From: Candidatus Parcubacteria bacterium
GTDB lineage: Bacteria; Patescibacteriota; Minisyncoccia; JAHIHE01; JAGLIN01
NCBI GenBank assembly: GCA_023132875.1
Contig: JAGLXN010000017.1
Coordinates: forward strand, 22,142-86,141
DNA length: 64,000 nucleotides
Direction of reading: 5' to 3'
The notes below the pieces were generated by a model that saw nothing but the letters and a program-made list of their open reading frames with translations, was not told the DNA's origin and did no database searches. The position numbers and the translations under genes were made by a program. Positions 1-64,000 of this stretch are shown here, piece after piece. How positions within the stretch are numbered: position 1 is the first letter of the stretch; the number at the start of each line of letters is the position of its first letter.

Positions 1-260
1 TTTCTAAGCGTATGTGATATTGGTTTTAGCTTTTTATTGTATTTCAGCATTGTTTATAAATTATTATTTGAAGAAACTTATTTGGAATTTTTGTTATATC
101 AGGTACGAGGAGAAAATCCCCCCAGCCCCCTTTTCCAAAGGGGGAGATATAGTTTTTTCCAAAACTATCTCTTTTAATTTCATAAACAAACGAATCTTCA
201 AATCCTTATCTTTCTTCTATAACTCTAACACACCCCCCAAAAAATACAAGATTTTAAGCA

Positions 261-290
261 AAAAAAGAACCACCGATGGTGGTTTTATTT
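261..290 (-). terminator. Rho-independent terminator downstream of the SIS gene (stem AACCACC/GGTGGTT, U-run on the minus-strand transcript)
   Basis: Perfect 7-bp stem with a 3-nt loop immediately after the stop codon at 289; A-run on plus strand corresponds to a U-run on the minus transcript. Confidence 0.6.
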
Positions 291-894
291 ATTCTAAATT
301 ACGATGCATTTCTCTGAGTTTTTCTGGAGTAATTTTGTCTTTTTTTATTATATATGCATTTAGCACTTCAAATAAAACAAGTGCTGTTAATTCAAATTTT
401 GTTCCCAACGGCATAATATTTTCTGGTTCCTCCGTGTTTCGTCCTGGAACTTCGATAACAATATCAGCTAGTTTTCCAATTGTGGATTCTTCTGGAAAAG
501 TTGTTACTACTATTAATTTTGCTCCTATCTCTTTTGCTGCTTTGGCAATACTTAATTGTCCTTTAGTTTCTCCCGAACCAGTAAACATTATTACTGCACA
601 ATCTTTAGAGATTCTTGGTCTAGTTGTGTCATCAATATAGTAAGCCTTTCCAACTATTTGCAACGCATGAAAAAGACGTTGAACAATAAACTGAGCAATA
701 AATCCAGACCTTCCAGCTCCTGTCGTAATTATAATAGGAGCTTTTTTTATCAACTCATAAATTTTCTCAAATTTTTCTTCTTGAGCAACTGAAATACTAC
801 CCGCATTAAAACTTATTGCGCTTATAAGCTCTTGGGCTATTTCGTGAAAGACTATTTCTTCTTCTGCTTCTTCTGCTTCTTCTGCTTCTGTCAA
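289..894 (-). CDS. SIS-domain sugar-phosphate isomerase (6-phospho-3-hexuloisomerase-like); N-terminal (AEE)n repeat
   Basis: ORF translation has the SIS motif IIITTGAGRSGFIAQ...MFTGSGET; N-terminal AEEAEEAEEE is encoded by a 9-bp tandem repeat TTCTGCTTC x3. Confidence 0.6.
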   Translation of the reverse strand: MTEAEEAEEAEEEIVFHEIAQELISAISFNAGSISVAQEEKFEKIYELIKKAPIIITTGAGRSGFIAQFIVQRLFHALQIVGKAYYIDDTTRPRISKDCAVIMFTGSGETKGQLSIAKAAKEIGAKLIVVTTFPEESTIGKLADIVIEVPGRNTEEPENIMPLGTKFELTALVLFEVLNAYIIKKDKITPEKLREMHRNLE

Positions 895-961
895 AGTACA
901 TTCCTCCTATTCTTATATTACCTTTATCTACACTCTAATCTTTTTATAAAAAATGTCAAAC

Positions 962-995
962 AAAAAACAATTTATACTAGTATAAATTGTTTTTT
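962..995. terminator. Perfect 16-bp palindrome AAAAAACAATTTATAC-TAG-GTATAAATTGTTTTTT, a bidirectional terminator-like hairpin
   Basis: Seen directly; U-runs on both strands; sits between the SIS gene start region and tRNA-Leu. Confidence 0.45.
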
Positions 996-1099
996 CTTAT
1001 GTGCCGGAGGAGGGAATCGCCACAGGGATAAACCCGTGGCGCCCCGTCGAATGACAGGAGCGAACCCTTTATAATTTTATACGATTACAATTTTAATAG

Positions 1100-1181
1100 T
1101 GCCGATGGTGGGAGTCGAACCCACAAGCCTTGCGGCACACGATTTTGAGTCGTGCATGTTTGCCAATTTCATCACATCGGC
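1100..1181 (-). tRNA. tRNA-Leu (anticodon CAA), type II with long variable arm; CCA not encoded
   Basis: Manual fold: acceptor GCCGATG/CATCGGC, anticodon stem CACGA/TCGTG with loop CTCAAAA, variable hairpin GCC-GCAA-GGC, T-arm GTGGG-TTCGACT-CCCAC. Confidence 0.85.
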
Positions 1182-1297
1182 GAATTCGTATAACATGTAA
1201 CGTGTAACTTATAACCTGTAATGCAATTTTTATCACACTCAGGTTACACGTTATACGTTATACGCCAACAATCTAACAATACAACAATTTAATGCTA

Positions 1298-1327
1298 TTT
1301 GTCAATTACAGCTGCATATATTATAAT
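1298..1327 (+). promoter_or_regulatory. Candidate sigma70-like promoter (TTGTCA, 18 nt, TATAAT) ending 6 nt before the parA ATG; a leaderless transcript is possible
   Basis: Hexamers read directly; no SD upstream of ATG 1334. Confidence 0.3.
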
Positions 1328-1333
1328 ATAAAT

Positions 1334-2098
1334 ATGATAATTGCTTTAGTAAACCAAAAAGGGGGAGTAGGAAAGTCAACAACTGCTGTAAATTTGGGGG
1401 CCTATTTGGTCGCGCATGATAAAAAAGTTCTTTTGATTGATATGGACCCGCAAGCAAACGCGACGACAGGACTTGGCTTTAGGCCGGAAAATATAGAAAA
1501 GAATATTTATGATGTTATTTCCGGAAAAACACTTCTTCAAGATGCTATTATAAAAACATCTTTATTGGGCTATAATATTGTTCCCGCAACGCAAGATTTA
1601 GCGGGAGCAACGGTTGAGCTTGTAGAAGCGACAGAGAGAGAATTCAAATTCTATAATGCGATTAAAAACATTAGAAATGATTATGACTATATTTTAATTG
1701 ACTGTCCGCCGAGTTTAGGACTATTAACCGTAAATAGCTTAGCTGCCGCGGACAAAATTGTTATTCCGATTCAATGCGAGTATTATGCCTTGGAAGGATT
1801 AAGCCAATTGTTAAATTCAATAGATTTAATTAAAACAAATCTCAAAGAAGATCTGAAAGTTATGGGCGCGGTTCTGACTATGTATGACAAAAGAAACCAG
1901 CTTGCGCATCAAGTTGAAAAAGAAGTTAGAAGACATTTCCCAGGATATGTTTTTGATGCTGTAATTCCAAGAAATGTCGCACTTGCCGAAGCTCCAAGTT
2001 TCGGAAAAACTATTTTGCAATATGCTCCTGATAGCGCGGGAGCAAGAGCTTATGATTATTTGGCGAGAGAAATGATAAAACTGGAATCTGGAATTTAG
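1334..2098 (+). CDS. parA: ParA/Soj chromosome partitioning ATPase
   Basis: Deviant Walker A KGGVGKSTTAVNLGA; start placed at the internal Met (MIIALVNQKGG); the six-frame ORF begins at 1292. Confidence 0.9.
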   Translation: MIIALVNQKGGVGKSTTAVNLGAYLVAHDKKVLLIDMDPQANATTGLGFRPENIEKNIYDVISGKTLLQDAIIKTSLLGYNIVPATQDLAGATVELVEATEREFKFYNAIKNIRNDYDYILIDCPPSLGLLTVNSLAAADKIVIPIQCEYYALEGLSQLLNSIDLIKTNLKEDLKVMGAVLTMYDKRNQLAHQVEKEVRRHFPGYVFDAVIPRNVALAEAPSFGKTILQYAPDSAGARAYDYLAREMIKLESGI

Positions 2099-2143
2099 AA
2101 TTTTTTCAATTTCAATCAATTTAAATCTTAGCTAATTTATTTT

Positions 2144-3025
2144 ATGATGAAAAAAACAAGCTTAGGAACAGGATTGTCTTCTTTGATTCCAAACAAATTA
2201 AATAAAGAAAATAATACTCCGTTAGAAAAGAAAAAGTTTTCTAGTTCTAATGAAGTGGTTAAAATTCCGATTGAAAATGTTGCTCCTAACCCAAATCAAC
2301 CAAGATATTATTTTGACGAAGATAATTTAAAAGAACTATCAGAATCAATAAAAGAGCATGGCGTTATTCAGCCCATACTTGTTACGAAAATAGGCAATAA
2401 TAAATATGAGCTTATAGCTGGTGAAAGAAGGCTTCAGGCCACAAAACTGGCAGGAATTAAGGAAATCCCGGCAATTGTCCGATTAGCAACAAATCAAGAA
2501 AAATTAGAACTTGCTCTTATAGAGAATGTCCAAAGGCATAATCTTAACCCGATTGAAGAAGCAAAAGCATATAAAAAACTTCAGACTGAATTTAATTTAA
2601 CTCAGGAAGAAATCGCAAAAAAAACGGGAAAGAGCAGGTCTGCGATTGCAAATATAGTAAGACTTTTAGATCTGCCAGTTGAAATTCAGCGGGGAATTAT
2701 TGAAGAAAAAATAACCGAAGGGCACGCAAGAGCAATTATTGGACTTAAAAATCCGGAAAAGCAACGGGCTTTGTATGAATTGATTTTAAAAAATAATCTT
2801 ACCGTTAGAGGTACTGAGAATAAGGCTAGAGAAGTTACCATACATACTCATAAAAGAAAAATAATAAAACAAACCGATTCGTACATCCAAGATCTAGAAG
2901 ACAAAATCCAACAAAAGCTCGGCACAAAGGTCCAAATTAAAAAAAGAGGCACTTCAGGAAAAATTACAATTGACTTTTTTTCAGAGGAGGAGTTTGAAAA
3001 GATAATCAAGATATTAAATCGTTAA
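2144..3025 (+). CDS. parB: ParB/Spo0J partition protein
   Basis: ParB box GVIQPILV...LIAGERRLQA and an HTH region; located directly after parA. Confidence 0.9.
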   Translation: MMKKTSLGTGLSSLIPNKLNKENNTPLEKKKFSSSNEVVKIPIENVAPNPNQPRYYFDEDNLKELSESIKEHGVIQPILVTKIGNNKYELIAGERRLQATKLAGIKEIPAIVRLATNQEKLELALIENVQRHNLNPIEEAKAYKKLQTEFNLTQEEIAKKTGKSRSAIANIVRLLDLPVEIQRGIIEEKITEGHARAIIGLKNPEKQRALYELILKNNLTVRGTENKAREVTIHTHKRKIIKQTDSYIQDLEDKIQQKLGTKVQIKKRGTSGKITIDFFSEEEFEKIIKILNR

Positions 3026-3169
3026 ATAGCAAAATATATCACCCATTACTATCTTTGCTTAATTCTAGCTAAAATTTTGGCTATTGACATATAATCTTAT
3101 TGTGATATTATAATGCTAATAATTTTGCCCGCATAATTTCGGGGCCTTTTTAATTGATAAAATAAAAAA

Positions 3170-3628
3170 ATGGTTAAGCAATTTATAACAGAAGAAGGTT
3201 TAAAAAAATTAAAAGAAGAGCTTAATTATCTTAAAACAGAAAAAAGACAAGAAATATCAAGAAGGATTCAAGCCGCAAAAGAATTAGGAGATTTGAGCGA
3301 GAACGCGGAATATTCAGAAGCAAAAGAACAGCAAGCGCTTAATGAAGGAAAAATCGCAGAAATGGAAGAAACACTTAAAAACGCTCAGACAATAGACAAC
3401 GATCATAATTCTAATATAGTTAGTGTTGGCTCTACTATTACAATAAAAAACGAGGGGAAAAAGCGAACTTATACAATAGTCGGATCAAATGAAGCAAATC
3501 CTTCCGAAGGAAAAATTTCAAACGAAACCCCCCTTGCTATATCTTTTTTAGGACATAAGGTTAGTGAAAAAGTTGAAGTTGAAACGCCAAAAGGAAAAGT
3601 GGAATATAAAATTATTAAGATAGAATAG
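3170..3628 (+). CDS. greA: Transcription elongation factor GreA
   Basis: N-terminal coiled coil with the GDLSENAEY motif; 152 aa. Confidence 0.85.
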   Translation: MVKQFITEEGLKKLKEELNYLKTEKRQEISRRIQAAKELGDLSENAEYSEAKEQQALNEGKIAEMEETLKNAQTIDNDHNSNIVSVGSTITIKNEGKKRTYTIVGSNEANPSEGKISNETPLAISFLGHKVSEKVEVETPKGKVEYKIIKIE

Positions 3629-4066
3629 TCTGATTATTTTTTGATTATAAATAAAAATTTAAGGAGATGAGAATATAAAAAATATAGAAAGCGATCCAAT
3701 TGATCTCTCGAGATTACCGGAGGGAAAATACACAGTAGTCGGAAAAGAAGAGAATTCTTCTTCTACTACTGCTATAGTAGAAAAAGTAAAAGATGGTAAT
3801 TCTTGTATACATAAGATTCGTTTTCCTATGTTTATAGGGTATCGTTTTGCTATGAAAAACACCTTTGAAATTAATGAAGAAGGAAAGTTAATGTGTTCAA
3901 AAAATTTACAAATATAACTCTGTGAAAAATAAAGCAGAGTATTTTTTTGACTAATTCTAAATAAAATAGTATTATTTATAAAGAATGTTGTTGCTTAAGG
4001 ACGACATTTACAAATATCCGCAAATATCATTTTCAGGCGGTTTTTAAAATAAATTTAACCAAACTA

Positions 4067-6145
4067 ATGATAAATGAACTAAAACAAGCTCGGCTTGATA
4101 AGCTGAATAAAATTAGAGAAGCAAGCGTAGATCCGTATCCCGCGAAATGCGGAAAAACGCATGCCATAAAACAAGCTCTTGATAATTTTGATAATTTTTC
4201 TAAATCAGAAAAGGAGATTGTTTTGGCAGGCAGAATTATGGCTATTCGCGGCCATGGTGGATCAACTTTTATTAATATTGAAGACGGCTCCGGAAAAATA
4301 CAGGTTTATTTAAAAAAAGACGAGCTCGGAGAGAAAAAATATCAATTTTTGGAGAATTTTGATTTAGGAGATTTTATTCAAGCAAAAGGCAGTTTATTTA
4401 TTACTAAGAAGGGCGAGAAAACTTTATTAGTCCAGAATTACAAAATTTTAACCAAGTCGTTGTCTCCTCTTCCGGAAAAGCGGCATGGCTTAAAAGATGA
4501 AGAAGAAAGGCTCAGAAAAAGATATTTAGATATTTTATTTGACTCGGAACTAAAAAAAGTATTTATTAAGAAAAGCATTTTCTGGAATTCAGTGCGCGAG
4601 TTTATGGTTGCAAAAGGATTTTTAGAAGTGGAAACGCCTGTTTTGGAAAATACTCCCGGAGGAGCCGATGCGAAACCATTTATTACTCATCATAACGCTT
4701 TAGACATTGATGTATATCTGCGAATCTCAGCGGGGGAACTGTGGCAGAAAAGATTGATGGTTGCCGGATTTGAAAAGACTTTTGAAATTGGAAGAATTTT
4801 TAGAAACGAAGGAATGGATGCTGAGCATTTACAGGATTATACGCAGATAGAATTTTACTGGGCCTACGCCGATTATAAAATGGCGATGGAATTAGTAAAA
4901 GAAATGTATTGCTATGCCGCTGAAAAAACTTTTGGAACTTTGGAGTTTCAAATTAAGGACTTTAAAATCAATCTTGGGAAAGAATGGAAGCGTTATGATT
5001 ATCGGGAAGAAATTAAAAAATTTACCGAAGTAGATATCTTGAAGACAGATTTAGATGAAATCAGAAAAAAATTAAGCGAACTGAAAATTAAATATGAAAA
5101 AAATTTAAATTTAGCGAGAGGAATTGACAATTTATGGAAATATTGCCGTCGAAAAATTGCCGGCCCCGGATTTCTTGTAAATATTCCCGTTATTGTTTCT
5201 CCTTTAGCGAAAAAACTTGAGGATAATCCAGAATTAGCGCAAAGATTTCAGCCTATTATCGCCGGCTCGGAAATGGGTAATGGTTATAGCGAGTTAAATG
5301 ATCCAATTGATCAGACGGAAAGATTTAAAGAGCAAATGAAATTACGGGAGGCAGGCGATGAAGAAGCGCAGATGATGGATAAAGATTTTATAGAAGCGCT
5401 GGAATTTGGCATGCCCCCGACAACCGGATTTGGTGTTTCGGAAAGGCTATTTTCATTTCTAATGAATAGACCGATTAGAGAGTGCCAGACTTTTCCGCTA
5501 ATGCGGCCGAAAGAGCTAAAAGTAAAAAATCATGAATCAGAAAAAAACAAAGTGGAAAATTATAATTTGGGAATTAATTCAAAGCAAGCTGAAAAAATTC
5601 TTGATAAATATATTAAAGATCCCATAACAAAACTTCATTGCATTGAAAGCAAGGCAATAATGAAAAAGACCGCCAAGCAATTAGGTGAAAACGAGGAGAA
5701 ATGGGGGATTGTCGGCTTGCTTCATGATATAGATTGGGAGTTGACAAAAAATAATCCAGGTGAACATTGCGTTAAAGCGATTAAGATATTAAAAAACGAA
5801 GGAGCTAATGATTTTTTAATTGAAACAATTGTTTCGCATGGTTATGGATGCGTAGATAATAAAAAATTTGAAGGCAAGAAAAGAACCACGAAAATTCAAT
5901 ATGCTCTAGCCGCATCGGAAACTTTAACTGGATTGATCATTGCTTCTGCTCTTATACAGCCCGACAAAAAGTTAGACAGCCTTTCTCTCAAATCTCTAAA
6001 AAAGAAGTTTAAAAGCAAGGGTTTTGCGGCTAATTGCGATAGAGAAATAATTAAAGAATGTGAAAAAATTGGAATAAGTCTGGATAAGTTTTTAGAAATT
6101 GGATTGAAAGCGTTACAGGAAATGAGTGAAGAAATTGGATTATAA
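4067..6145 (+). CDS. lysS: Lysyl-tRNA synthetase (class II, about 480 aa) fused in one ORF to a C-terminal HD-domain phosphohydrolase (about 190 aa, YqeK/HDIG-like)
   Basis: LysRS anticodon-binding and catalytic motifs (FRNEGMDAEHLQDYTQIEFYWAYADY; C-terminal ...FPLMRPK). It continues without a stop into H...LLHDIDWE...H...H, an HD signature. Confidence 0.85.
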   Translation: MINELKQARLDKLNKIREASVDPYPAKCGKTHAIKQALDNFDNFSKSEKEIVLAGRIMAIRGHGGSTFINIEDGSGKIQVYLKKDELGEKKYQFLENFDLGDFIQAKGSLFITKKGEKTLLVQNYKILTKSLSPLPEKRHGLKDEEERLRKRYLDILFDSELKKVFIKKSIFWNSVREFMVAKGFLEVETPVLENTPGGADAKPFITHHNALDIDVYLRISAGELWQKRLMVAGFEKTFEIGRIFRNEGMDAEHLQDYTQIEFYWAYADYKMAMELVKEMYCYAAEKTFGTLEFQIKDFKINLGKEWKRYDYREEIKKFTEVDILKTDLDEIRKKLSELKIKYEKNLNLARGIDNLWKYCRRKIAGPGFLVNIPVIVSPLAKKLEDNPELAQRFQPIIAGSEMGNGYSELNDPIDQTERFKEQMKLREAGDEEAQMMDKDFIEALEFGMPPTTGFGVSERLFSFLMNRPIRECQTFPLMRPKELKVKNHESEKNKVENYNLGINSKQAEKILDKYIKDPITKLHCIESKAIMKKTAKQLGENEEKWGIVGLLHDIDWELTKNNPGEHCVKAIKILKNEGANDFLIETIVSHGYGCVDNKKFEGKKRTTKIQYALAASETLTGLIIASALIQPDKKLDSLSLKSLKKKFKSKGFAANCDREIIKECEKIGISLDKFLEIGLKALQEMSEEIGL

Positions 6146-6151
6146 TTTTTT

Positions 6152-6601
6152 ATGTCTCAAACTAAAATTACAAATACAAAGCAGATATCGTACAACAAAA
6201 TTAAAGTGATGACATTTGGAACTTTTGACATTTTTCATCCGGGACATGAAAGTTTTTTGAAGCAAGCGAGAAAGTTTGGAGATTATTTGATTGTTGTTAT
6301 TGCCAGAGATAAAACAGTTGGAATAGTCAAGAAAAGATTTTCACAAAATAATGAAATTAATAGGCAGCGGGCTGTAGTAAAAAGCAATTTAGCAGATAAG
6401 GTAATTCTTGGAAGCTTGAAAGATAAATATCAAGTGATTAAAAAATATCAGCCGGAAATTATTTGTCTGGGTTATGATCAAACAGTATTTATAGAAAATT
6501 TACGGGAGAAGTTAAAAGAGTTTGGCATGGAAAAAACCAAGATTGTAAAATTAAAGCCTTATTGTTCAGAGAAATATAAATCGTCTAAATTGAGAGATTA
6601 A
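6152..6601 (+). CDS. Cytidylyltransferase-like HxGH nucleotidyltransferase (RibL-type FMN adenylyltransferase-like; NMNAT-like not excluded)
   Basis: GTFDIFHPGH motif; the true start is probably at Met 6209 (MTFGTFD). Confidence 0.55.
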   Translation: MSQTKITNTKQISYNKIKVMTFGTFDIFHPGHESFLKQARKFGDYLIVVIARDKTVGIVKKRFSQNNEINRQRAVVKSNLADKVILGSLKDKYQVIKKYQPEIICLGYDQTVFIENLREKLKEFGMEKTKIVKLKPYCSEKYKSSKLRD

Positions 6602-6611
6602 ATTTTTTAAT

Positions 6612-6657
6612 AGCACGTAGACGAGCACTGACTAAAAATGCAAATAAACACAGATAT
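6612..6657. repeat. Repeat family E copy (AACACTGA / AACACAGA 8-mer units) 12 bp after the stop
   Basis: GACGAGCACTGACTAAAAATGCAAATAAACACAGATA; related copies at 8026 and 16757. Confidence 0.5.
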
Positions 6658-6760
6658 TATTACTAACTTAATGGTATTCTAGAAATGATTTACACTGACG
6701 AAATTAAAACAATGCAACCGATTGTTTTAAATGGTGATTTAACAAAAATTAACTAAAATT

Positions 6761-8014
6761 ATGTTAGATATAAAATTTATAAGAGAAAATCTGAATATTG
6801 TAAAGGAAGAGATTAAAAAAAGAGGGATGAAAATTGACTTAGATTCTTTTCTTGATTTAGACGAGCAAAAAAGAGAACTTCAACAGGAAGTGGAAAATTT
6901 AAGAAAAAAACAGAATGAGGCAAATAAAACTATTTCTCAAAGTAAAGATAAAAAGATTATTTCGAAAATGAAAGAGGTTAAATTAAAATTGTCTGAGTTG
7001 GAACCAAGGTTAAAAAATTTAGAGAAAAAACTAAAAGATATTTCACTACAACTACCGAATATAACTCATGAAAGTGTGCCAGTCGGATCGGATGAATTGG
7101 GAAATGTTGTTGTGAAAAAATGGGGAGAAAAACCAAAGTTTGATTTTTCGCCGAAAGAGCATTTTGAAATAGAAAGCGTTAAAAATTTAATTGACACCAA
7201 AAGAGGCGCAAAGGTTTCAGGGACGAGATTTTGGTATTTGAAAGGCGACTTGGCAAGATTGGAATTTGCTCTAATGCAATACGCTCTTGAATTTTATTCC
7301 AATAAAGGATTTGAACCGATGATTGTGCCAATGCTGGTCAGAGAGCCGGCGATGTATGGAACAGGATTTTTTCCGGCGGAGAAAAATGAAATTTACAATG
7401 TTAACGCTGATGAGGATAATTTATTTTTAGTCGGAACAGCGGAAGTTCCACTAGCGGCTTACCATATGAATGAAGTTTTGGATTTAGAAAACGGACCTAA
7501 AAAATATATGGGCTATTCAAGCTGTTTTCGCAGGGAGGCTGGAACTTACGGCAAAGATATAAAAGGGATTTTGCGCGGGCATCAATTTAATAAAATTGAA
7601 ATGTTTATTTTTTGTAAACCGGAAGAATCTTGGAATTTGCATGAAGAATTATTAAAATACGCGGAAGAATTTTTACAGTCTTTGAATTTGCATTATCAAG
7701 TTTTAAATATGTGCACGGGCGATATCGGCGCGCCGAACGCAAAAAAATACGATATTGAAACGTGGATACCGGGGCAAAATAAATACCGCGAGACGCATTC
7801 TTGTTCTAACGATACTGATTTTCAAGCGCGGAGATTAAATTGTAAGTTTACTGATAAGGATGGAAAGAAAAAATTTGTCCATACTTTAAATAACACCGGT
7901 TGCGCTGATCTGCGAGTTTTGATCGCCATTCTTGAAAACTACCAACAAAAAAACGGCACCATTATCGTGCCGGAGGTTTTAAGGAAATGGATAGGAAAGG
8001 ATGTTATTGAATAA
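6761..8014 (+). CDS. serS: Seryl-tRNA synthetase
   Basis: N-terminal coiled-coil arm; class II motifs FRREAG and GTAEVPL. Confidence 0.9.
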   Translation: MLDIKFIRENLNIVKEEIKKRGMKIDLDSFLDLDEQKRELQQEVENLRKKQNEANKTISQSKDKKIISKMKEVKLKLSELEPRLKNLEKKLKDISLQLPNITHESVPVGSDELGNVVVKKWGEKPKFDFSPKEHFEIESVKNLIDTKRGAKVSGTRFWYLKGDLARLEFALMQYALEFYSNKGFEPMIVPMLVREPAMYGTGFFPAEKNEIYNVNADEDNLFLVGTAEVPLAAYHMNEVLDLENGPKKYMGYSSCFRREAGTYGKDIKGILRGHQFNKIEMFIFCKPEESWNLHEELLKYAEEFLQSLNLHYQVLNMCTGDIGAPNAKKYDIETWIPGQNKYRETHSCSNDTDFQARRLNCKFTDKDGKKKFVHTLNNTGCADLRVLIAILENYQQKNGTIIVPEVLRKWIGKDVIE

Positions 8015-8025
8015 TTCGACACAGA

Positions 8026-8122
8026 CGAACACTGACTAAAGGCACTGACAAACACAGATAAAAATTTAAAATAATCAGTGTTCATTTGTGCCTTTGGTCT
8101 GTGTTTATCAGTGTGCTATTAA
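8026..8122. repeat. Repeat family E, full inverted-repeat copy filling the serS-hydrolase spacer
   Basis: Arm CACAGACGAACACTGACTAAAGGCACTGACAAACACAGAT and inverted arm ATCAGTGTTCATTTGTGCCTTTGGTCTGTGTTTATCAGTGTG. Confidence 0.55.
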
Positions 8123-8128
8123 TTTAAT

Positions 8129-9031
8129 ATGGACAATCCCCAAACCAAAATCTCTGAAAAACAAATTCAAATCAATGGTTTGAATATAAATTATAAAACA
8201 ATCGGCGATGGGAAAATCCCGATTGTTTTGTTGCATGGGTGGGGAGTGTCAAGCGATAAATATACAGAATTAATAAAAATATTATACTCAATACTCAATA
8301 CTCAATATTCAATATTCATCCTTGATCTTCCCGGATTTGGAAAAAGCGACGAACCGAAAGAAAACTGGAATTTGGATGATTATGTTGAGTTTGTGGATGA
8401 ATTTATTAAAAAGACAAGTAGAAAAGGCGGATTTGAGTTAGTTAAAAATATATTAGAGAAAATGCAAGAAGGCTCCACAGGGCTATCGCCACAATGGAGC
8501 CAACGATCTTCTTGTCGACAAAAACTAGTCTTAATCGGTCATTCGTTTGGCGGGAGAATTGCGATAAAATATGCTGTGAAATGCCCTGAAAAAATTGATA
8601 AATTGATTTTAACCGGAGCGGCGGGAATTAAGCGTAAATTGACCGTAAAACAGAAAATATTCTTTATTTTGGCAAAAATAGGAAAGAAAATTTTTTCTTT
8701 GCCGTTAATTAATAATTTAGAAAAATACGCGCAAAAAATATTATACAAAGCTACTAAGGAAAAAGATTATTACCAAGCCAGCCCGAGGATGAAAGAAGTA
8801 ATGAAAAATGTTTTAGATGAAGACTTAACAGATTATTTAGATAAAATAAAAAATCACACTTTATTAGTTTGGGGAAAAGAAGACAAAACCACGCCTTTAG
8901 CTGATGGAAAAATTATGAATGAGAAAATTGAGAATTCCAAGTTAATTGTGGTTGATGACGCTAATCATAGTTTGCCATATCAGAAGGCTGAGAAGTTTGT
9001 GAAAATTGTGGAAAAGTTTATAAAAAAATGA
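8129..9031 (+). CDS. Alpha/beta-hydrolase fold protein
   Basis: HGWG oxyanion region and GHSFGG nucleophile elbow; carries two in-frame inserts (a heptamer array and a GC-rich hairpin). Confidence 0.75.
   Translation: MDNPQTKISEKQIQINGLNINYKTIGDGKIPIVLLHGWGVSSDKYTELIKILYSILNTQYSIFILDLPGFGKSDEPKENWNLDDYVEFVDEFIKKTSRKGGFELVKNILEKMQEGSTGLSPQWSQRSSCRQKLVLIGHSFGGRIAIKYAVKCPEKIDKLILTGAAGIKRKLTVKQKIFFILAKIGKKIFSLPLINNLEKYAQKILYKATKEKDYYQASPRMKEVMKNVLDEDLTDYLDKIKNHTLLVWGKEDKTTPLADGKIMNEKIENSKLIVVDDANHSLPYQKAEKFVKIVEKFIKK
8286..8320 (+). repeat. In-frame heptanucleotide tandem array (ACTCAAT x3, ATTCAAT x2) inside the hydrolase ORF
   Basis: Seen directly; encodes ILYSILNTQYSIF. Confidence 0.7.
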
Positions 9032-9050
9032 AGAAGCAGGTTCTGCTCCT

Positions 9051-9278
9051 TCATATAAACGTAAATGGATTTTCTATTGACTCTGGGTCAATTTTAGCCA
9101 ATATTAGCAAATACAGCGCCAAAGCTGCTGCTATTATTACTATTATTGGTATAACTACAAATGTACCAAGTTGATATGACAATAACATATTTGGCAATAT
9201 TAACGATGTTAGTATTCCTCCAATTAAAAACAGGAACGCCAAAATAGTAAAAATCGTATTTTTTATAAGTTCATCCAA
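9051..9278 (-). CDS. Hypothetical small membrane protein (2 TM)
   Basis: Hydrophobic 75-aa ORF. Confidence 0.35.
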   Translation of the reverse strand: MDELIKNTIFTILAFLFLIGGILTSLILPNMLLSYQLGTFVVIPIIVIIAAALALYLLILAKIDPESIENPFTFI

Positions 9279-9317
9279 TTTAAAACCTCCGAATTTAGTA
9301 TATATTAAATAAAATTA

Positions 9318-10898
9318 ATGTCAATTATTTTAATTACAATATTAATATTATTTCTCATCAAAATTGTCCGTGATAGCTTGTTTTGTGTTTGGCTTTGGCA
9401 GGTGAAAGAATATCGGATAGATCGGATGAAATCTTATTTGAGAGACGAGAAAAGTATTATTTATAAAAATATTAATTATTTATTTGTTTTGATTTTATTT
9501 TTTATTTGCATTTTGGTTCCACAGCCATTCGGGACTATGGAACTAATGATTCTTATTTATTTAACGCTTTTATTTTTTACTTTTACTTTTTACCAAATTT
9601 TAATAGAAATAAAAGATAGAATTTTAAAAAGACCAAAGTTGACTTTTAAGATAATTCTAATATTTTTCATAGAAGCCACCTTTTATTTTTCGTTCTTTGT
9701 ATTTTACTGGATTCCCGCATTCGCGGGAATGACAAGACCTGCGGTCTTGATCCTACTATTACTATTTATTTATCTCATCACTCCTTTTTTAATTGCTACA
9801 ATTATTTTGTTAACAAATCCATTTTTTAATTTCCAAAAAAGAATAATAAAAAAAAAAGCCACCGAAAAAATGAAGGGATTGAAAAAAGTAAAAGTTATCG
9901 GTATTACGGGCAGTTACGGAAAGACAAGCACGAAAGAATTTCTATATGCGATATTGAACCAGAAATATAAAGTTGTAAAAACAGAAGGGAATAATAATAC
10001 GAATATCGGCGTGGCTTATACTGTTTTAAATAAAGTGAGTGATAAATATGATTATTTTATCTGTGAAATGGGCGCTTATAAAATTGGCGAAATCGCAGAA
10101 ATTTGTAAAATAGTAAAACCGGAAGTTGGAATTTTAACAGGAATTAACGAACAGCATATTGATTTATTTGGGTCTATTGAGAATACGGTTAAAGCGAAGT
10201 TTGAATTGATTGAGGCGTTGCCAGAGAACGGATTGGCGGTAATAAATGAAAAATTAAAAAATCAAAATGGAAAATTACAATTTAAAATTAAAAATGTTAA
10301 ATATTTTTCTTTGAACAATGTAAATGATATTAAAGTTTGTCAGGATTATGTAGGGTTTAATTATAAGAACTATAAATTTAAAACTAATCTTCTTGGCAAG
10401 CATTATATAGAAAATATTTTATCTGCTATAATGATAGCAGAATGTTTGGGAATAAGTTTGGATGAAATTGCAAAAGCAGTAGAGAAAATAAAACCGACTG
10501 AATTTATGATAAGAAAATTATACGGTCCAAATAATTCTATTTTTATTGATGACAGTTATAGCGCAAATCCTGATGGCGTAATCGCGGCGCTTGATTATTT
10601 AGATGAAGCGTATCAAGATTATAAAAAAATAATTGTTTTTCCAGGGATAATTGAATTGGGAAACAAGTCAAAAGAAGTGCATCAAAAATTATTTAGTAAA
10701 ATAGATAAAATTTGCGACTTTGCTTATATACTGAATACAGAATACAGAATACAGAATACTAATAACAAATTTGTTTTTGAGAAGGATTTTAATAAAGTGG
10801 CGAGAATGCTGAAAAATAATCTCAACGAAAAATCTGTTGTTCTTTTTGAAAGCCGGGGAGCGGGAGTGGCGATGGGAAAAGTAAAAATAGAAAAATAA
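9318..10898 (+). CDS. MurF-like Mur ligase with an N-terminal polytopic membrane domain of about 190 aa
   Basis: Mur ligase P-loop GITGSYGKTSTKE and C-terminal DDSYSANP signature; the N-terminus is strongly hydrophobic. Confidence 0.7.
   Translation: MSIILITILILFLIKIVRDSLFCVWLWQVKEYRIDRMKSYLRDEKSIIYKNINYLFVLILFFICILVPQPFGTMELMILIYLTLLFFTFTFYQILIEIKDRILKRPKLTFKIILIFFIEATFYFSFFVFYWIPAFAGMTRPAVLILLLLFIYLITPFLIATIILLTNPFFNFQKRIIKKKATEKMKGLKKVKVIGITGSYGKTSTKEFLYAILNQKYKVVKTEGNNNTNIGVAYTVLNKVSDKYDYFICEMGAYKIGEIAEICKIVKPEVGILTGINEQHIDLFGSIENTVKAKFELIEALPENGLAVINEKLKNQNGKLQFKIKNVKYFSLNNVNDIKVCQDYVGFNYKNYKFKTNLLGKHYIENILSAIMIAECLGISLDEIAKAVEKIKPTEFMIRKLYGPNNSIFIDDSYSANPDGVIAALDYLDEAYQDYKKIIVFPGIIELGNKSKEVHQKLFSKIDKICDFAYILNTEYRIQNTNNKFVFEKDFNKVARMLKNNLNEKSVVLFESRGAGVAMGKVKIEK
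9709..9753. repeat. Repeat family B hairpin (GGATTCCCGC-ATTC-GCGGGAATGAC plus AGACC-TGCG-GGTCT) inserted in-frame in the murF-like ORF
   Basis: Palindrome read directly; translates to IPAFAGMTRPAV. Confidence 0.6.
10733..10760 (+). repeat. In-frame heptamer tandem array (GAATACA x3, GAATACT) in the murF-like ORF
   Basis: Seen directly. Confidence 0.7.
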
Positions 10899-10933
10899 AA
10901 AAAGAAGTGTAGCTTATTATTTAAACTAAACTT

Positions 10934-11164
10934 CTAATATCCCGAACTTTCAACGCAGCACGAATTATTTAATGGAAAACCTTTTATTTCAGATTCTATT
11001 CTTGAGACCCCATCTTTTGAAAATTCAAACTTTAATTTACATTTTGGACATTTTGGATTTTCACCATTTATTTTGAAGTTTTCGTCTCTTTCAAAATAAG
11101 GTTTTTCTTTTCCTTCTGTATCAATGTGCTGATAGCAATAAGGACATACTATTATCATTTTCAT
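10934..11164 (-). CDS. Small zinc-ribbon protein (CPYC...CPKC)
   Basis: Two CxxC pairs, 76 aa. Confidence 0.5.
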   Translation of the reverse strand: MKMIIVCPYCYQHIDTEGKEKPYFERDENFKINGENPKCPKCKLKFEFSKDGVSRIESEIKGFPLNNSCCVESSGY

Positions 11165-11205
11165 TCAATCTCCTATTATCTTTAATTTAATATATAATAT
11201 ACACT

Positions 11206-12471
11206 ATGTCAATATTCAAAAAATTCCAACCAATCGCATCTGCACTTGCGCCGAATTATACTGTTTGGGATCTTTTAATTTGTGATAAATATCTATTATT
11301 GCCTTGGAATTGGGGGAAACTGCAAGAAGGAAAAAATACCAGAAAACTGGAAAGAAAATTTTGCGAATATATGGATTCAAGGTGGGCAATTAGTTTTGAT
11401 AGCGGACGAAGCGGTTTATATACGATTTTGAAGTGTCTTGAAATTAAAGATTACGATGAAATAATACTACAAGCATTTACAACAGTGGCTCTCCCAAATG
11501 TTATAATGTGGTGCGGAGCAAAACCGGTTTATGTTGATATAGATGAAAAAACTTATAATATAGATCCAGATAAAATCGAAGAAAAAATTACAGATAAAAC
11601 AAGAGTGATTATTGTTCAGCATACATTTGGTAATCCAGTAGAAATGGACAGGATTATGAAAATTGCCAGAAATCATAATTTATATGTCATTGAAGATTGC
11701 GCGCATTCTTTGGGAGGGAAATATAAAAACAAAAAAACAGGGACAATAGGAGATATAGCTTTCTTTAGTTTTGGAAGAGATAAAATTATTTCTTCTGTTT
11801 CAGGAGGAATGGTTATAACGGCAAATCAAGAACTTGGGGGAAAAATAAAAGAATTTAGAGATCAAATGCCATATCCTAAAAAATCTTTAATAGTAAGACA
11901 GCTCTTGCATCCTATAATAACTTTTAAGGCTTTAAAATTATATTATTTTTTCAATATTGGAAAAATCATAATGTATTTATCCAGTAAATTTGAAATTATA
12001 ACAAAAGCTTATAGCAAAGAAGAAAAAATAAACCAAAAACCAGATAATTTTCCCGCAAAAATGCCAAACGCACTTGCCGGAATTGCACTACATCAGATGA
12101 AACTTATTAATAAATTTAATAGCCACAGAATAAAAATTGCAAATTTATATAAAGAAAAATTATCTGATAATATAAACATAAGTTTAACAAAATCAACCCC
12201 CGAATCAAAAAATATATTTTTATGGTATACTATCTTAGTTGAAAATAAAAAAGAACTTATTAAAAAAGCTCGAAAAAAACATATAATTTTAGGCAGTTGG
12301 TTTCCGCAGGCAGTTGGACCGATTGAAGTTGATGTTGAAAAATCTGGCTATAAAAAAGGCAGCTGTCCAATTGCGGAAAAGATAAGCTTGAAGTGCGTCA
12401 ATTTACCGACACATCATAATATAGACAATAAAGATGTTGAGAAGATGGTAAAAGTGATAAATGATTATTAA
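11206..12471 (+). CDS. DegT/DnrJ/EryC1/StrS-family PLP-dependent sugar aminotransferase
   Basis: DCAHSLGG...FSFGRDKIISSVSGGMV pattern. Confidence 0.7.
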   Translation: MSIFKKFQPIASALAPNYTVWDLLICDKYLLLPWNWGKLQEGKNTRKLERKFCEYMDSRWAISFDSGRSGLYTILKCLEIKDYDEIILQAFTTVALPNVIMWCGAKPVYVDIDEKTYNIDPDKIEEKITDKTRVIIVQHTFGNPVEMDRIMKIARNHNLYVIEDCAHSLGGKYKNKKTGTIGDIAFFSFGRDKIISSVSGGMVITANQELGGKIKEFRDQMPYPKKSLIVRQLLHPIITFKALKLYYFFNIGKIIMYLSSKFEIITKAYSKEEKINQKPDNFPAKMPNALAGIALHQMKLINKFNSHRIKIANLYKEKLSDNINISLTKSTPESKNIFLWYTILVENKKELIKKARKKHIILGSWFPQAVGPIEVDVEKSGYKKGSCPIAEKISLKCVNLPTHHNIDNKDVEKMVKVINDY

Positions 12472-12490
12472 TTAATCCTTCTTAGTATTT

Positions 12491-13519
12491 ATGAATATTA
12501 AAGAAATAACAAATAAATCCCAATGGGAAAATTTTGTTCAAGAAAACAAAGAAAGTACTTTTCTGCAATCTTGGAATTGGGGAGAATTCAATAGAAACAC
12601 AGGAGAAAAAATCTGGCGACTTGGAGTTTTTGACAATGAAGAACTTTTAGCAGTCGCGCTAGTTATAAAAGTAAACGCAAGGAGAGGATCATTTTTATTT
12701 GTTCCGCAGGGACCAATAATAAAGGTATTCAGTATTCAGTATTCAGTATTCAGTATATTAAATGAATTTTTTGATTATTTAAAAGATCTTGGAATAAAAG
12801 AAAGGGTTGGATTTATTCGCGTTAGTCCGATTTTAAAAAATACTGAAGAAAATTTGAATATTTTTGAAAAAGCAGGATTTAGAAACGCGCCGATTCATAT
12901 GATGCACCCAGAAACAACTTGGCTTTTAGATATTACAAAAAGCGAGGATGAAATTTTAAAAGGAATGAGAAAAACGCATAGAAATTTAATTCGTCGCGCG
13001 GCAAAAGAAGATGTTAAAATTATACAAAGCACGGATGAAGAATATCTTAAAGCGTTTTATGATATTCATATGGAAACTGTCCGGCGGCATAAATTTGTCC
13101 CGTTCCCCTATGATTATATAAAGAGCGAAACTGACGCGTTTAAAAACGACGATCAAATAAGCATATTTTCCGCAAAATATAAAGGTGAAATAATTTCATC
13201 CGCTATTATAATATTTTATGGAGAACAAGCTTTTTATCATCATGGCTCATCATCGTCAAAGTATTATAAAATTCCATCATCATATTTAAATCTTTGGGAA
13301 GCAATTAAGGAAGCAAAAAAAAGAGGAAAGAAGAAATTTAATTTTTACGGTATTGTTGAAAATAAGCCGAAACATCCTTGGGCTGGATTGTCAAAATTTA
13401 AAAAAGGATTTGGCGGACACCAAGAGGAACTATTACATTGCCAGGATTTGCCGTTGAATAGAAAATACGCGATTACATGGGTTGTTGAAACAATAAGGAA
13501 AGTTAGAAGAGGATATTGA
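12491..13519 (+). CDS. FemAB-family peptidoglycan interpeptide-bridge peptidyltransferase-like protein
   Basis: N-terminal QSW.WGEF signature region; GNAT-like size. Confidence 0.55.
   Translation: MNIKEITNKSQWENFVQENKESTFLQSWNWGEFNRNTGEKIWRLGVFDNEELLAVALVIKVNARRGSFLFVPQGPIIKVFSIQYSVFSILNEFFDYLKDLGIKERVGFIRVSPILKNTEENLNIFEKAGFRNAPIHMMHPETTWLLDITKSEDEILKGMRKTHRNLIRRAAKEDVKIIQSTDEEYLKAFYDIHMETVRRHKFVPFPYDYIKSETDAFKNDDQISIFSAKYKGEIISSAIIIFYGEQAFYHHGSSSSKYYKIPSSYLNLWEAIKEAKKRGKKKFNFYGIVENKPKHPWAGLSKFKKGFGGHQEELLHCQDLPLNRKYAITWVVETIRKVRRGY
12724..12751 (+). repeat. In-frame heptamer tandem array (GTATTCA x4) in the FemAB-like ORF
   Basis: Seen directly; encodes SIQYSVFSI. Confidence 0.7.
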
Positions 13520-13523
13520 TGGT

Positions 13524-13566
13524 GAATCAGGAATCAGGAATCAGGAATTATGAATTAGGAATTAAG
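13524..13566. repeat. GAAT-core heptamer array (GAATCAG x3, GAATTAT, GAATTAG, GAATTAA) right after the FemAB-like stop
   Basis: Seen directly. Confidence 0.7.
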
Positions 13567-13629
13567 AACTTTCTATTTTTATAAAAATGCTTAGATGTTT
13601 ATTAGAAATGTTTATTGTAATAGATAAAA

Positions 13630-13656
13630 GATTCTGAAACAAGTTTAGAATGACAA
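13630..13656. repeat. Repeat family B hairpin GATTCTGAAACAAGTTTAGAATGACAA
   Basis: Same hairpin as at 61007 and inverted at 60857. Confidence 0.6.
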
Positions 13657-13720
13657 AATTTGTAATTTTTAAAATAAATTCCATAGTTTCATATAACATA
13701 CAATCCATAATTCATGATTC

Positions 13721-14752
13721 ATGATCCGTAATTTCAAGTTTAGAAGAAAAAGAATAAAACCATGGCAGCGAAAACCAAGGATTTTTGCGAGTCACAAACC
13801 TATTTTTTTTAAAAAAAATAAAAGCGGTTCTGCTAAAAATCTTAAAAGGGGATTATTGATAGCGTTTGTTTTTTTTGTCGCGTATTTTATTTTTTTCTCG
13901 GAGTTTTTTATAATTAAAAAAATAGATATAAATGGAAACAAAACCATTTCCAATAAAAACATAGAAAAAATCATAAAAAATGAAAACTCAAATCCGATTT
14001 TAGCAATTTTTCCTGGAAATAATTTTTTTCTTACTAACGAGGAAAAAATAGAAAAAAAACTGCTTAGCGAGTTTTCAGAGATCAAAACAATAACAATTAA
14101 AAAAAAGCTTCCAGATACTATAAAAGCGGAGATTGTAGAAAAAAATCCTCTTATTCTTTGGTGCAGAACTGAAAGCTGTTATTATCTTGACACTGAAGGA
14201 ATAGCTTTTATGGCTGAAAGCAGTGATACAGAAGCATATAAAGACAAAAAATTTATAAAAATTATAGAAGAGGTAAAAATTAAAGAAGAGATAGAAGATG
14301 AATTAGAAAGAGAGAAAGAAGAAAAGGAAACTAAGCCAGTGTTTTTAGATAATATTCAAAATACAATTGATTCTGAAATTTCTGATAATCCAGAGCATGA
14401 TGAAAGAGAAAATGATAAAAAAAATGAAGACAAAAATATCATACTAGAACCAATAAAAATAAATGATAAGATCGCGAATGAAGATTTTATAAATTTTGTT
14501 TTTAAATTAGATAATAGCATTAAAAGCGACACTGATATAAAAATTAAATATTATAAGACAAAGGGAGTAAAAACAAGAGAGATAATCGCGTATTCAGATA
14601 AAAACATAAGAATTTATTTTAATACTGCAGATGACGCGAAATTACAAACAACATATCTAAAAGATTTTATGTCTAAAGGAATTGGTAAAAATGAAATAAA
14701 TACATTAGAATATATATACCTTAAATCTGGAAATAAGATTTTTTATAAATAA
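13721..14752 (+). CDS. ftsQ: FtsQ/DivIB-like cell division protein (TM + POTRA) with an acidic insertion
   Basis: TM segment followed by a POTRA-like pattern I.INGN...LPDTIKAEIVEKNPLILWC. Confidence 0.55.
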   Translation: MIRNFKFRRKRIKPWQRKPRIFASHKPIFFKKNKSGSAKNLKRGLLIAFVFFVAYFIFFSEFFIIKKIDINGNKTISNKNIEKIIKNENSNPILAIFPGNNFFLTNEEKIEKKLLSEFSEIKTITIKKKLPDTIKAEIVEKNPLILWCRTESCYYLDTEGIAFMAESSDTEAYKDKKFIKIIEEVKIKEEIEDELEREKEEKETKPVFLDNIQNTIDSEISDNPEHDERENDKKNEDKNIILEPIKINDKIANEDFINFVFKLDNSIKSDTDIKIKYYKTKGVKTREIIAYSDKNIRIYFNTADDAKLQTTYLKDFMSKGIGKNEINTLEYIYLKSGNKIFYK

Positions 14753-16360
14753 TTGAAATTTAAAATAATTAAAATGAAAAAAATACGAACAAGATTTGCG
14801 CCAAGCCCGACGGGATATCTTCATGTTGGAAGTTTAAGAACTGCGTTATATAATTATCTGTTTGCCAAACATAATAACGGCGATTTTATCCTGCGTATTG
14901 AAGATACGGATAAAGCAAGGTTTGTGGAGGGTTCTATTGAAAATTTAGTGAAAATATTGGACCTAATCGAGCTGAAATATAATGAAGGTGTATTTGTAGA
15001 TAATGACGGAAAAATCTCTCAAAAAGGCAATTTTGGGCCATATATACAATCTGAAAGGCTAGAAATATATAAAAAATATGTTGACAAGCTAATAAAAAAT
15101 GATTATGCATATTTTTGCTTCTGTAGTCAAGAACGGCTGGAAGAAATGAGAAAAGAACAGCAAGCGCAAAAAATGGCTCCTAAGTATGACGGAAAGTGCA
15201 GGGGACTGGATAAAAAAGAAATTCAAAGGCTTCTCGATAAAAAAACTCCCTATGTTGTTCGTCTAAAAACTCCGCAGGAAGGATTTACCGAATTTGATGA
15301 TCTAGTTTATGGAAAAATAAAAATTGAAAACAAGGTAATTGATGATCAAGTTTTGATGAAGTCCGATGGATTTCCAACATATCATTTGGCAAATGTCATT
15401 GATGATCATTTAATGGAAATTTCACATGTCATTCGGGGAGAGGAATGGCTTCCATCAACTCCAAAGCATGTTATTTTATATAAAGCGTTTGGGTGGGATA
15501 TGCCAGAGTTTGCTCATCTACCACTTCTTCTTAATCCCGATAAAAGCAAATTGAGTAAACGTCAGGGCGATGTCGCAGTAGAAAATTATCTAAAAAAAGG
15601 ATATTTACCAGAAGCATTGTTAAACTTTATATTATTACTTGGTTGGAATCCTAAAACTGAAGAAGAAATTTTTTCATTTGATGAAATGATAAAAAGATTT
15701 GATTTGTCTGGAGTTAATAAAACGGGAGCTATTTTCAGTGTAGAAAAACTGGATTGGATAAATGGAACGTATATTCGTTGTATGCCGCTTGAAGAACTTA
15801 CCGAACTTTGTGTTCCATATTTGATTGAGGCAGGATTGATAGAAAGAATTATGAATTATGAATTAAGAATAAAGAATAAAATTCAAAATTCAAAATTCTC
15901 CTCCCGAGGCGGATCAGCCTTGGGCTGGAAGATTCAAAATTCTGATAAGGAAGTAGATTTTGATTATTTAAAAAAAGTTATTGCGCTTGAACAGGAACGG
16001 ATGAAGAAATTGAGTGAGATAGGGGAGCTGGTAAAATTTATCTTTGTTGATAAATTAGATTATGATAAAGATTTACTGGTATGGAAAAAAATGAGCTTTG
16101 AAGAGGTAAAAAATAATTTAGAATTAGCTTATGATGAATTAGAAAAAATAGACGAGAAAGATTTTGTGAAAAATAATTTGGAAGAAGTTTTGAGAAATTT
16201 AATGGGACGAGAGGGGATTAAGACGGGAGAATTGTTATGGCCCTTGCGAGTAGCTTTGACTGGCCTGAAAGGATCACCAGGACCGTTTGAAGTGGCAAGC
16301 GTTTTGGGAAAGGGAAAAGCTTTAAAGAGGATCAGAAAGGTAATTGAATTATTGAGATAA
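14753..16360 (+). CDS. gltX: Glutamyl-tRNA synthetase
   Basis: HIGH (PSPTGYLHVGS) and KMSKS-like (KLSKR) motifs; contains an in-frame repeat insertion. Confidence 0.9.
   Translation: MKFKIIKMKKIRTRFAPSPTGYLHVGSLRTALYNYLFAKHNNGDFILRIEDTDKARFVEGSIENLVKILDLIELKYNEGVFVDNDGKISQKGNFGPYIQSERLEIYKKYVDKLIKNDYAYFCFCSQERLEEMRKEQQAQKMAPKYDGKCRGLDKKEIQRLLDKKTPYVVRLKTPQEGFTEFDDLVYGKIKIENKVIDDQVLMKSDGFPTYHLANVIDDHLMEISHVIRGEEWLPSTPKHVILYKAFGWDMPEFAHLPLLLNPDKSKLSKRQGDVAVENYLKKGYLPEALLNFILLLGWNPKTEEEIFSFDEMIKRFDLSGVNKTGAIFSVEKLDWINGTYIRCMPLEELTELCVPYLIEAGLIERIMNYELRIKNKIQNSKFSSRGGSALGWKIQNSDKEVDFDYLKKVIALEQERMKKLSEIGELVKFIFVDKLDYDKDLLVWKKMSFEEVKNNLELAYDELEKIDEKDFVKNNLEEVLRNLMGREGIKTGELLWPLRVALTGLKGSPGPFEVASVLGKGKALKRIRKVIELLR
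15846..15948. mobile_element. Repeat family A element (GAAT heptamers plus GC-rich core CCTCCCGAGGCGGATCAGCCTTGGGCTGG) inserted in-frame in gltX
   Basis: Core matches the copies at 36568, 50467 and 63030; encodes MNYELRIKNKIQNSKFSSRGGSALGWKIQNS. Confidence 0.65.
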
Positions 16361-16393
16361 AAAAAGAACACAGTCTTGCTGTGTTTTATTTTA
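16361..16393 (+). terminator. Rho-independent terminator after gltX (GAACACAG-tcttg-CTGTGTT plus T-run)
   Basis: Seen directly. Confidence 0.6.
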
Positions 16394-16405
16394 TGTTTAT
16401 GATAT

Positions 16406-16675
16406 TTATGGAATTCTGATTTCCATTTCTCTTTCAATCATTATTAATCCTTTTGGATCATCTTCAATTATTCCTATTGCTTCTATTATTTTCATCATTG
16501 CTCCATAAAATTTATTTTCTTTTATTAGGATTACTATTTCCTCTTTTAATTTTTGTATTTCTTCACTCTCTGCTTTTTCCGGGTCCATGACTTCATAAAA
16601 GCCATCTCTGGCTAAAATAGGAAGTTGCAATTCCCTTGCCATCTGTTCTCCTCGTGCTGTTAATTTAACTCTCAT
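16406..16675 (-). CDS. Hypothetical protein
   Basis: 89-aa ORF, no recognisable motif. Confidence 0.35.
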   Translation of the reverse strand: MRVKLTARGEQMARELQLPILARDGFYEVMDPEKAESEEIQKLKEEIVILIKENKFYGAMMKIIEAIGIIEDDPKGLIMIEREMEIRIP

Positions 16676-16756
16676 CTGATCTTATCCTCCTTTTTGTTTT
16701 GTTGTTATCATTATAGTAATGTATAAAAATATGTCAAGATGATTAATTCCAAAATC

Positions 16757-16862
16757 CAAATCAGTGTTTATTTGTATATTTGTCGGCACTTATCGGTATG
16801 CTATTGAATAATTAGACACAGAAAAACACTGACTTCCGGCATTGATGAACACAGATACTAAT
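16757..16862. repeat. Repeat family E copy (AACACWGA units in inverted arrangement)
   Basis: ATCAGTGTTTATTTGT ... GACACAGAAAAACACTGACTTCCGGCATTGATGAACACAGATA. Confidence 0.5.
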
Positions 16863-16929
16863 CTCCCAATTGAACAAACCCAAAAAATATGCTATAATTA
16901 AGACAGTTTAAATAATCATATTCATAAAA

Positions 16930-18270
16930 ATGGTTATAACTAAACACAAAAAGCTAACTATTACATTATTACTATTGGCGTCTTTTGTTGTGTCGCCATT
17001 TTTTGGCATAGAAATAAAGCAAAGCAAAGCAGATCTAGTAGAAGAAATTGAAGACCAAATAAACGAAAAAAGTGAAACAGTAAAAAATCTTGAAAATCAA
17101 GCAGAAGAATATAAAGATCTTATAAGAGGGCTTCGGATAGAAGAACAGAGTCTAGAAAATGAAATTGAGCTTCTTGACGCGCAAGTCGCTCAGCTTAATT
17201 TAGAGATTCAAACAACGCAGACTCAGATAGAACAAACAAATCTTGAAATAAATAATTTACTGCTAAGAATCCAGATAAAGGAAGAAGAAATTGAAAAACA
17301 GAAAGATATTCTGAAAAATTTACTGCGAGAGATAAATGCTTATGATAATGAAACAACGCTTGAAATTCTTCTTAAAAGCAAAGAGTTCTCAGAATTTCTA
17401 AATCAAGCTGAATATATGAACACAGTTGGAGGAAAAATTAAAGATGCTCTTGACGAGCTTAATTCAATAAAGCAAGAATTGGAAGAGAAAAAAGAAGAAA
17501 TGAAAGAAAAGAAAAATCAGCTTGAAGAATTAAGCAAAAAATTGTTGGATCAAAAAGAAATAGTAAACGCGCAAAAAAACGCGAAAGAAGCCTTGCTAAA
17601 AGAAACAAGAGGGAAAGAATATAAATACCAGGATTTACTATTCAATGTCAGGAATCAAAGAAAAACGATTTTAGGCGACATAAACAGGCTTAAAAGAGAA
17701 ATGCAGGTTGAGATCGCAAAAATCGCAGCTATGGCAGAAAGGCCTTCGGAAAATCTTGCGTCCACAAGCTGGTATTTTTCCCAAAATAATTCAAGATGGA
17801 AAGATATGACAATCGGACTTTCAAATTCTTCCGTTGATGATTATGGATGCGCTATTTCGTCCGTAGCAATGGTATTTAAATATTATGGGATAGACATAGA
17901 TCCTGGACGGCTTTCAAAACAGCCTATATTCTATTATGATTTAATTGTTTGGCCCAAACAGTGGAGATTTTTGGATTTAATCAAAAATTCATATCATAAA
18001 TCAGGCGGACTTACTAAGGCTGATTGGAATTTAATAGATCGTGAAATCGCCAGCGGACATCCAGTAATTGTATTTATTAAAGCGCTAGGAAGAGGCGCTG
18101 GACATTATGTCGTAATTCACAGCAAAGACTCAAAAGGATATATTGTCCATGATCCCGTCAGATGGAACGGCCAGAGCGGAGCTAATATATATCTTTCAAC
18201 AACAAGGAAATATATAGGTTCTATATATAAAACAAACACTGTTGTTGACCAAATGATCATTTATCATTGA
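16930..18270 (+). CDS. Secreted coiled-coil protein with a C-terminal papain-like cysteine peptidase domain (C39-like); PcsB/EnvC-like architecture
   Basis: Signal/TM segment, about 250 aa of coiled coil, then DYGCAISSVAMV...GHYVVIHS (Cys/His dyad). Confidence 0.6.
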   Translation: MVITKHKKLTITLLLLASFVVSPFFGIEIKQSKADLVEEIEDQINEKSETVKNLENQAEEYKDLIRGLRIEEQSLENEIELLDAQVAQLNLEIQTTQTQIEQTNLEINNLLLRIQIKEEEIEKQKDILKNLLREINAYDNETTLEILLKSKEFSEFLNQAEYMNTVGGKIKDALDELNSIKQELEEKKEEMKEKKNQLEELSKKLLDQKEIVNAQKNAKEALLKETRGKEYKYQDLLFNVRNQRKTILGDINRLKREMQVEIAKIAAMAERPSENLASTSWYFSQNNSRWKDMTIGLSNSSVDDYGCAISSVAMVFKYYGIDIDPGRLSKQPIFYYDLIVWPKQWRFLDLIKNSYHKSGGLTKADWNLIDREIASGHPVIVFIKALGRGAGHYVVIHSKDSKGYIVHDPVRWNGQSGANIYLSTTRKYIGSIYKTNTVVDQMIIYH

Positions 18271-18681
18271 TTTAGCTTCTTAGATTATAGCTTCTTAGCT
18301 TTTTAGGAATTATTTCAGGAATTTTTCAGGATGACAAAATAGAAATGATTTTTTATATTTTACGACATAAAGTTATAATATTTGAAATTAATAAAAGAAC
18401 TTTATGATAAAGATTTGGGCTTAATAATAAAAAGCAATTAATATAATAAAAAAAGATAAACCTAACAACTATACAGAAAAATTTATCCAGAAAAGGGATT
18501 TATCGTTTTTATTAGAAACTAAAGCTAAATTTAAGAACTAATGTCGTAAAAGCTACCTTGTGCGACATTACCACTAACTTTTTTTATCCGCTTCCCTAGC
18601 GGATTTTATGTATATATAACTGAATTGTTAATGTATGTCTTTATTATAATACTTTTAAAATTTGTGTCAAGAATACATTAT

Positions 18682-19035
18682 TTAAATAAACTTATTTATA
18701 AGTGCTCCAAATACTATAAGCGCTAAAGCGAAAATAAGCGAAAATAGTTTATTTATATTATGTTTAAAAACATCACGATCTGTTTCTTTTATTAAGTTTT
18801 TTAGCCCACCTTTTATTTTTAAATCTTTTTCAATTAACAATAAAAAAGTATCTGAAATCATCTCCCTCATTTTTGTTGCTTTTTCTGCTGTTTCACAAAG
18901 CGTGTCTGCTATTTTTTCGTTATTTCCAAACTTATCTTCTAATTGCTCAATCCTTTTCTTAACATTAATAATATCCTCACCATGTTTATCAAGGGATGTT
19001 GTTAGTTTATCTGGATCAAAATCATTCTTGGCCAT
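18682..19035 (-). CDS. Hypothetical tail-anchored protein
   Basis: 117 aa with a C-terminal TM segment. Confidence 0.4.
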   Translation of the reverse strand: MAKNDFDPDKLTTSLDKHGEDIINVKKRIEQLEDKFGNNEKIADTLCETAEKATKMREMISDTFLLLIEKDLKIKGGLKNLIKETDRDVFKHNINKLFSLIFALALIVFGALINKFI

Positions 19036-19061
19036 AAGGATTATTAATTAAGTTATTACTT

Positions 19062-19328
19062 TTATTCTGGTTTTTTTTTATCTTCAACAATAAGCCCCTC
19101 TCCTGGAATTAAAGCCTTTTTTTCATTTTTTTCTTGAATATAAAGAGTGCTATTTTCTGCTTGAACCATTACAGCAAGAGCAAATCTAAACACACCTTCT
19201 TTATCTTTAAATTTCCATTTTTCCTTAATCTTTTCAAGAACCGACAAATCACCATTATTTATATTAAATAGTAAACCTTCTAATTCTGCGATACTTTTAC
19301 TATCCTTTTTAATTTCATTTATTGCCAT
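19062..19328 (-). CDS. Hypothetical protein
   Basis: 88-aa ORF. Confidence 0.35.
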   Translation of the reverse strand: MAINEIKKDSKSIAELEGLLFNINNGDLSVLEKIKEKWKFKDKEGVFRFALAVMVQAENSTLYIQEKNEKKALIPGEGLIVEDKKKPE

Positions 19329-19459
19329 ATTTGTAATAAAATTAATTATTTATAAGCCAATAACCATGCAATAATTCTTACTAATTTCATTATAACACCT
19401 TTTGTAACACTTGACTATACAATTTTAACATTTTTATATTATTAGTCAATAATAATTAC

Positions 19460-19666
19460 TCATAAAAACATTTTCGCTCTTTTTTCTGCTTCTTTTGAAT
19501 TTAGTCTCAAATAAGAAAAAGCAGATATTGGATTGTTTTCGCTATGACCTAAAATAAATTGAATATCTTTAACTGTTCCGGATTTATCAAGAATATTATG
19601 AGCTTTTGCATGTCGGAATGAATGCGGGCTTATTTTTCTCTCAATCCCCGCTTCTCTGACAAATAT
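19460..19666 (-). pseudogene. Remnant of a tyrosine recombinase/integrase (C-terminal catalytic box only; no N-terminus, no start codon)
   Basis: Minus-strand translation VREAGIERKISPHSFRHAKAHNILDKSGTVKDIQFILGHSE... gives the HxxRH and LGH boxes; an upstream in-frame stop precedes it. Confidence 0.65.
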
Positions 19667-19731
19667 CTATATGAATAAACAATAATACCATTATATAGAT
19701 TTATTTATAATATATTTATCTAAAATAAAAA

Positions 19732-19758
19732 GTTGAGGTTTCATGTTTGAACCTCAAC
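19732..19758. terminator. Hairpin GTTGAGGTT-(9)-AACCTCAAC with flanking T/A runs
   Basis: Seen directly; overlaps the stop of ORF 19741..20160. Confidence 0.35.
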
Positions 19759-20160
19759 AGTTTTTTCTATCCCATATATTTTGGCAAGATCAAAGTACTC
19801 CCCATTAACCCAAAGCTTTACTGTCACATATATTATTTCGTCTCCAGGTATGTTAATAACATTTTCTAAATCACCATTATCATTTTTAGAAAACATTACT
19901 TCCATATGGACACTATTTTTATTAAGTATCTCCCCATAGGTTTTCCTAGTGCTAATTTCTGATATTTTAGCATGTATATTTTGGTTTTCAGAGAATTTAC
20001 CAGACACTTCTATAATAGAATACAACATTGTTCTATTGTCAGTTTTCTCAACTCTTATTGTAAGAGGAAGATCACTGAATTCCTCTTTGTATTTTATTGC
20101 ATCGTTGTTACTGTCTATCCATACCATTACCACGATTGCTAAAATTGCAATAATAGTCAC
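19741..20160 (-). CDS. Hypothetical membrane-anchored protein
   Basis: N-terminal TM segment, 139 aa. Confidence 0.4.
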   Translation of the reverse strand: MTIIAILAIVVMVWIDSNNDAIKYKEEFSDLPLTIRVEKTDNRTMLYSIIEVSGKFSENQNIHAKISEISTRKTYGEILNKNSVHMEVMFSKNDNGDLENVINIPGDEIIYVTVKLWVNGEYFDLAKIYGIEKTVEVQT

Positions 20161-20317
20161 TGCTCCAAGAATATTTTCTGTTTTCTTCTTAATAAGAATC
20201 CCTCCAGCATTAAGATTGTTTCATATATACAATCAATAATATACCAATAACATATTAAATAAAAAACGTCAATCCTATTAAAGTTAATTTAATTTAATAA
20301 ATCCTCCTCTGTAATAG

Positions 20318-21175
20318 TTATTTTTCTACTTCTTTACCTAACATCGCTTGTATTCTATTTTGTTCAACCACATATTCTATGGCTTTTCTGTGAATTTTCT
20401 CTTCAGTTGATTCAGTAATTCCTGCAATTACTTTTTTCTTTCTATCAATATATTCCTCTATCATTTCAAATAATTCTTCTTTATCTTCGTTTTTTTCAGC
20501 TAATTCATTTACATTATTCACCAACTTATTAAAATTCCTTTTTTCTTTTTCCGTAATTGTAAAATATAATATACTTTCTAAATTATTAATACTCGTAATT
20601 GCCTCGCTTTTTTCTTCTGATAATTTTTCTTTTGCAAAAATACCTTCTCTTTTTGTGTTGAAATCTTCTTTGTTAATTTCTTTTTGTTTTGTTATATCTT
20701 TTATTTTTGCTTCTATTTCTTCTTGTATCATTATTAATATTTCTGGATCTTCAATTTTTTCTATTAAGTTCTTCATATTATTCTTTTCTTCGTTTATTTG
20801 CGCGTCCTTTAATATTTTTCTAATTAATTCTTCCTTTTCTTCTACTTTCTGTTCTGAAAAATCATCTGCCATTTCTTCTTTTTTATTATAAGATTCTTTG
20901 AGATCATAATAATTGGCAATATTTTTTCTTGAATTTTTCATTTCTTTTATATAATCTTCTGCCTTATCTATATTACCAGAAAGTTCAATTCTATTAATCA
21001 TTTTTTCTATATCATATTTTTTCAATATTTCAAAATATTCAGCTTCTTTAATTATATTCTCTTTTTCTGATTCTTCTATTATTTTATCAATATCTTTTTC
21101 AGACGAACCACTACCGCCTTCAATATCAAAAGGATCTTCTTTCGGCATTTCATATTTTGGCATTTCATCGTTCAT
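20318..21175 (-). CDS. Hypothetical Glu/Lys-rich coiled-coil protein
   Basis: Low-complexity E/K-rich ORF. Confidence 0.4.
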   Translation of the reverse strand: MNDEMPKYEMPKEDPFDIEGGSGSSEKDIDKIIEESEKENIIKEAEYFEILKKYDIEKMINRIELSGNIDKAEDYIKEMKNSRKNIANYYDLKESYNKKEEMADDFSEQKVEEKEELIRKILKDAQINEEKNNMKNLIEKIEDPEILIMIQEEIEAKIKDITKQKEINKEDFNTKREGIFAKEKLSEEKSEAITSINNLESILYFTITEKEKRNFNKLVNNVNELAEKNEDKEELFEMIEEYIDRKKKVIAGITESTEEKIHRKAIEYVVEQNRIQAMLGKEVEK

Positions 21176-21197
21176 AATTTTTATATAAAAAATTAAT

Positions 21198-22181
21198 TTA
21201 TTTCAACTTAACATAATATTCAAAATAGGGATGTTTTTTAAAATATTCCAACTTTAATTTCCACTCCGGGTTTATGTCGCTCAATTTTTTTACTCTATCC
21301 CCTATCAATATCTTCGGATCTATAAATCTATTTTTCTTTTTCCACCTGTAATCATATTTATCTTTTTTAGGCACAACTCTTGTTTTGTGATAATCCAAGC
21401 TTTTCATTTTTTCTATAAGCTTATCTATGTCTTTATCTCTATTTTTTTCTATAATTTTTGTTATTTGCTCATCATTTTTTAAAAATAAGTCTTCTTTTTT
21501 TGCATATCCCCTATCAATAATTAACCCAATTATATCAGCAAGAATTTTGTGGTTCACGGTCCAAAAAACCGAAGACCAGACATTTTTATTTAAATTGTAA
21601 TAATGATTCGCGAAAAGATTTGCAAAAAAAGAATTATTAAAAACAAATTCCCTGTTTTTAATAACTAAAGAATCAGTAACTTTTCTTATAAGCTGAGGAT
21701 TCATTCCAAGCGGATCTCTCAGCATATAGTCAATTCTATCTGCCGCTATATCCGGAAGCTCTTTATCAAGCATAGTATGGCCGCAATTATTTACAATTTT
21801 TACAAGATCATATCTGCTCTTTTTTAAAACCCTGCCTATATTAGAGTCGGAAATTTTTTCAAGCAAAATACTGTCTGCGTATTCTTCATTTCCATCATCA
21901 GCAAAAACTATGTCCAAAACATGAGAAAAGGCTCCATGCGATATATCATGCAAGAGACCGGCCAGGCGCTCTTCTTCGTTTGCTCTAAACTTTTTCAACA
22001 GATAGTAAACTCCGACACTATGCTCAAATCTATTGAACTCTATTCCAAATAAAAAGGAATGCTTGAAAATTCCAAATTGAGAAATTTTCTTCATTCTCTG
22101 AAAATCTTTATCTAGAATAATTTCTTCGATCAACTTATCTTTAATTTCAATTTCTCCCCAAATTTTATCTTTTATAATCAT
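21198..22181 (-). CDS. HD-domain metal-dependent phosphohydrolase
   Basis: H...LLHDISHGAFSH motif. Confidence 0.65.
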   Translation of the reverse strand: MIIKDKIWGEIEIKDKLIEEIILDKDFQRMKKISQFGIFKHSFLFGIEFNRFEHSVGVYYLLKKFRANEEERLAGLLHDISHGAFSHVLDIVFADDGNEEYADSILLEKISDSNIGRVLKKSRYDLVKIVNNCGHTMLDKELPDIAADRIDYMLRDPLGMNPQLIRKVTDSLVIKNREFVFNNSFFANLFANHYYNLNKNVWSSVFWTVNHKILADIIGLIIDRGYAKKEDLFLKNDEQITKIIEKNRDKDIDKLIEKMKSLDYHKTRVVPKKDKYDYRWKKKNRFIDPKILIGDRVKKLSDINPEWKLKLEYFKKHPYFEYYVKLK

Positions 22182-22183
22182 TT

Positions 22184-23791
22184 TTAATATATCTTATCCC
22201 TTTCTTCTTTTATGTAATAAATCCACTCTTCAAAAACTTCCACAAAAGTTTTAAATGGAGCTTCAATTATGAAATCAAAAATAAAAACAAATACATTTAT
22301 ATTTGAAAGTTTTGTTGAAAGCCATTGTCCCATTCGCAAAATAGGAATCGAAAAAAGGTCCGTTGCGAATGTTATAATCCCCTCTTTCCTTTTAACAACT
22401 ACAAGCTCTCGCGCGTTCTGGCGTATTCTTATTCCAAAATAGCTCACAACGCTTAAAAAGAACAAGAACAGTCCGATGCTCATTATATTAAAATGCAATT
22501 GCTTGAGAAGAAAAATTATAATTCCAAAAGAAGCAAAAAACACTATGACATAAAAAAACTTAAATATTTTGTAAAAAAATGAGCTCCTATGTAAAATTCC
22601 TTTCATTATAAAAGGAGAGCTCGCGTATTTTCCATAGACCATTTCTTTAATTCCCTGCACTATAAGTTCCGTGTTTCTTTTACTCGGAACTTTAATGGTT
22701 ACAACAACTAAGAACATTAAAAGCGGCGGAAATATAATATTTATTCCAAGCGCGATATAATTTATATGGCCAATAATGTATTTATCAAATGGAAGTTCTA
22801 AAATAAACGCGAGGACCATCTTGGTTGTAAAAATATAAATTATACTTCTAATGGCGGCTCTCTTTAATTTTGTTTTTGCTTCCTTGTATTTTTTTACGCA
22901 AGATTCTTTTATCGCATCTTCAATATGAAGATGATGTGAAAATATCTTGTCTATATTATTTATATTTTTCCGGACCGCGTCTTCCATAATAGTAAAATAA
23001 GCAAGATTTTTCTTAACAAATTTTGAAAAATTCTCTCCCAATGGATCATTGATTTGTTTTTCTATATCTCCAATAAATACGTTTATATTCTTAGCCATAT
23101 TTATTATTAATTCTTCTGACGGAGCAAAAAACCATTCGGGGTGCTTTCTTTCAAATAATCTATATTCAATTAAAGACAAGTCGGACTTTATTAGATTGCG
23201 AAGCACCGCAATGTATATTTGAATTTTTCTATCTTCTTCGCTCATTAATTTTTCCGGAACTTTCAGTTTTTCATCAATTATTTTTTGAGCAAATTCAATT
23301 ATTGCGTTTTCTTTTTTATAAGGAGCTATTTTTTCTTCTATTTCACAAGCGGCAATTCCAATTATCCAATTGAATAAATATTCATTATCAATATTGTTTT
23401 CCTTTACGGCTTCTGGGATATTATTTATTAGTAAAGTATATTTTTCAATTATTTCTTTTATTTCTTCTATTCTTTTCTCTGGAATTTTTTCATTAGGCAG
23501 ATATCTTGCTCTTATCAATTCATTAATTAAAAACTTTGAAACATCAAGTTCATTTTTTTCCGTCATCAATCTTCTTTTTAGTATCCTTTCAATCGCGATT
23601 TTTCTAAGAAGATGCTCCTCTTGATAATCTACTGCATTTCTTAATTTCTCATACAAAAAAGCAACCTTACTTGAAACTTGATGAACTTTTACCTTTTCCT
23701 CGTCCGTCTCATTGTAAGTTTTTTCCAGATTTATAGCATCTTTATAATCTCTTATGAATTTTTCCGCTATTTCTGAGGCTTTTTTAGACAT
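22184..23791 (-). CDS. Hypothetical protein with C-terminal multi-TM domain
   Basis: 535 aa; hydrophobic helices in the C-terminal half. Confidence 0.45.
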   Translation of the reverse strand: MSKKASEIAEKFIRDYKDAINLEKTYNETDEEKVKVHQVSSKVAFLYEKLRNAVDYQEEHLLRKIAIERILKRRLMTEKNELDVSKFLINELIRARYLPNEKIPEKRIEEIKEIIEKYTLLINNIPEAVKENNIDNEYLFNWIIGIAACEIEEKIAPYKKENAIIEFAQKIIDEKLKVPEKLMSEEDRKIQIYIAVLRNLIKSDLSLIEYRLFERKHPEWFFAPSEELIINMAKNINVFIGDIEKQINDPLGENFSKFVKKNLAYFTIMEDAVRKNINNIDKIFSHHLHIEDAIKESCVKKYKEAKTKLKRAAIRSIIYIFTTKMVLAFILELPFDKYIIGHINYIALGINIIFPPLLMFLVVVTIKVPSKRNTELIVQGIKEMVYGKYASSPFIMKGILHRSSFFYKIFKFFYVIVFFASFGIIIFLLKQLHFNIMSIGLFLFFLSVVSYFGIRIRQNARELVVVKRKEGIITFATDLFSIPILRMGQWLSTKLSNINVFVFIFDFIIEAPFKTFVEVFEEWIYYIKEERDKIY

Positions 23792-23955
23792 AAAATGAAT
23801 ATTATAGTATTATAGAGTTATATTAGCCTGTTGATTGTGTTCGGTCAATAGGGCTGAAATAAAAGATTTTGTGAAGAATTATATGCTAATTCTTCGAAAT
23901 AAAACAAGTTTGAGATTTATATGGACAGGAATGTTCTAATTGTTAAGATCATATT

Positions 23956-24477
23956 ATGGAAATAATTACATCAATTATTATATTTCTTGCGATGTTAATA
24001 TTAATCCCATTAATGGGATTATTTATGGGACTAATTGCTTTAACCACATTAAATTCATTCGCATGGCTGTATGTTGCTGTGTTGGGATCACTTTTTGCTA
24101 TTCAAATTAAAATTCCAAAAAATATTCGCAATATCACAATAATAGCTTTGTCATTAGGAATCATAATGATATGGATATCATTATTTACTTCATATCAAAG
24201 ATTACCAGATGCTAATAGTCTAAGCAAACCGATAGCAACAGGAGGATTCCCAATTACAGTATTTGAATATCCGCCAGGCGCGTTAGGTAATAATAACCCT
24301 CCGATTGATAGCTGGGGATTATTTTATCTAAATCTAGTCTTTTGGATAATTGTTGGAACTGGCATTGCCATACTATTGCGTAAACACTTGAATAAGCGAA
24401 TATCCTATATCTTTCTTACTATGAGTATTATAATATCAATATATGGACTTGGATATATACTTATAAAATTTGACTAA
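23956..24477 (+). CDS. Hypothetical polytopic membrane protein
   Basis: 173 aa, 4-5 TM segments. Confidence 0.45.
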   Translation: MEIITSIIIFLAMLILIPLMGLFMGLIALTTLNSFAWLYVAVLGSLFAIQIKIPKNIRNITIIALSLGIIMIWISLFTSYQRLPDANSLSKPIATGGFPITVFEYPPGALGNNNPPIDSWGLFYLNLVFWIIVGTGIAILLRKHLNKRISYIFLTMSIIISIYGLGYILIKFD

Positions 24478-24573
24478 TTTACTATGAAAATATTCTTTTG
24501 GAACTTACGACAGAAAGAAAAAATGAGCTTAAAAATATTAGGCGAGATTTCTAATCATTAAAAAACAATTATC

Positions 24574-24741
24574 ATGCTTAGAGCAGTATGGATATTATTA
24601 TTAATCGCACTTAACGGAGCGTTAGTTATAATAATTCCTATAGCTATAATTTATCGTATAATAAAAAAGTGTTGGCCGAATTGGAAAATACTAGCAATCA
24701 CAGGATCTATCGGCGGAATTATCGCCGTATTCTTTTTGTAA
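24574..24741 (+). CDS. Possible small membrane protein (55 aa), below the ORF-track size cutoff
   Basis: ATG at 24574, stop at 24739; hydrophobic. Confidence 0.25.
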   Translation: MLRAVWILLLIALNGALVIIIPIAIIYRIIKKCWPNWKILAITGSIGGIIAVFFL

Positions 24742-24814
24742 TTGTTTTTTTAAAATAATTGACAAATTTTTGCGGGAACTGTTTTGTAAACAGTTCCAGA
24801 TGTTTCCAATAAAA

Positions 24815-24843
24815 GTAGGGACGGGTTTCAAACCCGTCCCTAC
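24815..24843 (-). terminator. Perfect 13-bp stem hairpin GTAGGGACGGGTT-tca-AACCCGTCCCTAC downstream of thiI
   Basis: Seen directly; U-run on the minus transcript. Confidence 0.6.
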
Positions 24844-24905
24844 GATAAAACAAAAGGGATAGATTGTAAATTCGCTCCCATGAAATAATTCTCTGAATTT
24901 TCTAA

Positions 24906-26180
24906 TTAGATCACTTCTGGTTTTATTTCAGCCATAATTCTTTCTGCAATTTCGTCAATCTTCAAATTTTCCTCTTGTTTAATAATATCTCTAAGCTTAG
25001 CTTTTGTTTCCGGATGTTTGGCAATTAAGAAACTGCAACAGTCCTGATATGGAAGAATTGATATTTCATAAGTTTTTATTTTTACAGCCAAATCAATAAT
25101 TTCCTGTTTATTCATCCCGATCAGCGGCGGGAATATTGGCAAGTTAGCGGAATTATAAATAACGCCAATGTTATCAAGCGTCTGCGAAGCGACCTGGCTT
25201 AAGCTATCACCAGTCACAAATCCTTTCGCTTTTTCTTTTTTGGCGATCATTTCCGCCAGTTCAAACATTATTCTCCTATAAATAATCATTCTGTTTTTTG
25301 CTGGAATTTTAGCAATAATTTCCTTTTGAAATTCTTCAAACGGAATTATATATAACTTTGATCTTCCCTGAAAACGGCTTAGTTTTTTAACTAAGCTTTT
25401 TATTTTATCATCGCCAGTATTATTGATAATCTTATTTTTAAAATGGACAAAAACAATTTTCGCTCCTCTCTTCATCATCATATAGCTTGCCACTGGACTG
25501 TCTATCCCACCAGAAAGCAAACTTACTAATTTCCCTGCCGTACCAACTGGCAGTCCGCCAATTCCCTTTATTTTTTCAAAATATATATAGCAATACTTAT
25601 GTCCTATATCTACGACTATTTCTATATCGGGATTATGAACATTAACTTTTAATTCTGTATTTTCCAAAACGGACTCCCCTACTCTAGCATTTATTTCCGG
25701 CGATTTAAATTCAAATTTTTTATCAGATCTTCTTGCTTCTATTTTAAAAGTTTTTATTTTGCCATTCTGATGGTTCGACAGGCTCACCATGACATTATCG
25801 TCATCCTGAGCTTGTCGAAGGATTGTCTTCTCATTCTCTTTTATATATAATCTCAAAAACTCAACTGTCTTTTTATTTATTTTTTCTAAATCTTTTTTTT
25901 CCGAAACCGCAAAATAGAAATTTGAAATCCCTGGAATATTTTCTAAGACCTCTTTTGTTTTTTCTAAATCAGTATTCTTATTTATTTCTATAATAATTTT
26001 CCCTCCGTCTTTATAAATTTTATCATATTTTATATTCTCTAAAAATTCTTTTATATTGCTAATCAACACACGCTCAAAAAAGGGACGATTTCCTCCCTTT
26101 AATGTAATCTCATCGTAATGGATTATTATGTGATTATATATATGAGTATACATAAGAATAATTATAATTATAGTTTCCAA
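24906..26180 (-). CDS. thiI: tRNA 4-thiouridine synthase ThiI (THUMP + PP-loop)
   Basis: PP-loop LSGGIDSPVASY; carries an in-frame family B repeat. Confidence 0.8.
   Translation of the reverse strand: METIIIIILMYTHIYNHIIIHYDEITLKGGNRPFFERVLISNIKEFLENIKYDKIYKDGGKIIIEINKNTDLEKTKEVLENIPGISNFYFAVSEKKDLEKINKKTVEFLRLYIKENEKTILRQAQDDDNVMVSLSNHQNGKIKTFKIEARRSDKKFEFKSPEINARVGESVLENTELKVNVHNPDIEIVVDIGHKYCYIYFEKIKGIGGLPVGTAGKLVSLLSGGIDSPVASYMMMKRGAKIVFVHFKNKIINNTGDDKIKSLVKKLSRFQGRSKLYIIPFEEFQKEIIAKIPAKNRMIIYRRIMFELAEMIAKKEKAKGFVTGDSLSQVASQTLDNIGVIYNSANLPIFPPLIGMNKQEIIDLAVKIKTYEISILPYQDCCSFLIAKHPETKAKLRDIIKQEENLKIDEIAERIMAEIKPEVI
25799..25827. repeat. Repeat family B-like hairpin CGTCATCCTGAGCTTGTCGAAGGATTGTC in-frame inside thiI
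   Basis: GC-rich relative to flanks; encodes RQAQDDD on the minus strand. Confidence 0.5.
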
Positions 26181-26280
26181 TGCTTATAGACACTTTCTTA
26201 CAATTGTGAGAAAGTGTCTATACTTAATTAAAAATTTGCTTTTGAAAAATATTAAAAATTAGAAATTAGAAATTTATCCA

Positions 26281-27459
26281 TTATATCCCTGAAATCTCTC
26301 TCAATTTTTTTACTTTCTCAACCAAAACTTTTAAAACAAAATCAATATTTTCTTTCGTCGCATCTTTTCCTAGGGTAAATCTTATGCTTGAATGCGATAA
26401 TTCAGGAGAAATTCCCATTGCCATTAAGACATGGGAAGGTTCTAAAGAAGGAGATGAGCAGGCAGAACCGGTAGAAACCGCTATCCCTTCCTGATCAAGC
26501 ATTATAAGCAAGCTTTCACCTTCAATTCCCTTAAAACTTATATTGGCGTTATGCGGCAAACGAAATTCTTTTGAACCATTAAGCCTTGTGTCCGGGATAT
26601 TTTTTAAAATCTCAGCAATAAAATAATCACGGAGTTTTTTTATTTCTTCTATTTTTTTTCTGTTTTTAGAAACTAGAGAAATAGTTTTTCCAAGTCCGAC
26701 AATTCCCGGCACATTGTGAGTTCCAGCACGGAGATTATATTCCTGTTCTCCCCCCTGCTGAATAGATTTTATTTTAGTTCCTTGTCTAACATATAAAGCT
26801 CCAACTCCTTTTGGCCCGTAAATCTTATGTCCCGAGATAGAAAGCAGATCAACGCCTAAATTATCAACATTGCAGTCAAGATAATTTACCGCCTGCACCG
26901 CGTCAATGTGAAAATATATCTTTGGCAGTTTATTTTTTTCTCTTTCTGAATTTATTTTTTTTAACATCTCCCCCATCTCGGCAATCGGCTCTATAGTTCC
27001 GACTTCATTGTTCGCATACATAATTGAAATCAAAATCGTGTTTTCTTTAATCGCTTTTTTAAAATCTTTCACACTTACCAACCCATTTCCGTTCACTTTT
27101 AAATAAGTTACTTCACTCCCTTCTTTCTCTACTGCCTTGCAAGAATTTAAAACACAATGATGTTCAATAGAGGAAGTAATTATATGGGGATTTTTAATAT
27201 TGCTTGCTTTTATTATTCCTTTTATTGTCATATTATTGCTCTCTGTCGCACCGCTTGTAAAAATAATTTCACTTGAATTACAACCCAAAAAATCAGCAAC
27301 TTGCTTCCGCGCTTTATCAATTGCTTCCGCCGCCTCTTGACCAAATTGATGAATGCTTGATGGATTACCAAATTTTTGGCTAAAATAAGGCATCATTTCA
27401 TTTAAAACTTCTTCATCTGTCGGCGTAGTCGCCGCATAATCTAAATATATTTTTTTCAT
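26281..27459 (-). CDS. iscS: Cysteine desulfurase (IscS/NifS class V aminotransferase)
   Basis: PLP-lysine region SGHKIYGPKGVGALYV; next to thiI. Confidence 0.8.
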   Translation of the reverse strand: MKKIYLDYAATTPTDEEVLNEMMPYFSQKFGNPSSIHQFGQEAAEAIDKARKQVADFLGCNSSEIIFTSGATESNNMTIKGIIKASNIKNPHIITSSIEHHCVLNSCKAVEKEGSEVTYLKVNGNGLVSVKDFKKAIKENTILISIMYANNEVGTIEPIAEMGEMLKKINSEREKNKLPKIYFHIDAVQAVNYLDCNVDNLGVDLLSISGHKIYGPKGVGALYVRQGTKIKSIQQGGEQEYNLRAGTHNVPGIVGLGKTISLVSKNRKKIEEIKKLRDYFIAEILKNIPDTRLNGSKEFRLPHNANISFKGIEGESLLIMLDQEGIAVSTGSACSSPSLEPSHVLMAMGISPELSHSSIRFTLGKDATKENIDFVLKVLVEKVKKLREISGI

Positions 27460-27487
27460 TGATAATTATTTTAAGAGGTAAAATTTT

Positions 27488-27518
27488 TGTCATTCTCGCG
27501 GATGCGGGAATCCAGGAG
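27488..27518. repeat. Repeat family B hairpin TGTCATTCTCGCGGATGCGGGAATCCAGGAG
   Basis: Imperfect palindrome ATTCTCGC/GCGGGAAT. Confidence 0.55.
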
Positions 27519-27549
27519 AAAAATCGTATAGCTTAATTATTTTTTTATA

Positions 27550-27999
27550 TTAGTTATTTATTTTCTCCCATTTTCTAATTACTTCTAAAGAAGAATCTCT
27601 AAGACTTTTTATTTGAATAAAATTTATTTCCTCTTGAAAAGTTTTAATAATTTCTTGATTTCTTTTATTACTTTCAAAATATTCCAAAGAAACAGACTGT
27701 TTATCGCAAGCAAAAATAATTTTTCTAATTCCAGCCCAGTAAGCAACTGTTAAACACATTAAACACGGTTCCAAAGAACTATACAATACACAGCTCTCAA
27801 GAGAGTTTTTCAATTTACTAAACGCTTTGTCAATTGCTTTTAATTCAGCATGTTTATAGTCTGGATAGACAGTGCTTATTTCAGATGATATAATTTTCCC
27901 ATTTTTTACAATAATTGCTCCGACAGGAAAAAATCCTTTTAAAAAAGATTCTTCTGATTTTTTTATTGCTGATTTTAAGTATTTAATATTTTCTTTCAT
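27550..27999 (-). CDS. CMP/dCMP-type zinc deaminase (TadA-like nucleoside/tRNA deaminase)
   Basis: HAE...PCxxC zinc-binding motif. Confidence 0.65.
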   Translation of the reverse strand: MKENIKYLKSAIKKSEESFLKGFFPVGAIIVKNGKIISSEISTVYPDYKHAELKAIDKAFSKLKNSLESCVLYSSLEPCLMCLTVAYWAGIRKIIFACDKQSVSLEYFESNKRNQEIIKTFQEEINFIQIKSLRDSSLEVIRKWEKINN

Positions 28000-28011
28000 T
28001 TTAAATTATTC

Positions 28012-28494
28012 CTATATTTTTAAAACTCCCAAACTCAACCCCGTCACAATCACGCCGGCAATCATTACTCCTAAAGAAATAAGAGGAAAAGCTTTTTTAA
28101 ACGGAATACCGAAAACAAAAGCAGCGAGAGCACCGCTCCAGCCGCCTGTGATAGGAAGCGGAATGGCAACGAAAGTTATCAGCGCCAGCGCTCCCCATTT
28201 TTCAAATTTTCCGTTATGTTTTTTTCTTGTATGTTCAAAAAGATAAATGAAAAATTTATTGAAAAATTCACACTTGGACATTAAATATTTTGAAACCGGT
28301 TCAATGTATTTTAAAATAAAAATTACGGGAATAATATTTCCGATAACTGCTAAAAAATATGCTTCAATTGGATTTAAATGATAAATACCGATAGCTACGG
28401 GAATAGCACCTCTTAATTCTGAAATGGGAAGCATTGAGATTATAAATGTAGCTATTTCTGGAGGAAAGTTATTAAAAAAAACTGTTAAATCCAT
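28012..28494 (-). CDS. Small membrane protein (COG2426 / small multidrug export-like)
   Basis: 4 TM; LPISELRGAIP motif. Confidence 0.4.
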   Translation of the reverse strand: MDLTVFFNNFPPEIATFIISMLPISELRGAIPVAIGIYHLNPIEAYFLAVIGNIIPVIFILKYIEPVSKYLMSKCEFFNKFFIYLFEHTRKKHNGKFEKWGALALITFVAIPLPITGGWSGALAAFVFGIPFKKAFPLISLGVMIAGVIVTGLSLGVLKI

Positions 28495-28499
28495 AAATT

Positions 28500-28600
28500 A
28501 ATAGTAATTAATTGTAACTTATTGTAATTGATAGTAATTTGTTGTAGAAAAAACTACAATTAATTACTATTAATTACGTGAAGCGAGTTTCCATAAGTTT
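28500..28600. repeat. Imperfect palindrome built from AATTGTA-type units (TAATAGTAATTAATTGTAAC ... CTACAATTAATTACTATTAATTAC)
   Basis: Seen directly. Confidence 0.5.
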
Positions 28601-28655
28601 CTTTACGCAAACAAAATATTTTTTATTGTTTTAATTGTACTGCGCAAGTTATCAA

Positions 28656-29672
28656 TCATTCTCCCAATATCCCCGCCGCTCTTTCTGGAATTATGGAACA
28701 AACCTCTATTCCAGTACTAAGTTCAAGTCCAGCCCATATATTTGTCTTTGGAAATATTTCAAAATGCCAATGATAATGATCGTAAATCTGCCCATTGCAT
28801 GGCGCAGTATGTAAAAATAAATTATAAGCCGGATCATTCAAATTCTTTTTCAATTTTGACAAGCAAAATTTCATTGCTTCCGCCAGTTTTACTTTTTGTT
28901 CATCCGTAATCCTTTCAAAATACGATAAATGCCTCTTTGGATAAATTCTCATCTCAAAGGGAACTCTTGAAACAAAGGGGCAAACAGCCATAAATTCCTC
29001 ATTTTCAAAAAGCAATCTTTTGCCGCTTTCTTTTTCCCATTCAATCATCGCGCAATGCACGCATTCTTTGTGAGCATTAAAATAGCTCTCACTGCCGTTT
29101 ATACTCCTGAAGACATCAGGATCAATTATAGGCATAGCGACTATCTGGCTATGGGGGTGTTCTATTGAAGCTCCCGCGTCATGTCCATAATTTTTGAATA
29201 TGGAAATATACTTTATATGTCTTCTGTTCATTAAGGCTAAATATCTTTCCTGATAAGCGTCTAGAATTTCAGCAACTTGTATAATTTCCATATCAGGAAT
29301 ATCTTTTTTATGATCTTCGGTCACAAGAACTTCATGATATCCGACTCCATCAATCACTTCAAACGGTCCGTGATCTCTTTTGTTTATATCTTTATATTCG
29401 GACGAAAGAGCTGGAAACTTATTTGGAAAAACCTTTAAACTCCAATCTCCGTCCTCTTTCATATACACCAATACATCTTTTTCTTGACTGGTTATATTTT
29501 CTTTACAAAACGGACAGTTTTTTTTATTTTCAACATCTTCTTTCTTTTCCTCTTCCTTTTTAGAAAAATCAGGCCGTTTACTTCTTTTAGTTGAAAACAA
29601 AACCCAGGTTCCGCTTACAAGATCTTTTCTAAGCTGGAAAAAGATACTTTCCCTTTTATTTTTAGTAGTCAT
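28656..29672 (-). CDS. galT: Galactose-1-phosphate uridylyltransferase (GalT, HIT-like)
   Basis: CPFC zinc motif and HPHSQ active-site motif. Confidence 0.65.
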   Translation of the reverse strand: MTTKNKRESIFFQLRKDLVSGTWVLFSTKRSKRPDFSKKEEEKKEDVENKKNCPFCKENITSQEKDVLVYMKEDGDWSLKVFPNKFPALSSEYKDINKRDHGPFEVIDGVGYHEVLVTEDHKKDIPDMEIIQVAEILDAYQERYLALMNRRHIKYISIFKNYGHDAGASIEHPHSQIVAMPIIDPDVFRSINGSESYFNAHKECVHCAMIEWEKESGKRLLFENEEFMAVCPFVSRVPFEMRIYPKRHLSYFERITDEQKVKLAEAMKFCLSKLKKNLNDPAYNLFLHTAPCNGQIYDHYHWHFEIFPKTNIWAGLELSTGIEVCSIIPERAAGILGE

Positions 29673-29795
29673 ATTTTTTCTTAATAAATTTATTTTAAAA
29701 AAATTATCATTCCTTATGGTTTTATTCTATCACAATCAAGCTTAAAACAAAACATATAGATAATATTTTATTTAGGCAAAAATTTCTAAATAATT

Positions 29796-30209
29796 TTATA
29801 TATCTTTATTATCCAAATAATCTTGCAAAATTATTCTTGCCGCCTCCTGATCTATAAATTCTTTTATATTTTCGCTCTTTACTCCCGCTTTTCTTAGATT
29901 TTCTTTAGCCATTTTGGAAGTAAAAATCTCATTTATTTCTATAATCGGTATATCGACATTTTCATTTAACTTAGCGGAAAACTCTCTTATATTTTTTGTT
30001 TGCACGCTTCCTCCCTTAAATCCGATCGGAATACCAAGAATTATTTTTTGAATATTTTTTTCTAAAATAATTTTTTTTATTTTCTCTATTAAATTTTCCG
30101 GAGATTTATTCTCAAGCGTCAAAAAACAGCTGGCCAATTTTTCGTTTTCATCTGAAATCGCCAAACCTATTCTTTTATCACCATAATCTATTGCGAGTAT
30201 TTTTGCCAT
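29796..30209 (-). CDS. ruvX: Holliday-junction resolvase-like YqgF/RuvX
   Basis: N-terminal LAIDYGDKRIGLA. Confidence 0.8.
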   Translation of the reverse strand: MAKILAIDYGDKRIGLAISDENEKLASCFLTLENKSPENLIEKIKKIILEKNIQKIILGIPIGFKGGSVQTKNIREFSAKLNENVDIPIIEINEIFTSKMAKENLRKAGVKSENIKEFIDQEAARIILQDYLDNKDI

Positions 30210-30221
30210 ATTTAGGCTTAA

Positions 30222-31058
30222 TCACTGAAATTTGTTCAAATTAAATAGTAATTTAATTTTTTCCAAACACATAAAATATCCCAAATAAAATTCATAAAGT
30301 CCTGTCCATAGTGAAACTTTTGCTGCAACGATACTTTTTTCTCCTTTTATAAAATTAACAATTGCTTTGTAAATTGTAAATAAAGGAAATAGGAAAAACA
30401 ATTTTCTTCTTATTCTTATTGGAAATGGATAATTATGATAATTATAATTAAATTTAGGAACATCATAAAAATTCTTAAGCAAACATTTTGCATGAGCTTT
30501 GGCGCGTTTTAATTGTTTAGACCTAAAATTACCATAACACCAATTGTTATATAGCGGCTGATGCTCTAATGGAATGCATACATTTTTTGTTTTTCCATAA
30601 GTTTGCATAATGCCATGCGTAACGCCGAGAAAAAACATTTTTGATTTTCTAAACAAAACTGGTTTATATGGCTTATTTTTTGTAATATATATTCGTCCGT
30701 TCCATAAGCGCCAAAGAAAAAAATAACCATCTACATCTTCATTTTTTATCAAACTGTTTATCTTAGAAGCATGTTGCGGCAACAAAAATTCATCAGCATC
30801 AATCTTTAATATCCAATTACCTTTTGCTTTTTGAAAAGCAAAAGGTAAATGTACCTCAGAAAATCCACAATGTTTCTTTTCAAATATTTTATCGGTATAT
30901 TTACGGCATATTTGTTCTGTTTTGTCTATAGATTTACCGTCTAAAACAATTATTATTTCATTGGCAATATTTTTGACACTTTCTAAACAATGTTCAATTA
31001 CCCTATCTTCGTTGTAAACAATAATACAAACACTTAATTTGTTAAACTTTTCATCCAT
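30222..31058 (-). CDS. Family 2 glycosyltransferase
   Basis: GT-A DxD region (ILKIDADEF) and N-terminal Rossmann-like segment. Confidence 0.7.
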   Translation of the reverse strand: MDEKFNKLSVCIIVYNEDRVIEHCLESVKNIANEIIIVLDGKSIDKTEQICRKYTDKIFEKKHCGFSEVHLPFAFQKAKGNWILKIDADEFLLPQHASKINSLIKNEDVDGYFFLWRLWNGRIYITKNKPYKPVLFRKSKMFFLGVTHGIMQTYGKTKNVCIPLEHQPLYNNWCYGNFRSKQLKRAKAHAKCLLKNFYDVPKFNYNYHNYPFPIRIRRKLFFLFPLFTIYKAIVNFIKGEKSIVAAKVSLWTGLYEFYLGYFMCLEKIKLLFNLNKFQ

Positions 31059-31076
31059 AATTACAGTCTCAAAAAT

Positions 31077-31853
31077 TTATTTTAATTCCGTCAAAATCTC
31101 ACACCCATCGTCTGTAACAGCAACCGTGTGCTCAAAATGCGCGGATAATTTTCCATCAGCTGTTCTGATCGTCCAGCCGTCATTATCGCATTTGATATAA
31201 TAACTGCCTTCATTCAACATCGGCTCTATCGCGAAAGTCATCCCGGGGCACAATTTTAAGCCAGTTCTTCTATTGCCGAAATTCGGCACTTCCGGCGGTT
31301 CATGAATTGATCTGCCAACTCCGTGCCCGACTAAATTTCTAACAACGGAAAAACCATTCTTCTCGGCGTATTTCTGCACGGCAAATCCAATATCCCCTAT
31401 TCTATTTCCGGGCTTCACTTGCTCTATGCCTTTAAATAAAGATTCTTTCGTAACCTCAATAAGCTTTCTTGCTTTCCTGTTTATCTTCCCGGCTCCAATC
31501 GTAATAGCGCTATCACTATGAAATCCTTTATATTTTACTCCCATATCAATACTGACAATATCTCCTTCTTTTATTATTTTATCATAAGGAAAACCATGAA
31601 CAATTTCATCGTTTATCGAAAAACAGATTATGGACGGAAAGGGCGCTATATTTTTACTTATTACATAATTCTTAAAAGACGAAATTACTCCATATTTTTT
31701 TACTTCTTTCTCAGTAATTTTTTCCAATTCATCTCCGGAAATTCCCGGCTCAACTTTTGAAGCCAGTAACTGTAAAATCTCCGCGAGAATTCTCCCGCTC
31801 TCTCTCATAATTTCTATTTCCGATTTTGATTTTATGTTTATTTTATTTTTCAT
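31077..31853 (-). CDS. map: Methionine aminopeptidase type I
   Basis: Pita-bread fold motifs (FHSD, GHGVG, EHTV). Start set at MKNKIN because the longer ORF N-terminus reads through the adjacent repeat element. Confidence 0.85.
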   Translation of the reverse strand: MKNKINIKSKSEIEIMRESGRILAEILQLLASKVEPGISGDELEKITEKEVKKYGVISSFKNYVISKNIAPFPSIICFSINDEIVHGFPYDKIIKEGDIVSIDMGVKYKGFHSDSAITIGAGKINRKARKLIEVTKESLFKGIEQVKPGNRIGDIGFAVQKYAEKNGFSVVRNLVGHGVGRSIHEPPEVPNFGNRRTGLKLCPGMTFAIEPMLNEGSYYIKCDNDGWTIRTADGKLSAHFEHTVAVTDDGCEILTELK

Positions 31854-31875
31854 TGTTTTATTTCTTGAATTATAA

Positions 31876-32012
31876 GTCATTGCGAGAAATAAAATTATCC
31901 GAAGGATAATTGAATGACGAAGCAATCCCGTAACTATGCTCCTCGCGTGTAGCCACGGGATTGCTTCGTCGCCTTCTTACTCGCTATGCTCGTTCGGGCT
32001 TCTCGCAATGAC
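31876..32012. mobile_element. MITE-like 137-bp element with 13-bp terminal inverted repeats GTCATTGCGAGAA/TTCTCGCAATGAC and an internal 15-bp inverted repeat
   Basis: Both inverted-repeat pairs seen directly; sits between map and adk. Confidence 0.65.
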
Positions 32013-32024
32013 AGTAATATATTT

Positions 32025-32684
32025 TTACTTTATATAACCAATGATCTCTTCAAAAACACCCTCCGCGCTCTGTTCTCCGTTTATTTTTATTAACATATTC
32101 TTGCTCTCATAATATTCAATAACCGGACTCAAAAGTTTTTTGCTCCATTCAAGACGATTTAAAATCTTTTCTGGCGTGTCATCTTCTCTTCTATAAACCT
32201 CGCTTCCGCAAATCGGACATTTTGTTTCTTCTTCTTTCACATCTTTTCCGACAATCAAGGAATGCCCACCTTCTCTGCATTGTTTTCTAATGGAAAGCCT
32301 TTTTACTGATTCTTCTTTTGAAATGTCCACATAAAAAACATAATCAATATTTCTTCCAACTTTTCTTAATTTTTCACTCCAAAATTCAGCTTCTTCCATT
32401 ATGCGGGGTGTTCCGTCAAATATAATCCCTTTATCTTGATCAAGTTCGTTTAATTTTTGTCCAAGTATTTTTTCTTTCATAAAACTCCACGGAATAATAT
32501 CCCCCTTTATATTAGTAATTTCATTTATTTTTCTGCCAGTGTCAGTGTCTTGTTTTGCTATATTTCTTATAATGGCTCCAGTCTCAAAAATCTGCAAATC
32601 AAATTTTTCCGCAAGCATTCTTGCCTGCGTTCCTTTTCCAGAACCCTGAGGACCCATAATGATAATGTCTATGTTTTTTTTCAT
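32025..32684 (-). CDS. adk: Adenylate kinase with zinc lid
   Basis: P-loop GPQGSGKGTQ; lid CxxC...C. Confidence 0.85.
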   Translation of the reverse strand: MKKNIDIIIMGPQGSGKGTQARMLAEKFDLQIFETGAIIRNIAKQDTDTGRKINEITNIKGDIIPWSFMKEKILGQKLNELDQDKGIIFDGTPRIMEEAEFWSEKLRKVGRNIDYVFYVDISKEESVKRLSIRKQCREGGHSLIVGKDVKEEETKCPICGSEVYRREDDTPEKILNRLEWSKKLLSPVIEYYESKNMLIKINGEQSAEGVFEEIIGYIK

Positions 32685-32706
32685 TTATTATCTCTTAAAA
32701 TATTAA

Positions 32707-32735
32707 TTGTCATTCTGAAATAAATTCAATGACAG
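32707..32735. repeat. Family B-type hairpin TTGTCATTCTGAAATAAATTCAATGACAG
   Basis: Inverted repeat TGTCATT/AATGACA. Confidence 0.5.
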
Positions 32736-32739
32736 ATTT

Positions 32740-33309
32740 TTATTTCCCGCATTCTTTCAAAATAATCCCCTTCACTTCTTCCACCGCCTCATCTAATTTC
32801 CCCTCATAATTAACCACTTGATAATCATAAATATCTTTATATTTCAACCATTCTTTTGCGTAATCCATTCTTCGCTGAATAAATTCTTCGCTTTCTCCGC
32901 GCTTTGATAATCTTTGCTTTAAAATTTCTAGTGATTGAGTTGTGATTAAAATAGAAACGACTCCGGACATTATTTTTTTAACCGTCATTACGCCTTTATA
33001 TTCAATTTTCCAAATTCCGATCTTGCCGCTACTAATAACTCTTTCAATTTCTTCATTAGTTACCCCATAAAATTGATTATTATCTTCTTCCGCGTATTCA
33101 AAAAACTTATTTTCTAAAATTCCTTTTTCAAATTCTTTTTTAGAGATAAAATAATATGGATCTTCAGCAAAAACATCTGAACGCTTTTTTCTGGTTGTTG
33201 TCGTTATTACTCTTTCAATTGAAAGAAATTTCTTTAGTCCTTCAATAACACTGTCTTCTCCCGCCCCCGATGGCCCGGAGATTATAAAAAGTTTATTTTT
33301 GGTTTTCAT
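32740..33309 (-). CDS. gmk: Guanylate kinase-like nucleoside monophosphate kinase
   Basis: P-loop GPSGAGED and TTTRKKR motif. Confidence 0.6.
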   Translation of the reverse strand: MKTKNKLFIISGPSGAGEDSVIEGLKKFLSIERVITTTTRKKRSDVFAEDPYYFISKKEFEKGILENKFFEYAEEDNNQFYGVTNEEIERVISSGKIGIWKIEYKGVMTVKKIMSGVVSILITTQSLEILKQRLSKRGESEEFIQRRMDYAKEWLKYKDIYDYQVVNYEGKLDEAVEEVKGIILKECGK

Positions 33310-33428
33310 TTTGTTTTTTAAAAATAATAGCCCGAAATAAATTCAGGCCGTCAACAAAATATCAATTATTAAAACTCTTAAAAAATAAAATTCTCATATT
33401 ATTATATTTATATCCTTGTTTTATATTT

Positions 33429-33472
33429 AACAATATAGCAATGGAACAATACAACAATTTAAATTACAATTC
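33429..33472. repeat. Repeat family C (ACAATACAACAAT motif cluster)
   Basis: AACAATATAGCAATGGAACAATACAACAATTTAAATTACAATTC. Confidence 0.5.
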
Positions 33473-34738
33473 ATCATAATCTCTCATCGTCAATTGTGAA
33501 TCAATCTGCCTGATTGACTCAAGAACAACACCCACAACGATCAAAACAGAAGCTCCGCCAACAGCTAAAGTCGTTATATTAGTTAATCCCTGCGCAATAA
33601 ACGGAATTACCGCGATTAAGCCTAAAAAAGCGGCTCCAAGAAAAGTTATTCTACCAAGAACTTTTCCAAGATATTCAGCAGTATTTGTTCCAGGCCTCAT
33701 ACCAGGAACAAAACCGCCATGTTTTTGAAGATTTTCCGCGACATTCTTAGGATCAAAAACAATTGATGTATAAAAATATGTAAATAAAAAAACCATAATA
33801 AAATATAGAACGCCATAAGTCAAGTTTCCTGGCTGGAAGATGTTGCTTATAAAAACAGCTGAACTGCTAATAGCTTCATTAGAGTGTCCAATAAAAAAAG
33901 ACGCCACAATTCCAGGAAAAAGCATTATAGACATAGCGAATATAAGAGGTATCATTCCAGCAGAATTAACCTTAAGCGGCAAAAAAGTGGAAACGCCTCC
34001 GGAAGTTTTATTTCCTCTAACACGCCTTGCGTAAGAAACTGGAATATTTCTTTGCGCTTCCGTAATAATTACAACTCCAAGAACCACAACAACAGACATA
34101 ATTAGCAAGCTTATTATACCAGGATATTTATCTGGAGTCATAGTAGCAATAGTCTGGCTTATTGCCATGGGAATACCAGAAACAATGCCGGCAAAAATAA
34201 TTAATGAGATGCCATTTCCAATTTTCTTTTCTGAAATAAGCTCTCCAAGCCACATTAGAAATATAGTTCCAGCAGTGATCAAAGAAATAGCGATAACCAT
34301 GTCAAATCTATCAATATTGCCGATAATCCCCTGATTTTTTAAAAGAGTGATCATCGCAAAACCCTGAAGCATTGCTAATGGAACAGTAGCGTATCTTGTA
34401 TACTGATTGAATTTCTGTCTTCCAGCTTCTCCGGCTTCCTGATACATTTCTTTTATTTGCGGAAATATCATTGTCAAAAGCTGCATTATAATAGAAGCGG
34501 TAATATAAGGACCGACTCCAAGCATTACTAATGAAAAATTCTCCATTCCTCCGCCGGTAAACGCGCTCAAAAGGCCAAGAAGCTGGTTGCTTTTGAAAAA
34601 ATCGCTCAATCTTTCAGCGTCAACTATTGGAATTGGGATATGCGCCGCTAAACGAAAAATAATAAGCATCACAGCTACATAAATTATTTTGTTTCTTAAC
34701 TCCCTGTCCTTAAAGACACGGATTAGTTTTTTGAACAT
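33464..34738 (-). CDS. secY: Preprotein translocase SecY
   Basis: 10-TM profile and conserved SecY segments. Confidence 0.9.
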   Translation of the reverse strand: MFKKLIRVFKDRELRNKIIYVAVMLIIFRLAAHIPIPIVDAERLSDFFKSNQLLGLLSAFTGGGMENFSLVMLGVGPYITASIIMQLLTMIFPQIKEMYQEAGEAGRQKFNQYTRYATVPLAMLQGFAMITLLKNQGIIGNIDRFDMVIAISLITAGTIFLMWLGELISEKKIGNGISLIIFAGIVSGIPMAISQTIATMTPDKYPGIISLLIMSVVVVLGVVIITEAQRNIPVSYARRVRGNKTSGGVSTFLPLKVNSAGMIPLIFAMSIMLFPGIVASFFIGHSNEAISSSAVFISNIFQPGNLTYGVLYFIMVFLFTYFYTSIVFDPKNVAENLQKHGGFVPGMRPGTNTAEYLGKVLGRITFLGAAFLGLIAVIPFIAQGLTNITTLAVGGASVLIVVGVVLESIRQIDSQLTMRDYDEL

Positions 34739-34744
34739 AGAATT

Positions 34745-34847
34745 ATATTGTTAAATTGTTGTATTGTTAAATTGTTGTATTGTTTTGCCTATTGCTTATT
34801 CAACGATTTAATCCAACAATACAGCAATGTAACAATATAACAATAAT
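34745..34847. repeat. Repeat family C, large palindromic copy (ATTGTTGTATTGTT x2 ... AACAATACAGCAATGTAACAATATAACAAT) upstream of secY
   Basis: Seen directly. Confidence 0.6.
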
Positions 34848-34853
34848 TTTTAT

Positions 34854-35285
34854 TTATATGTTTCTTATTTCCCCGCCCGCTTTCTTGATTTTTTCCTCGG
34901 CATTTTTAGATATTGCACATTCTTCAATAATAATTTTTTTAGTCAAATCTCCATTTCCAAGGATTTTAACTCTCGGCTTTATTTTGCTTATCAACCCCTT
35001 TTTTAATAAAATTTTAGCGCTTATAATATCCCCGTCTTGAAAATTATTTTCCAAAGCAGAAACATTAACTACATTATTTTTATCATATATACTCTTAAAT
35101 CCCCTTAGTTTCGGAGTTCTTCTAAAAAGCGGAGTCTTAGTTCCTTCAAAGCTTTTTCCCTTGCCTCCGCCAGACCTTGCTTTCTGTCCTTTTGTTCCGC
35201 GAGTAGCAGTAGTCCCATGGGGTCCGCCGCGACCGACTCGCTTCTTTGCTTTTTTCTTGCTCGGTTTTAATTGATGTAATTGCAT
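34854..35285 (-). CDS. rplO: 50S ribosomal protein L15
   Basis: Gly/Arg-rich N-terminus RVGRGGPHGTTATRG. Confidence 0.9.
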   Translation of the reverse strand: MQLHQLKPSKKKAKKRVGRGGPHGTTATRGTKGQKARSGGGKGKSFEGTKTPLFRRTPKLRGFKSIYDKNNVVNVSALENNFQDGDIISAKILLKKGLISKIKPRVKILGNGDLTKKIIIEECAISKNAEEKIKKAGGEIRNI

Positions 35286-35373
35286 AAAATCATTTTAACA
35301 TATAAACATACTAACATTTTAACATACTAACATTTATTGTTAAAATATTTGATTAAGCAAATAATATAACAAT

Positions 35374-36000
35374 TTATTTTTTCTTCTCTGTTTTTTTAGT
35401 ATTTTCTTCTTTTTTTTCTTCTTTTCCTATCTTTTTAGCCTGCTCTGCTTCCTTTGCTAATTTTTCTTCCGATTCCAACGCAATTTCTCTTGTTTTTTTT
35501 ATAGAAAATTGCTTCAAGGCTTCCATTGTCGCTCTGGCGTTATTTAACTTGCTTTTAGAGCCAAGCATTTTAGCAGAAATATCTTTAATACCCGCTAAAG
35601 AAACAACTGTTCTAACTGCGCCGCCAGCAACAATACCGTTACCTTTTACAGCCGGCTTTAAAAGAATTTTGGCGCTGCCTAATTTTTGATCAACTCGATA
35701 CGGAATTGTATTTCCAGTAAAATTCAACGTTATGAGGTTCTTCTTTGCATCAGCATAAGATTTCTCAGTTGCGATTCTCATATCTTTCCCTTTAGACACG
35801 CCAACCCCTACTCTTCCTTTCCTATCTCCAATAATAACGACTGTCCTAAAACTAAATCTTTTACCGCCTTTAACAACACGCGTTACACGCGCAACATCAA
35901 TAACTTTCTGATCAAATTCAGGCTTTTCTCTTTTTTTTCCTTTAAATGATCCTTTTTTAAATGGAGCCTTTGTAGCTACAGAATCTTCTTTTTTATTCAT
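35374..36000 (-). CDS. rpsE: 30S ribosomal protein S5 with K/E-rich C-terminal extension
   Basis: VTRVVKGGKRFSFRTVVIIGD motif. Confidence 0.9.
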   Translation of the reverse strand: MNKKEDSVATKAPFKKGSFKGKKREKPEFDQKVIDVARVTRVVKGGKRFSFRTVVIIGDRKGRVGVGVSKGKDMRIATEKSYADAKKNLITLNFTGNTIPYRVDQKLGSAKILLKPAVKGNGIVAGGAVRTVVSLAGIKDISAKMLGSKSKLNNARATMEALKQFSIKKTREIALESEEKLAKEAEQAKKIGKEEKKEENTKKTEKKK

Positions 36001-36132
36001 ATTTATTACAAATTAAATAATACAAGTTAAGTTTCACGCATCTCAGAAATCCGGTTATAGAGACACGATTAATCACATCTCTACAATCGGACTCCTGAAA
36101 TGCTCATATTTGAATTTCCTAGCAGTAGATTA

Positions 36133-36489
36133 CTAAAAAACCAATCCCTCTTCACGGGCACCTTCAGCTACTGCTCTTACTCTTCCGTGATATTTATAGC
36201 CTCCTCTATCAAAAATAACTCTGCTTATATTTTTTTCCTGAGCTTTTTTTGCAATTAATTTTCCAACTTCTTTCGCAGCGTCAATCTTTATTTTCTTTCC
36301 TTTAATCTCTTTTTCGCTTGCGCTTGCCAAGGTAATTCCTAAATCATCATTAATCAGTTGAACAAATAATCCCTTATTGCTTCTAAATAAATTTAAACGC
36401 GGAGTTTCTGCTGTACCAATAATCTTAGAGCGAACTCGTTTATGCCTTCTTGTCTTAGCTTGTCTTTTTATTATTTCCTTATTTTTCAT
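36133..36489 (-). CDS. rplR: 50S ribosomal protein L18
   Basis: C-terminal [24 protein letters not shown]. Confidence 0.9.
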
Positions 36490-36545
36490 AAAAATATTTT
36501 GTTATAAAATTCTTAAAGTTTCTAATTTCCAAAATAATTTGAAAA

Positions 36546-36615
36546 TTTTGTCATTGAAAATTGATTGCCGGTCCAAGGCTGGTCCGCCTCGGGCGGAAAA
36601 ATTAGAAATTGAAAA
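36546..36615. mobile_element. Repeat family A copy (TTTTGTCATTGAAAATTGATTG-CCGGTCCAAGGCTGGTCCGCCTCGGGCGG-AAAAATTAGAAATT) in the rplR-rplF spacer
   Basis: Near-identical over about 70 nt to the copy at 50443..50512. Confidence 0.65.
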
Positions 36616-36616
36616 T

Positions 36617-37165
36617 TTACTCTCCTGTTCCCGCGACTTTCTTTCCAACTTTCCTTCTTACATGCTCTCCTAAATACCTTATCCCTTTTCCTTTATATGG
36701 TTCTGGCTTCTTTTTACTTCTTATATCAGCAGCAATTTGTCCTACAAGCTGCTTATTTATTCCAGCTATGGTAATAATATTTTTTTCAACATTAAATTCT
36801 ATTCCTTTTGGAGCTTTAAATATTACTAAATGTGAAAAGCCAAGACTAAGTTCCAGATCATTTCCTTTTTGAACTACCTTATACCCAACTCCTTGTATTT
36901 CAAGTTTTTTTTCAAATCCTTTTTCCGCTCCTTCAATCATATTAGCAATTAATGTTCTAGAAAGTCCCCAAATAGCATAATTTTTTTTTGTATTATTTTT
37001 TACAGATACTATAATATGATTGTCTTTAATCTCAATAGACATTTTTGAATCAATTTTATCAGTAAGCTCTCCTTTGGGCCCCTTGACAATAACTTCATTA
37101 TCTTTACTAACAGAAAATGTGACTCCTGATGGTATGTTTATTGGCTGTTTTCCTATTTTACTCAT
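36617..37165 (-). CDS. rplF: 50S ribosomal protein L6
   Basis: Conserved L6 sequence, tandem alpha/beta domains. Confidence 0.9.
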   Translation of the reverse strand: MSKIGKQPINIPSGVTFSVSKDNEVIVKGPKGELTDKIDSKMSIEIKDNHIIVSVKNNTKKNYAIWGLSRTLIANMIEGAEKGFEKKLEIQGVGYKVVQKGNDLELSLGFSHLVIFKAPKGIEFNVEKNIITIAGINKQLVGQIAADIRSKKKPEPYKGKGIRYLGEHVRRKVGKKVAGTGE

Positions 37166-37211
37166 AATTTAAAATGTTTATATGTTTATATGATTATATG
37201 ATTATATGATT

Positions 37212-37601
37212 TTACCACACTTCAAAAATAACTTCTCCACCAAGCCCTTTTTCTTTTGCTTCTAAATTAGTCATGACACCTTGATGTGTTGAAATAATAG
37301 AAAGCCCATATCCGCCAAGTATTTTTGATACTTTTTTCTTATTAATATATCTTCTTTGACCGGGTTTACTAACTCTTTTAATTTCGGATATTGCATAATT
37401 ATCACCAACTTTTTTTAATACAACTTCTAAAGTTATTTTAACTCCTTTTTTATGTTGAATTACATCTTGAATATAACCTTCTTTTTTAAGGATTTTTGCC
37501 AAGGCTAGCTTAAATTTAGAAGAAGGCATTAACACGGCCATATGATTGGCTCTTTGTGCATTTCTTATTCTTGTTAGCATGTCCGATATTGGATCAGTCA
37601 T
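37212..37601 (-). CDS. rpsH: 30S ribosomal protein S8
   Basis: MTDPISDMLTRIRNA N-terminus. Confidence 0.9.
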   Translation of the reverse strand: MTDPISDMLTRIRNAQRANHMAVLMPSSKFKLALAKILKKEGYIQDVIQHKKGVKITLEVVLKKVGDNYAISEIKRVSKPGQRRYINKKKVSKILGGYGLSIISTHQGVMTNLEAKEKGLGGEVIFEVW

Positions 37602-37607
37602 ATTTTT

Positions 37608-37705
37608 GAATATTGAATTATGAATTTAGAATTACGAATTACGAATTACGAATCGACGATATTTTACAATCTTCATGATTCATAATTCATAATTCATAAT
37701 TCATC
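37608..37705. repeat. GAAT-core heptamer arrays in inverted orientation (GAATTAC x3 ... ATAATTC x3) in the rpsH-rpsN spacer
   Basis: Seen directly. Confidence 0.7.
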
Positions 37706-37706
37706 T

Positions 37707-37892
37707 TTACCAACTACTCTTTTTTAATCCAGGTATTTCTCCGGTACTTGCCAGTTCTCTTACACAAATCCTACACAGATCAAATTTCCGTAAATATCCA
37801 TGTTTTCTACCGCATTTCCAACATCTTCTAACGATACGGCTTGAGTATTTTGGTTTTTTTTGAGTTTTTGCTATTAGCGCAGTTCTTGCCAT
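37707..37892 (-). CDS. rpsN: 30S ribosomal protein S14, zinc-binding type Z
   Basis: 61 aa; CxxC...CxxC. Confidence 0.9.
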
Positions 37893-37944
37893 GTTTGTTT
37901 AGTTTATATTCTTAAAATCTTAAATCTTGTAAATAATTAACTTT

Positions 37945-38499
37945 CTATTTTTCTTCAACAATAGGAAATCCTATATTTTTCAATAATTTATAGCCTTCTT
38001 TATCATTCTTTGCAGAAGTGGTTATATTAATTTCCATACCAAAAATATTTTTTATATCATCTTTCGCCACTTCAGGAAAAATAATGTGTTCTTTTATTCC
38101 AATACTGTAATTGCCGTTTCGATCAAATGATTTTCTGCTAAGACCGCGAAAATCTCGAACCTGTGGAAGAGCAATATTAATTAATCTGTCCAAAAATTCA
38201 TACATTCTCGCCCCCCTTAAAGTTACCATCAACCCAACAGGCATTCCTTTTCTTGTTTTAAAATTTGAAATTGCTTTTTTTGCTTTTGTGATAACAGGCT
38301 TTTGTCCTACAATCGTTTCAATGTCTTTTGCTATTTTTTTTAGATCGTCTTTATTGTCATTAAGAATTCTTCCAAGTCCCAAATTTACAACAACTTTTGT
38401 TATTTTAGGAACAGACATAACATTTTTATAGCCAAATTCTTTGGTCATTTTATCAACAACTTCAATTATATATTTTTCCTTTAATCTTGCTTTATACAT
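37945..38499 (-). CDS. rplE: 50S ribosomal protein L5
   Basis: Conserved L5 sequence. Confidence 0.9.
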   Translation of the reverse strand: MYKARLKEKYIIEVVDKMTKEFGYKNVMSVPKITKVVVNLGLGRILNDNKDDLKKIAKDIETIVGQKPVITKAKKAISNFKTRKGMPVGLMVTLRGARMYEFLDRLINIALPQVRDFRGLSRKSFDRNGNYSIGIKEHIIFPEVAKDDIKNIFGMEINITTSAKNDKEGYKLLKNIGFPIVEEK

Positions 38500-38563
38500 A
38501 AGATCATTTTTAATATTTTAATATTTTAACAATATCATACTAATGTTAAAACGTCAGTGCTAT

Positions 38564-38890
38564 TTACTTCTCAATCTGTATATCAATATTTTCCTTGCAT
38601 TTTTTGCAAATTCTGTGCTTTTCTCCATTTTCTAAAACCAAATATCCAATTCTTGTCTGTTTGTTGCATTTTGGACAAATCATAGAAATATTAGAAATGT
38701 TAATCGGCACGGGAACTGTTATTTTCTGTCCCTTTTCTCCCTGCCTTCTTGCTTTAATATGCTTTTTTATAAAGTTGACACCCTCAACAACAACCCTGTT
38801 TCTCTCAGAAATTACTTTTATAACTTTACCTTTCTTTCCCTTATCTTTTCCAGTAGTTATGATTACTTTGTCATTGGTTTTAATTTTCAT
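38564..38890 (-). CDS. rplX: 50S ribosomal protein L24 (KOW) with a Cys4 zinc-ribbon C-terminal half
   Basis: KOW motif GKDKGKKGKV; C-terminal CPKC...CKKC. Confidence 0.85.
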   Translation of the reverse strand: MKIKTNDKVIITTGKDKGKKGKVIKVISERNRVVVEGVNFIKKHIKARRQGEKGQKITVPVPINISNISMICPKCNKQTRIGYLVLENGEKHRICKKCKENIDIQIEK

Positions 38891-38936
38891 AATCTTATAA
38901 CTTTCTACTTTATAAACTTTATAAACTTTTAACTTG

Positions 38937-39308
38937 CTATAGCACTTCCGGAGCTAGGGAAACTATTTTCATAAAGCCTTCATTTCTTAATTCCCTTGCA
39001 ACGGGTCCAAAAACACGAGTAGCTTTCGGAGTTATTTTATCTTTATCAACAATAACAACAGCGTTATCATCAAAGCGTATATAGGAACCGTCTTTTCTTC
39101 TAAATTTTTTCTTCTGTCTAACAATCACCGCTTTAGCAACTTCACCTTTTTTAACTTGTCCTCTTGGTTCAGCCGCTTTTATCGAAACTACAATGACATC
39201 GCCAATATAAGCATATCTTCTTCTCGTTCCGCCAAGAACCTTGATACACTTTACTAACTTTGCTCCTGAATTGTCTGCGACTGCAAGTTTGCTTCCTTGT
39301 TGAATCAT
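38937..39308 (-). CDS. rplN: 50S ribosomal protein L14
   Basis: [18 protein letters not shown]-terminus. Confidence 0.9.
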
Positions 39309-39379
39309 AAATATTAATTATTTTTATTGTTTATTTTCAAGAAATATATTTCTAAACCAACTTTATGAACTTTACAACT

Positions 39380-39643
39380 TTATGAACTTTTTACTTCTTT
39401 CGCTATCCACTTCTTTTCCTTGCTTATCGGCTTGATTTCAATAATTTTAACCTTATCTCCAATTTTAAATTTATTCTCTGCATCATGCGCTTTGTATTTC
39501 TTGCTTACTTTATATTTCTTTCTGTATATTGGATGCATTTTTAACCTATCAACCTTAACTACAACCGTCTTATCCATCTTGTCGCTTATAACAACTCCGA
39601 TCTTCCCTTTTGTATTATTTTTTTCCTTATTGTCTTTATTCAT
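39380..39643 (-). CDS. rpsQ: 30S ribosomal protein S17
   Basis: OB-fold S17 sequence. Confidence 0.85.
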
Positions 39644-39656
39644 ATATTTAACTATA

Positions 39657-39857
39657 TTATTTTTTGTTATTTACTCTCTTTTCCTTTAAAACAGTTTTTA
39701 CCCTTGCAATAATTTTTTTTGTCTTTTTTATTTCACTATAATCTTTCAATTGCCTATTCGCAAGAGAAAACCTAAAACCTTTAAGCTTCTCTTTACTATC
39801 TTTTACAAGAATTTGCAATTGTTTTTCTGATTGTTCTCTTAATTCTTTAGCTTTCAT
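39657..39857 (-). CDS. rpmC: 50S ribosomal protein L29
   Basis: 66-aa helical protein in the conserved position between rplP and rpsQ. Confidence 0.8.
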
Positions 39858-39885
39858 TTTTACCTTGAATTATGAAATTATAATC

Positions 39886-39975
39886 TTAGTTTACTTAGTG
39901 TAAATATTAGTTTTTTTGTGTTTAATATAGAAAACACGAAAGAAACTAATGTTCACACGAAAGAAACTAATTTTG
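39886..39975. repeat. Repeat family D palindrome (TTAGTGTAAATATTAGTTT ... ACACGAAAGAAACTAATGTTCACAC) in the rpmC-rplP spacer
   Basis: Copies also at 43437 and 44832. Confidence 0.6.
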
Positions 39976-39984
39976 AAAAATTAT

Positions 39985-40395
39985 TTATTGCTCCTTGGAA
40001 ATAAATTTTGTTTTTATGGGAAGTTTATGGCTAGCTCTTCTCATCGCTTCTTTTGCCACTTTCTCTTCAACTCCATCCATTTCAAAAATTATTTTTCCCG
40101 GTTTTACCACTGCCGCAAAATGATCTAAACTTCCCTTTCCACTACCCATGGGAACTTCTGCCGGTTTTCTGGTAATTGGCTTGTTTGGAAAAATTCTTAT
40201 CCATATTTTTCCGCCTCTTTGAACATATTTTGTCATTGCTCTTCTTGCCGCTTCAATCTGACGGCTCGTAATCCAAGAAGTTTCAAGTGATTTCAAAGCA
40301 AAAGATCCAAAAGAAATACTGGCTCCTCTATGCGCTTTTCCTCGCATTCTGCCTTTTTGTTGTTTTCTGTGTTTTACTTTTTTCGGCATTAACAT
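39985..40395 (-). CDS. rplP: 50S ribosomal protein L16
   Basis: [17 protein letters not shown]-terminus. Confidence 0.9.
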
Positions 40396-40421
40396 AAAAT
40401 CATTTTAACATATAAACATAA

Positions 40422-41075
40422 CTATACACTACGATTTTTTTCTTCAAATACTTCACCCTTATATATCCAGACTTTTATGCCGATTGCGCCATAAGTAGTA
40501 CGAGCAGTATATTTCGCAAAATCAATGTCAGCTCTTATAGTCTGTAATGGAATCTTCCCGTCGCTCAACCATTCGGTTCTAGCCATCTCAGCTCCATTTA
40601 ACCTTCCAGCAACTGTGATTTTTATTCCTTGCGCTTGCTTATTTTGCATAGTTCTTTCCATTGCTTGCTTTAATACTCTTCTGAATGGAATTCTTTTTTC
40701 AATTTGTTCCGCGACTGCCTGCGCGACTAATTTAGAACTTAATTCGGAATTTCGAATTTCAATTATATTTACTTTCACTTCTGTTTTTCCGTTTATTTTC
40801 TTGATTATTTCCGCTTTTAATTCTTCCGCGCCAGTACCGCCTCTGCCTATTACAATTCCGGGTCTTGCAGAATATACATTAACAACCACATTATTTGAGG
40901 ATCTTTCAATTATAATATCTTCTACTGCGGCTTTCTTTAATTTTTCCTCTAAAAAACTGCGCAATTCTATATCTTCACGCAAATACTCCCTGTAATTGCT
41001 GGAATTAAACCATCTTGATTTCCAGTCTTTTATTATACCTAATCTATGCAAAAATGGATTTATTTTTTTTCCCAT
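40422..41075 (-). CDS. rpsC: 30S ribosomal protein S3
   Basis: KH domain sequence GRGGTGAEELK. Confidence 0.9.
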   Translation of the reverse strand: MGKKINPFLHRLGIIKDWKSRWFNSSNYREYLREDIELRSFLEEKLKKAAVEDIIIERSSNNVVVNVYSARPGIVIGRGGTGAEELKAEIIKKINGKTEVKVNIIEIRNSELSSKLVAQAVAEQIEKRIPFRRVLKQAMERTMQNKQAQGIKITVAGRLNGAEMARTEWLSDGKIPLQTIRADIDFAKYTARTTYGAIGIKVWIYKGEVFEEKNRSV

Positions 41076-41084
41076 ATTTATAAT

Positions 41085-41573
41085 CTAATCTTTATTTATA
41101 TTATTTTTTCTTGCTGAAGATGTTTTAACTTTTTGGCTTTTGTCAGTTTTTATTTTTTCTTTTTTTTCTTCTTTAATTTTCCCAGTATCTACGTCTTGAA
41201 TAGCTGAATTCTTTTTCTTTTCTTCTTTGACTGTCTTATCTTTAAACTTATCTAAAATTATAGTGATATGGCTTGTTCTTTTGTTTATGCTGGATGCTCT
41301 TCCCATTGCCCTAGGTATCCATCTTTTTAATGTTGTTCCTTCATTTACAAATATCTTTGAAATATATAAATTATTCTCACTTAAATTAAAATTATGCTTT
41401 GCATTTGCAATCGCTGAATTTAATAGTTTTAAAATCGGTTGTGATGATTTTTTATTTATGAATTCTAATTGAATTTTAGCACTATTAATATCCATGCCTC
41501 TTATAACATCAGCAATTAATCTTACTTTTCTTGGTGAAATTCTTAGATTCCTTAAATGTGCTTGAACTTCCAT
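41085..41573 (-). CDS. rplV: 50S ribosomal protein L22 with K/E-rich C-terminal extension
   Basis: L22 core followed by a low-complexity tail. Confidence 0.85.
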   Translation of the reverse strand: MEVQAHLRNLRISPRKVRLIADVIRGMDINSAKIQLEFINKKSSQPILKLLNSAIANAKHNFNLSENNLYISKIFVNEGTTLKRWIPRAMGRASSINKRTSHITIILDKFKDKTVKEEKKKNSAIQDVDTGKIKEEKKEKIKTDKSQKVKTSSARKNNINKD

Positions 41574-41644
41574 ATATTAAAATTAAATATTTCTATATAA
41601 ATTTATAAAACATTATTATCTACAAAGTTAACTAATAACTCTAG

Positions 41645-41926
41645 CTACTTCTTTTCTAATTCTTTCTGCATTTTACCGCCGTGTTTGACAAATTTCTTCG
41701 TTGGAGAAAATTCACCGAGTTTGTGTCCAACCATATCTTCTGTCACAAAAACCTCTATGTGCTGTTTCCCATTATGAACTCCAAAAGTAAATCCCGCCAT
41801 CTCTGGAGAAATTACAGAGTTTCTTGCCCATGTCTTAATAACAGTCTTATCGCCTGTTTTTAAATTACTGATTTTTTTCATTAATTTCTCATCTATATAA
41901 GGGCCCTTTTTTAGTGATCTTGACAT
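41645..41926 (-). CDS. rpsS: 30S ribosomal protein S19
   Basis: [12 protein letters not shown]...HNGKQH. Confidence 0.9.
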
Positions 41927-41932
41927 ATCATT

Positions 41933-42052
41933 TTATTGTTATATTGTTCTATTGCTAAATTGTTATGCATGGCACATATTCACAATTATATTATTATATT
42001 ACAACTATTGAATTACTATGCATAACAATAGAACAATAGAGCAATACAACAA
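41933..42052. repeat. Repeat family C large palindrome (TTATTGTTATATTGTTCTATTGC ... GCATAACAATAGAACAATAGAGCAATACAACAA) between rpsS and rplB
   Basis: Seen directly. Confidence 0.6.
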
Positions 42053-42053
42053 T

Positions 42054-42884
42054 TTATTCTTCTTCTTTCCTTTTCTTAAAATTATTTATACGTTTATTTT
42101 TCTTTCTAGTCTTAAATCCAAGCGCGGGCTTTCCCCATGGAGTTTTTGGATGTTTGAGTCCAATAGGCTGTCTTCCTTCTCCTCCTCCATGAGGATGATC
42201 TACAGGGTTCATCGCGCTTCCCCTAACTTGAGGCCTTTTACCCATCCACCTTGATCTCCCAGCTTTTCCAATTACAATTTTATTATGGCTTATATTACTT
42301 ACCTGTCCAATAGTGGCAAAAGAATTTTCAGGAATTAATTTGACTTGCCCGGAAGACAAGCTTACATGAGCATAACCGCCTTCCATTGCTGTTAGTTTTG
42401 CATATGATCCAGCAGATCTTGCCAATTGACCACCTTTTCCTGGAAATAACTCGACATTGCTTATAATAGTCCCTGAGGGAATATTTTTAAGAGACATCCT
42501 ATTTCCAATTTTTATCGGAGCACTCTCAGAAGAAATTATTTTATCTTCTTTTTTCAATCCTTCTAAAGCAATAACATATCTTTTCTCTCCGTCAGCATAC
42601 GCAACTAAAGCAATAAATGCCGTCCTATTTGGATCATACTCAATAGCTTGAACTTTTGCCGGAATGTCAAATTTATTCATCTTGAAATCAATTATTCTAA
42701 ATCTTTTCTTTGCTCCGCCCCCTCTATGCCTAATTGTTATTTTTCCAGCACTTCCTCTGCCTACCTTTCTTGTTTTTTTCCCAAGCAAACTTTTTTCAGG
42801 ATCTTTTTTGTCTAATGTAGAAAAATCATAACTCATCATTCCTCTTCTACCCGGAGATGTTGGTTTGTATTTTTTTACTGCCAT
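42054..42884 (-). CDS. rplB: 50S ribosomal protein L2
   Basis: [16 protein letters not shown] motif. Confidence 0.9.
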
Positions 42885-42912
42885 ATTATTTAAAATTAAA
42901 TCAAAATTATAT

Positions 42913-43413
42913 TTATTTCGCTTCTTTCATTAGATCAATTGTATTCCCTTTGGCCAACTTAACCATTGCTTTTTTATATCCGCTTTTAACTCCTGGTTTT
43001 CCTTTAAATCTCTTAGGTTTAGATGGAACACTAATAACATTAACACTAATAACCGAAACTCCGTATAAACTTCCAATAACTTTTTTTATTTCCGACTTAT
43101 TAGCTTTGTCAGAAACAACAAAAACATACTGATTTTCATTAGAAAGATTGAAAGTTTTTTCAGAAATATGAGGCTTTTTTACTAAATCAAAATAATGATT
43201 TGGTATTTTATCTTTCGAAATCTTCTTGACTTTTATAATTTTTGCAGACGGTTTACTTTTTTTCTTATCTCCTATTTCTTTCTTGATCGTTTTTTCATCA
43301 ATCGCCTTTTTTTCTTTAGTATCTTTCTTTTCTTTAGTATCTTTCGAAATTACTGCGTCTTTCTTCTCGTCTTTATTATCTTTCTTTTTTATAATTTTAT
43401 TTAAAATACCCAT
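42913..43413 (-). CDS. rplW: 50S ribosomal protein L23 with long Lys-rich N-terminal extension
   Basis: C-terminal L23 core [18 protein letters not shown]. Confidence 0.8.
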
Positions 43414-43436
43414 AGTTTTAAGGTTATGCTATTTCA

Positions 43437-43520
43437 ATTTTAGTTTGTTTAGTGTAGATATTAGTTTTTTTAGTGTCTTCTTCATAAAACACGAAGGAAA
43501 CTAATATTCACACTAATTAA
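43437..43520. repeat. Repeat family D palindrome in the rplW-rplD spacer
   Basis: TTAGTGTAGATATTAGTTT ... AAACTAATATTCACACTAA. Confidence 0.6.
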
Positions 43521-43531
43521 ACGAAGCGCTT

Positions 43532-44164
43532 CTAAATTTTCTTATAAGTTTCTTCTATCTTCTTAATCCCCTCTTTATTGATAACCAAAAATTTATTTTT
43601 TAATAAGTCTGCTACATTCAAAGAATCACTGGCAATCATTGAAATATTAGGAATGTTTTTTACTGATTTAAATATACAATTATCCTTTTTATTTAAAGAT
43701 AGTAAAACCTTTCCATTTATCGGTAATTTTCCAAAAGCGCTACTCATTGATTTTGTTGAAACTTTATTCAATTTTGGATCATCTAAAATTATCAGCTCCT
43801 TATCTCTTACCTTTGAAGACAAAACCATGTAAAGAGCTTTTGTCTTCATTTTCTTGTTTATTTTCTTGCTATAATTTCTTTCTATAGTAGGACCAAAAGT
43901 AACTCCCCCGCCTTTCCAAATTGGAGACCTGGTTGAACCATGTCTTGCTCTTCCTGTTCCCTTTTGTTTCCATGGTTTTTTCCCTCCACCTCTAACTTCT
44001 CCCCTGTCTTTTGTGTCAGCTAAAACTTTTCTTGAATTTGAAATATGCGCTACATACGCCTGATGAATCAAGTCGTCTTTTACTTTCATTCCAAAAATTT
44101 CTTCCGGAAGCTCTACTTCTCCAGTTTCTTTTCCTTCTAGATTGTAAACCTTAATTTTTAGCAT
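43532..44164 (-). CDS. rplD: 50S ribosomal protein L4
   Basis: Conserved L4 sequence. Confidence 0.9.
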   Translation of the reverse strand: MLKIKVYNLEGKETGEVELPEEIFGMKVKDDLIHQAYVAHISNSRKVLADTKDRGEVRGGGKKPWKQKGTGRARHGSTRSPIWKGGGVTFGPTIERNYSKKINKKMKTKALYMVLSSKVRDKELIILDDPKLNKVSTKSMSSAFGKLPINGKVLLSLNKKDNCIFKSVKNIPNISMIASDSLNVADLLKNKFLVINKEGIKKIEETYKKI

Positions 44165-44187
44165 AATATTTATAAACTTACCTTTTT

Positions 44188-44805
44188 TTATCTAGTAACT
44201 ACTTTCATCAATCCGCCTATATTTCCTGGAACTGAACCTTTAATTAACAACAAATTTTTATCTTTGTCAATACTAACGATTTTAAGTCCAAGCTGAGTAA
44301 CCTGTTCTCCTCCCATTCTTCCGGCCATCTTTTTTCCTTTTATTACATGTTCAGGAAACGCGCTTCCGATAGATCCTCCTTTTCTATTACTGTGTTTTTG
44401 TCCATGTGATGCCGGTCCTCCTTTAAAACCATGTCTTTTCATAACGCCTTGAAATCCTTTTGCTTTTGAAACTCCAATCACTTTTACTTTATCTCCCGCT
44501 TCAAATATTGAAATATCTACCTTGTCTCCCAATTTATACTCCTTATCAGAATTCTCTGTTCTAAATTCTTTAATATATCTGAATTTACCTAAATCTTTCA
44601 AGTGTCCCATAAGAGGTTTATTAATCTTTTTCTTTTCCAAAAAACCAATCTGAACTCCTTCGTAACCGTCTTTTTCTTTCGTTATAATTTTTGTCACAAC
44701 ACAAGGACCTGCCTGCACTAAAGTAACAGGAATAACTTCCCTCTTCTTTTCATTGTCCATAAACACCTGGCTTATTCCTATTTTTTTTCCTAAAATAAAT
44801 TTCAT
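44188..44805 (-). CDS. rplC: 50S ribosomal protein L3
   Basis: Conserved L3 sequence. Confidence 0.9.
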
Positions 44806-44831
44806 AGTTTTTTAAATCGCAATTTTTTAAC

Positions 44832-44910
44832 TTTAGTTTTTTTAGTGTAAATATTAGCTTCTTCTGTGTTTTCTATAGAAGACACTAACAAAACTGATAT
44901 TTACACTAAA
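44832..44910. repeat. Repeat family D palindrome in the rpsJ-rplC spacer
   Basis: TTTAGTGTAAATATTAGC ... CTAACAAAACTGATATTTACACTAAAG. Confidence 0.6.
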
Positions 44911-45087
44911 GCAAACCAATCCAGATAGCAAAGTTTAATATAAACAACAAAAAAATCAGATAATTAAACCAATCTTAACCGTTATTATCCGATTTATAAA
45001 TTGGCTAATTCAGTATGCTTAAGACTATTATTTAACCGGAAATTTCTGACAAAGTCCAGCAATAAGCACTTAAACTAGCATATAAAC

Positions 45088-45178
45088 AAATTGTTATATT
45101 GTCAAGTTATTATGCATAGCATAATAACACGCAATGTTACCTGACAATATAACAATTTAGCAATTTGACAATTTAATA
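45088..45178. repeat. Repeat family C palindrome (TTGTTATATTGTCAAG ... CCTGACAATATAACAA) just downstream of rpsJ
   Basis: Seen directly. Confidence 0.55.
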
Positions 45179-45514
45179 TTACATCTTAATTTCTATAGAA
45201 ACTCCTGCTGGCAAATTCAAATTTGTCAGAGAGTCAATTATTTTAGGATTAAGATCAAAAATATCAACAAGTCTCTTGTGAACCCTCATTTCATACTGAT
45301 CTCTGGCATCTTTGTGAACAAATGTTGAACTATTTAACGTGAACTTGCTAATTTCAGTAGGTAAAGGAACCGGACCCCTAACAGAAGCCCCGCTTCTTAA
45401 GGCAGTTTCAACTATTTGCTTTGCTGACTGATCAATAACCTTATGATCATACGCTTTAATTTTTACTCGAATCTTCGGCTTTGATTCGCTTTCTTCATTA
45501 GTTTTTTCTGCCAT
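45179..45514 (-). CDS. rpsJ: 30S ribosomal protein S10
   Basis: Conserved S10 sequence. Confidence 0.9.
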
Positions 45515-45579
45515 TTCGGTTTAAATTGAACTTAATTATTATTTATCCTATTAATTGCTTATTATTAAAACATCTATAA

Positions 45580-45612
45580 AATAAAATAAGAAGATAAAAA
45601 TCTTCTTATTTT
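45580..45612 (-). terminator. Hairpin AATAAGAAGAT-aaaa-ATCTTCTTATT overlapping the tuf stop, followed by U-rich sequence (terminator/attenuator between tuf and rpsJ)
   Basis: Seen directly. Confidence 0.4.
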
Positions 45613-46805
45613 ATAATTTTAGTCACAACTCCTGCTCCAACAGTTCTTCCGCCTTCTCTGATCGCGAATCTCATCCCATCTTCCATGGCCACATTTGAAA
45701 TTAATTTAATAGTCAATTTTACAGTATCGCCTGGCATAACCATTTCTGTTCCTTCAGGTAAAACCACATCTCCTGTCACATCAGTTGTTCTTATGTAAAA
45801 TTGCGGTTTATATCCTGAGAAAAATGGAGTATGTCTTCCACCTTCTTCTTTTGTTAGAATATATACTTCGCTTTCAAACTCTGAATGAGGAGTAATTGAT
45901 CCGGTAGCAGCCAAAACCTGTCCCCTTTCAACCTCTTCTTTTTTAATGCCTCTAAGCAGAACGCCCGCATTGTCTCCAGCCTGACCTTTGTCCAGCTGTT
46001 TATTGAACATTTCAACTCCCGTCACAACTACCTTTTTTGTATCTTTAATTCCAACGAGTTCTACTTCTTCATTTACATTAACAACTCCTCTTTCAATCCT
46101 TCCGGTAACAACGGTTCCTCTTCCTTCAATTGAAAATATATCTTCAATAGGCATCAAAAACGGCTTTTCAATATCTCGTTTCGGTTCTGGAATCTTTTCA
46201 TCAAGAGCTTTAACAATTTCTAGAATAGGATTACATTTTTCGCATTCTGCTTTTCCACAAGAACATTCAAGGGCCTGAAGAGCGGATCCTCGGACAATAG
46301 CAGTATTTTCTCCGTCAAATTCATATTTTGTTAATAATTCTCTAATTTCTTCCTCAACAAGATCAATTAGTTCCGCGTCATCAACTTGATCAACTTTATT
46401 TATAAAAACAACAATTTCAGGAACGCCAACTTGTCTGGCAAGCAAAATATGCTCTCTTGTTTGAGGCATAGGACCATCAGTCGCGGCAACAACAAGAATA
46501 GCGCCGTCCATCTGAGCAGCGCCAGTAATCATGTTCTTGATATAATCAGCATGTCCCGGACAGTCCACATGAGCATAATGCCTTGTATCTGACTCATATT
46601 CCTGATGAGAAGTAGCAATCGTAATGCCTCTTTCTTTTTCTTCAGGTGCGCTATCAATTTCGCCAACACCTTTTTTTGAAGCGTTCTTACCAGACGCGGC
46701 CAAGCAAGCAAGCATAGCTGCTGTTAGAGTCGTTTTGCCATGATCAACATGACCAATTGTTCCTACATTAATATGTGGTTTTGATCTATCAAATACTTCT
46801 GCCAT
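45606..46805 (-). CDS. tuf: Elongation factor Tu, with a CxC-x4-C-x2-C insertion in domain I
   Basis: [10 protein letters not shown]-loop, [12 protein letters not shown]; unusual [11 protein letters not shown] segment. Confidence 0.9.
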
Positions 46806-47164
46806 TTTATAAGTCTCCTTTTAAAAACTAAGATTAGAAAGCTTATTACTCTTGAAACTTAGTTTATAAGATTAATTTTTAAAAATTAGATACTTTAAGT
46901 TAAATTTTAAACAACATATACATATTAGCACATACAAAAAATTTGGCAAGTGCTTAGGGCTTAAGTAAAAATAACTCATTCACTTCACATTCAAATTCAC
47001 ACCATCTAAACTTTTAAAAATTTTCAAAATAGCTTGCTATTCTTCAATTTTTTAAAAGCTTATCTATCGCAAATTTAAACGCGAATTAAACAACTTATTT
47101 TTACTTAAGTCCTTAGATTTATTATCTAAATTATAATACACATTATTAATACTTTTGTCAAATA

Positions 47165-47482
47165 TTATAGCTTCTCAACCACAATTTCATTATTTATTCC
47201 CTTTTTACTATTTTTTTCTTTAAAATCATCAAAATCATTTTTAATCTCAAACTGTTTTAACTTTCTTTCATTTTGTCTAGTTTTCCAAATTTCAACATCT
47301 TTATTTACCTTCTCTTCTACCTTTTTTCCGGGATTAGCAACGGCATGGTCAATCTTATCAAAATTAATATATTCATCAATATCTATAATCACAAAAACCG
47401 GCTCTCCGTCTTCAACTATAATAGCCTTTCCTCCAATGATCTTTATAAGCTTTTTTATTTTATCAAAACTGTTTTCAGTCAT
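47165..47482 (-). CDS. Hypothetical protein
   Basis: 105-aa ORF. Confidence 0.4.
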   Translation of the reverse strand: MTENSFDKIKKLIKIIGGKAIIVEDGEPVFVIIDIDEYINFDKIDHAVANPGKKVEEKVNKDVEIWKTRQNERKLKQFEIKNDFDDFKEKNSKKGINNEIVVEKL

Positions 47483-47837
47483 ATTATAATTTCTAAAATA
47501 ATTTTAATTGCTTAAGCACTTATACAGACTAGCACAAATATTTTTTCTGTCAACCCCGCTTCTAAATTTTACAAAATAGTATAACGAGAGTAAACTATCT
47601 CAAGTAATTAAGATAATTGGTATTAATCAAACGGTTATGTAAAATTTAGAACGGGGTTAAGTGTTTTTATCAGAATTTTATTAGACCAAGACAGACTCTT
47701 AAAAAAAGAGAAAATTATATAGCTTCGCTTTTATAAAAAATCTGTTTAACAGCTAAATTGCGTATGCGCAAAAGGCTTAACTCAGAAGAATGGAACCAAT
47801 ATTATAGTATATAAAACCTATTCAATACCACAAAAAA

Positions 47838-49811
47838 CTATCTAACATTTTCCCCTTTTAAATATAAGCCCAATTCATAGTCCGTAACAATTATTATATC
47901 TTCCCATTTATAGCCGTTGGAGATAAATACATCGGCGCTTGTTATCCATCTTTTATTTCCGTTTTCTATTAAATATACTTTGGGATCGGAGCCTTTTAAA
48001 AGTTTTTTGTCAAAATTGAAATCAGAACTTGTAACATCTTTTCCGTTTGAATACGAATTCAATTCATAATCCGTAACAATTATTATGTCTTCCCATTTAT
48101 AGCCATTTGAAATAAACACGGCAGGGCTTGTTATCCATCTTTTATTTTCGTTTTCTATTAAATACACTTCAGGACTTGATCCTTTTATTAAACTCCCGTC
48201 TGGCTTTAAATCAAAACTTGCTTTTATATTTTCTCCGTTGGGATATAATTCAAGCTCTAAATCTGTAACAATTACTATATCTTCCCATTTATAGCCATTT
48301 GAAATAAACACGGCAGGGCTTGTTATCCATCTTTTATTTTCGTTTTCTATTAAATAGACCCTGCTATCTTTCAGCGATTTTAGAAGAGAATCATTTTTAT
48401 ATTTATTGCTTTTAGCAATTTCTGCAGAAATAGAAAAAGAATATTTATTAATATTATTTCCAAAACCGGAAGTTTTTTTATGGCTTATTGGAATTATTGT
48501 AACAGAAGAGATATTTCTGTCCGAGCAGGAAACATAAAAATCAGAATTTTGCTTATCGTCCAAATTCAATTCGCCGATTTTTTTTGTTCCGTCCTCATAA
48601 GATATAACATAAGAAACAGAAAATTGCCCTATATCTTGTCCGTCAAAATTAATTTTAATTTTATTTTCATTTGCGCAATTTTTTTCCGCTATATCAAGTT
48701 CATAATATCCATTACTCCAATCTTTAATAGAATCATTTATATTTATTGTAACGACGGAGTTTAATTCATAAACATCTTTTGGCTGGATGTGAAAATTTTC
48801 ATAATTAAGATTTTTATTTTGATAGCTATATTTGCTATCCAATGATGTTCCGTTTATATAATTAGTTATAACCCAGTCTTTAAATACAGATTGAAAGGTG
48901 TCATTTTTATAATATAAATCTGATAACGCCTTATTAATGCTTTGAATTCCAACTTTATTATTATCTACCATTCTTTTAAATATTTCTTTCCCGAAACGAT
49001 CGGCTAAGTACTGGGAAAATAAGTTAACGGAAGAATAATCGTATATTTTATTCTGCCACTCCGTAAGCGAATCAACCGGATCAATTTCAAAATTTTTAAC
49101 TCTTGCCCTTAAATTGCTGCCCATATAATCATCGTCATAGCCTATCGCCGTAGAAGCATATTCCGACCTTGCTTCATTCAGCCATATATCGTCTGTAATA
49201 TTTCTTAATTTAGTTTTATGATACCAAGTGATCATATGCTGAAATTCATGCGCGAGAAAACTTTTTATTCTATTATCGCCTATAAAAGATATATTCAAAT
49301 AAACCATCTCTCTTTCGTTGCTTCTTTCGCCGGCTACTTCATCTTTTCTGTATTCATCGCTTGGATTGAAATATCCCCCGATATTTTCTTTTGTCTTTGT
49401 AAAAAGAATTGTAATTTTGCTGTCATTGTCAATCCCTGGATTCCATTCATATCCAAATGCTTCTCTTGTTTTTGGGTACACCGTATTGTCAAAATCTAAA
49501 ACTAAAGAATTTAAATGCGAATTAAATTCTAATTTGGAATTTCTTGATAAATTATTATAATAATCGTCTTCAACATAAAAATATGCGTTTACTCCGATTT
49601 TTTTTAAAGTCGCCGTTATTTCCAAACGCTCGCTGGAATCATAAGAAAGATCAACTAAAAATACTTTATTTTCTTCAAGCTCATTCGCTTTTGCGCTTGG
49701 AATTGCAGTTAATGAAATAATAAATAATAAAACAATACAAAAAAACAGCTTTAATCCTAAAACCGCCAACTCACCCCTCCTGTTAATATTTCTATTTTTT
49801 ATAAATCTCAT
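47838..49811 (-). CDS. Secreted/membrane-anchored putative zinc metalloprotease (HExxH) with three C-terminal tandem repeats of about 62 aa
   Basis: N-terminal hydrophobic anchor; HEFQHMITWYH motif; 3 x VYLIENxNKRWITSxxVFISNGYKWEDIxIVTDxEL. Confidence 0.6.
   Translation of the reverse strand: MRFIKNRNINRRGELAVLGLKLFFCIVLLFIISLTAIPSAKANELEENKVFLVDLSYDSSERLEITATLKKIGVNAYFYVEDDYYNNLSRNSKLEFNSHLNSLVLDFDNTVYPKTREAFGYEWNPGIDNDSKITILFTKTKENIGGYFNPSDEYRKDEVAGERSNEREMVYLNISFIGDNRIKSFLAHEFQHMITWYHKTKLRNITDDIWLNEARSEYASTAIGYDDDYMGSNLRARVKNFEIDPVDSLTEWQNKIYDYSSVNLFSQYLADRFGKEIFKRMVDNNKVGIQSINKALSDLYYKNDTFQSVFKDWVITNYINGTSLDSKYSYQNKNLNYENFHIQPKDVYELNSVVTININDSIKDWSNGYYELDIAEKNCANENKIKINFDGQDIGQFSVSYVISYEDGTKKIGELNLDDKQNSDFYVSCSDRNISSVTIIPISHKKTSGFGNNINKYSFSISAEIAKSNKYKNDSLLKSLKDSRVYLIENENKRWITSPAVFISNGYKWEDIVIVTDLELELYPNGENIKASFDLKPDGSLIKGSSPEVYLIENENKRWITSPAVFISNGYKWEDIIIVTDYELNSYSNGKDVTSSDFNFDKKLLKGSDPKVYLIENGNKRWITSADVFISNGYKWEDIIIVTDYELGLYLKGENVR
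47871..48360. repeat. Three tandem direct repeats of about 188 bp (high nucleotide identity) encoding the C-terminal protein repeats
   Basis: CAATTCATAGTCCGTAACAATTATTATATCTTCCCATTTATAGCC ... recurs at about 47871, 48058 and 48249. Confidence 0.8.
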
Positions 49812-50037
49812 CTATTTTTTATTTTTTGAGACATTTAGAAGTATAGTGTCTTTCAATGCGACCGCATGGAAAAATGCTATATCTAATTTTTATTCATTTT
49901 CATTTCTAACAATCTTGATAAAGAAGGATATTTATAAATAACTTTTGTTTTTAAGTAAACTTTTTTCGTATCTTCAAATGTAAACTTTTGCGGTTTCATA
50001 ATTCATTATTCATTATTCTAAATTCAAGATTCAATCA

Positions 50038-50113
50038 TGGAGCGGGTAACGGGAATCGAACCCGTGTCTTCAGCTTGGAAGGCTGACATAATAAGCCACT
50101 ATACGATACCCGC
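50038..50113 (-). tRNA. tRNA-Gly (anticodon UCC), CCA encoded
   Basis: Manual fold: acceptor GCGGGTA/TACCCGC, anticodon stem TCAGC/GCTGA with loop CTTCCAA, T-arm ACGGG-TTCGATT-CCCGT, 3' CCA. Confidence 0.85.
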
Positions 50114-50184
50114 GGACACCTGTCTATTATAACAAATATATAGAAATTATCAATACGCCCAAAACAATTAAATGTAGATATCGA

Positions 50185-50305
50185 TTCTATGGACAATTTT
50201 CAATTTTCAATTTCTAATTTTTATTGAATTTCTAATTTCTTAATGATTAAATCCAAAACTCAAAGCACCAAATTCCAAATAAATTCAAACATCAAAATTC
50301 TAAAC
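50185..50305. repeat. Degenerate heptamer array (CAATTTT x2, CAATTTC, TAATTTT ...) between tRNA-Gly and the ATPase gene
   Basis: Seen directly. Confidence 0.5.
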
Positions 50306-50442
50306 TATTAAGACTTGCGCGTTTCACAATTCGGAGCGTCCTAACTATTTTAAACTTTGTTTTGAATTTGTTATTTTGGTCATTGTAATTTATTTGTTAT
50401 TTGTGATTTTGAATTTATGATTTATCCAGTTGTTTAAAAATT

Positions 50443-50512
50443 TAGTCATTGGAAATTGATTGTCAACCCAAGGCTGATCCGCCTCGGGCGGAAAAATTAA
50501 AAATTTTATAAT
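50443..50512. mobile_element. Repeat family A copy (TTTAGTCATTGGAAATTGATTG-TCAACCCAAGGCTGATCCGCCTCGGGCGG-AAAAATTAAAAATT) downstream of the ATPase gene
   Basis: About 70-nt match to 36546..36615. Confidence 0.65.
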
Positions 50513-50533
50513 GAGCTAACACTTACTTTTTGT

Positions 50534-53047
50534 TTATAAATTTTGTTTTCTAATGTTGCTCTGAACTGTTGGCTTTACCCTAACCTCCGATCTTTCCAAT
50601 ATCTCCCTCTCTATAATTTCTCTATTTTTGCCAAATTTCAGAGTTGAAAGCTGTTTTATGGCTTCTGCAACTTCCGCGCTTCCTTTTTGCGGCGGATAGG
50701 TTGCCATATTAAATCCTTGGCTTATTGTGCCTCTTATCATCATCTTAATATAAGCGTTAAAATTATCAATATTTATCAGATCCTGTTCGTTAAAAACAGG
50801 CTTGAATTGTTTTGCCATAAACTCAGCGTCTTCCGGTCCAATTCGAAAAGAAATCATTGTTCCAACATTTCCAAATACAGATTTTTGTATTTCTTCAGGA
50901 AGCTGTCCCAAGAACTGATGAGCAATATTCAGCGATAGCCTGTATTTTCTCGCTTCTGAAAGAATTGTTGAGATGCTGTCAGTCGTGAAATTCTGAAATT
51001 CGTCAATATAGAAATAAAAATCTTTTCTTTCTTCCTGAGGCATATCAGTTCTACTGAGCGATGCGACTAAAATTTTTCCAACTATCACAAGACCAAGCAA
51101 ATAGGCGTTCATTTCTCCGATCTTTCCTTTTGAAAGATTGACAAGCAGAATTTTTTTGTTATCCATAATTTCCCTGAAATTGATAGAGCTTTTCTGCTGT
51201 CCGATAATAGGACGCATCGTATCATTAGAAATAAATTGTGTCAGCTTGCTTGTTATATAAGGAACCATATTAGCCAGCGCGGCTTCTCCTCCAGCCTTTT
51301 GAGCTTCTTTTTCCCAGAAATTTTTCACGGTAAAGTTTTCACATTTTGACAATTTGTATTTTCTAAATTCTTCATCGGCAAGCACTTTTGAAATTTCAAT
51401 TAAAGTCGAGCCTGACGCTGGATCATCCATAATTAAAAGCATCGCATTTCTCATATATTGCTCAAACATAGGACCGCCTGTTGCTTTTAAGTCATAAAGC
51501 TTGTCAAATATCTTTATCATTTCATTTATAACGAAAGTTTTTTGTTCCGGATAATTTTCATCATATTCAAGAAGATTTAATCCCATTGGTTTTTGAACAT
51601 TTGACGGATCAAACAGGACCACGTCTTCGGCACGCTCTTTCGGCACGCAGCCTAAAGCGTCTTCCACAAGATCGCCATGCGGATCAATAACGCAGAGCCC
51701 TTCTCCATTTTGTATATCCTGCCTTATTAACTCTCCTAAAAATCCAGATTTACCCGTTCCAGTTTGTCCAATTATATACATATGCCTTCTGCGGTCTTCT
51801 TTCTCTATTTTAATTATTCTATCTTCTCCTCTATGCGTATTATGCCCCAAAATTAAGCCTTCATTTGGAATATCAGAAGGCGCGGAAGCTTGTTTTGCTT
51901 TCAGCCATTTTACTTGCGGAGTAGCGGTCGTAGAAATTGGAAAATGAAACAAACTTGCCAGTTCCTCCGTATTTAAAATTATTTTTCTTTTCTTTTCAAA
52001 ATTTCTAAATATAAAATTATATATGGTTCTGTTTAAAAACCCCGCTTTATTTAAAAATGTTTCTTTAACATTTAGCGAATTAGAATCCGGCAAATTAAAC
52101 TGAGAAAAAGAATTTTCAAGCTCTTTTAACAGAGTTTCGGCTTTTTCTTTTGTTCCAGCTGAAGTAACAAGGCGCACATTGATTTCAAAGCCAATTTTGG
52201 TTGATTTTGCCTCTACCGCTTTCATAACTTCTTCCTGCGATGGCGTTAAATTTACTTTTACCTCCTCTTTTTGCTGATCTTCCGCTGATTTTCCTCCCGC
52301 GCTTATTATTCCTATAAATTCTTTTAATACTTTAACTGGCAAAGAAGGTTTTCCCTGTTCGCCGAATCCTTTGCCTTTTTGCATTAGTTTCATTCTTTCT
52401 TTACTCTCGCTCTGCCAAGAATTGCCGGATGGTTTTATCACAAATTGGAGAGCCGCTCCTTCTCCGATTGGAATCTTGCTAAGCGCGTTTGTCATGCTTG
52501 AAAGCGGATCGGCTTCAAGATGCTGATATGTTTTTATCGGAAAAATGTCATTTCTTTTTAGCATCATATATGAAGCCGCTGATCCTCCATCTGGCACAAA
52601 AATATTATAGTCTTCTATCTGCGTTATTTCCGCGTCGGCATAAAAACTGTGAATTTGTTTTTCTATGATAGATTGAAATTTTTTTGGAACCGAAACATAG
52701 AAAAATATCTCATTGCTGTCAATCGGAGTGGCAATTTCAAAAGACAAATAAAATGGACCATAAATGATTTTCTTAAGCATTTCTTCCCTGATATTGCTCA
52801 AGCTCGCGAAAAGCTGCTCCATTACGGAAATATTCTCTTTTTCTTTTTCGCTTTTATTTTGCGGCTGATCTTCTATTATTCTTGGAACAGAGACTTGCAA
52901 CACGATCATATTAAGAGATCTTGTGATTTTTCCAGTGCTAGAAAGCCTCATTTTTACATAAATAAACACAACTATAAAAATGACCAGTGCGATTGCAAGA
53001 TCTAAAAGACCAATTTCGATTATATAATTGCTTATAAATAGTTCCAT
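50534..53047 (-). CDS. Membrane-anchored VirB4/VirD4(TraG)-family type IV secretion/conjugation-like AAA ATPase
   Basis: N-terminal TM; Walker A IIGQTGTGKSGF; DPHGD; Walker B FYFYIDEFQNF; C-terminal ARKYRLSLNIAHQFLGQL resembles the T4CP/VirB4 C-terminal Q-x-x-x-Q motif. Confidence 0.65.
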   Translation of the reverse strand: MELFISNYIIEIGLLDLAIALVIFIVVFIYVKMRLSSTGKITRSLNMIVLQVSVPRIIEDQPQNKSEKEKENISVMEQLFASLSNIREEMLKKIIYGPFYLSFEIATPIDSNEIFFYVSVPKKFQSIIEKQIHSFYADAEITQIEDYNIFVPDGGSAASYMMLKRNDIFPIKTYQHLEADPLSSMTNALSKIPIGEGAALQFVIKPSGNSWQSESKERMKLMQKGKGFGEQGKPSLPVKVLKEFIGIISAGGKSAEDQQKEEVKVNLTPSQEEVMKAVEAKSTKIGFEINVRLVTSAGTKEKAETLLKELENSFSQFNLPDSNSLNVKETFLNKAGFLNRTIYNFIFRNFEKKRKIILNTEELASLFHFPISTTATPQVKWLKAKQASAPSDIPNEGLILGHNTHRGEDRIIKIEKEDRRRHMYIIGQTGTGKSGFLGELIRQDIQNGEGLCVIDPHGDLVEDALGCVPKERAEDVVLFDPSNVQKPMGLNLLEYDENYPEQKTFVINEMIKIFDKLYDLKATGGPMFEQYMRNAMLLIMDDPASGSTLIEISKVLADEEFRKYKLSKCENFTVKNFWEKEAQKAGGEAALANMVPYITSKLTQFISNDTMRPIIGQQKSSINFREIMDNKKILLVNLSKGKIGEMNAYLLGLVIVGKILVASLSRTDMPQEERKDFYFYIDEFQNFTTDSISTILSEARKYRLSLNIAHQFLGQLPEEIQKSVFGNVGTMISFRIGPEDAEFMAKQFKPVFNEQDLINIDNFNAYIKMMIRGTISQGFNMATYPPQKGSAEVAEAIKQLSTLKFGKNREIIEREILERSEVRVKPTVQSNIRKQNL

Positions 53048-53293
53048 AATAAATTAATTTTATAATTTTTAAATTTTTAAATTTTTAAAATAAATCTTAA
53101 TTTTTAATTTTTAAACACGAAATTAAAATGTTTATTAAATTAAGTAACAGATTAGATATAGCAATTTAAAGATCTTGAACTAAATTCAGAGCCTGTCCTG
53201 AATTCAGTTCAGGAATGACGGATGCTTCGCATCTCGTAATTAAAAATTTAGTCATTAAAAATTATTTAAAAATTATAAAATTTAAAAATTCTA

Positions 53294-53728
53294 TCATATA
53301 TCTTTCAGCTTCCCTTTTTTCACAAGCTCCTCATGAAGTTCCCCTATCAGCCTGTCATGCAGTTCATCCAAAAGATAAGCGTCATTTAAGCTTCTCGCGA
53401 CTTTTATGCTATGGCTTATACCTTTTTCAAACGCTAAAACCGCGAGTTTTTTCACTTGTCCCGCTGTATCTAAGTTTTTTAATTCTTCTATATCCTTTTT
53501 AAAATTCTTTTTATCTTCTTTATCAGCAACTATTGTTTGCGCCTGTGTAGAGCTTGGAACTGTCGGCAAAGATTGCTCTTGGATATTCTCTTTTGTTATT
53601 TCCGCCTCTTTTATTTCAATCCCAGAACCTTCCGCTTCAATTCCAAGAGCCGCCTTTTTCTTAGAAAGTTCTTTCTCTAATTTTTCAATTTCTTGAATAT
53701 TAGGATTTTCATTATTTATTTCAGACAT
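53294..53728 (-). CDS. Hypothetical acidic protein
   Basis: 144-aa ORF. Confidence 0.4.
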   Translation of the reverse strand: MSEINNENPNIQEIEKLEKELSKKKAALGIEAEGSGIEIKEAEITKENIQEQSLPTVPSSTQAQTIVADKEDKKNFKKDIEELKNLDTAGQVKKLAVLAFEKGISHSIKVARSLNDAYLLDELHDRLIGELHEELVKKGKLKDI

Positions 53729-53763
53729 AGTTTTAAAAGTTTAAAGTTTATAAAGTTCATAAT

Positions 53764-54918
53764 TTATTTGCTTTCCTGACCATATTTATAATCCGAAAAA
53801 AACCACGCCCAATCTGGGACTTTCCCAGTTCCGGTAATCCAAGCCATAAAACCGTCTCTTTTTTTTTCATCTATCAAAGTATATCCAGCCATAAGACATC
53901 CTATTATCGCGGCTGATTTGACGGCGCCGGCAAGTTTAAGCATAATTCCGGTTTCCGCTATCACTTCAGCGGCTGGTGCCGCCAAAGAAACAAATCCTAC
54001 CGCCAAGGCAATGAGAGTCGCGTATTTCAATAATTCCGGATGGTCTTTAAGAAATTTAAGAAATTTTTCAAGCAAATCGCCTTCTTCTTCGCCAAGCCTT
54101 TCTAGTCCCTTATCAAAAAACAAAGCTGCCTTTTCAAGATTTTCAATTTCCACAATGCAGTAAGCATGATTCTCAAGCAGTTTATCGGGATTATCAAGCT
54201 TAGCTTCTATATATTCAAGTTTTCTAAGATCTATTTCATTTTTAATGACTGTCGAAAGAGATCCGAGAATTCCCATTAATTCTTCTTTTTCGTCTTTTTC
54301 AAGTAGATTGCAGACTTCGTTCTGACTCAAAAGATTTTTAAATTTTTCTTCCATATCTTTATATTTTTCAGTGCTTTCCTTAACAGCCTTTTTAATTTCT
54401 TTTTTCTTTTTCGCAACCTCAATCCTTGATTCTTCAATCTCTCTTTTTCCTTTTTTGAATTCAAACCTTTCTTTAAATTCAAGATCTTTCTCTTCAATGG
54501 CATCTTCTTTTTTTTCATCATCTTTCGTCTCCCACTCAGCAATTCTCCTATTATTCTTTATATCTTTCTCTACCGCCATCCCAATTTCTTCCACTATTTT
54601 TTCTTCCTTAGACGTTAATTTCTCTTTGTTATCTCCCATCATCTTACTGAGTATTTCTTTATGATCTTCTTCCGATATTTCTGTTTCAAAATCAGACAGA
54701 TTTTCCTCGCTGTCTCTAACGTTTTTTCTTCCTTCTTTTATGATTTCATCAGCTTTAGGATTACCCTGTTCTTCTTCTAAAATTTCTTCAATATTTTTTT
54801 GACTTTCATTTACATTGCATGAATCAGATTTAATTTGAGTTTCTATATCTTCAGCTGTTTGATTTTCCGCGCCTTGCTCTGATGCTGTTTCTAACAGTTT
54901 TTTATCTGGATTTTTCAT
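53764..54918 (-). CDS. Hypothetical Glu/Lys-rich protein with C-terminal two-helix hydrophobic hairpin
   Basis: 384 aa; C-terminus ...LIALAVGFVSLAAPAA...AAIIGCLMAGYTLI. Confidence 0.45.
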   Translation of the reverse strand: MKNPDKKLLETASEQGAENQTAEDIETQIKSDSCNVNESQKNIEEILEEEQGNPKADEIIKEGRKNVRDSEENLSDFETEISEEDHKEILSKMMGDNKEKLTSKEEKIVEEIGMAVEKDIKNNRRIAEWETKDDEKKEDAIEEKDLEFKERFEFKKGKREIEESRIEVAKKKKEIKKAVKESTEKYKDMEEKFKNLLSQNEVCNLLEKDEKEELMGILGSLSTVIKNEIDLRKLEYIEAKLDNPDKLLENHAYCIVEIENLEKAALFFDKGLERLGEEEGDLLEKFLKFLKDHPELLKYATLIALAVGFVSLAAPAAEVIAETGIMLKLAGAVKSAAIIGCLMAGYTLIDEKKRDGFMAWITGTGKVPDWAWFFSDYKYGQESK

Positions 54919-54927
54919 AGTTTTATA

Positions 54928-55122
54928 TTAAAATTTTTTAATTTTATCTCTCGCTTCTTTTATCTTTTTTTTATTAATCAGATTTATCGCTCTTTCAATT
55001 AATTTTGACTGTTTTCTGATTAAAACAAGCATTTTAGAGTGAAATTCATTAAACAGCTTATTCAGCTTTTCATTTTTCCTCTTATCACTGTCTGATTTAT
55101 TGTCCATTTTGATATAATTCAA
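54928..55122 (-). CDS. Hypothetical small basic protein
   Basis: 64-aa ORF. Confidence 0.3.
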   Translation of the reverse strand: MNYIKMDNKSDSDKRKNEKLNKLFNEFHSKMLVLIRKQSKLIERAINLINKKKIKEARDKIKKF

Positions 55123-55128
55123 AGTTTT

Positions 55129-55440
55129 TTATGCTTCAATTTTTAATTTGATATCTAATAATTCGTCCTTGGTTATTTTTACTTCTTCGTCAAAGATTTT
55201 CTTTGCGTCAGGATTTTTCGCAATCAAAAATTCTTCCATTTTTTCAAGATCGTTTTTAGAAACCGCCTCAAACTCCGTGATTTCCTCCTCGCTGAAGTTT
55301 TCCATAATTTTCGCTCCGGCTCTCTCACTTATAAGCTCCAATACTTTTGTCAAAACTTCATTTTTATTTTCTTCCGGCATTGAATCCAAATTAAGAGATT
55401 CAATCAGATATTTTGTTGTTTTTTCATCAATTAGTTTCAT
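55129..55440 (-). CDS. Hypothetical small acidic protein
   Basis: 103-aa ORF. Confidence 0.35.
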   Translation of the reverse strand: MKLIDEKTTKYLIESLNLDSMPEENKNEVLTKVLELISERAGAKIMENFSEEEITEFEAVSKNDLEKMEEFLIAKNPDAKKIFDEEVKITKDELLDIKLKIEA

Positions 55441-55464
55441 ATATGCAATTTATATTATTAGAAA

Positions 55465-58400
55465 TTATTTTTTCGTTTTCACATCTTCAATAATATTTTT
55501 TAGATCAATTATTGATAAATCTTTGTCTTTATTTAAAATATTTTCTATTATCTGTCTATGTTTTTCGTTATTAATTTTATCTTTAATTTCAACAACTTTT
55601 AGTAATTTTTGATTATCTGACGAAACTTTGTTTAATTTCAATTCTAATATTTTTATAATTTTGTCAAGATCTTTTGTTTTTACACCATTTGATAAAAGTA
55701 TTCTTGATATTTCTAATTTTTTTGCAGTTTCAATTTCAACTTGATTATCTTCTGTCTCATCATTTTGATCTGAATCAAGATTATCTCTATAAGTTTTTAA
55801 TTCATCATAAATTTCTTTTACCTCTTTAACTGCCAGATCTTTAATTCCTTCTTTTTCTAATAATTCTTTTAATTTTTTATTATTAATACTGTCTTCCATG
55901 CCATTCTTAATAAGTTTACCAATTTTTTCGCCCTCATTAACAAAACTTGCAAAACCAACCAACGCGCCTAATTCTTGAACTGCTTTTTCGTCATTTTTTA
56001 GTTGTTCTATTATTTCTATCTTAAATTTATTAGAATCGCTATCTTGCTGTTCGTTAGTTTGATTTTCATTAGTTCTTATAGATTCTCCTTTATCTCTAAT
56101 CTTCTCTTTAAAGATATCTTCAACTTTACTGAGCATTTTATTTAGATATTCTTTTGGATTATTCAGATCATCAGGAAGTTTTTCAATTTTTATTCTTGAT
56201 TTTTCAAAAAATAATTCAATATTTCTACGCTTATTTTCAATATCATCTTCAGCATTTATTCTTCTAAGAACATTTTTAATATTTATTGTGTAAGCATCTT
56301 TTATTATTTCTTCGGTTTTATTGTTAAAATCAGGAGAAAGACAATGAATATCTTCTAGCACTGTTTCAAATTCATTCGCCAATCCTTGTTCTGAAATTGA
56401 ATTTAAATCTTTTCTCTTTCCTCTGCTGAACATTTCATTTACTCCAGATATTGTTTTTACTTTTTCTGCTTTTTCCTTCTTTTTAAATGGATCTTTTAAT
56501 CTTTCTCTAACAGCATTTTTAACGGCATTCCCCAATTTTCCGACAGACGGAAATGTTCTTCTTTGCTTTTTGCTTTTTTGCATCTTCATCTCTAGTCCCA
56601 TTTTCAACATTTTAGTCGCGTTTAAAAGCGCAAAGCTATCTTCGCATCGTTCTCGCGCTCCTAAAATACCTTCTTTTACGGATTTTCCGATTTCTTCTTC
56701 TAAACTGCGAACATGATCTGTAAATATAGCAGAGCTCTCATCTAACACTATTCCTATTTCCAATTCTTCAATTCTTTCTATTATTTTTCTTTCTTCGTCC
56801 GTTAAATCTTCCCACGGAATAGAAAGTATGTCTTTATTTTCTTTTCTTAATTTTTCTATTTCAATCGTCTTTCTTAAAGATTCCTTCCTGGCTTCGTTTA
56901 ATTCAAATTTTTTAGGTTCTTTGATTTTATCTTTCGCCGGTTTTTCTCCTGTTTTATCTTCTTCCGGTTTGTCTTCTTGCGATCCCTCCTTAATTTTCTT
57001 CGCGCTTATCAATAAGCCTAAATATTCTTCAAATTCTTGATATTTATCTATTTTAGAAATATCTGCACTTCTACCGTCAGCTTCTTTCTCAATATCTTCT
57101 AAATATTTTTTAATCTTTTCTATTTCCTTGTCCAATTTTTCAGGGCTCATTTGTCTAACGTCTTCTTCACTTTCAGTATTTGGAATTTTTTCAAGTATCT
57201 CTGGCTGTTCTGTTTGGACTGCTTGATTTTTTTCAACAGCAACATTAATGCCATTTTCTTTAAAATCTATATCGATATCATAATAAATTTCATTTTCATA
57301 ATATAAACAAACCAAAACAGAATCTTCGGACTTTTTATGCACATTAAATGCTTTTAAAGAATCTGGCAAATTATAATCTGAACCTATCTCCTCATAAAGA
57401 ATAGTAAGCGCAGTTTTCCAATTACTTTCTATTTTTTCTCCTTTTTCCTCGTTTAAAAAAGATCTCATTTTTTCAAGCCGTTCTCTTTCTAATTCATAAT
57501 ATTTTTCATTATTGTTTTCTGAACCTTCTAAAATTCCTTCTGCTTCTATAGACTGTACTCCGCTTCCTTTTTCTATTTTATCCAAAAGTTCGTCAAATAA
57601 TCCCATAATAATATCATTTATTCTTTTTCTGTTTTCTTTGTTATCTTCAAGCTTAAAGTCTTCAAGTATACTCTTAATATCTTCGTCAATGCTATTTTTA
57701 ACAGATTCTCTAGCTTTTTCTTTTCCCTCGTTTTCATAAACTTCTCTTAATGAACTTCCATCTTCAAATTCTTCCTCTACAGCACCTTTTATAGAGTCCT
57801 CTAAATTTTTCCAATTTTTCTCAATATCTTCTTCTTCGGTTTTTGCAATTATAGTTTTAGGTTTTTCTTGTTCTATTTCTTTAGTTTTTTCAATACTCTC
57901 AAATTTACCCTCCAATTCACTTAAAATCCCATATCCAATCACCTTGTATGATGTTAAAATTTCGTTCTTATTTTCTCTGCTTTTTATTTTGAAATTAAAA
58001 CTGTCAAGCAATTCTTTGTCTTTAGGATCCATATTTTCAATAGTAAGATCTCGAATCTTATTTTTGATTTTTTTAGTATATGATTTTTTGTCACTACTTT
58101 TTTCATATTCTTCTTTCAATATTTCATAAACATTATCTTTAAGCTCATCCCATTTTTCTTCTTCTATTTCATTTTCTGTTTCATTAATTACCGGTCTGTT
58201 TTCTGGTCCTGTTTTTTCTTCTTCTGGTTCCTGAACCGATTTTACATCTTCTGGTTCTGTTGTTTCTTCTTCTAAAGAATCTTTTTCATCAAAAATGCCG
58301 CTACTTTCTTCTAGCGCTCTAATCTCTTTTTCAATCTCTTCTATTCGTTTTCCTGTTATCTCTTTTAAACTGGGACTACCAAGTTCCTCTTTTTCTCTAC

Positions 58401-58836
58401 GCAATTTAGCAAGATCACGGTTTAATTGTTTTAATTTTTCTTCCTTTCTCTCATTTTCTATTTCCAGTTCTTGAACTGATTCTATATTTTTCGGTTCTGT
58501 TTTTTCAGTTTCTACTTCTGGTTGCTCTGTTGATTCATTTGTTGTCACGCTTTTTATATTTCCATTAGAAAACTTTTCCTTCGCCTCGTTTATTTTAATA
58601 ATTCTTTCTGTTTTTAATGTTTCTATTCCTTTCGCCCAGCCTTTTGGTGTTTTTTCTCTTAAATCATCAATTCTTTCATCATATGATTTATTAATTTCAT
58701 ATAATTCTCTATTTAGCTCCTCGGCTTGTTTCGTTTTTATTGTTTCCTTACCTGAAAATTTCTTTTGTAAATCTGAAATATCAAATGTTTTTTCTTTTTT
58801 AGTTTTTCTGGCTGTTTCAAATTGATTTCTTCCCAT
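55465..58836 (-). CDS. Giant (1123 aa) Glu/Lys-rich coiled-coil protein, no signal peptide
   Basis: Continuous ORF with low-complexity heptad-like E/K composition. Confidence 0.5.
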   Translation of the reverse strand: MGRNQFETARKTKKEKTFDISDLQKKFSGKETIKTKQAEELNRELYEINKSYDERIDDLREKTPKGWAKGIETLKTERIIKINEAKEKFSNGNIKSVTTNESTEQPEVETEKTEPKNIESVQELEIENERKEEKLKQLNRDLAKLRREKEELGSPSLKEITGKRIEEIEKEIRALEESSGIFDEKDSLEEETTEPEDVKSVQEPEEEKTGPENRPVINETENEIEEEKWDELKDNVYEILKEEYEKSSDKKSYTKKIKNKIRDLTIENMDPKDKELLDSFNFKIKSRENKNEILTSYKVIGYGILSELEGKFESIEKTKEIEQEKPKTIIAKTEEEDIEKNWKNLEDSIKGAVEEEFEDGSSLREVYENEGKEKARESVKNSIDEDIKSILEDFKLEDNKENRKRINDIIMGLFDELLDKIEKGSGVQSIEAEGILEGSENNNEKYYELERERLEKMRSFLNEEKGEKIESNWKTALTILYEEIGSDYNLPDSLKAFNVHKKSEDSVLVCLYYENEIYYDIDIDFKENGINVAVEKNQAVQTEQPEILEKIPNTESEEDVRQMSPEKLDKEIEKIKKYLEDIEKEADGRSADISKIDKYQEFEEYLGLLISAKKIKEGSQEDKPEEDKTGEKPAKDKIKEPKKFELNEARKESLRKTIEIEKLRKENKDILSIPWEDLTDEERKIIERIEELEIGIVLDESSAIFTDHVRSLEEEIGKSVKEGILGARERCEDSFALLNATKMLKMGLEMKMQKSKKQRRTFPSVGKLGNAVKNAVRERLKDPFKKKEKAEKVKTISGVNEMFSRGKRKDLNSISEQGLANEFETVLEDIHCLSPDFNNKTEEIIKDAYTINIKNVLRRINAEDDIENKRRNIELFFEKSRIKIEKLPDDLNNPKEYLNKMLSKVEDIFKEKIRDKGESIRTNENQTNEQQDSDSNKFKIEIIEQLKNDEKAVQELGALVGFASFVNEGEKIGKLIKNGMEDSINNKKLKELLEKEGIKDLAVKEVKEIYDELKTYRDNLDSDQNDETEDNQVEIETAKKLEISRILLSNGVKTKDLDKIIKILELKLNKVSSDNQKLLKVVEIKDKINNEKHRQIIENILNKDKDLSIIDLKNIIEDVKTKK

Positions 58837-58945
58837 ATTTTTAACTTAAACTAATAAAATTTTATTTAAAATAAACCTCTTAATTTCTAACCCGCGTAAA
58901 CACTAAAGAATATCACAATTTTACAAAAATGTCAATACTTGAAAT

Positions 58946-58985
58946 TATTAACAATTTAACAATACAACAATGAAACAATGCAATT
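58946..58985. repeat. Repeat family C copy (ATTAACAATTTAACAATACAACAATGAAACAATGC)
   Basis: Seen directly; lies between the exchanger stop and the giant-protein operon start. Confidence 0.5.
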
Positions 58986-60007
58986 CAAACCACCCCAAAT
59001 ATCTTAGTCAGAAACAGAATATAAAGTACAAGATACATCATTCCTTCCCAATTATATATCTTTCTTGAGATGCCGGAAAATATATATAGAATCGTGGCGG
59101 CAATCAAAAATGGAATTCCTATGTAGAAAGTTGTGTCATCAACGTTAAGATCTGCTATAATCGCGGGAACGCCAACAACCATTAAAGCGTTAAAAATATT
59201 TGAGCCAAAAACATTTCCAAGAGCGATCTCGTATTTTTTCTTCATTGCCGCTCTGACAGAAACAACAAGTTCAGGAAGAGACGTTCCAATCGCCACAGCG
59301 CTCATAGCAATAACGGCTGTTCCAATATTTAAATTGTCAGCGATATTAATTAAAGATTCTACGGTATATTTTGCGCCGATATATATGAAAAAGGCGCTTC
59401 CTATTAAAGTAATAAAAACCCCAAGTTCTACTTTCGGCTTATAATTCCACAGTTTTTTTAAAAATCTAATTCTGCTTGCTTTTGTTGGAGGGAATATAAA
59501 TTCTTCATGGTTTTTACTAATTTCAGCTTCTTTGTGGTTTATTATAGATCTTTCTTTTCTTGAAGAAATAATATAAAAAAAATATATTCCATATGTCAAC
59601 AATAAAATAAAACCTTCAATTGAACTGACCTTTTTATCCATCAACACAAAAAATAAAATGGCTGTTGCGGTGGCGAGAAGAGGAAGATCAAGATTGATCA
59701 AGCTTCGTTTTATGCTCATTTTTCTTGCGACCACAGAAGCAACTCCAATAACAAGCAAAATATTCGCGATATTAGACCCGACAGCATTCGCAGTCACAAT
59801 TTCAGTCTGTCCCTCAAAAACCGCGATTATTGATGTCGCGAGCTCAGGAAGAGATGTTCCTATGCTAACAATCGCAACTCCAATAATAAAGGGAGAAATC
59901 TTCATTGATAAACCAATTTTCTCGCTGCTTTCCGTAAAAAAATCAGCTGACTTTATTAAAATTATCAAACTTACAATAAATACCGCTATCCAAAATAATA
60001 GATACAT
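58985..60007 (-). CDS. CaCA-family Na+/Ca2+ exchanger membrane protein (YrbG-like)
   Basis: Two alpha-repeats GTSLPEL; 10 TM. Confidence 0.75.
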   Translation of the reverse strand: MYLLFWIAVFIVSLIILIKSADFFTESSEKIGLSMKISPFIIGVAIVSIGTSLPELATSIIAVFEGQTEIVTANAVGSNIANILLVIGVASVVARKMSIKRSLINLDLPLLATATAILFFVLMDKKVSSIEGFILLLTYGIYFFYIISSRKERSIINHKEAEISKNHEEFIFPPTKASRIRFLKKLWNYKPKVELGVFITLIGSAFFIYIGAKYTVESLINIADNLNIGTAVIAMSAVAIGTSLPELVVSVRAAMKKKYEIALGNVFGSNIFNALMVVGVPAIIADLNVDDTTFYIGIPFLIAATILYIFSGISRKIYNWEGMMYLVLYILFLTKIFGVV

Positions 60008-60045
60008 AGTTTGTTTGGTTTATAAAATTTGTTATCAATATTAAA

Positions 60046-60729
60046 TCAAAGAGATCTGTCAGTTTTGCTTGCTGAAGGCGAAGGTGTGTTTCTTAAATCT
60101 GATCCTTTGCTTTTGTACTTATATGGATTACTTTGTCCTGTTATCCCTCTTTTAAGCTTATCAATATCTCTTTTTCCAAATTCTTTTCTCATTTTTTTTA
60201 TGTCAATTCCTTCTTCTGTTACTTTTTTAAATTTAGTTCCTGTAAATCTTTTACTTTTAAATCTTCTTGTAAATTCATCAAAATCCTTCTTTTTTAAAAC
60301 TGACTTTGTCGGATTATAAGCCTTTACGGCTCTTAAGAAGTCCATTTTTTTCTTCAAAGAAACTCCGTGCACTTTATGTAAGGCTTTTTCCATCTTCTTT
60401 GTTCCGCTTAAGCCAAAATCATTAAGCCTGTTATGCCTGAAAACTTTTAATTTATGATCATAGGTTTTTTTCTTTACCATGATTAGCTGGCCGCCTATCA
60501 TTTTTTGTTCTTGTTCGCTTTCTTTCTCCGGCTTTTTTTCTTTTTCCCTATCTTTTCTTGATCTCTCTACTGCTTCTTTTTTTCTTTCTTCATATTCTTC
60601 CCTCTCTTTTTCTAATCTATCTATTTCTTTTTGAAATTCTTTATTTTCCCTGTCCATTTTATTACTATTTTCTTCCTGACTTTCTATTCCACTATCGCTT
60701 TGTTCATTTTTTTTATCATCATCATCCAT
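60046..60729 (-). CDS. Hypothetical Glu/Lys-rich protein with basic C-terminus
   Basis: 227-aa ORF. Confidence 0.4.
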   Translation of the reverse strand: MDDDDKKNEQSDSGIESQEENSNKMDRENKEFQKEIDRLEKEREEYEERKKEAVERSRKDREKEKKPEKESEQEQKMIGGQLIMVKKKTYDHKLKVFRHNRLNDFGLSGTKKMEKALHKVHGVSLKKKMDFLRAVKAYNPTKSVLKKKDFDEFTRRFKSKRFTGTKFKKVTEEGIDIKKMRKEFGKRDIDKLKRGITGQSNPYKYKSKGSDLRNTPSPSASKTDRSL

Positions 60730-60856
60730 ATTTTTAATCTAAGCTATATTTAAGGCTAATTTCTATTAAATTATACCATTTATGGAGAAAAACGGCAATA
60801 GCAAATCATATAAACATTTGAACATATCTGAATGATAACTCATTGTTCCAAAGAAT

Positions 60857-61032
60857 TGTCATTCTGAACTCGTTTCAGAATCTTTCTGTTGCTACATTGA
60901 ACAATCCTATAAAGCATCAAACGCTTTACTAAATTGAAAATACAATAATTGTAATATGATTCTTGGCGTTGTTGCAAATAGGATAAATTATACCTAACAG
61001 AAAATAGATTCTGAAACAAGTTCAGAATGACA
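60857..61032. mobile_element. 176-bp MITE-like element flanked by inverted family-B hairpins (TGTCATTCTGAACTCGTTTCAGAATC ... GATTCTGAAACAAGTTCAGAATGACA)
   Basis: Both terminal hairpins seen directly in opposite orientation. Confidence 0.6.
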
Positions 61033-61050
61033 AAGCTAAATTAATTCATC

Positions 61051-62118
61051 CTATAATTCAATTTCACAGCAAAACTTTTTTAACGCTTCTTCTGAATAAT
61101 ATTTCAGCAATAATTTATTATACCATAAATCAAAAACATACTCTTGATTAGTTTTAGAAATAGCTCGTCCTTCTTTCTCTGAAAGTTCAAAATTAATTTT
61201 AGCCGCCGGAAAATCTTCAACTTTGAGTATTTCCAATCTCAGAGGTAAATTTTTACTAATTTTTCGAAGCTCAAACAAAAAACTTTCCAGTTTTTCTTTC
61301 GCTATTTTTTTATCATAGACATAAGCTGGAACATAAGCATAAAAATCAGCGCCCAAATCAATTAAAAATTTTGCGGCTTCAAACTGATTTTTATAAAACT
61401 TTTCTTTTGCCCCTGTTATCAGGCTAAAATCCTCTTTTACTGTTCCTTTAAAACATCCTACGATCCCGACATTTTTTTGGCTTAAAACTTTTTCAAGTTC
61501 ATTTTTTTGTTCTTTCATAATTTCTATGGCGGATAAATTCGTATCAATCCACAAATACGAGTCTTCAGATTTTTTCATCATCTCATTATAAAGATCAATA
61601 ACAATTTCAGGAATAATCATGCACTCTCCCCCGCTTATTCTTATTACATTCATTGCCTCTTTTGAATCTTTTTTTATTCTTAAAAATTCTTCAACGATTT
61701 CTTTAGCGCTGAAAAATCTTCCGTATCTTTTATCCGCCGAATTAAGTTCGCGAGGAACAAAACAATAGTTGCACGAATAATTGCATCCCGCGACTTGCAT
61801 CGTGAAAACTTTGCTAAATTCCGCAAGGCTTCTTTTTAGATTATAAGCTGCTGAATATGTCGGGTTTTGGAATTCAGTTCTTTTAAATCCATTCTTTCTC
61901 AGCCCCAAAAATTTATCAGACCATTTTTTCTTTTCGCTTGCCTTGACCCATCCCGGTTTATCAATATAATCTTTATATCTGAAATAATCAGTAAGAACTT
62001 TCCGTTCTCCCGGATCCTGCCCCGCTCCGCCAATTTTTGCAAGCAGATATTTATTATCTCTTATTAATTTTTTTCTGAGCATTCGCGCTCTTTGGCTTGG
62101 GTTAAACATAAAAATCAT
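61051..62118 (-). CDS. Radical SAM enzyme of unknown specificity with about 100-aa N-terminal extension
   Basis: CNYSCNYCF (CxxxCxxC) and ISGGE SAM-binding motif; the true start may be the second ATG (62109). Confidence 0.65.
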   Translation of the reverse strand: MIFMFNPSQRARMLRKKLIRDNKYLLAKIGGAGQDPGERKVLTDYFRYKDYIDKPGWVKASEKKKWSDKFLGLRKNGFKRTEFQNPTYSAAYNLKRSLAEFSKVFTMQVAGCNYSCNYCFVPRELNSADKRYGRFFSAKEIVEEFLRIKKDSKEAMNVIRISGGECMIIPEIVIDLYNEMMKKSEDSYLWIDTNLSAIEIMKEQKNELEKVLSQKNVGIVGCFKGTVKEDFSLITGAKEKFYKNQFEAAKFLIDLGADFYAYVPAYVYDKKIAKEKLESFLFELRKISKNLPLRLEILKVEDFPAAKINFELSEKEGRAISKTNQEYVFDLWYNKLLLKYYSEEALKKFCCEIEL

Positions 62119-62319
62119 TTTAACATATAAATAATTGCTATTTCATTTCTTTGGACGAGTCCTTAGTTTCATAAATTGTTCTATAAAATTATTCTGCATG
62201 TATTTGCAATCTGTTTCTTATTCTCCTATTCGCGCGAATTAGAGAATAGAAAACAAGAAATAAATTTTTTTATTGTTTTATTGTGCTAATTATGATATAG
62301 TTATTAAGGAGGGAATAAG

Positions 62320-62637
62320 TTGGCTCTAACCGTAGTAATTGAAAATTATACAAAACCAAAAAAAATAGTAACATTGGAAGATTTTCGTGGTTCAAAAAAC
62401 GATAAAAATATATGCGATCATTGCGGGAGAAAGGTTGATAAGGTTGATGATGAGAACAAACAAGAGCACGAATGTAAAACATGCCATAACAAATTTACGG
62501 GAAGAATATTGACATGTGTAAACCCAAGATGTAATCCAGTAATCTTTTTTTGGGAAGTAAAGGGTTTAACGGTAACAACATGTTCTCAATGTGGATTGAA
62601 TAATTGTAAAGAAGTTCTTCGCAATGTTGAAAACTAA
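62320..62637 (+). CDS. Small cysteine-rich (10 Cys, paired CxxC) zinc-ribbon-like protein with a canonical strong SD and TTG start
   Basis: AAGGAGGG 6 nt upstream of TTG at 62320; CDHC...CKTC...CVNPRC...CSQC. Confidence 0.45.
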   Translation: MALTVVIENYTKPKKIVTLEDFRGSKNDKNICDHCGRKVDKVDDENKQEHECKTCHNKFTGRILTCVNPRCNPVIFFWEVKGLTVTTCSQCGLNNCKEVLRNVEN

Positions 62638-62692
62638 AGTAGAAACATTTTGAAGGGTTTAATTCTACAACATTGGAATTTTAACCCTTTTT

Positions 62693-63532
62693 TTATTTTT
62701 TCAAAACCATCCACCCAAATTTTATCGTCGCGTTATAAATTCGTTTTATTCTTCGCGGATTCAAGATCAATCGCCACAGCCATTCCAATCCCAATTTTTG
62801 GAAAATCAATGGCGCGCGTTTGACTTCACCAGATATAAAATCAAACGATCCGCCGACTCCAATTGCCAGCTTTACGCTTGGCAATTTTTTTAAGTTCTCA
62901 TAAATCCATTCTTCCTGTTTAGGAACGCCAAACGCAACGAGTATTATATCTGGTTTTGTTCTATTTATCCGCTGAATTAATTCTTCATTTAACTTATGAA
63001 ACTTATTATTATAAGAATTTGGAATTTTTCCTCCCAAGGCGGACCAGCCTTTGGCTGGGAATTTGGAATTTTGAGATTTATTTGGTATTTGGTATTTGGT
63101 ATTTGGTATTTCAAACCACATTCCCTCCTCCGCGCCCACGATATTTAAACGATCATACTTTTTAGATAAAACTTTTGCGGCTTCTCCCGCTATCCCTTCT
63201 CCCGCTCCTAATAAATATATCTTTTTACCTTTTATAAGTTCAGATTCACAGATTTTATAAATTAAATTAATACCCGTAATTTTTTCGGGCAATGTTTTAT
63301 GATTTAAAAATTTGTTCGCAAATAAAATTCCTGTTCCATCCGGAATAATAATATCGGCTTCATTTATAATTTTTTTAAAGTGATTATTTTTTCGAGCTTC
63401 AACAACCATTTCTGGGTTTAGTGTTACAATATAATGTTGTTGATCCGATAATAAAAAACTCTTGATTTTTTCAAGAACTTCTTTTGTTGTAATCTTATTT
63501 ACTTTTACATCTAATATTTTTTCATAATTCAT
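62693..63532 (-). CDS. WecB/TagA/CpsF-family glycosyltransferase carrying an in-frame family A repeat insertion
   Basis: N-terminal WecB/TagA-like region IIIPDGTGI; insertion encodes EIPNTKYQIPNKSQNSKFPAKGWSALGGKIPNS. Confidence 0.65.
   Translation of the reverse strand: MNYEKILDVKVNKITTKEVLEKIKSFLLSDQQHYIVTLNPEMVVEARKNNHFKKIINEADIIIPDGTGILFANKFLNHKTLPEKITGINLIYKICESELIKGKKIYLLGAGEGIAGEAAKVLSKKYDRLNIVGAEEGMWFEIPNTKYQIPNKSQNSKFPAKGWSALGGKIPNSYNNKFHKLNEELIQRINRTKPDIILVAFGVPKQEEWIYENLKKLPSVKLAIGVGGSFDFISGEVKRAPLIFQKLGLEWLWRLILNPRRIKRIYNATIKFGWMVLKK
63015..63112. mobile_element. Repeat family A element (core CCTCCCAAGGCGGACCAGCCTTTGGCTGGG plus ATTTGGT x4 heptamers) in-frame inside the wecB-like gene
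   Basis: Core matches 15899, 36568 and 50467. Confidence 0.65.
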
Positions 63533-63556
63533 AATTTATTCTTTAAACCTAAGAAG

Positions 63557-64000
63557 CTAAGAAGCTAGCTCAAAACTCTCAACTAATTTATATTTTTCTA
63601 TGTTCGGCCTAAGCTGGCTTTCTATAATTTCTATGCTTTCGGCTTTAAATTTCATATTTTTTAAAACAATATTCGTTTGCTTTCCTTTGAGCTGATTTCC
63701 CCTGGCGCGCGCAAGAGTGATGTGCGGTTTGAATTCGCGATCTTCCATTTCAAATCCGTAAAATTTTAAGTTTTGTTCCATAGCGCGTTTTAGCTTTATA
63801 AGATTTGCGTCTATCAAAACCGTCGCCCAAAACATTCTTGCTTGAACAGGATCCGGTCCTAAAACTATTCTATCCAGACACATATCAAAAGGCTTAATTT
63901 CCGAAGCGGTTTTTTCAACCGCCAATAAAATTAATTCTAACTCTTTTCTGTCCACTTCTCCTAAAAATCTGACTGTTATATGCAGTTTATAAAAATTTGT
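63557..64000 (-). CDS. 2'-5' RNA ligase / 2H phosphoesterase (LigT/ThpR-like), N-terminus beyond the window edge
   Basis: Second H-x-T-x motif (HITLARARG) inside the ORF; the first (LHITVRFLG) is in-frame upstream of the GTG at 63955, with no stop before the edge. Confidence 0.6.
   Translation of the reverse strand, partial: TNFYKLHITVRFLGEVDRKELELILLAVEKTASEIKPFDMCLDRIVLGPDPVQARMFWATVLIDANLIKLKRAMEQNLKFYGFEMEDREFKPHITLARARGNQLKGKQTNIVLKNMKFKAESIEIIESQLRPNIEKYKLVESFELAS

What the first reader, a model, noticed from the sequence alone, without database searches (positions are those of the whole stretch)
15846..15948. Palindromic repeat element (family A) inserted in-frame in glutamyl-tRNA synthetase
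About 100 bp made of GAATTAT/GAATAAA/ATTCAAA heptamers plus a GC-rich core CCTCCCGAGGCGGATCAGCCTTGGGCTGG interrupt gltX without breaking the frame. The extra peptide is ...IKNKIQNSKFSSRGGSALGWKIQNS. The same core occurs at three other sites (36568, 50467, 63030), one of which is also in-frame in a gene. This mirrors Rickettsia palindromic elements, which insert into protein-coding genes and add peptide segments.
Basis: seen in the sequence. Interest (0 to 1): 0.7.

Follow-up and report, generated by a model that had tools for sequence, protein, structure and literature searches.

The report
Mobile 30-base double-hairpin insert
A 30-base GC-rich DNA element that folds into two small hairpins has been pasted, in frame, into a surface loop of the essential enzyme glutamyl-tRNA synthetase. 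The same element is scattered through genes and spacers of many ultra-small (Patescibacteria/CPR) bacteria and sits next to the gene for a tiny GIY-YIG nuclease that may move it.

Summary
The 29-nt core occurs four times in the window and 0 times in shuffles. Two copies lie in frame inside genes (gltX and a WecG/TagA glycosyltransferase).

The mobile unit is not the ~100-bp heptamer-plus-core block. It is an exact 30-nt unit, T-CCGCC-CRA-GGCGG-A-YCAGCC-TKG-GGCTGR.

- The closest orthologues lack precisely these 10 codons at both coding sites, with no target-site duplication.
- In gltX the AT-rich heptamer tract is older, variable, and shared with orthologues that lack the core.
- The two hairpins are supported by compensatory changes.
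- The same unit is found in more than 116 stretches from GTDB species genomes, almost all labelled Patescibacteria. About a third lie in reading frames, in both orientations and in all phases.
- The variant that would create a TGA stop is avoided in the phase where it would be read, so the insert appears to be translated.

Unexpected finding: 13 of the 17 closest relatives of a small (80-86 aa) GIY-YIG nuclease carry the element 6-34 nt upstream of their start codon, and one more carries it 192 nt upstream. The element lies inside an orphan tRNA 5' fragment, directly upstream of an intact tRNA (mostly Ser).

Best reading: a non-autonomous mobile double-hairpin element, probably partnered with that nuclease. 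It is analogous to Rickettsia palindromic elements and to mitochondrial GC clusters or double-hairpin elements, but it belongs to none of them.

The parts
15899..15928 (+). 30-nt double-hairpin unit (T + 29-nt core) inserted in frame in gltX. Encodes SSRGGSALGW. Same orientation as the gene, phase 0.
   Evidence: Exact 30-nt gap in the orthologue DNA (L117) between codons TTC and AAA, with no duplication. CM score 51.8 bits.
15846..15898 (+). AT-rich period-7 tract (GAATTAT/GAATAAA/AAAATTC) upstream of the unit. An older, variable in-frame tract, not part of the mobile unit. It is the target context.
   Evidence: Present without the core in P0002, P0004, P0005, P0010, P0060 and others, and absent in most orthologues. 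TRF period-7 arrays.
15929..15943 (+). Continuation of the heptamer tract (AAGATTC AAAATTC T) downstream of the unit.
   Evidence: Aligns to AAA ATT CAA AAT TCT of the empty orthologue site.
14753..16360 (+). gltX (glutamyl-tRNA synthetase), the host gene. The insert lies in a hypervariable loop at the start of the anticodon-binding region.
   Evidence: AF2 model: mean pLDDT 90.1, and the only long low-confidence segment is model residues 366-381, in the insert region.
36568..36597 (-). Copy 2 of the unit. Intergenic, between rplF (36617-37165) and rplR (36133-36489).
   Evidence: CM score 48.1 bits. ORF map. Shares an ~92-nt AT-rich context (80% identity) with copy 3 (family D6).
50463..50492 (-). 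Copy 3 of the unit. Intergenic, 42 nt after the stop of ORF 50534-53047(-) and ~350 nt before tRNA-Gly (50038-50113).
   Evidence: CM score 56.2 bits..
63029..63058 (+). Copy 4 of the unit. In frame in the WecG/TagA-family gene 62693-63532(-), antisense to the gene. Encodes PAKGWSALGG.
   Evidence: Orthologue P0122 (80% identical) lacks exactly these 10 aa. DNA (L201) shows a clean 30-nt gap between TTC and CAA. CM score 53.3 bits. Pfam PF03808.

Best explanation
The feature is a copy of a 30-bp, GC-rich, non-autonomous mobile DNA element. Its two adjacent hairpins are CCGCC-CRA-GGCGG and YCAGCC-TKG-GGCTGR, preceded by a T.

Shown:
- The element inserts as a precise 30-bp block, without target-site duplication and in either orientation.
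- In this genome it sits at unit boundaries of AT-rich period-7 tracts (AAATTC^AAAATT).
- It is exactly 10 codons long, and it lacks stop codons in all six frames for the C..G variant and in four of six for the T..A variant.
- Copies that land in tolerant surface loops of proteins persist. The depletion of the stop-creating T..A variant in phase 0 argues that they are translated.
- In gltX it adds SSRGGSALGW to an already hypervariable loop of the anticodon-binding region.

Inferred:
- The element acts at the DNA level (hairpin or cruciform), not as an oriented RNA signal.
- It is most likely mobilised in trans by a small single-domain GIY-YIG nuclease. That nuclease's gene cassette has the layout: orphan tRNA 5' fragment - double hairpin - GIY-YIG ORF - intact tRNA.
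- The window's four copies would then be solo derivatives of that system.
- The insert in GluRS is probably neutral.
For: Insertion:
- Orthologue protein and DNA alignments show exact 30-nt gaps at both coding sites, with no duplicated target.

Family:
- Four copies in the window against 0 in shuffles.
- At least 116 stretches in GTDB species genomes, almost all labelled Patescibacteria. Two IMG/VR contigs also carry it.
- Flanks are unconserved except for T(-3), Y(-2), T(-1).

Structure:
- Y15-R29 covaries (C-G 69, T-A 48, other 4).
- On 40 distinct variants the two-hairpin model gives 97.3% of cells paired and 5 pairs with double changes, reached by 0 of 500 shuffles. The single long hairpin that ViennaRNA prefers gets no support.

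DNA-level, orientation-free behaviour:
- Coding copies: 25 sense, 22 antisense.
- Intergenic copies: 27 co-oriented, 26 anti-oriented, 10 between convergent genes, 8 between divergent genes.

Translation:
- After in-silico excision, 38 copies have at least 50 open codons on both sides.
- In phase 0, where the T..A variant creates TGA, only 1 of 22 copies is T..A, against 40% overall. The gltX copy is the odd T..G form.

Loop location:
- No PDB counterpart for query residues ~363-403.
- The AF2 model has pLDDT below 50 only there among long segments.
- The same loops in orthologues carry other, independent inserts.

GIY-YIG link:
- 7 of 11 small GIY-YIG ORFs in the core-bearing loci lie within 3-142 nt of a core.
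- In the reverse test, loci were chosen by GIY-YIG protein similarity only. 13 of the 17 closest relatives have the element 6-34 nt upstream of the ATG and one more has it at 192 nt. Seven are in each orientation. None of the next 63 has one upstream of the gene; one (L181) has a weak match downstream.
- One gene is bracketed by inverted copies (L005).
- More distant GIY-YIG relatives have different GC-rich hairpins at the same position (L134, L144, L151, L158, L180-L182).
- Pfam GIY-YIG E=7e-17.
Against: - No GIY-YIG gene lies in the 64-kb window, and the source genome could not be searched further.
- The GIY-YIG relatives were seeded from proteins found next to cores, so part of the linkage may be shared ancestry of one cassette rather than repeated association.
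- No biochemical precedent is known to me for a GIY-YIG domain moving a 30-bp hairpin block.
- The source of the inserted copy and the joining chemistry are unknown.
- The element and the cassette might simply share a liking for tRNA-proximal or structured DNA.
- Translation of the insert is inferred from stop avoidance, not observed.
- Conservation of a 30-mer across distant CPR lineages could also reflect a host function.
Confidence: 0.55

Rival explanations
1. A ~100-bp Rickettsia-palindromic-element-like MITE, made of heptamer arms plus a GC core, inserted as one piece into gltX.
For: The upstream heptamers GAATTAT... and AAAATTC... can pair as a long AT hairpin (z = -4.96). All four window copies sit in heptamer-like context. 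Copies 2 and 3 share ~92 nt at 80% identity.
Against: Orthologues with the heptamer peptide but without the core differ by exactly 30 nt. The flanks of >116 copies elsewhere are unrelated. The core appears in either orientation relative to the same flanks (window copies 2 and 3 versus L002 and L059; L005).
Confidence: 0.07
2. The element is mobile, but something other than the GIY-YIG nuclease moves it. Candidates are a hairpin-recognising HUH/Y1 transposase (IS200/IS605 or RAYT type), or capture as filler during break repair or template switching. On this view the GIY-YIG/tRNA association reflects a shared target preference or hitch-hiking.
For: Precise insertion without duplication and dependence on hairpins are hallmarks of single-strand Y1 transposition (established knowledge). 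Most copies (about 94%) are not next to a GIY-YIG gene. Many lie within 60 nt of tRNA genes even without the nuclease gene.
Against: No recurrent transposase-like family was found among ORFs within 2.5 kb of cores; the largest cluster covered 5 loci and was a housekeeping gene. The position of the element 6-34 nt from the GIY-YIG start in 13 of 17 relatives is too regular for chance co-targeting. Hairpin type changes with GIY-YIG clade.
Confidence: 0.25
3. It is a host-beneficial signal kept by selection, for example a DNA-uptake sequence, a binding site for a nucleoid or replication protein, or an RNA hairpin for termination or stability. On this view it is not a selfish mobile element.
For: The 30-mer is nearly identical across distant CPR lineages. 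The hairpins are maintained by compensatory change. CPR bacteria depend on DNA uptake (established knowledge).
Against: It appears as clean 30-nt insertions rather than by point mutation. There is no orientation bias relative to transcription and no enrichment between convergent genes. It sits inside essential coding regions in both orientations. Density is only ~1 per 16 kb here. There is no Rfam match.
Confidence: 0.1
4. The insert is removed before the protein is made (a mini-intron or other intervening sequence), so GluRS is unaffected.
For: Patescibacteria are unusually rich in introns in rRNA and tRNA genes (PMC13011429, PMC11270868). The element is a compact structured unit.
Against: Length is always 30 nt. 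Phase 0 is preferred (22 of 38). The stop-creating T..A variant is nearly absent in phase 0 (1 of 22 versus 40% overall). It occurs antisense in genes as often as sense. In-silico excision does not restore any tRNA gene (0 of 122).
Confidence: 0.03

Closest known systems
Rickettsia palindromic elements (RPE-1 to RPE-10)
   Same: A dispersed palindromic repeat in a small, AT-rich genome of a host-dependent bacterium. It inserts in frame into unrelated housekeeping genes and adds a peptide to surface regions. The mobilising enzyme is unknown (PMC10969869).
   Different: RPEs are ~100-150 bp, each with its own ORF-like peptide, and are confined to Rickettsia. This element is 30 bp, consists of two short hairpins, is read in all six frames, is spread across Patescibacteria, and is physically linked to a GIY-YIG cassette.
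Mitochondrial GC clusters (yeast) and double-hairpin elements (Allomyces); repetitive hairpin-forming elements of sponge mtDNA
   Same: Short GC-rich hairpin or double-hairpin blocks scattered through very AT-rich genomes, including insertions into genes. They show merging and nesting of units. Endonucleases have been suggested as movers (PMC4478555 and Paquin et al. 2000 cited there; PMC2800124).
   Different: Those are organellar. Yeast clusters show short putative target duplications (AG/TAG), and no dedicated nuclease gene is linked to them. This element is bacterial, shows no duplication at two resolved sites, and has a linked nuclease gene.
REP / REPIN elements with RAYT transposases
   Same: Hairpin repeats of 20-40 bp present in many solo copies, with the same repeat flanking a single-copy nuclease or transposase gene that is thought to move them. 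L005 has a GIY-YIG gene bracketed by inverted copies.
   Different: REPs are extragenic, carry a GTAG or CGTC tag, and pair with HUH Y1 transposases (PMC3733652, PMC2817692). Here a third of copies are intragenic, there is no such tag, and the linked gene is a GIY-YIG nuclease embedded in a tRNA-gene duplication.
Free-standing GIY-YIG homing endonuclease genes (for example the seg genes of T4; I-TevI-type enzymes)
   Same: A GIY-YIG catalytic domain, a small selfish gene cassette inserted at a specific conserved host site, and cleavage expected a short distance from the insertion point (PMC2988022, PMC3664794).
   Different: The proteins here are only 80-86 aa and lack a DNA-binding domain. 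The cassettes regenerate the interrupted tRNA gene and leave an orphan 5' fragment. They also carry a hairpin element that occurs solo elsewhere in the genome.

Membership tests
Rickettsia palindromic elements | Length ~100-150 bp with an extended palindrome | tested here: not met
   The inserted unit is exactly 30 nt at two empty/filled comparisons.
Rickettsia palindromic elements | In-frame insertion into protein-coding genes, adding a peptide | tested here: met
   gltX and wecG copies. 38 of 122 copies elsewhere lie in long open frames.
Rickettsia palindromic elements | Sequence similarity to the RPE consensus and restriction to Rickettsia | not tested
   No RPE consensus was available for alignment. 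The hits here are almost all labelled Patescibacteria.
MITE (IS-derived) | Terminal inverted repeats matching an IS, plus a target-site duplication | tested here: not met
   No duplication at either resolved site. The unit is two internal hairpins with no distinct terminal repeats.
REP/REPIN-RAYT | Extragenic location | tested here: not met
   31-38% of copies lie in ORFs.
REP/REPIN-RAYT | Conserved GTAG or CGTC tetranucleotide at one end | tested here: not met
   The position logo shows T(-3), Y(-2), T(-1), then CCGCC.
REP/REPIN-RAYT | Associated Y1 (HUH) transposase gene flanked by the repeat | tested here: inconclusive
   No recurrent transposase cluster near cores, but whole genomes were not available. 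The linked gene found is GIY-YIG.
Mitochondrial GC clusters / double-hairpin elements | Short GC-rich block folding into two stem-loops within an AT-rich genome | tested here: met
   Window GC is 28-35%, while the four window core matches are 62-71% GC. The two-hairpin covariation was reached by 0 of 500 shuffles.
Mitochondrial GC clusters / double-hairpin elements | Organellar (fungal mitochondrial) host; common descent | tested here: not met
   Host contigs are bacterial, with r-protein operon, gltX and tRNAs. This is analogy only.
GIY-YIG homing endonuclease cassette (applies to the linked gene, not to the window) | GIY-YIG catalytic domain with conserved Tyr/Tyr/Arg/His/Glu | tested here: met
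   PF01541 E=7e-17. Invariant Y5, Y16, G18, R26, H30 in all 9 sequences, and also E61/E62 in the 4 closest.
GIY-YIG homing endonuclease cassette (applies to the linked gene, not to the window) | C-terminal DNA-binding domain giving site specificity | tested here: not met
   The proteins are 80-86 aa and consist of the catalytic domain only. The match to the group I intron endonuclease model is below cut-off (18.7 versus 56 bits).

The most novel reading that the evidence does not exclude
The 30-bp double hairpin is the cis element, or the cleavage-site patch, of a previously undescribed GIY-YIG-driven mobile system of Patescibacteria. In this reading, minimal 80-86-aa nuclease cassettes invade tRNA genes (mainly tRNA-Ser), regenerate the tRNA and leave an orphan 5' fragment. 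The same nuclease seeds orientation-free, frame-preserving 30-bp insertions throughout the genome, including essential genes. This would give a bacterial, genetically tractable model for how GC clusters, double-hairpin elements and RPE-type mini-repeats move and remodel proteins.
Probability: 0.35. Interest if true: 0.85.

Novelty: new variant of a known kind. Interest (0 to 1): 0.72.

Why it matters
Small palindromic repeats that enter genes in frame (Rickettsia RPEs, mitochondrial GC clusters and double-hairpin elements) have been known for decades, but nobody has identified what moves them. This case offers three things.

- The unit is minimal and sharply delimited: 30 bp, two hairpins, with exact empty sites.
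- It is conserved across a large bacterial radiation.
- There is a concrete candidate partner, a single-domain GIY-YIG nuclease in a stereotyped tRNA-linked cassette. That makes the mechanism testable with oligonucleotides and one small protein.

It also shows that proteins of genome-reduced CPR bacteria, including an aminoacyl-tRNA synthetase, are being remodelled by recurrent 10-residue insertions in the same loops. This matters for annotation, for phylogenetic marker alignments and for structure prediction in these lineages.

Tried and rejected
- **tRNA D-loop intron.** Many copies seemed to interrupt tRNA D-loops. Excising the 30 nt in silico and running ARAGORN restored no tRNA (0 of 122). 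The flanks are orphan 5' fragments lying beside intact tRNAs.
- **Known RNA family.** The Rfam gathering scan of the window found only two tRNAs. A permissive scan of four GIY-YIG loci gave nothing at the cores.
- **Single long hairpin.** The ViennaRNA minimum-free-energy fold has no covariation support.
- **Flanking direct repeats as target-site duplications.** In gltX and wecG they are pre-existing heptamer units.
- **More diverged copies in the window.** None found with filters off.
- **Recurrent neighbouring transposase.** BLAST clustering of 556 ORFs within 2.5 kb gave no family in more than 5 loci.
- **First GIY-YIG alignment (A2).** It was too divergent for the locus search, so a tighter one (A3) was used.
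- **Literature.** Searches for the sequence, the peptide, CPR repeats, and GIY-YIG with tRNA-Ser found no description.
- **Viral vector.** Only 2 IMG/VR contigs carry the core. Not pursued.
Full report
**1. Observation**

It holds period-7 AT-rich units, then T plus CCTCCCGAGGCGGATCAGCCTTGGGCTGG (15900-15928), then two more heptamers. All of this lies inside a 535-aa ORF (14753-16360, +) with an open frame. The ORF is a glutamyl-tRNA synthetase: PDB GluRS chains match at E = 3e-116 to 1e-113, and its homologues carry Pfam PF00749/PF19269.

With up to 3 mismatches the core occurs at 50463-50491(-) and 63030-63058(+), against 0 matches in 100 shuffles. A fourth, more diverged copy is at 36568-36596(-). 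A covariance model scored over every position finds exactly these four, at 48-56 bits.

- Copy 4 is in frame in ORF 62693-63532(-), a WecG/TagA-family glycosyltransferase (Pfam E = 7e-54). It is antisense to the gene and encodes PAKGWSALGG.
- Copies 2 and 3 are intergenic: rplF-rplR, and downstream of an 837-aa ORF about 350 nt from tRNA-Gly.

**2. What was inserted**

I aligned 120 GluRS homologues.

- Most have a short segment here: LIEKVS-SIKYQVLSTGEE.
- A subset (P0002, P0004, P0005, P0010, P0060 and others) has an extra heptamer-encoded peptide, ITNSKLQITNKSQNSKFKIQNS.
- Only the window protein and its 100%-identical twin P0001 have SSRGGSALGW in addition.

At DNA level, the orthologue L117 (encoding P0002, 83% identical) reads TCA AAA TTC | AAA ATT CAA AAT TCT. 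The window reads TCA AAA TTC | TCC TCC CGA GGC GGA TCA GCC TTG GGC TGG | AAG ATT CAA AAT TCT. This is a clean 30-nt insertion with unambiguous boundaries and no target duplication.

The same holds for WecG.

- P0121 (95% identical) keeps the insert.
- P0122 (80% identical) lacks exactly 10 aa. Its DNA (L201) shows TCC AAA TTC | CAA ATT, against TCC AAA TTC | 30 nt | AAA ATT in the window.

So the mobile unit is T plus the 29-nt core. The heptamer tract is an older, variable tract that serves as the landing site. Both coding insertions sit at a heptamer unit boundary (AAATTC^MAAATT), with the core in opposite orientations. Relative to minimal orthologues the GluRS loop is 21 aa longer: 11 aa from heptamers and 10 from the core.

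**3. Anatomy**

Nearly all are labelled Patescibacteria (Moran-, Magasanik-, Uhr-, Falkow-, Wolfe-, Nomurabacteria, Paceibacter). A few records carry other automated labels, and one (L043, labelled Syntrophales) looks like a partial chance match.

Flanks are unrelated between loci apart from T at -3 (105 of 121), T or C at -2 (100 of 121) and T at -1 (117 of 121).

The unit is T-CCGCC-CRA-GGCGG-A-YCAGCC-TKG-GGCTGR.

- Y15 covaries with R29: C-G 69, T-A 48, other 4.
- On 40 distinct variants, including those found independently next to GIY-YIG genes, the two-hairpin structure has 97.3% of cells paired. Five pairs carry changes on both sides, for example CCGCC/GGCGG, CGGCC/GGCCG, GGGCC/GGCCC, and TCAGCC/GGCTGA versus TCATCC/GGATGA. 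No shuffle out of 500 reached these values, and slid controls collapsed.
- The single long hairpin preferred by ViennaRNA has no covariation support.
- No Rfam family matches.

**4. Behaviour across genomes**

- Of 122 copies, 38 lie in frames open for at least 40 codons on both sides, against 65% of random positions. A simple gene call puts 47 inside ORFs: 25 sense and 22 antisense.
- Intergenic copies show no orientation bias relative to neighbouring genes: 27 co-oriented, 26 anti-oriented, 10 between convergent genes, 8 between divergent genes. This argues against an oriented RNA signal or terminator and for a DNA-level element.
- All six reading phases are used, but phase 0 is favoured (22 of 38). 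It gives SA(Q/R)GGPALGW in sense and PAQGWSA(S/L)GG in antisense.
- The T..A variant creates TGA in phase 0 in either orientation. It makes up 40% of all copies but only 1 of 22 phase-0 copies when coding context is judged after excising the element. The gltX copy is the unusual T..G form that avoids the stop. This is evidence that the insert is read by ribosomes rather than removed.
- The same loops are hit repeatedly. WecG orthologues carry independent cores at other positions and phases (L202 60 bits, L203, P0130, P0156). The GluRS loop carries unrelated inserts in P0012, P0024, P0090 and P0097.

**5. Position in GluRS**

Query residues ~363-403 have no counterpart in solved GluRS structures. 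The break falls between residues 340 and 346 of T. thermophilus 1J09, and between 377 and 381 of 4GRI.

An AlphaFold2 model built with 41 homologues has mean pLDDT 90.1. Its only long low-confidence segment is model residues 366-381 (ORF 373-388). That segment covers the heptamer peptide and the first half of the insert. It lies between short strands 356-358 and 385-387, and between helices 339-352 and 396-404. The insert therefore extends the tip of a surface hairpin or loop at the start of the anticodon-binding region. Distance from the tRNA was not measured.

**6. An unexpected partner**

Small GIY-YIG ORFs (80-108 aa) occur in 10 of the core-bearing loci, and 7 of the 11 such ORFs lie within 3-142 nt of a core. 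Pfam confirms GIY-YIG at E = 7e-17.

In the reverse test I searched metagenome contigs with the protein alone: 554 relatives were found and the best 80 kept. I then scanned those 80 with the covariance model.

- 13 of the 17 closest relatives have the element 6-34 nt upstream of the start codon, and one more has it at 192 nt. Seven are in each orientation.
- None of the next 63 has it upstream of the gene. One (L181) has a weak match (23.2 bits) downstream of the gene.

The architecture is stereotyped:

- an orphan 5' fragment of a tRNA, identical to the 5' end of the tRNA downstream;
- the double hairpin;
- 4-16 more nt of the tRNA;
- about 10 nt of AT-rich leader;
- the GIY-YIG ORF;
- 2-7 nt;
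- an intact tRNA, mostly Ser, also Cys and Tyr.

The hairpin sits at tRNA position 12/13 (GGCC^GAGTGG; L121, L122, L124-L126, L133), at 20/21 (L129), or in the anticodon loop (L136, L007). It always lies a few nucleotides before the point where tRNA homology ends. In L005 the gene is bracketed by two such fragments carrying the element in opposite orientations.

More distant GIY-YIG relatives have the same layout next to other tRNAs, but with different GC-rich hairpins (L134, L144, L151, L158, L180-L182).

Copies that have an orphan tRNA fragment and an intact tRNA ~50-60 nt downstream but no ORF (L115, L093, L050, L065, L063, L082) look like decayed cassettes.

No GIY-YIG gene lies in the window itself.

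**7. Mechanism**

Shown:
- precise 30-bp insertion;
- no duplication;
- both orientations;
- hairpin covariation;
- frame-neutral length;
- stop avoidance;
- recurrent hits in tolerant loops and heptamer tracts;
- tight linkage to a GIY-YIG/tRNA cassette.

Inferred: the element is a non-autonomous DNA element whose hairpins, extruded or in single-stranded DNA, are recognised by the single-domain GIY-YIG nuclease. Either the nuclease excises and inserts the block, or the block is placed at the nuclease's cleavage sites and thereby destroys them. The four window copies would be solo derivatives, and the GluRS insert a tolerated passenger.

I put about 0.9 on 'mobile 30-bp insertion, translated', and about 0.4-0.5 on the GIY-YIG partnership. 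The joining chemistry is unknown.

**8. Comparison and novelty**

Functionally this works like Rickettsia palindromic elements (in-frame peptide additions; PMC10969869). It also resembles mitochondrial GC clusters and Allomyces double-hairpin elements, which are GC-rich hairpin blocks in AT-rich genomes with endonucleases suspected as movers (PMC4478555). The solo-repeat-plus-linked-nuclease logic recalls REP/RAYT (PMC3116915, PMC2817692).

It fails defining features of each family: size and taxon for RPE, terminal repeats and duplications for MITEs, extragenic location, GTAG tag and Y1 transposase for REP, and organellar host for GC clusters.

I found no description of the element, its peptide or the GIY-YIG/tRNA/hairpin cassette in the searchable literature. 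That corpus excludes many subscription papers.

I classify it as a new variant of a known kind, with a substantial chance (~0.35) that it marks a new GIY-YIG-based mobile system.

Noticed in passing
L121-L137, L005, L007, L019, L062, L074, L091 (other genomes and metagenomes): A stereotyped cassette: orphan tRNA 5' fragment, then a GC-rich double hairpin in either orientation, then an 80-86-aa GIY-YIG ORF, then an intact tRNA (mostly Ser) 2-7 nt after the stop. The orphan fragment is identical to the 5' end of the intact tRNA. About 35 of 80 GIY-YIG relatives are followed directly by a tRNA gene. Types seen include Ser, Cys, Tyr, Leu, Ala, His, Ile, Val, Asn, Gln and Arg.
   Followed up: partly
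L115, L093, L050, L065, L063, L082, L094, L042: A ~23-nt copy of a tRNA's own 5' end, carrying the 30-nt element in its D-loop, lies ~33-60 nt upstream of the intact tRNA with no ORF between them. In L094 a tRNA-Val is split in its D-arm by a second complete tRNA-Val plus the element. These may be decayed cassettes. The origin of the duplication is unexplained.
   Followed up: partly
window, e.g. 8284-8318, 10728-10759, 12725-12756, 13523-13568, 37615-37653, 37672-37704, 34743-34845, 35291-35336: The genome is full of short period-7 and period-8 AT-rich tandem arrays (ATACTCA, ATACAGA, GTATTCA, GAATCAG, GAATTAC, TTCATAA, AACAATAT, CATATTAA), mostly at gene boundaries. Some are in inverted pairs (13523-13568 with 13704-13727; 37608-37652 with 37679-37702). 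Similar tracts are translated inside variable loops of GluRS and WecG.
   Followed up: partly
window 13618-13657 and 60995-61034; L074: A second small repeat family, GATTCTGAAACAAGTTYAGAATGACAAA (hairpin TCTGAA/TTCAGA), at 90% identity between the two window copies. A similar hairpin (CCTGAATCAAGTTCAGGATGAC) interrupts the GIY-YIG gene in L074.
   Followed up: no
window 6597-6661, 8001-8065, 16798-16862: Three copies of a 65-nt intergenic motif (..GACACAGACGAACACTGACT..ACACAGATA..; 66-82% identity). The third lies upstream of ORF 16930-18270. It may be a promoter or regulatory box.
   Followed up: no
window 36519-36610 and 50414-50505: Copies 2 and 3 share ~92 nt (80% identity), including an AT-rich arm ..TTTGTCATTGAAAATTGATTG next to the core. 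The same arm (caat..caatgac) flanks cores in L015, L018 and L047. In L002 and L059 the core is in the opposite orientation relative to that arm.
   Followed up: partly
GluRS orthologues P0012, P0024, P0025, P0032, P0090, P0097 (alignment): The same GluRS loop carries other, unrelated inserts in other lineages, for example KTCPREALG, ARIASPTRQLANNHSNKQSDAGGEQ and PAQILPARLAFGDSKTNGQSKKCGGQ. This suggests further GC-rich element families use the site.
   Followed up: no
L021 (5320-5374) and L051 (1976-2056): Cores with extra sequence nested inside or next to the hairpin-2 loop (CCAGCCTT[gcagtgtgcgcctt]GGGCTG..). L051 also has a fully palindromic variant (CAGCCAAAGGCTGATCAGCCTTTGGCTG). This recalls the merging and shuffling of units reported for yeast GC clusters.
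   Followed up: no
L020 (6698-6727): A T..A variant in phase 0 puts a TGA into an otherwise continuous frame (..FSAQGGSALG*), with 158 and 119 open codons on either side. It may be a truncated or split gene caused by the element.
   Followed up: no
window ~18000: Cumulative GC skew peaks near 18 kb, and gene orientation switches there from + to -. This could be convergent transcription or a replication landmark.
   Followed up: no
window 47881-48356: A 189-nt tandem repeat (2.5 copies, 82% matches).
   Followed up: no
L119, L120 (IMG/VR contigs): Two predicted viral contigs (53 and 66 kb) each carry one full-scoring copy of the element (56.4 bits). This could be a route for spread between lineages, or they may be mis-binned CPR DNA.
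   Followed up: no

What the first reader, a model, noticed from the sequence alone, without database searches (positions are those of the whole stretch)
31876..32012. 137-bp MITE-like element with 13-bp perfect terminal inverted repeats between map and adk
The termini are GTCATTGCGAGAA...TTCTCGCAATGAC. Inside, a 15-bp perfect inverted repeat GACGAAGCAATCCCG...CGGGATTGCTTCGTC encloses a 25-nt loop. The element extends the apparent map ORF by 24 codons (MLRHSIILRIILFLAMTYNSRNKT), which is an annotation trap.
Basis: seen in the sequence. Interest (0 to 1): 0.5.

Follow-up and report, generated by a model that had tools for sequence, protein, structure and literature searches.

The report
Hairpin repeat of the Ssn-nuclease family
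The 137-bp palindrome between adk and map is real, and it is a gene-less copy of a hairpin repeat found across many bacterial phyla, the kind recently shown in Neisseria to be the single-stranded-DNA target of a small GIY-YIG nuclease (Ssn), so it is a divergent variant of a known system and not a classical MITE.

Summary

The "TIR" and the inner repeat are not private to this locus. GTCATTGCGAG and GACGAAGCAATC are the head and tail of a hairpin unit.

The element is two such units in inverted orientation, with nothing coding between them.

- **Link to Ssn:** in other phyla a 95-aa GIY-YIG gene sits between or among units of this type in 5 of 5 independent loci. Eight of 8 more distant homologues, including the Neisseria one, are flanked by related GTCAT-hairpin-ATCC repeats. 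These are the Ssn-related motifs (SRM/NTS) of Chenal et al. 2025.
- **Turnover:** in Pacebacteria relatives (84-91% Map identity) the adk-map interval is empty, holds this type, a sister type, another palindrome, or a gene. A copy with a 56/59 identical left arm lies at a different site.
- **Limits:** no target-site duplication, no Rfam match, no ssn gene in the window, and the published SRM search string does not match this unit type.

Verdict: a new variant of a known kind, of moderate interest.

The parts
31876..32012 (.). The whole 137-bp element: two SRM-like hairpin units in inverted (head-outward) orientation around a 25-nt centre. It lies between the adk stop (12 nt upstream on the gene strand) and the map ATG (22 nt downstream).
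   Evidence: structure, z about -9; homologous copies in relatives.
31876..31930 (+). Arm A, one GC-type unit read on the + strand: head GTCATT, GCGAG, variable mini-hairpin, GACGAA, GCAATC, tail CCG.
   Evidence: The head fits HGTCWY and the tail fits RNCYNB of the published SRM string, but the full string does not match.
31893..31911 (+). Mini-hairpin inside arm A: AATTATCC-GAA-GGATAATT, an 8-bp stem with a C(GAA)G triloop.
   Evidence: (I19). The same position holds covarying hairpins in other copies: GC-GAA-GC, GCC-GAA-GGC, TCCCG..CGGGA. CCGAAGG is a documented, extraordinarily stable ssDNA mini-hairpin (PMC13037366).
31956..32012 (-). Arm B, the second GC-type unit, read on the minus (gene-sense) strand: GTCATTGCGAG-AAGCCCGAACGAGCATAGCGAGTAAGAAGGC-GACGAAGCAATCCCG.
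   Evidence: It is 56/59 identical to the corresponding arm of the copy between map and ruvX in L204.
31931..31955 (.). Central 25-nt segment between the two units. This is the position occupied by the ssn (GIY-YIG) gene in gene-carrying versions elsewhere.
   Evidence: In L401 the gene lies at 297-581 between units at 254-286 and 593-618. L348 has the same layout.
31854..31925 (-). Spurious 24-codon N-terminal extension of map (TTG start inside the element).
   Evidence: The public gene call uses the ATG at 31853. Homologues are 256-259 aa.
60858..61031 (.). A second family member in the window, of the sister 'CT' type (174 bp): GTCATTCTGAAC...GTTCAGAATGAC. Each arm is GTC + 8-bp hairpin ATTCTGAA/TTCAGAAT + C.
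   Evidence: RNA fold -65.4 kcal/mol, z = -11.3; arm folds as head + 8-bp hairpin. The same type fills the adk-map spacer in L204 and L442.
9707..9734 (-). A single canonical SRM, nearly identical to the Neisseria NTS: TGTCATTCCCGCGAATGCGGGAATCCAG. It lies in frame inside ORF 9318-10898 (peptide YWIPAFAGMTRP).
   Evidence: It is the only match to the published SRM string in the window; 0.01 matches are expected per dinucleotide shuffle. It folds as DNA at -9.0 kcal/mol, like the NTS at -8.9.

Best explanation
The element is a non-autonomous, gene-less dimer of two inverted hairpin units. The units belong to the superfamily of Ssn-related motifs (SRM; the Neisseria NTS/dRS3 repeats are the type example).

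**Shown here**
- Each arm has the SRM head (Y/A-GTCAT) and tail (ATCCNG).
- The unit type recurs across many phyla.
- In other phyla the space between two such arms holds a 95-aa GIY-YIG gene homologous to Neisseria SsnA.
- In this Pacebacteria clade the elements are gained, lost and exchanged between intergenic sites.

**Taken from the literature (PMC11893778)**
- SsnA binds its motif only when the DNA is single-stranded and folded.
- It cuts a few nucleotides 5' of the head.
- It does not act on the reverse strand, on dsDNA or on RNA.
- In Neisseria this lowers integration of transforming DNA that carries the motif.

**Inferred**
- When this locus is single-stranded (replication, DNA uptake, recombination), each strand presents one unit in the cleavable orientation, so both ends of the element are potential Ssn sites.
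- Such paired nicks, or recombination between copies, are how the units are lost, replaced and spread.
- In the spc-operon mRNA the palindrome is co-transcribed as a passive strong hairpin. At most it has a secondary effect on adk/map transcript stability.
For: The genomes span Alpha-, Gamma- and Deltaproteobacteria, Myxococcota, Bacteroidota, Ignavibacteriota, Chloroflexota, Planctomycetota, Verrucomicrobiota, Zixibacteria, Latescibacterota, Armatimonadota, Bacillota and several CPR lineages. One Novosphingobium replicon holds at least 40 places.
2. **Hairpin unit.** The stem positions ATTNN/N'N'AAT covary: GC/GC 316, CT/AG 178, CC/GG 16, TT/AA 3, against at most 4 for any non-complementary pair. 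The apical mini-hairpin also covaries.
3. **Link to Ssn.** A PF01541 GIY-YIG ORF sits exactly between inverted GC-type units in L401 and L348. Three further independent close homologues (P0142, P0130, P0193) lie in clusters of GC-type units. Eight of 8 plasmid-collection homologues are flanked by inverted GTCAT-hairpin-ATCC repeats, including the Neisseria NTS. The L401 protein is 44% identical to the Neisseria homologue (E = 9e-27).
4. **Turnover.** The adk-map interval is 4 nt in L445 and 11-13 nt in L124 and L125. It is 71 nt with no element of this family in L443. It holds a GC-type element in L444 and L205, a CT-type element in L204 and L442, another palindrome in L122, and a DNA_alkylation gene in L202 and L203. 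The window copy is 85% identical overall (left arm 56/59) to a copy at map-ruvX in L204.
5. **DNA level rather than RNA level.** There is no consistent orientation bias relative to flanking genes, no Rfam match even at E <= 1, and no promoter or terminator signal. C(GNA)G triloops are a hallmark of stable ssDNA mini-hairpins.
6. **Same window.** It also holds a CT-type dimer and a canonical NTS-like SRM.
Against: - The published SRM search string does not match this unit type or the window's arms.
- No ssn homologue was found in the 64-kb window or in the fetched Pacebacteria loci (HMM search). The other ~767 kb of the source scaffold could not be read.
- A single GC-type arm folds only weakly by nearest-neighbour energies (-2 to -6 kcal/mol, z about 0). 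The whole-element fold, not two separate SRM hairpins, is the predicted ground state.
- No one has shown that any Ssn cuts a GC-type unit.
- The transposition or spread mechanism of SRMs is itself only a hypothesis in the literature.
- Only one copy of this exact subtype lies in the window.
Confidence: 0.65

Rival explanations
1. A classical MITE: a deletion derivative of an insertion sequence whose DDE transposase binds the 13-bp terminal inverted repeats and inserts the element with a target-site duplication.
For: Perfect 13-bp termini, small size and no coding capacity. Occupancy of the site varies among relatives, and copies lie at other sites.
Against: No direct repeat flanks this copy or any inspected copy. 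The same termini are shared by unrelated phyla and also occur as single units. Neighbour clustering found no transposase next to about 750 units in roughly 3 Mb. The gene found between such arms is a 95-aa GIY-YIG nuclease.
Confidence: 0.07
2. A REP/REPIN-type element mobilised by a RAYT, a domesticated IS200/IS605-like HUH (Y1) transposase that acts on ssDNA hairpins.
For: The biology is similar: an extragenic palindrome, no target duplication, doublets in inverted orientation, stable ssDNA hairpins, and rarity in divergent (promoter) spacers (2 of 41 dimers).
Against: The head is GTCAT, not the GTAG/GTGG tetranucleotide of REPs. No Y1 transposase was found among neighbours. All 13 GIY-YIG loci inspected carry the repeats. 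Known REP sequences are species-specific, whereas this unit is shared across phyla.
Confidence: 0.07
3. Primarily an RNA element of the spc-operon transcript: an intercistronic hairpin selected to stabilise the upstream adk message, to be processed by RNase III, or to attenuate read-through into map.
For: It is co-transcribed between adk and map and folds at -70.7 kcal/mol. Relatives often carry some strong palindrome at the same spot, though of different families (L122, L204, L442, L444). This could mean that any hairpin is tolerated or useful there.
Against: Some close relatives have spacers of 4-13 nt with no structure. There is no U-tract terminator and no promoter. Rfam gives no match. 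Across the family there is no consistent orientation relative to transcription. The triloops are of the DNA-stable GNA type on one strand. The same units occur at sites with other contexts, including inside an ORF.
Confidence: 0.12
4. A chance palindrome in an AT-rich genome.
For: The window contains many AT-rich inverted repeats.
Against: z is about -9.9 against dinucleotide shuffles. The element is GC-rich in a 31% GC genome. Homologous copies exist in relatives and the motif exists in other phyla.
Confidence: 0.01

Closest known systems
Ssn-related motifs (SRM), with the Neisseria Transformation Sequence NTS as type example, and their GIY-YIG ssDNA nuclease SsnA (cd10448); Chenal et al., Nat Commun 2025, PMC11893778
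   Same: The 5' head (C/T)GTCAT, a hairpin core starting ATT.. and ending ..AAT, and the tail C-Y-N-G. Units occur as inverted pairs and are intergenic and multi-copy. A ~95-aa single-domain GIY-YIG gene lies between inverted units in gene-carrying versions, and the family is spread across phyla. The window also holds one near-exact NTS-type unit (9707-9734).
   Different: The hairpin core is not the 8-bp stem with a 4-nt loop. It is a 5-bp closing stem (ATTGC/GCAAT), a purine-rich internal loop (GAG / CGAA) and a variable mini-hairpin, making 26-57 nt. The published degenerate search string does not match it. This copy carries no gene, and no ssn gene was seen in the window. Cleavage of this unit type has never been tested.
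Neisseria dRS3 repeats and NIMEs (Neisseria intergenic mosaic elements)
   Same: Short repeat units bounded by inverted ATTCCC-N8-GGGAAT-type hairpins, clustered between genes and associated with locus variability. dRS3 is the palindromic core of the NTS.
   Different: A different host phylum and a different core sequence. NIMEs are mosaics of several repeat units, whereas this is a single dimer.
REP / BIME / REPIN elements with RAYT (IS200/IS605-like Y1 transposases)
   Same: Extragenic palindromes that act as ssDNA hairpins, with no target duplication, inverted doublets and a single-copy cognate nuclease gene flanked by the repeats. The authors of the Ssn paper draw the same analogy.
   Different: The cognate enzyme fold is GIY-YIG, not HUH. 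The head is GTCAT, not GTAG. Known REPs are species-specific, whereas this unit is nearly identical across phyla.
Bacterial MITEs derived from DDE-transposase insertion sequences (for example Correia/NEMIS elements)
   Same: Size, terminal inverted repeats, no coding capacity, and presence/absence polymorphism.
   Different: No target-site duplication and no related IS with a DDE transposase. The termini also function as stand-alone single units.
d(GCGNAGC)/d(CCGAAGG) mini-hairpin DNA (review PMC13037366)
   Same: The apical C(GNA)G triloop hairpins of the units (GCGAAGC, GCGCAGC, GCCGAAGGC; here CCGAAGG) are this motif, which is known from ssDNA initiation signals and hairpin promoters.
   Different: That is a structural motif, not a genetic element. 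Its presence suggests only that the relevant form is single-stranded DNA.

Membership tests
SRM / NTS repeats of Ssn nucleases | Conserved oriented 5' head HGTCWY and 3' tail RNCYNB around a hairpin | tested here: met
   Arm A is A-GTCAT...GCA-ATCCCG on the + strand. Arm B is T-GTCAT...GCA-ATCCCG on the - strand.
SRM / NTS repeats of Ssn nucleases | Match to the published degenerate search string HGTCWYN(0-2)YYVSBRHN(0-5)WNVSBRGN(0-2)RNCYNB | tested here: not met
   The regex matches the NTS, Aeromonas, Azospirillum and Neorhizobium controls and window 9707-9734. It does not match the GC-type or CT-type consensus or either arm of this element.
SRM / NTS repeats of Ssn nucleases | Each unit forms a hairpin of 20-50 nt | tested here: inconclusive
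   Covariation of ATTNN/N'N'AAT and of the mini-hairpin supports a unit hairpin. Predicted DNA folding of a single arm is weak, at -2 to -6 kcal/mol with z about 0 to -2. The arms are 55-57 nt.
SRM / NTS repeats of Ssn nucleases | Units flank a single-domain ~95-aa GIY-YIG (Ssn) gene | tested here: met
   This is met for the unit type, not for this genome. L401, L348, P0142, P0130 and P0193 are all flanked by or embedded in GC-type units. The proteins hit PF01541 and are 44% identical to the Neisseria homologue.
SRM / NTS repeats of Ssn nucleases | An ssn gene is present in the same genome | tested here: inconclusive
   No hit in the 64-kb window or in the Pacebacteria loci (best E = 1.7). The remaining ~767 kb of the 831-kb scaffold could not be read.
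SRM / NTS repeats of Ssn nucleases | Strand-specific binding and cleavage by Ssn on ssDNA, not on dsDNA or RNA | not testable with these tools
   This needs purified enzyme and oligonucleotides, as in the assay described.
Classical MITE (DDE-transposase derived) | Terminal inverted repeats, small size, non-coding | tested here: met
Classical MITE (DDE-transposase derived) | Target-site duplication flanking the element | tested here: not met
   On the gene strand the flanks are ...TATATTACT | element | TTATAATTC.... No direct repeat flanks this copy or the copies in L203, L204, L205, L442, L444 or the viral contigs.
Classical MITE (DDE-transposase derived) | A parent IS with the same ends that encodes a transposase | tested here: not met
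   Neighbour clustering found no transposase. The only bracketed gene is a GIY-YIG nuclease.
REP / REPIN (RAYT-associated) | Conserved GT[AG]G head and a flanked Y1 (HUH) transposase gene | tested here: not met
   The head is GTCAT. No RAYT-like neighbour was found.
Any curated RNA family (Rfam 15) | Covariance-model match at or near the gathering score | tested here: not met
   There was nothing at the gathering score in the window or in 11 loci rich in canonical copies. There was nothing at E <= 1 in L022 and L048. Only chance-level snoRNA and miRNA hits appeared at the locus.

The most novel reading that the evidence does not exclude
The GTCATTGCGAG...GAAGCAATC ('GC') and GTCATTCTGA...AGAATC ('CT') units may be distinct, undescribed specificity classes of the Ssn system. 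On this reading their nucleases recognise a bipartite hairpin: a 5-bp closing stem, a purine-rich internal loop and a GNA mini-hairpin.

The gene-less dimers would then be true mobile derivatives that move between intergenic sites, even in an ~0.8-Mb CPR genome that may lack its own ssn gene. That would imply mobilisation in trans, or acquisition by DNA uptake.

The patchy adk-map occupancy among 84-91% relatives would give a natural system for working out how SRM repeats spread, which the 2025 paper leaves open.
Probability: 0.25. Interest if true: 0.6.

Novelty: new variant of a known kind. Interest (0 to 1): 0.4.

Why it matters
**Practical.** These GC-rich palindromes in AT-rich CPR genomes create false N-terminal extensions. 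This happens at map here, and a relative's public gene call (P0009) already carries such an extension. One unit is even embedded in frame in a MurF-like ORF. Annotators should therefore mask them.

**Biological.** The result extends the recently described Ssn/SRM system to unit types that the published search string misses, and to Patescibacteria. It also offers a set of closely related genomes in which one intergenic site is empty, filled by different unit types, or filled by a gene.

That is the kind of natural series needed to test whether SRM dimers are mobile and how. If Ssn enzymes specific for these longer bipartite units exist, they would add new specificities to a family proposed as site-specific ssDNA-cutting tools.

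Tried and rejected
- **Full-text searches for the repeat.** Searches for the repeat as DNA, RNA or translated peptide strings returned only chance primer matches. A search for Patescibacteria plus MITE found nothing relevant. The family was identified only after the GIY-YIG link was found.
- **Rfam.** No family matched at the gathering score or at permissive E-values.
- **Other copies of the exact 13-mer or 15-mer in the window.** None beyond the element itself.
- **Subfamily-specific 21-mer in viral contigs.** No hit.
- **Clustering of ORFs next to about 750 units, to look for a transposase.** Only related phage structural genes and spurious ORFs across the repeats came out. The 95-aa GIY-YIG gene was missed because it is rare in that sample (2 loci).
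- **A hand-written GIY-YIG regex.** It found nothing because it was too strict. tblastn and an HMM replaced it.
- **The search for related loci for the GIY-YIG protein in viral contigs.** No relatives.
- **The metagenome scan for Map relatives.** It was swamped by distant homologues and gave only 4 useful loci. Closer relatives came from the look-up of encoding contigs.
- **Ideas considered and dropped:** hammerhead or other ribozyme, k-turn, integron attC, sigma-54 promoter, intrinsic terminator. The core sequences do not fit, and searches gave nothing.
- **Orientation relative to transcription.** No consistent bias. My gene calls there were crude.
- **Supplementary tables of the Ssn paper.** They are not held, so I could not check whether the authors list GC-type units.

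Full report
**1. Observation.** The sequence is as described.
- GTCATTGCGAGAA (31876-31888) and TTCTCGCAATGAC (32000-32012) are perfectly complementary.
- GACGAAGCAATCCCG (31916-31930) and CGGGATTGCTTCGTC (31956-31970) are perfectly complementary around 25 nt.
- A third small hairpin, AATTATCC-GAA-GGATAATT, lies at 31893-31911.
- The element folds into a three-way junction. As RNA it gives about -70 kcal/mol (z about -9.9). As DNA it gives about -39 kcal/mol (z about -8 to -9).
- It is GC-rich (0.53) in a window of 0.31 GC.
- The genes lie on the minus strand in the order secY, gmk, adk (32025-32684), element, map (31077-31853), a GT2 glycosyltransferase, ruvX.
- The longest-ORF rule adds 24 false codons to map from a TTG inside the element.
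- The source is an 831-kb scaffold from an ENA metagenome. The closest named Map homologues are from Candidatus Pacebacteria/Paceibacterota.

**2. The repeats are not private to this locus.**
- They hit the same limit in GTDB genomes. The titles span Alpha-, Gamma- and Deltaproteobacteria, Myxococcota, Bacteroidota, Ignavibacteriota, Chloroflexota, Planctomycetota, Verrucomicrobiota, Zixibacteria, Latescibacterota, Armatimonadota, Bacillota, and CPR lineages (Doudna-, Berkel-, Curtissbacteria and 'Patescibacteria group').
- One Novosphingobium replicon holds at least 40 places.
- The canonical full form is about 80-90 nt: GTCATTGCGAG-GAGCGAAGC-GACGAAGCAATCCAG-[loop]-CTGGATTGCTTCGC-TTCG-CTCGCAATGAC. 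In the viral sample, 65 copies were such dimers and 76 were single units.

**3. Anatomy of the unit.** Across the fetched DNA, the two bases after GTCATT covary with the two before AATC. The counts are GC/GC 316, CT/AG 178, CC/GG 16 and TT/AA 3, against at most 4 for any non-complementary pair. The first two classes were search keys; the others were not.
- The unit is therefore GTC-[ATTNN ... N'N'AAT]-C.
- Inside it are a purine-rich internal loop and an apical mini-hairpin. The mini-hairpin's stem varies by compensatory change (GC-GAA-GC, GCC-GAA-GGC, TCCCG..CGGGA; here AATTATCC-GAA-GGATAATT). Its loop is usually GNA.
- C(GNA)G triloops are the 'extraordinarily stable mini-hairpin DNA' motif. 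CCGAAGG, the exact sequence here, occurs in the RSF1010 ssiA signal (PMC13037366).
- No Rfam family matches canonical or window copies, even at E <= 1.

**4. The adk-map interval in relatives.**

| Locus | Map identity to the window | What lies between adk and map |
|---|---|---|
| L445 | 88% | 4 nt |
| L124, L125 | 70% | 11-13 nt |
| L443 | 88% | 71 nt, no element of this family |
| L444 | 90% | 103-nt GC-type element at the same place |
| L205 | 87% | degenerate GC-type copy |
| L204, L442 | 87%, 89% | sister 'CT-type' element (GTCATTCTGAA... / GTCATCCTGAA...) |
| L122 | 84% | unrelated AT-rich palindrome |
| L202, L203 | 91%, 89% | a 235-aa DNA_alkylation gene |

- The L444 element shares GCATAGTTACGGGATTGCTTCG and the downstream flank with the window copy.

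**5. Copies at other sites.**
- The window element is 104/122 identical (85%) to a copy between map and ruvX in L204. The left arm is 56/59 identical. It is 98/122 identical to the map-ruvX copy in L203.
- L205 keeps a remnant at that second site.
- L442 carries three CT-type copies in three consecutive spacers.
- The window itself holds a CT-type dimer at 60858-61031 (174 bp; -65.4 kcal/mol; z = -11.3).
- None of these copies has a target-site duplication.

**6. The associated gene.**
- Unbiased clustering of ORFs next to about 750 units gave no transposase.
- In L401 (Bacillota) a 95-aa ORF lies exactly between a unit (254-286, +) and an inverted unit (593-618, -). L348 (Planctomycetota) has the same layout.
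- Both proteins are PF01541 GIY-YIG.
- Three further independent close homologues lie in clusters of GC-type units: P0142 (Desulfobacteraceae), P0130 (Dehalococcoidia) and P0193.
- Eight of 8 more distant homologues from the plasmid collection are flanked by inverted GTCAT-hairpin-ATCC repeats. They are from Planktothrix, Spirosoma, Neorhizobium, Aeromonas, Azospirillum, Novosphingobium, Neisseria and Sphingobium. The Planktothrix repeats are CT-type. The Neisseria repeat is CGTCATTCCCGC.CAGGCGGGAATC.
- The L401 protein is 44% identical to the Neisseria homologue (E = 9e-27).

**7. What is known.** That architecture led to Chenal et al. 2025 (PMC11893778).
- The Neisseria repeat is the NTS (CGTCATTCCCGCGMAVGCGGGAATCYRG), an oriented extension of dRS3.
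- SsnA (94 aa, cd10448) binds the NTS only as folded ssDNA and cuts just upstream. It ignores the reverse strand, dsDNA and RNA.
- SsnA lowers transformation by NTS-bearing DNA.
- 'Ssn-related motifs' (SRM) flank 71% of homologues across phyla.
- The authors note that NTS-ssnA-NTS looks like an insertion sequence and compare it with REP/RAYT. The spreading mechanism is left open.

**8. Membership.**
- Both arms of the window element have the SRM head (HGTCWY) and tail (RNCYNB).
- The published degenerate string matches neither arm, nor the GC- or CT-type consensus. It does match my positive controls.
- That string finds one canonical SRM in the window: 9707-9734 on the minus strand, TGTCATTCCCGCGAATGCGGGAATCCAG. 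About 0.01 matches are expected per shuffle. It sits in frame inside ORF 9318-10898 and encodes YWIPAFAGMTRP.
- No ssn gene was detected in the window or in the Pacebacteria loci. The rest of the genome could not be read.
- A single GC-type arm folds weakly in silico, although nearest-neighbour models do not credit sheared G.A pairs.
- I therefore file the element as a divergent variant within the SRM superfamily, not as a canonical SRM.

**9. DNA or RNA.**
- Orientation relative to flanking genes shows no consistent bias. Dimers were 6 sense and 18 antisense in genomes, and 14 and 15 in viral contigs. Single units were 20 and 11, and 87 and 69. My gene calls for this test were crude.
- Dimers are rare in divergent spacers (2 of 41).
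- There is no promoter-like or terminator-like site at the locus.
- With the GNA triloops and the published ssDNA specificity of Ssn, this favours a DNA-level element. In the operon transcript it is then a passive, if very stable, hairpin.

**10. Mechanism, with status.**
- *Shown:* the architecture, the family, the gene association of the unit type, and the turnover at this site.
- *From the literature:* Ssn cuts ssDNA 5' of the head of a folded unit.
- *Inferred:* in this element each strand offers one cleavable unit, so both boundaries are potential Ssn sites. Such paired cuts, or recombination between dispersed copies, account for gain, loss and replacement.
- *Unknown:* whether this genome encodes an Ssn, and whether any Ssn cuts GC-type units.

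**11. Verdict.** The element is non-autonomous, dispersed and variable, and it is an annotation trap. It is not a DDE-type MITE. It is a variant of a kind described in 2025, which makes it moderately interesting. The interest lies in the unit types the published search misses, their presence in CPR, and the natural filled/empty series at one site.

Noticed in passing
window 9707-9734 (minus strand), inside ORF 9318-10898: A near-exact Neisseria-type NTS/SRM (TGTCATTCCCGCGAATGCGGGAATCCAG) lies in frame within the N-terminal membrane part of a 526-aa MurF-like ORF. It encodes ...FYWIPAFAGMTRPAV.... It is the only match to the published SRM string in the window, against 0.01 expected by shuffling.
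   Followed up: partly
window 60858-61031: A 174-bp palindromic element of the sister 'CT' type (GTCATTCTGAAC...GTTCAGAATGAC) lies between two minus-strand ORFs (60046-60729 and 61051-62118). The RNA fold is -65.4 kcal/mol (z = -11.3). The same type fills the adk-map spacer in relatives L204 and L442.
   Followed up: yes
window 34743-34840, 41935-42053, 45070-45176; L122 2358-2500: A different, AT-rich palindrome family built from ATTGTTA/ATTGTCA-like heptamers occupies several intergenic spacers, including the one just upstream of secY. In relative L122 it occupies the adk-map spacer.
   Followed up: no
L202 775-1482, L203 775-1482, L123: In the closest relatives (89-91% Map identity) a 235-aa DNA_alkylation (PF08713) gene lies between adk and map. 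It is absent from the window genome, so this part of the spc-operon tail is a hot spot for gene and repeat turnover.
   Followed up: partly
L204 496-1347 (protein P0009, 283 aa): A public gene call for map in a relative starts inside that contig's palindromic element (MRCHSSAETMAPSVRFWDDRNFKNNTT-MKQ...).
   Followed up: yes
viral loci such as L003 7062-7093, L005, L010 (4 copies), L016, L050, L056: A group of related phage-like contigs carries single GC-type units repeatedly in intergenic regions. The units often lie 10-20 nt upstream of a Shine-Dalgarno sequence and ATG, in the sense orientation. An example is GTCATTGCGAGGAGCGCAGCGACGAAGCAATCTCAAAAGGAGGAAACCATG. Their role there is unexplained.
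   Followed up: partly
L460 versus L462 (upstream unit of the same ssn locus): Two versions of one locus differ by a ~55-nt expansion exactly at the mini-hairpin position of the unit (GAGCGAAGC versus GAGCCCTTCGGCAGAG...CTCCGC). The window's arms carry their 29-31-nt inserts at the same position, so this point of the unit is an insertion or expansion hot spot.
   Followed up: no
L330 (Candidatus Doudnabacteria), reverse strand 3078-3436 and 3784-4030: A ~360-nt GC-type element with internal tandem repeats lies about 350 nt from a GIY-YIG-like ORF (HMM E = 2e-8) that is interrupted by a TAG codon. It may be a decayed nuclease gene next to an SRM-like element in a CPR genome.
   Followed up: partly
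protein hits P0121-P0240: Many contigs carrying the 95-aa GIY-YIG gene are only 0.5-3 kb long. This would fit a repeat-flanked gene that breaks short-read assemblies.
   Followed up: no

What the first reader, a model, noticed from the sequence alone, without database searches (positions are those of the whole stretch)
34745..34847. ACAATACAACAAT motif clusters (family C) as large palindromes at operon boundaries
ATTGTTGTATTGTT x2 facing AACAATACAGCAATGTAACAATATAACAAT lies upstream of secY. Related clusters are at 1263..1293 (upstream of parA), 33429..33472 (upstream of gmk), 41933..42052 (rpsS/rplB), 45088..45178 (after rpsJ) and 58946..58985 (upstream of the giant-protein operon). The recurrence of one 13-mer upstream of unrelated operons suggests a shared regulator-binding site or promoter module in an SD-less genome.
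Basis: seen in the sequence. Interest (0 to 1): 0.5.

Follow-up and report, generated by a model that had tools for sequence, protein, structure and literature searches.

The report
Palindromic spacer cassettes with 8-base repeats
The repeated ACAAT motif is real, but it is probably not a regulator's docking site: it is the building block of small hairpin-forming DNA cassettes that come and go between genes in one group of tiny (CPR) bacteria, and whose gene-proximal half probably serves as the ribosome landing strip in a genome that lacks the usual ribosome-binding signal.

Summary
ACAATNNNACAAT occurs 17 times against 0.32 expected, and 16 of the 17 are intergenic. The unit is an 8-bp repeat, AACAATNN, usually in blocks of four.

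On the gene strand, (ATTGYNNN)4 starts 0-9 nt after a stop codon. The inverted (RCAATNNN)4 ends 8 nt before the next ATG. Together they give 110-130-bp hairpins (z -5.7 to -8.2).

Three of the six sites lie inside the S10-spc ribosomal-protein operon, not at operon boundaries. The "gmk" site is the 3' tail of secY.

In relatives with 86-96% SecY identity, the same cassette sits in at least 10 different spacers in a patchy pattern. It has an inverted loop in one pair of genomes and a nested insertion in another. A relative at 85% identity has none.

This behaviour fits a REP/MITE-like dispersed repeat better than a conserved operator. The start-proximal arm is preferentially kept.

Solo AACAATNN arrays abut start codons in the sense orientation in Bacteroidota, other CPR lineages and viruses: 12:0 and 14:0. 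The genome is SD-poor.

Best reading: a mobile-like spacer cassette whose G-free arm acts as an SD-independent leader. Function is inferred, not shown. The closest descriptions are TAACTGA heptamer arrays and the paired octamer sites of Geobacter.

The parts
34816..34844 (-). 5' arm of the rplO|secY cassette. On the gene (-) strand it reads ATTGT TAT ATTGT TAC ATTGC TGT ATTGT. It begins 9 nt after the rplO stop codon (rplO occupies 34854-35285).
34784..34815 (-). Loop of the rplO|secY cassette (TGGATTAAATCGTTGAATAAGCAATAGGCAAA). It has no convincing promoter. The version is shared with L003 and differs from L004, L127 and L128.
34747..34783 (-). 3' arm: five ACAATNNN units on the gene strand. 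With the 5' arm it forms a roughly 40-bp stem (-29.7 kcal/mol, z -5.7).
34739..34746 (-). 8-nt tail ATAATTCT between the last ACAAT unit and the secY ATG (34738). The same tail, WTAATTNT, precedes rpsS, rplO and rplT in relatives.
33430..33458 (-). Solo (ATTGYNNN)4 array 5 nt after the secY stop codon, inside the secY 3' tail. It is 26/29 identical to the 5' arm at 34816-34844. It is also present in L004, L128, L129 and L130, and absent from L003, L127 and L006.
42025..42053 (-). 5' arm of the rplB|rpsS cassette, starting 0 nt after the rplB TAA stop codon.
41964..42024 (-). Interior of the rplB|rpsS cassette. It holds an inner stem (TATGCATAG / CCATGCATA) and a promoter-like TTCAAT(42012-42007)-16-TATAAT(41990-41985) followed by TGTGAATAT. 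The interior is homologous to those in L003, L128, L004, L127 (inverted), L131 and L132 (inverted).
41935..41963 (-). 3' arm ACAAT TTA GCAAT AGA ACAAT ATA ACAAT, ending 8 nt before the rpsS ATG (41926). The whole spacer folds at -47.4 kcal/mol, z -8.2.
45144..45172 (-). 5' arm (four units) of a truncated cassette, 6 nt after the rpsJ stop codon.
45090..45143 (-). Interior with a perfect inner hairpin (GTTATTATGC / GCATAATAAC, 45106-45128), and a shortened two-unit 3' arm (45090-45102). About 285 nt of other palindromes follow before the rplC start codon.
58951..58984 (-). Solo array ATTGC ATTGT TTC ATTGT TGT ATTGT TAA ATTGT, starting 0 nt after the TGA stop codon of the Na+/Ca2+ exchanger gene (58985-60007). 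It lies just upstream of a sigma-70-like promoter (TTGACA 58935-58930, TGATATTCT ending at 58907) for the 1123-aa gene.
1268..1288 (+). Solo leader array ACAAT CTA ACAAT ACA ACAAT, ending 3 nt before the parA ATG (1292).
62264..62284 (-). Weak 2-3-unit ACAAT array in an intergenic spacer. Doubtful member.
20027..20039 (-). Two ACAAT units inside an unannotated 128-aa ORF. Probably a chance match.

Best explanation
Family C is a lineage-specific family of REP/MITE-like palindromic spacer cassettes, each 110-130 bp long.

Anatomy of one copy:
- stop codon;
- four 8-bp units ATTGYNNN;
- an inner stem, TATGCATRGCA;
- a variable loop of 10-50 nt, which sometimes looks like a promoter;
- the mirror-image inner stem;
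- four units RCAATNNN;
- an 8-nt tail, WTAATTNT;
- ATG.

Shown:
- The cassettes are dispersed over many intergenic spacers of a small Paceibacteria (CPR) clade.
- They are gained, lost, inverted and interrupted on a short evolutionary time scale.
- They are absent from a slightly more distant relative whose spacers are 11-77 nt.

Inferred:
- Inside operons the cassettes are transcribed and fold into 30-45-bp hairpins. The base of each hairpin brings the upstream stop codon and the downstream start codon together.
- The start-proximal arm, (AACAAUNN)4, contains no G and cannot fold on itself. In this SD-poor genome it serves as the translation-initiation leader.
- In read-through transcripts the leader is masked by the 5' arm. 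It is exposed when a ribosome terminating at the adjacent stop codon melts the base of the stem (translational coupling). It is also exposed when the 5' arm has decayed, or when transcription starts in the loop.

How the cassettes spread is unknown. Candidates are a transposase acting in trans, or recombination and gene conversion between copies.
For: Motif and anatomy:
- The motif is real, has an 8-nt period and is intergenic.
- The hairpins are significant on both strands.
- The arms are complementary beyond the motif itself: 64% of variable positions pair, against 53% in permutations (z 4.5).

Dispersal and turnover:
- The same cassette, with homologous interiors, occurs at L4|L23, L23|L2, L2|S19, S3|L16, L16|L29, L6|L18, L18|S5, S5|L15, L15|SecY, L35|L20 and S10|L3. 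Presence is patchy among genomes with 86-96% SecY identity.
- L006 (85% identity) has none. Its 18 spacers total 577 nt, against 1365 nt for the same junctions in the window.
- The 67-nt loop of L004 is the exact reverse complement in L127.
- Another palindrome is nested inside the cassette in L005 and L130.

Regular geometry:
- The array starts 0 nt after the stop codon in 11 of 25 cases.
- The last unit lies exactly 8 nt before the ATG in 13 of 31 cases.
- Array size is modal at four units.

Leader reading:
- The 3' arm is kept where the 5' arm is degenerate or missing in about 10 spacers, against 1 opposite case.
- The genome is SD-poor, and G is depleted upstream of start codons.
- Solo AACAATNN arrays in other genomes end within 12 nt of a start codon in the sense orientation 12 times against 0 for the antisense orientation. 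In viral contigs, where no palindromes exist at all, the count is 14 against 0.

Against a single specific regulator:
- Many sister families share the same architecture.
- A 19-nt leader of another family is repeated exactly upstream of three genes.

Published analogues:
- TAACTGA heptamer arrays lie 1 nt upstream of start codons lacking an RBS, including inside r-protein operons (PMC4679880).
- Geobacter has paired sites of four octamers each (PMC2700814).
Against: - No transcript, translation or binding data exist. Every RNA-level step is inferred.
- Family C stems show no sense-over-antisense excess of G.U pairs (88 against 84).
- The window/L003 comparison shows no compensatory changes. 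Selection on the hairpin as RNA is therefore not demonstrated.
- No transposase with matching ends was found, and no clear target-site duplication.
- The very regular 0-nt and 8-nt junctions are odd for random MITE insertion.
- A sister family places the T/G-rich arm (ATGTTNNN) next to start codons. The 'A-rich, G-free leader' rationale is therefore not general.
- The same 4 x 8 hairpin with the same polarity recurs in distant and even GC-rich lineages: 27 to 1, seen for example in L047 and L114. This could mean a conserved trans-acting factor that this model leaves out.
Confidence: 0.5

Rival explanations
1. The cassettes are purely selfish or neutral palindromic repeats (MITE/REP-like) with no role for the host. 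They are merely tolerated in spacers. Their orientation and junction regularities follow from insertion into tiny spacers and from the fixed polarity of the element.
For: - Presence is patchy, the cassettes occupy many sites, and there is nesting and loop inversion.
- No compensatory changes are seen, and there is no sense-strand G.U bias.
- For an ATTGY-first palindrome, any adjacent start codon automatically sees ACAAT on its sense strand.
- L006 manages without the cassettes.
Against: - The start-proximal arm is preferentially retained (about 10 to 1).
- Solo arrays in viral contigs have no inverted partner at all (0 of 120), yet still show 14 to 0 sense orientation at start codons.
- The 8-nt distance to the ATG is constant across different genes.
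- The arrays occupy the exact ribosome-binding region of essential, highly expressed genes.
Confidence: 0.25
2. The arrays are double-stranded-DNA binding sites for a global regulator or nucleoid protein. This is the first reader's idea, and also the guess made for the paired octamer sites of Geobacter. Four 8-bp units per site would bind an oligomer, and inverted pairs would allow looping around a promoter.
For: - Array size is fixed at four units.
- Some loops or flanks look like promoters.
- The same 4 x 8 module keeps its polarity in distant, even GC-rich genomes, which hints at sequence-specific recognition.
- The Geobacter authors proposed IHF/HU sites.
Against: - Most copies lie between cistrons of one operon.
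- Sites are not conserved at orthologous positions.
- Loop orientation is not fixed, at roughly 6 forward to 4 reverse.
- Solo arrays obey a strand rule relative to start codons.
- An 8-bp period puts successive sites on different faces of the helix (an inference from DNA geometry).
- At least six sister families with other motifs share the same architecture.
Confidence: 0.1
3. The cassettes are invertible promoter switches (invertons). The arms would be recombination sites, and the loop a promoter that is flipped ON or OFF for the downstream gene.
For: - The 67-nt loop is exactly inverted between L004 and L127. It is 100% identical, within flanks that are 94-97% identical.
- The loop is also reversed in L132.
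- The loop carries TTCAAT-16-TATAAT and TGTGAATAT motifs.
Against: - No invertase gene lies next to any copy. The window holds only a 65-aa integrase fragment, about 15 kb away.
- Many copies have short loops without any promoter.
- The cassettes sit inside constitutive r-protein operons.
- Inversion between 40-bp inverted repeats can occur by ordinary recombination or template switching (established knowledge).
- Both orientations were seen only between genomes, never within one population.
Confidence: 0.05
4. The arrays are targets of a single-strand nucleic-acid-binding protein, such as ribosomal protein S1 or a cold-shock-domain protein, that regulates translation. One 7-9-nt unit would be bound per OB-fold domain. 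Binding to one arm would open the hairpin.
For: - The strand rule at start codons.
- The 7-9-nt periods seen in all families.
- The modal size of four units.
- ATTGY/RCAAT resembles the Y-box core ATTGG/CCAAT (from my own knowledge).
- S1, Csp and CsrA were proposed as binders of the TAACTGA arrays.
Against: - Nothing here tests binding.
- No cold-shock-domain gene lies in the window, though the window is only 64 kb of an 831-kb scaffold.
- The many different unit sequences would need many binders, or one unspecific binder.
Confidence: 0.1

Closest known systems
TAACTGA heptamer direct-repeat arrays of marine Beggiatoaceae, Cyanobacteria and some Bacteroidetes (MacGregor 2015, PMC4679880)
   Same: - Short tandem arrays of 2-6 units, intergenic, in 'forward' orientation and ending a few nt upstream of start codons.
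- Mostly without an SD.
- Also found internal to ribosomal-protein operons.
- Occasionally found in reverse orientation right after a stop codon.
- Absent from close relatives, which have shorter spacers.
- Function unknown; a role in translation is suspected.
   Different: - The unit here is an 8-mer, AACAATNN, with two free positions, not an exact heptamer.
- Arrays here have a modal size of four units.
- They are mostly organised as inverted pairs forming long hairpins with homologous interiors. Only one inverted repeat was reported in BOGUAY.
- The host is a CPR bacterium.
Paired 'class 1-3 global regulator sites' of Geobacter metallireducens (Aklujkar 2009, PMC2700814)
   Same: - Pairs of sites on opposite strands at variable distance.
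- Each site consists of four tandem octanucleotide repeats, GTTGCTYN (compare ATTGYTNN here).
- Sister classes have 8-9-mers and heptamers.
- The sites are intergenic, including between genes of one operon (proBA).
- They are absent from the sister species.
   Different: - The unit sequence and the GC content differ.
- The Geobacter authors interpreted the sites as IHF/HU binding sites and noted IS elements inserting at a fixed distance. Neither point was tested here.
- No relation to start codons was described.
REP/BIME repetitive extragenic palindromes
   Same: - Extragenic imperfect palindromes present in many copies.
- Often found between genes of an operon and close to stop codons.
- Form hairpins in mRNA.
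- Lineage-specific.
   Different: - REPs are 20-40 bp long and carry a GTAG or CGTC tag (PMC3733652). These cassettes are 110-130 bp, start with ATTGY, and have arms made of 8-bp tandem units.
- No RAYT transposase was seen.
MITEs (miniature inverted-repeat transposable elements)
   Same: - Small and non-coding.
- Terminal inverted repeats.
- Many non-homologous sites.
- Presence/absence polymorphism.
- Nesting.
   Different: - No target-site duplication and no autonomous partner were identified.
- The junctions with stop and start codons are unusually exact.
- The arms are internally periodic.
Cyanobacterial STRR heptamer repeats
   Same: Short-period tandem arrays confined to intergenic DNA and able to form hairpins when inverted (from my own knowledge; mentioned in the papers listed).
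   Different: - The period is 7 nt and the units are G/C-containing.
- The arrays are long.
- No fixed four-unit module or start-codon geometry has been described.

Membership tests
REP/BIME | Short (20-40 bp) extragenic imperfect palindrome in many copies | tested here: inconclusive
   The cassettes are extragenic, palindromic and multi-copy. However, the whole element is 110-130 bp with 30-45-bp arms.
REP/BIME | GTAG or CGTC tetranucleotide tag at one end (PMC3733652) | tested here: not met
   The ends read ATTGY...RCAAT in every copy.
REP/BIME | Associated RAYT (IS200/IS605-like) transposase in the genome | not testable with these tools
   Only 64 kb of the 831-kb scaffold is available, plus 10-kb flanks. 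No RAYT was noticed among the annotated genes.
MITE | Small non-coding element bounded by terminal inverted repeats | tested here: met
MITE | Copies at non-homologous sites, with presence/absence polymorphism among close relatives | tested here: met
   At least 10 spacers are occupied in a patchy matrix, and there are empty compact sites in L006.
MITE | Target-site duplication flanking each copy | tested here: inconclusive
   The flanks are TAA / TTAA-like. They coincide with the stop codon and extend the palindrome, so no clean duplication can be called.
MITE | Autonomous IS with the same ends encoding a transposase | tested here: not met
   No ATTGY...RCAAT pair brackets a transposase-like ORF in any fetched locus. 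The gene-bracketing pairs found simply flank ordinary genes. This covers fetched loci only, not whole genomes.
Start-codon-proximal short direct-repeat arrays (TAACTGA type) | Tandem short units, intergenic, in sense orientation, ending within a few nt of a start codon | tested here: met
   - Window genes parA, secY and rpsS.
- Relatives.
- Other genomes, 12 to 0.
- Viral contigs, 14 to 0.
Start-codon-proximal short direct-repeat arrays (TAACTGA type) | Downstream genes lack a Shine-Dalgarno site | tested here: met
   5 of 69 genes have an SD 4-mer, the same as in the control window. None of the array-preceded genes has one.
Start-codon-proximal short direct-repeat arrays (TAACTGA type) | Unit is the heptamer TAACTGA | tested here: not met
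   The unit is the octamer AACAATNN.
Transcription-factor operator / regulon motif | Sites lie in promoter regions of several operons and are conserved at orthologous positions | tested here: not met
   Three of six sites are inter-cistronic. Orthologous spacers gain, lose or swap the element.
Transcription-factor operator / regulon motif | A cognate DNA-binding regulator exists | not testable with these tools
   No binding data, and only a partial genome.
Inverton (invertible promoter) | Inverted repeats flank a segment found in both orientations | tested here: met
   L004 against L127, an exact 67-nt inversion, and L132. This is seen only between genomes.
Inverton (invertible promoter) | Functional promoter inside, and a site-specific recombinase nearby | tested here: inconclusive
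   Some loops have promoter-like hexamers, but the scan is not above background overall (65 against 51 +/- 7). No recombinase gene lies next to any copy; the only one is an integrase fragment at 19.4-19.6 kb.
Intrinsic terminator | G+C-rich stem followed by a U tract | tested here: not met
   The scan finds none at the family C sites. The only terminator-like site nearby is 33329-33349.
Known structured RNA (Rfam) | Match to a curated covariance model | tested here: not met
   Only tRNAs pass the gathering threshold. Below threshold there are only generic miRNA-hairpin hits.

The most novel reading that the evidence does not exclude
The 4 x 8-nt ATTGYTNN / NNARCAAT hairpin is a conserved cis-element shared by CPR bacteria and Bacteroidota, and in solo form by their viruses. 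It works as a bacterial coupling or shunt cassette for SD-independent translation. The stem base places the upstream stop codon next to the downstream start codon, so that terminating ribosomes re-initiate across the hairpin. Possibly this is gated by a single-strand-binding factor (S1 or cold-shock type) that reads one unit per domain.
Probability: 0.12. Interest if true: 0.8.

Novelty: new variant of a known kind. Interest (0 to 1): 0.5.

Why it matters
How ribosomes choose start codons in the large bacterial groups that make little use of Shine-Dalgarno pairing (Bacteroidota, many CPR lineages) is still open, especially for internal cistrons of operons.

Here a compact CPR genome has filled almost every spacer of its essential ribosomal-protein operon with hairpin cassettes. 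The gene-proximal half of each cassette is a G-free periodic leader placed at a fixed distance from the ATG. The same leader motif sits flush with start codons in unrelated SD-poor bacteria and in viruses.

If the leader and coupling role is real, these cassettes are portable translation-initiation modules. They would be a ready-made experimental handle on SD-independent initiation.

If the role is not real, they are still a clear case of REP/MITE-like invasion of a streamlined CPR genome, where such elements have hardly been described. They also link two scattered and unexplained literature reports: the TAACTGA arrays and the Geobacter octamer pairs.

Tried and rejected
- **Known RNA families.** Rfam at gathering threshold over the whole window, and at E-value threshold over 33.2-50.6 kb, found nothing beyond tRNAs and generic sub-threshold miRNA-hairpin hits.
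- **Promoter and terminator scan.** The scan of 33.2-45.2 kb gave 65 promoter-like sites against 51 +/- 7 expected, which is not informative in this AT-rich DNA. It found no terminators at the family C sites.
- **Sense versus antisense folding.**
  - Across all 37 co-directional spacers the sense strand is more stable (25 against 12, P about 0.01).
  - For the family C spacers the result is mixed, and G.U counts are equal (88 against 84).
  - I therefore dropped this as evidence for RNA-level selection.
- **Compensatory changes.** I looked for them between the window and L003/L128 arms by eye. There were none that convinced me, and some mismatches are conserved (ATTGC opposite ACAAT).
- **More full cassettes.** The metagenome scan returned only two loci, too few for covariation statistics.
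- **Transposase partner.** I looked for an autonomous element bracketed by the arrays and found none.
- **Binding-protein candidate.** I looked for a cold-shock-domain or other small nucleic-acid-binding protein in the window and found none.
- **The 'A-rich leader' idea as a general rule.** This is weakened because the ATGTT family places a T/G-rich array next to start codons.
- **Orientation statistics for palindromic copies.** I discarded these as uninformative, because an ATTGY-first palindrome reads the same on both strands. Only the solo arrays carry weight.
- **Other identities considered and rejected on sequence:** DnaA boxes, parS, IHF consensus, DNA uptake sequences, CRISPR, and Rho rut sites (the C in each unit follows A, not a pyrimidine).

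Full report
**1. Observation**

The motif is far above chance:
- ACAATACAACAAT with up to 2 mismatches gives 28 hits against 3.6 expected.
- ACAATNNNACAAT gives 17 hits against 0.32 expected.
- Distances between ACAAT copies cluster only at 8, 16 and 24 nt.

The true unit is therefore an 8-mer, AACAATNN. Eleven arrays were found. Sixteen of the 17 unit pairs are intergenic, although only 14.2% of the window is intergenic (P = 4e-13).

**2. Host and gene context**

Pfam confirms the flanking genes: SecY, L15, Gmk, S19, L2, L3, S10, ParA and a Na+/Ca2+ exchanger. The window belongs to an 831-kb metagenomic scaffold of a Parcubacteria/Paceibacteria (CPR) bacterium.

The genome is SD-poor. Five of 69 genes have an SD 4-mer at -20..-3, the same as in a control window, and G is depleted upstream of start codons.

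**3. Anatomy on the gene strand**

- An array (ATTGYNNN)4 begins 0-9 nt after the stop codon of rplO, rplB, rpsJ, secY and the exchanger gene.
- In three spacers (rplO|secY, rplB|rpsS, rpsJ|rplC) an inverted array (RCAATNNN)n follows. It ends 8 nt before the next ATG for secY and rpsS.
- parA has only the ACAAT array, 3 nt before its ATG.
- The three pairs fold into long hairpins of -29.7, -47.4 and -31 kcal/mol (z -5.7 to -8.2). The fold is equally good on the opposite strand, as expected for palindromes.
- No Rfam family matches.

The '33429' site is the 3' tail of secY. It lies upstream of a G+C-rich hairpin with a U tract (33329-33349) that is conserved in all relatives.

**4. Comparative evidence**

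I fetched the orthologous S10-spc-secY region from eight relatives with 85-96% SecY identity. A pattern scan added two more loci.

- *One homologous element.* The cassette reads TAA-(ATTGYNNN)3-4-ATTGTTATGCATAGCA...loop...TGCYATGCATA-(ACAATNNN)4-WTAATTNT-ATG.
- *Many sites.* It occupies L4|L23, L23|L2, L2|S19, S3|L16, L16|L29, L6|L18, L18|S5, S5|L15, L15|SecY, L35|L20 and S10|L3. The pattern is patchy and genome-specific.
- *Swapped content at one site.* At rplO|secY, close relatives carry family C with loop A, family C with loop B, family C with loop B inverted, a different 8-mer family (AAACATNT/ATGTTNAN), an unrelated 264-nt spacer, or nothing.
- *A relative without cassettes.* L006 (85% identity) has none, and its spacers are 11-77 nt. 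Over the same 18 junctions its spacers total 577 nt, against 1365 nt in the window.
- *Inversion.* The 67-nt loop of L004 is the exact reverse complement in L127, within flanks that are 94-97% identical.
- *Nesting.* In L005 and L130 another palindrome (GTCATTCTGAA...TTCAGAATGAC) is inserted inside the cassette.

This is how a dispersed REP/MITE-like repeat behaves. It is not how a conserved operator behaves.

**5. Regularities that go beyond a random selfish element**

- Array size is modal at four units (31 of 63).
- The array starts 0 nt after the stop codon in 11 of 25 cases. The last unit lies exactly 8 nt before the ATG in 13 of 31 cases, across different genes.
- The start-proximal arm stays intact where the 5' arm is degenerate or absent in about 10 spacers (perhaps 7-8 independent events), against one clear opposite case.
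- The arms pair beyond the shared motif: 64% of variable positions are complementary, against 53% in permutations (z 4.5).
- On the other hand, there is no sense-strand excess of G.U pairs (88 against 84), and no compensatory change in the few orthologous comparisons. Selection on the stem as RNA is therefore not shown.

**6. The wider picture**

The window is full of sister families with 7-9-nt periods. Their units include ATGAATT, AATCATAT, ATGTTNNN, TAACNNN, CACTGA-type, ACTAA-type and TTTTAAAT. Density is 3.42 arrays per kb in intergenic DNA against 0.29 per kb in coding DNA. A 19-nt leader of the ATGTT family is repeated exactly in front of three genes.

Of the 80 titled records, 44 are Bacteroidota and 13 are CPR. 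Judged from my own knowledge of how many species each phylum contributes to the collection, this looks like an over-representation, but I did not test it. In these loci:
- Twenty-seven arrays have an ATTGY partner upstream, and one has it downstream.
- Solo arrays end within 12 nt of a co-oriented start codon 12 times. The reverse orientation does so 0 times.
- After stop codons the reverse orientation dominates, 11 to 2.

*Viral contigs.* None of the 120 arrays has an inverted partner. The start-codon rule still holds, 14 to 0 within 12 nt and 27 to 1 within 30 nt. This removes the objection that the rule is only a by-product of palindrome geometry.

*Other CPR lineages.* The same 4 x 8 hairpin occurs several times per 8 kb in GC-rich CPR genomes (L047 Peribacteria, L114). 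One Uhrbacteria genome (L062) has the opposite polarity.

**7. Literature**

- MacGregor (2015, PMC4679880) described TAACTGA heptamer arrays. They are mostly intergenic and in forward orientation, with the largest class ending 1 nt upstream of start codons. They rarely come with an RBS. They occur inside r-protein operons, and once in reverse orientation just after a stop codon. They are absent from close relatives with shorter spacers. Suggested binders were S1, Csp and CsrA, and the function is unknown.
- Aklujkar et al. (2009, PMC2700814) described 24 inverted pairs of sites in Geobacter metallireducens. Each site is four tandem octamers, GTTGCTYN. There are sister classes of 8-9-mers and heptamers. 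The authors guessed that these are IHF/HU sites.
- I found no description of such elements in CPR.

**8. Interpretation**

*Shown:* family C is a dispersed, rapidly turning-over palindromic cassette with periodic arms, confined to spacers, in an SD-poor genome.

*Inferred:*
- The cassette is transcribed within operons and folds.
- Its G-free (AACAAUNN)4 arm plus 8-nt tail is the initiation region of the downstream gene.
- The 5' arm masks that region until a ribosome terminating at the abutting stop codon opens the base of the stem. That would be translational coupling.
- Decay of the 5' arm, or a promoter in the loop, also frees the leader.

*Alternatives I cannot exclude:*
- a purely selfish element (0.25);
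- a double-stranded-DNA-binding regulator (0.1);
- a single-strand-binding translational regulator (0.1);
- an inverton (0.05).

**9. Caveats**

- All cross-genome ORF calls use ATG starts only and a length cut-off.
- The taxonomic enrichment rests on record titles and on my own knowledge of collection composition.
- No expression or binding data exist for any of these organisms.

Noticed in passing
window 37602-37706, 37166-37211, 35291-35336, 38508-38529, 38907-38929, 39358-39390, 13523-13568 with 13706-13725, 1187-1264, 53058-53290: At least eight other families of 7-9-nt tandem arrays lie right after stop codons or right before start codons, and many are inverted pairs. Units include ATGAATT/ATTCGTA, AATCATAT, ATGTTNNN, TTAAAATA, AAAGTTTAT, GAATCAG, TAACNNN and TTTTAAAT. 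Density is 3.42 per kb intergenic against 0.29 per kb coding.
   Followed up: partly
window 35286-35304, 40396-40414, 62111-62129 (- strand): The 19-nt leader TATATGTTAAAATGATTTT is repeated exactly three times, each copy directly upstream of a start codon (rplO, rplP and the gene ending at 61051). It contains out-of-frame AUGs every 8 nt.
   Followed up: partly
window 8284-8318, 10728-10759, 12725-12756, 15846-15898, 63079-63111: Near-perfect heptamer arrays (ATACTCA, ATACAGA, GTATTCA, GAATTAT/AAAATTC, TATTTGG; 3-5 copies) lie inside long ORFs. This is unusual for coding DNA. It recalls the intragenic TAACTGA arrays reported in Beggiatoaceae.
   Followed up: no
window 60858-61031, 32709, 13600-13650; L005 and L130 L23|L2 spacers: There is another dispersed palindrome family with ends GTCATTCTGAA...TTCAGAATGAC. 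In two relatives it is found nested inside a family C cassette.
   Followed up: partly
window 36490-36616 and 50400-50533 (- strand): A module of about 60 nt, TTTTTCCGCCCGAGGCGGAyCAGCCTTGG...CAATCAATTTyCAATGAC, is repeated in two unrelated spacers: rplF|rplR, and the spacer downstream of the 837-aa gene.
   Followed up: no
window 39858-39984, 43414-43531, 44806-44920: A TTAGTGT.../...ACACTAA...ACTAA palindrome family occupies three further r-protein spacers. The 373-nt rpsJ|rplC spacer holds three different palindromes in a row.
   Followed up: no
window 33329-33349 (- strand): The G+C-rich hairpin with U tract (GGCCTGAATTTATTTCGGGCT + ATTATTTTT) is conserved in all relatives between secY and the next gene. 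It is probably the terminator of the spc/secY transcript, or a leader of the next gene.
   Followed up: partly
window 46806-47164 and 47483-47837: Two spacers of about 355 nt lie upstream of EF-Tu. Each has a TTGACA-17-TATAAT promoter, and each folds far better on the sense strand (-92.9 against -53.2 and -83.0 against -66.6 kcal/mol). No Rfam family matches.
   Followed up: no
window 19440-19640 (- strand) and about 18300: There is a 65-aa C-terminal fragment of a tyrosine recombinase (Phage_integrase, E 2.9e-7) with no intact gene. It lies next to the point where gene orientation converges and GC skew changes sign, which may be the replication terminus or dif region.
   Followed up: partly
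window 46806-46822, 16676-16695, 62300-62319: A few genes do carry a strong SD: AAGGAG before EF-Tu, AAGGAGG before the 89-aa ORF at 16406-16675, and AAGGAGGG before the + strand ORF at 62320-62637. The anti-SD therefore probably exists but is rarely used.
   Followed up: no
window 47881-48356: A 189-bp tandem repeat (2.5 copies, 82% identity) lies inside the 657-aa ORF at 47838-49811.
   Followed up: no
L062 1754-1820 and 2652-2726: An Uhrbacteria genome (54% GC) has the opposite polarity, (ACAATNNA)3-4 - CCAGTCAGCTGACTGG - (ATTGTNNN)4, twice within 1 kb. This is the only exception to the ATTGY-first rule among the hits.
   Followed up: partly
L154 and L161 (viral contigs): A phage leader combines an AACAATCAAACAATTA array with a canonical AAGGAGG SD site 8 nt before the ATG. 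The array can therefore coexist with SD-dependent initiation.
   Followed up: no
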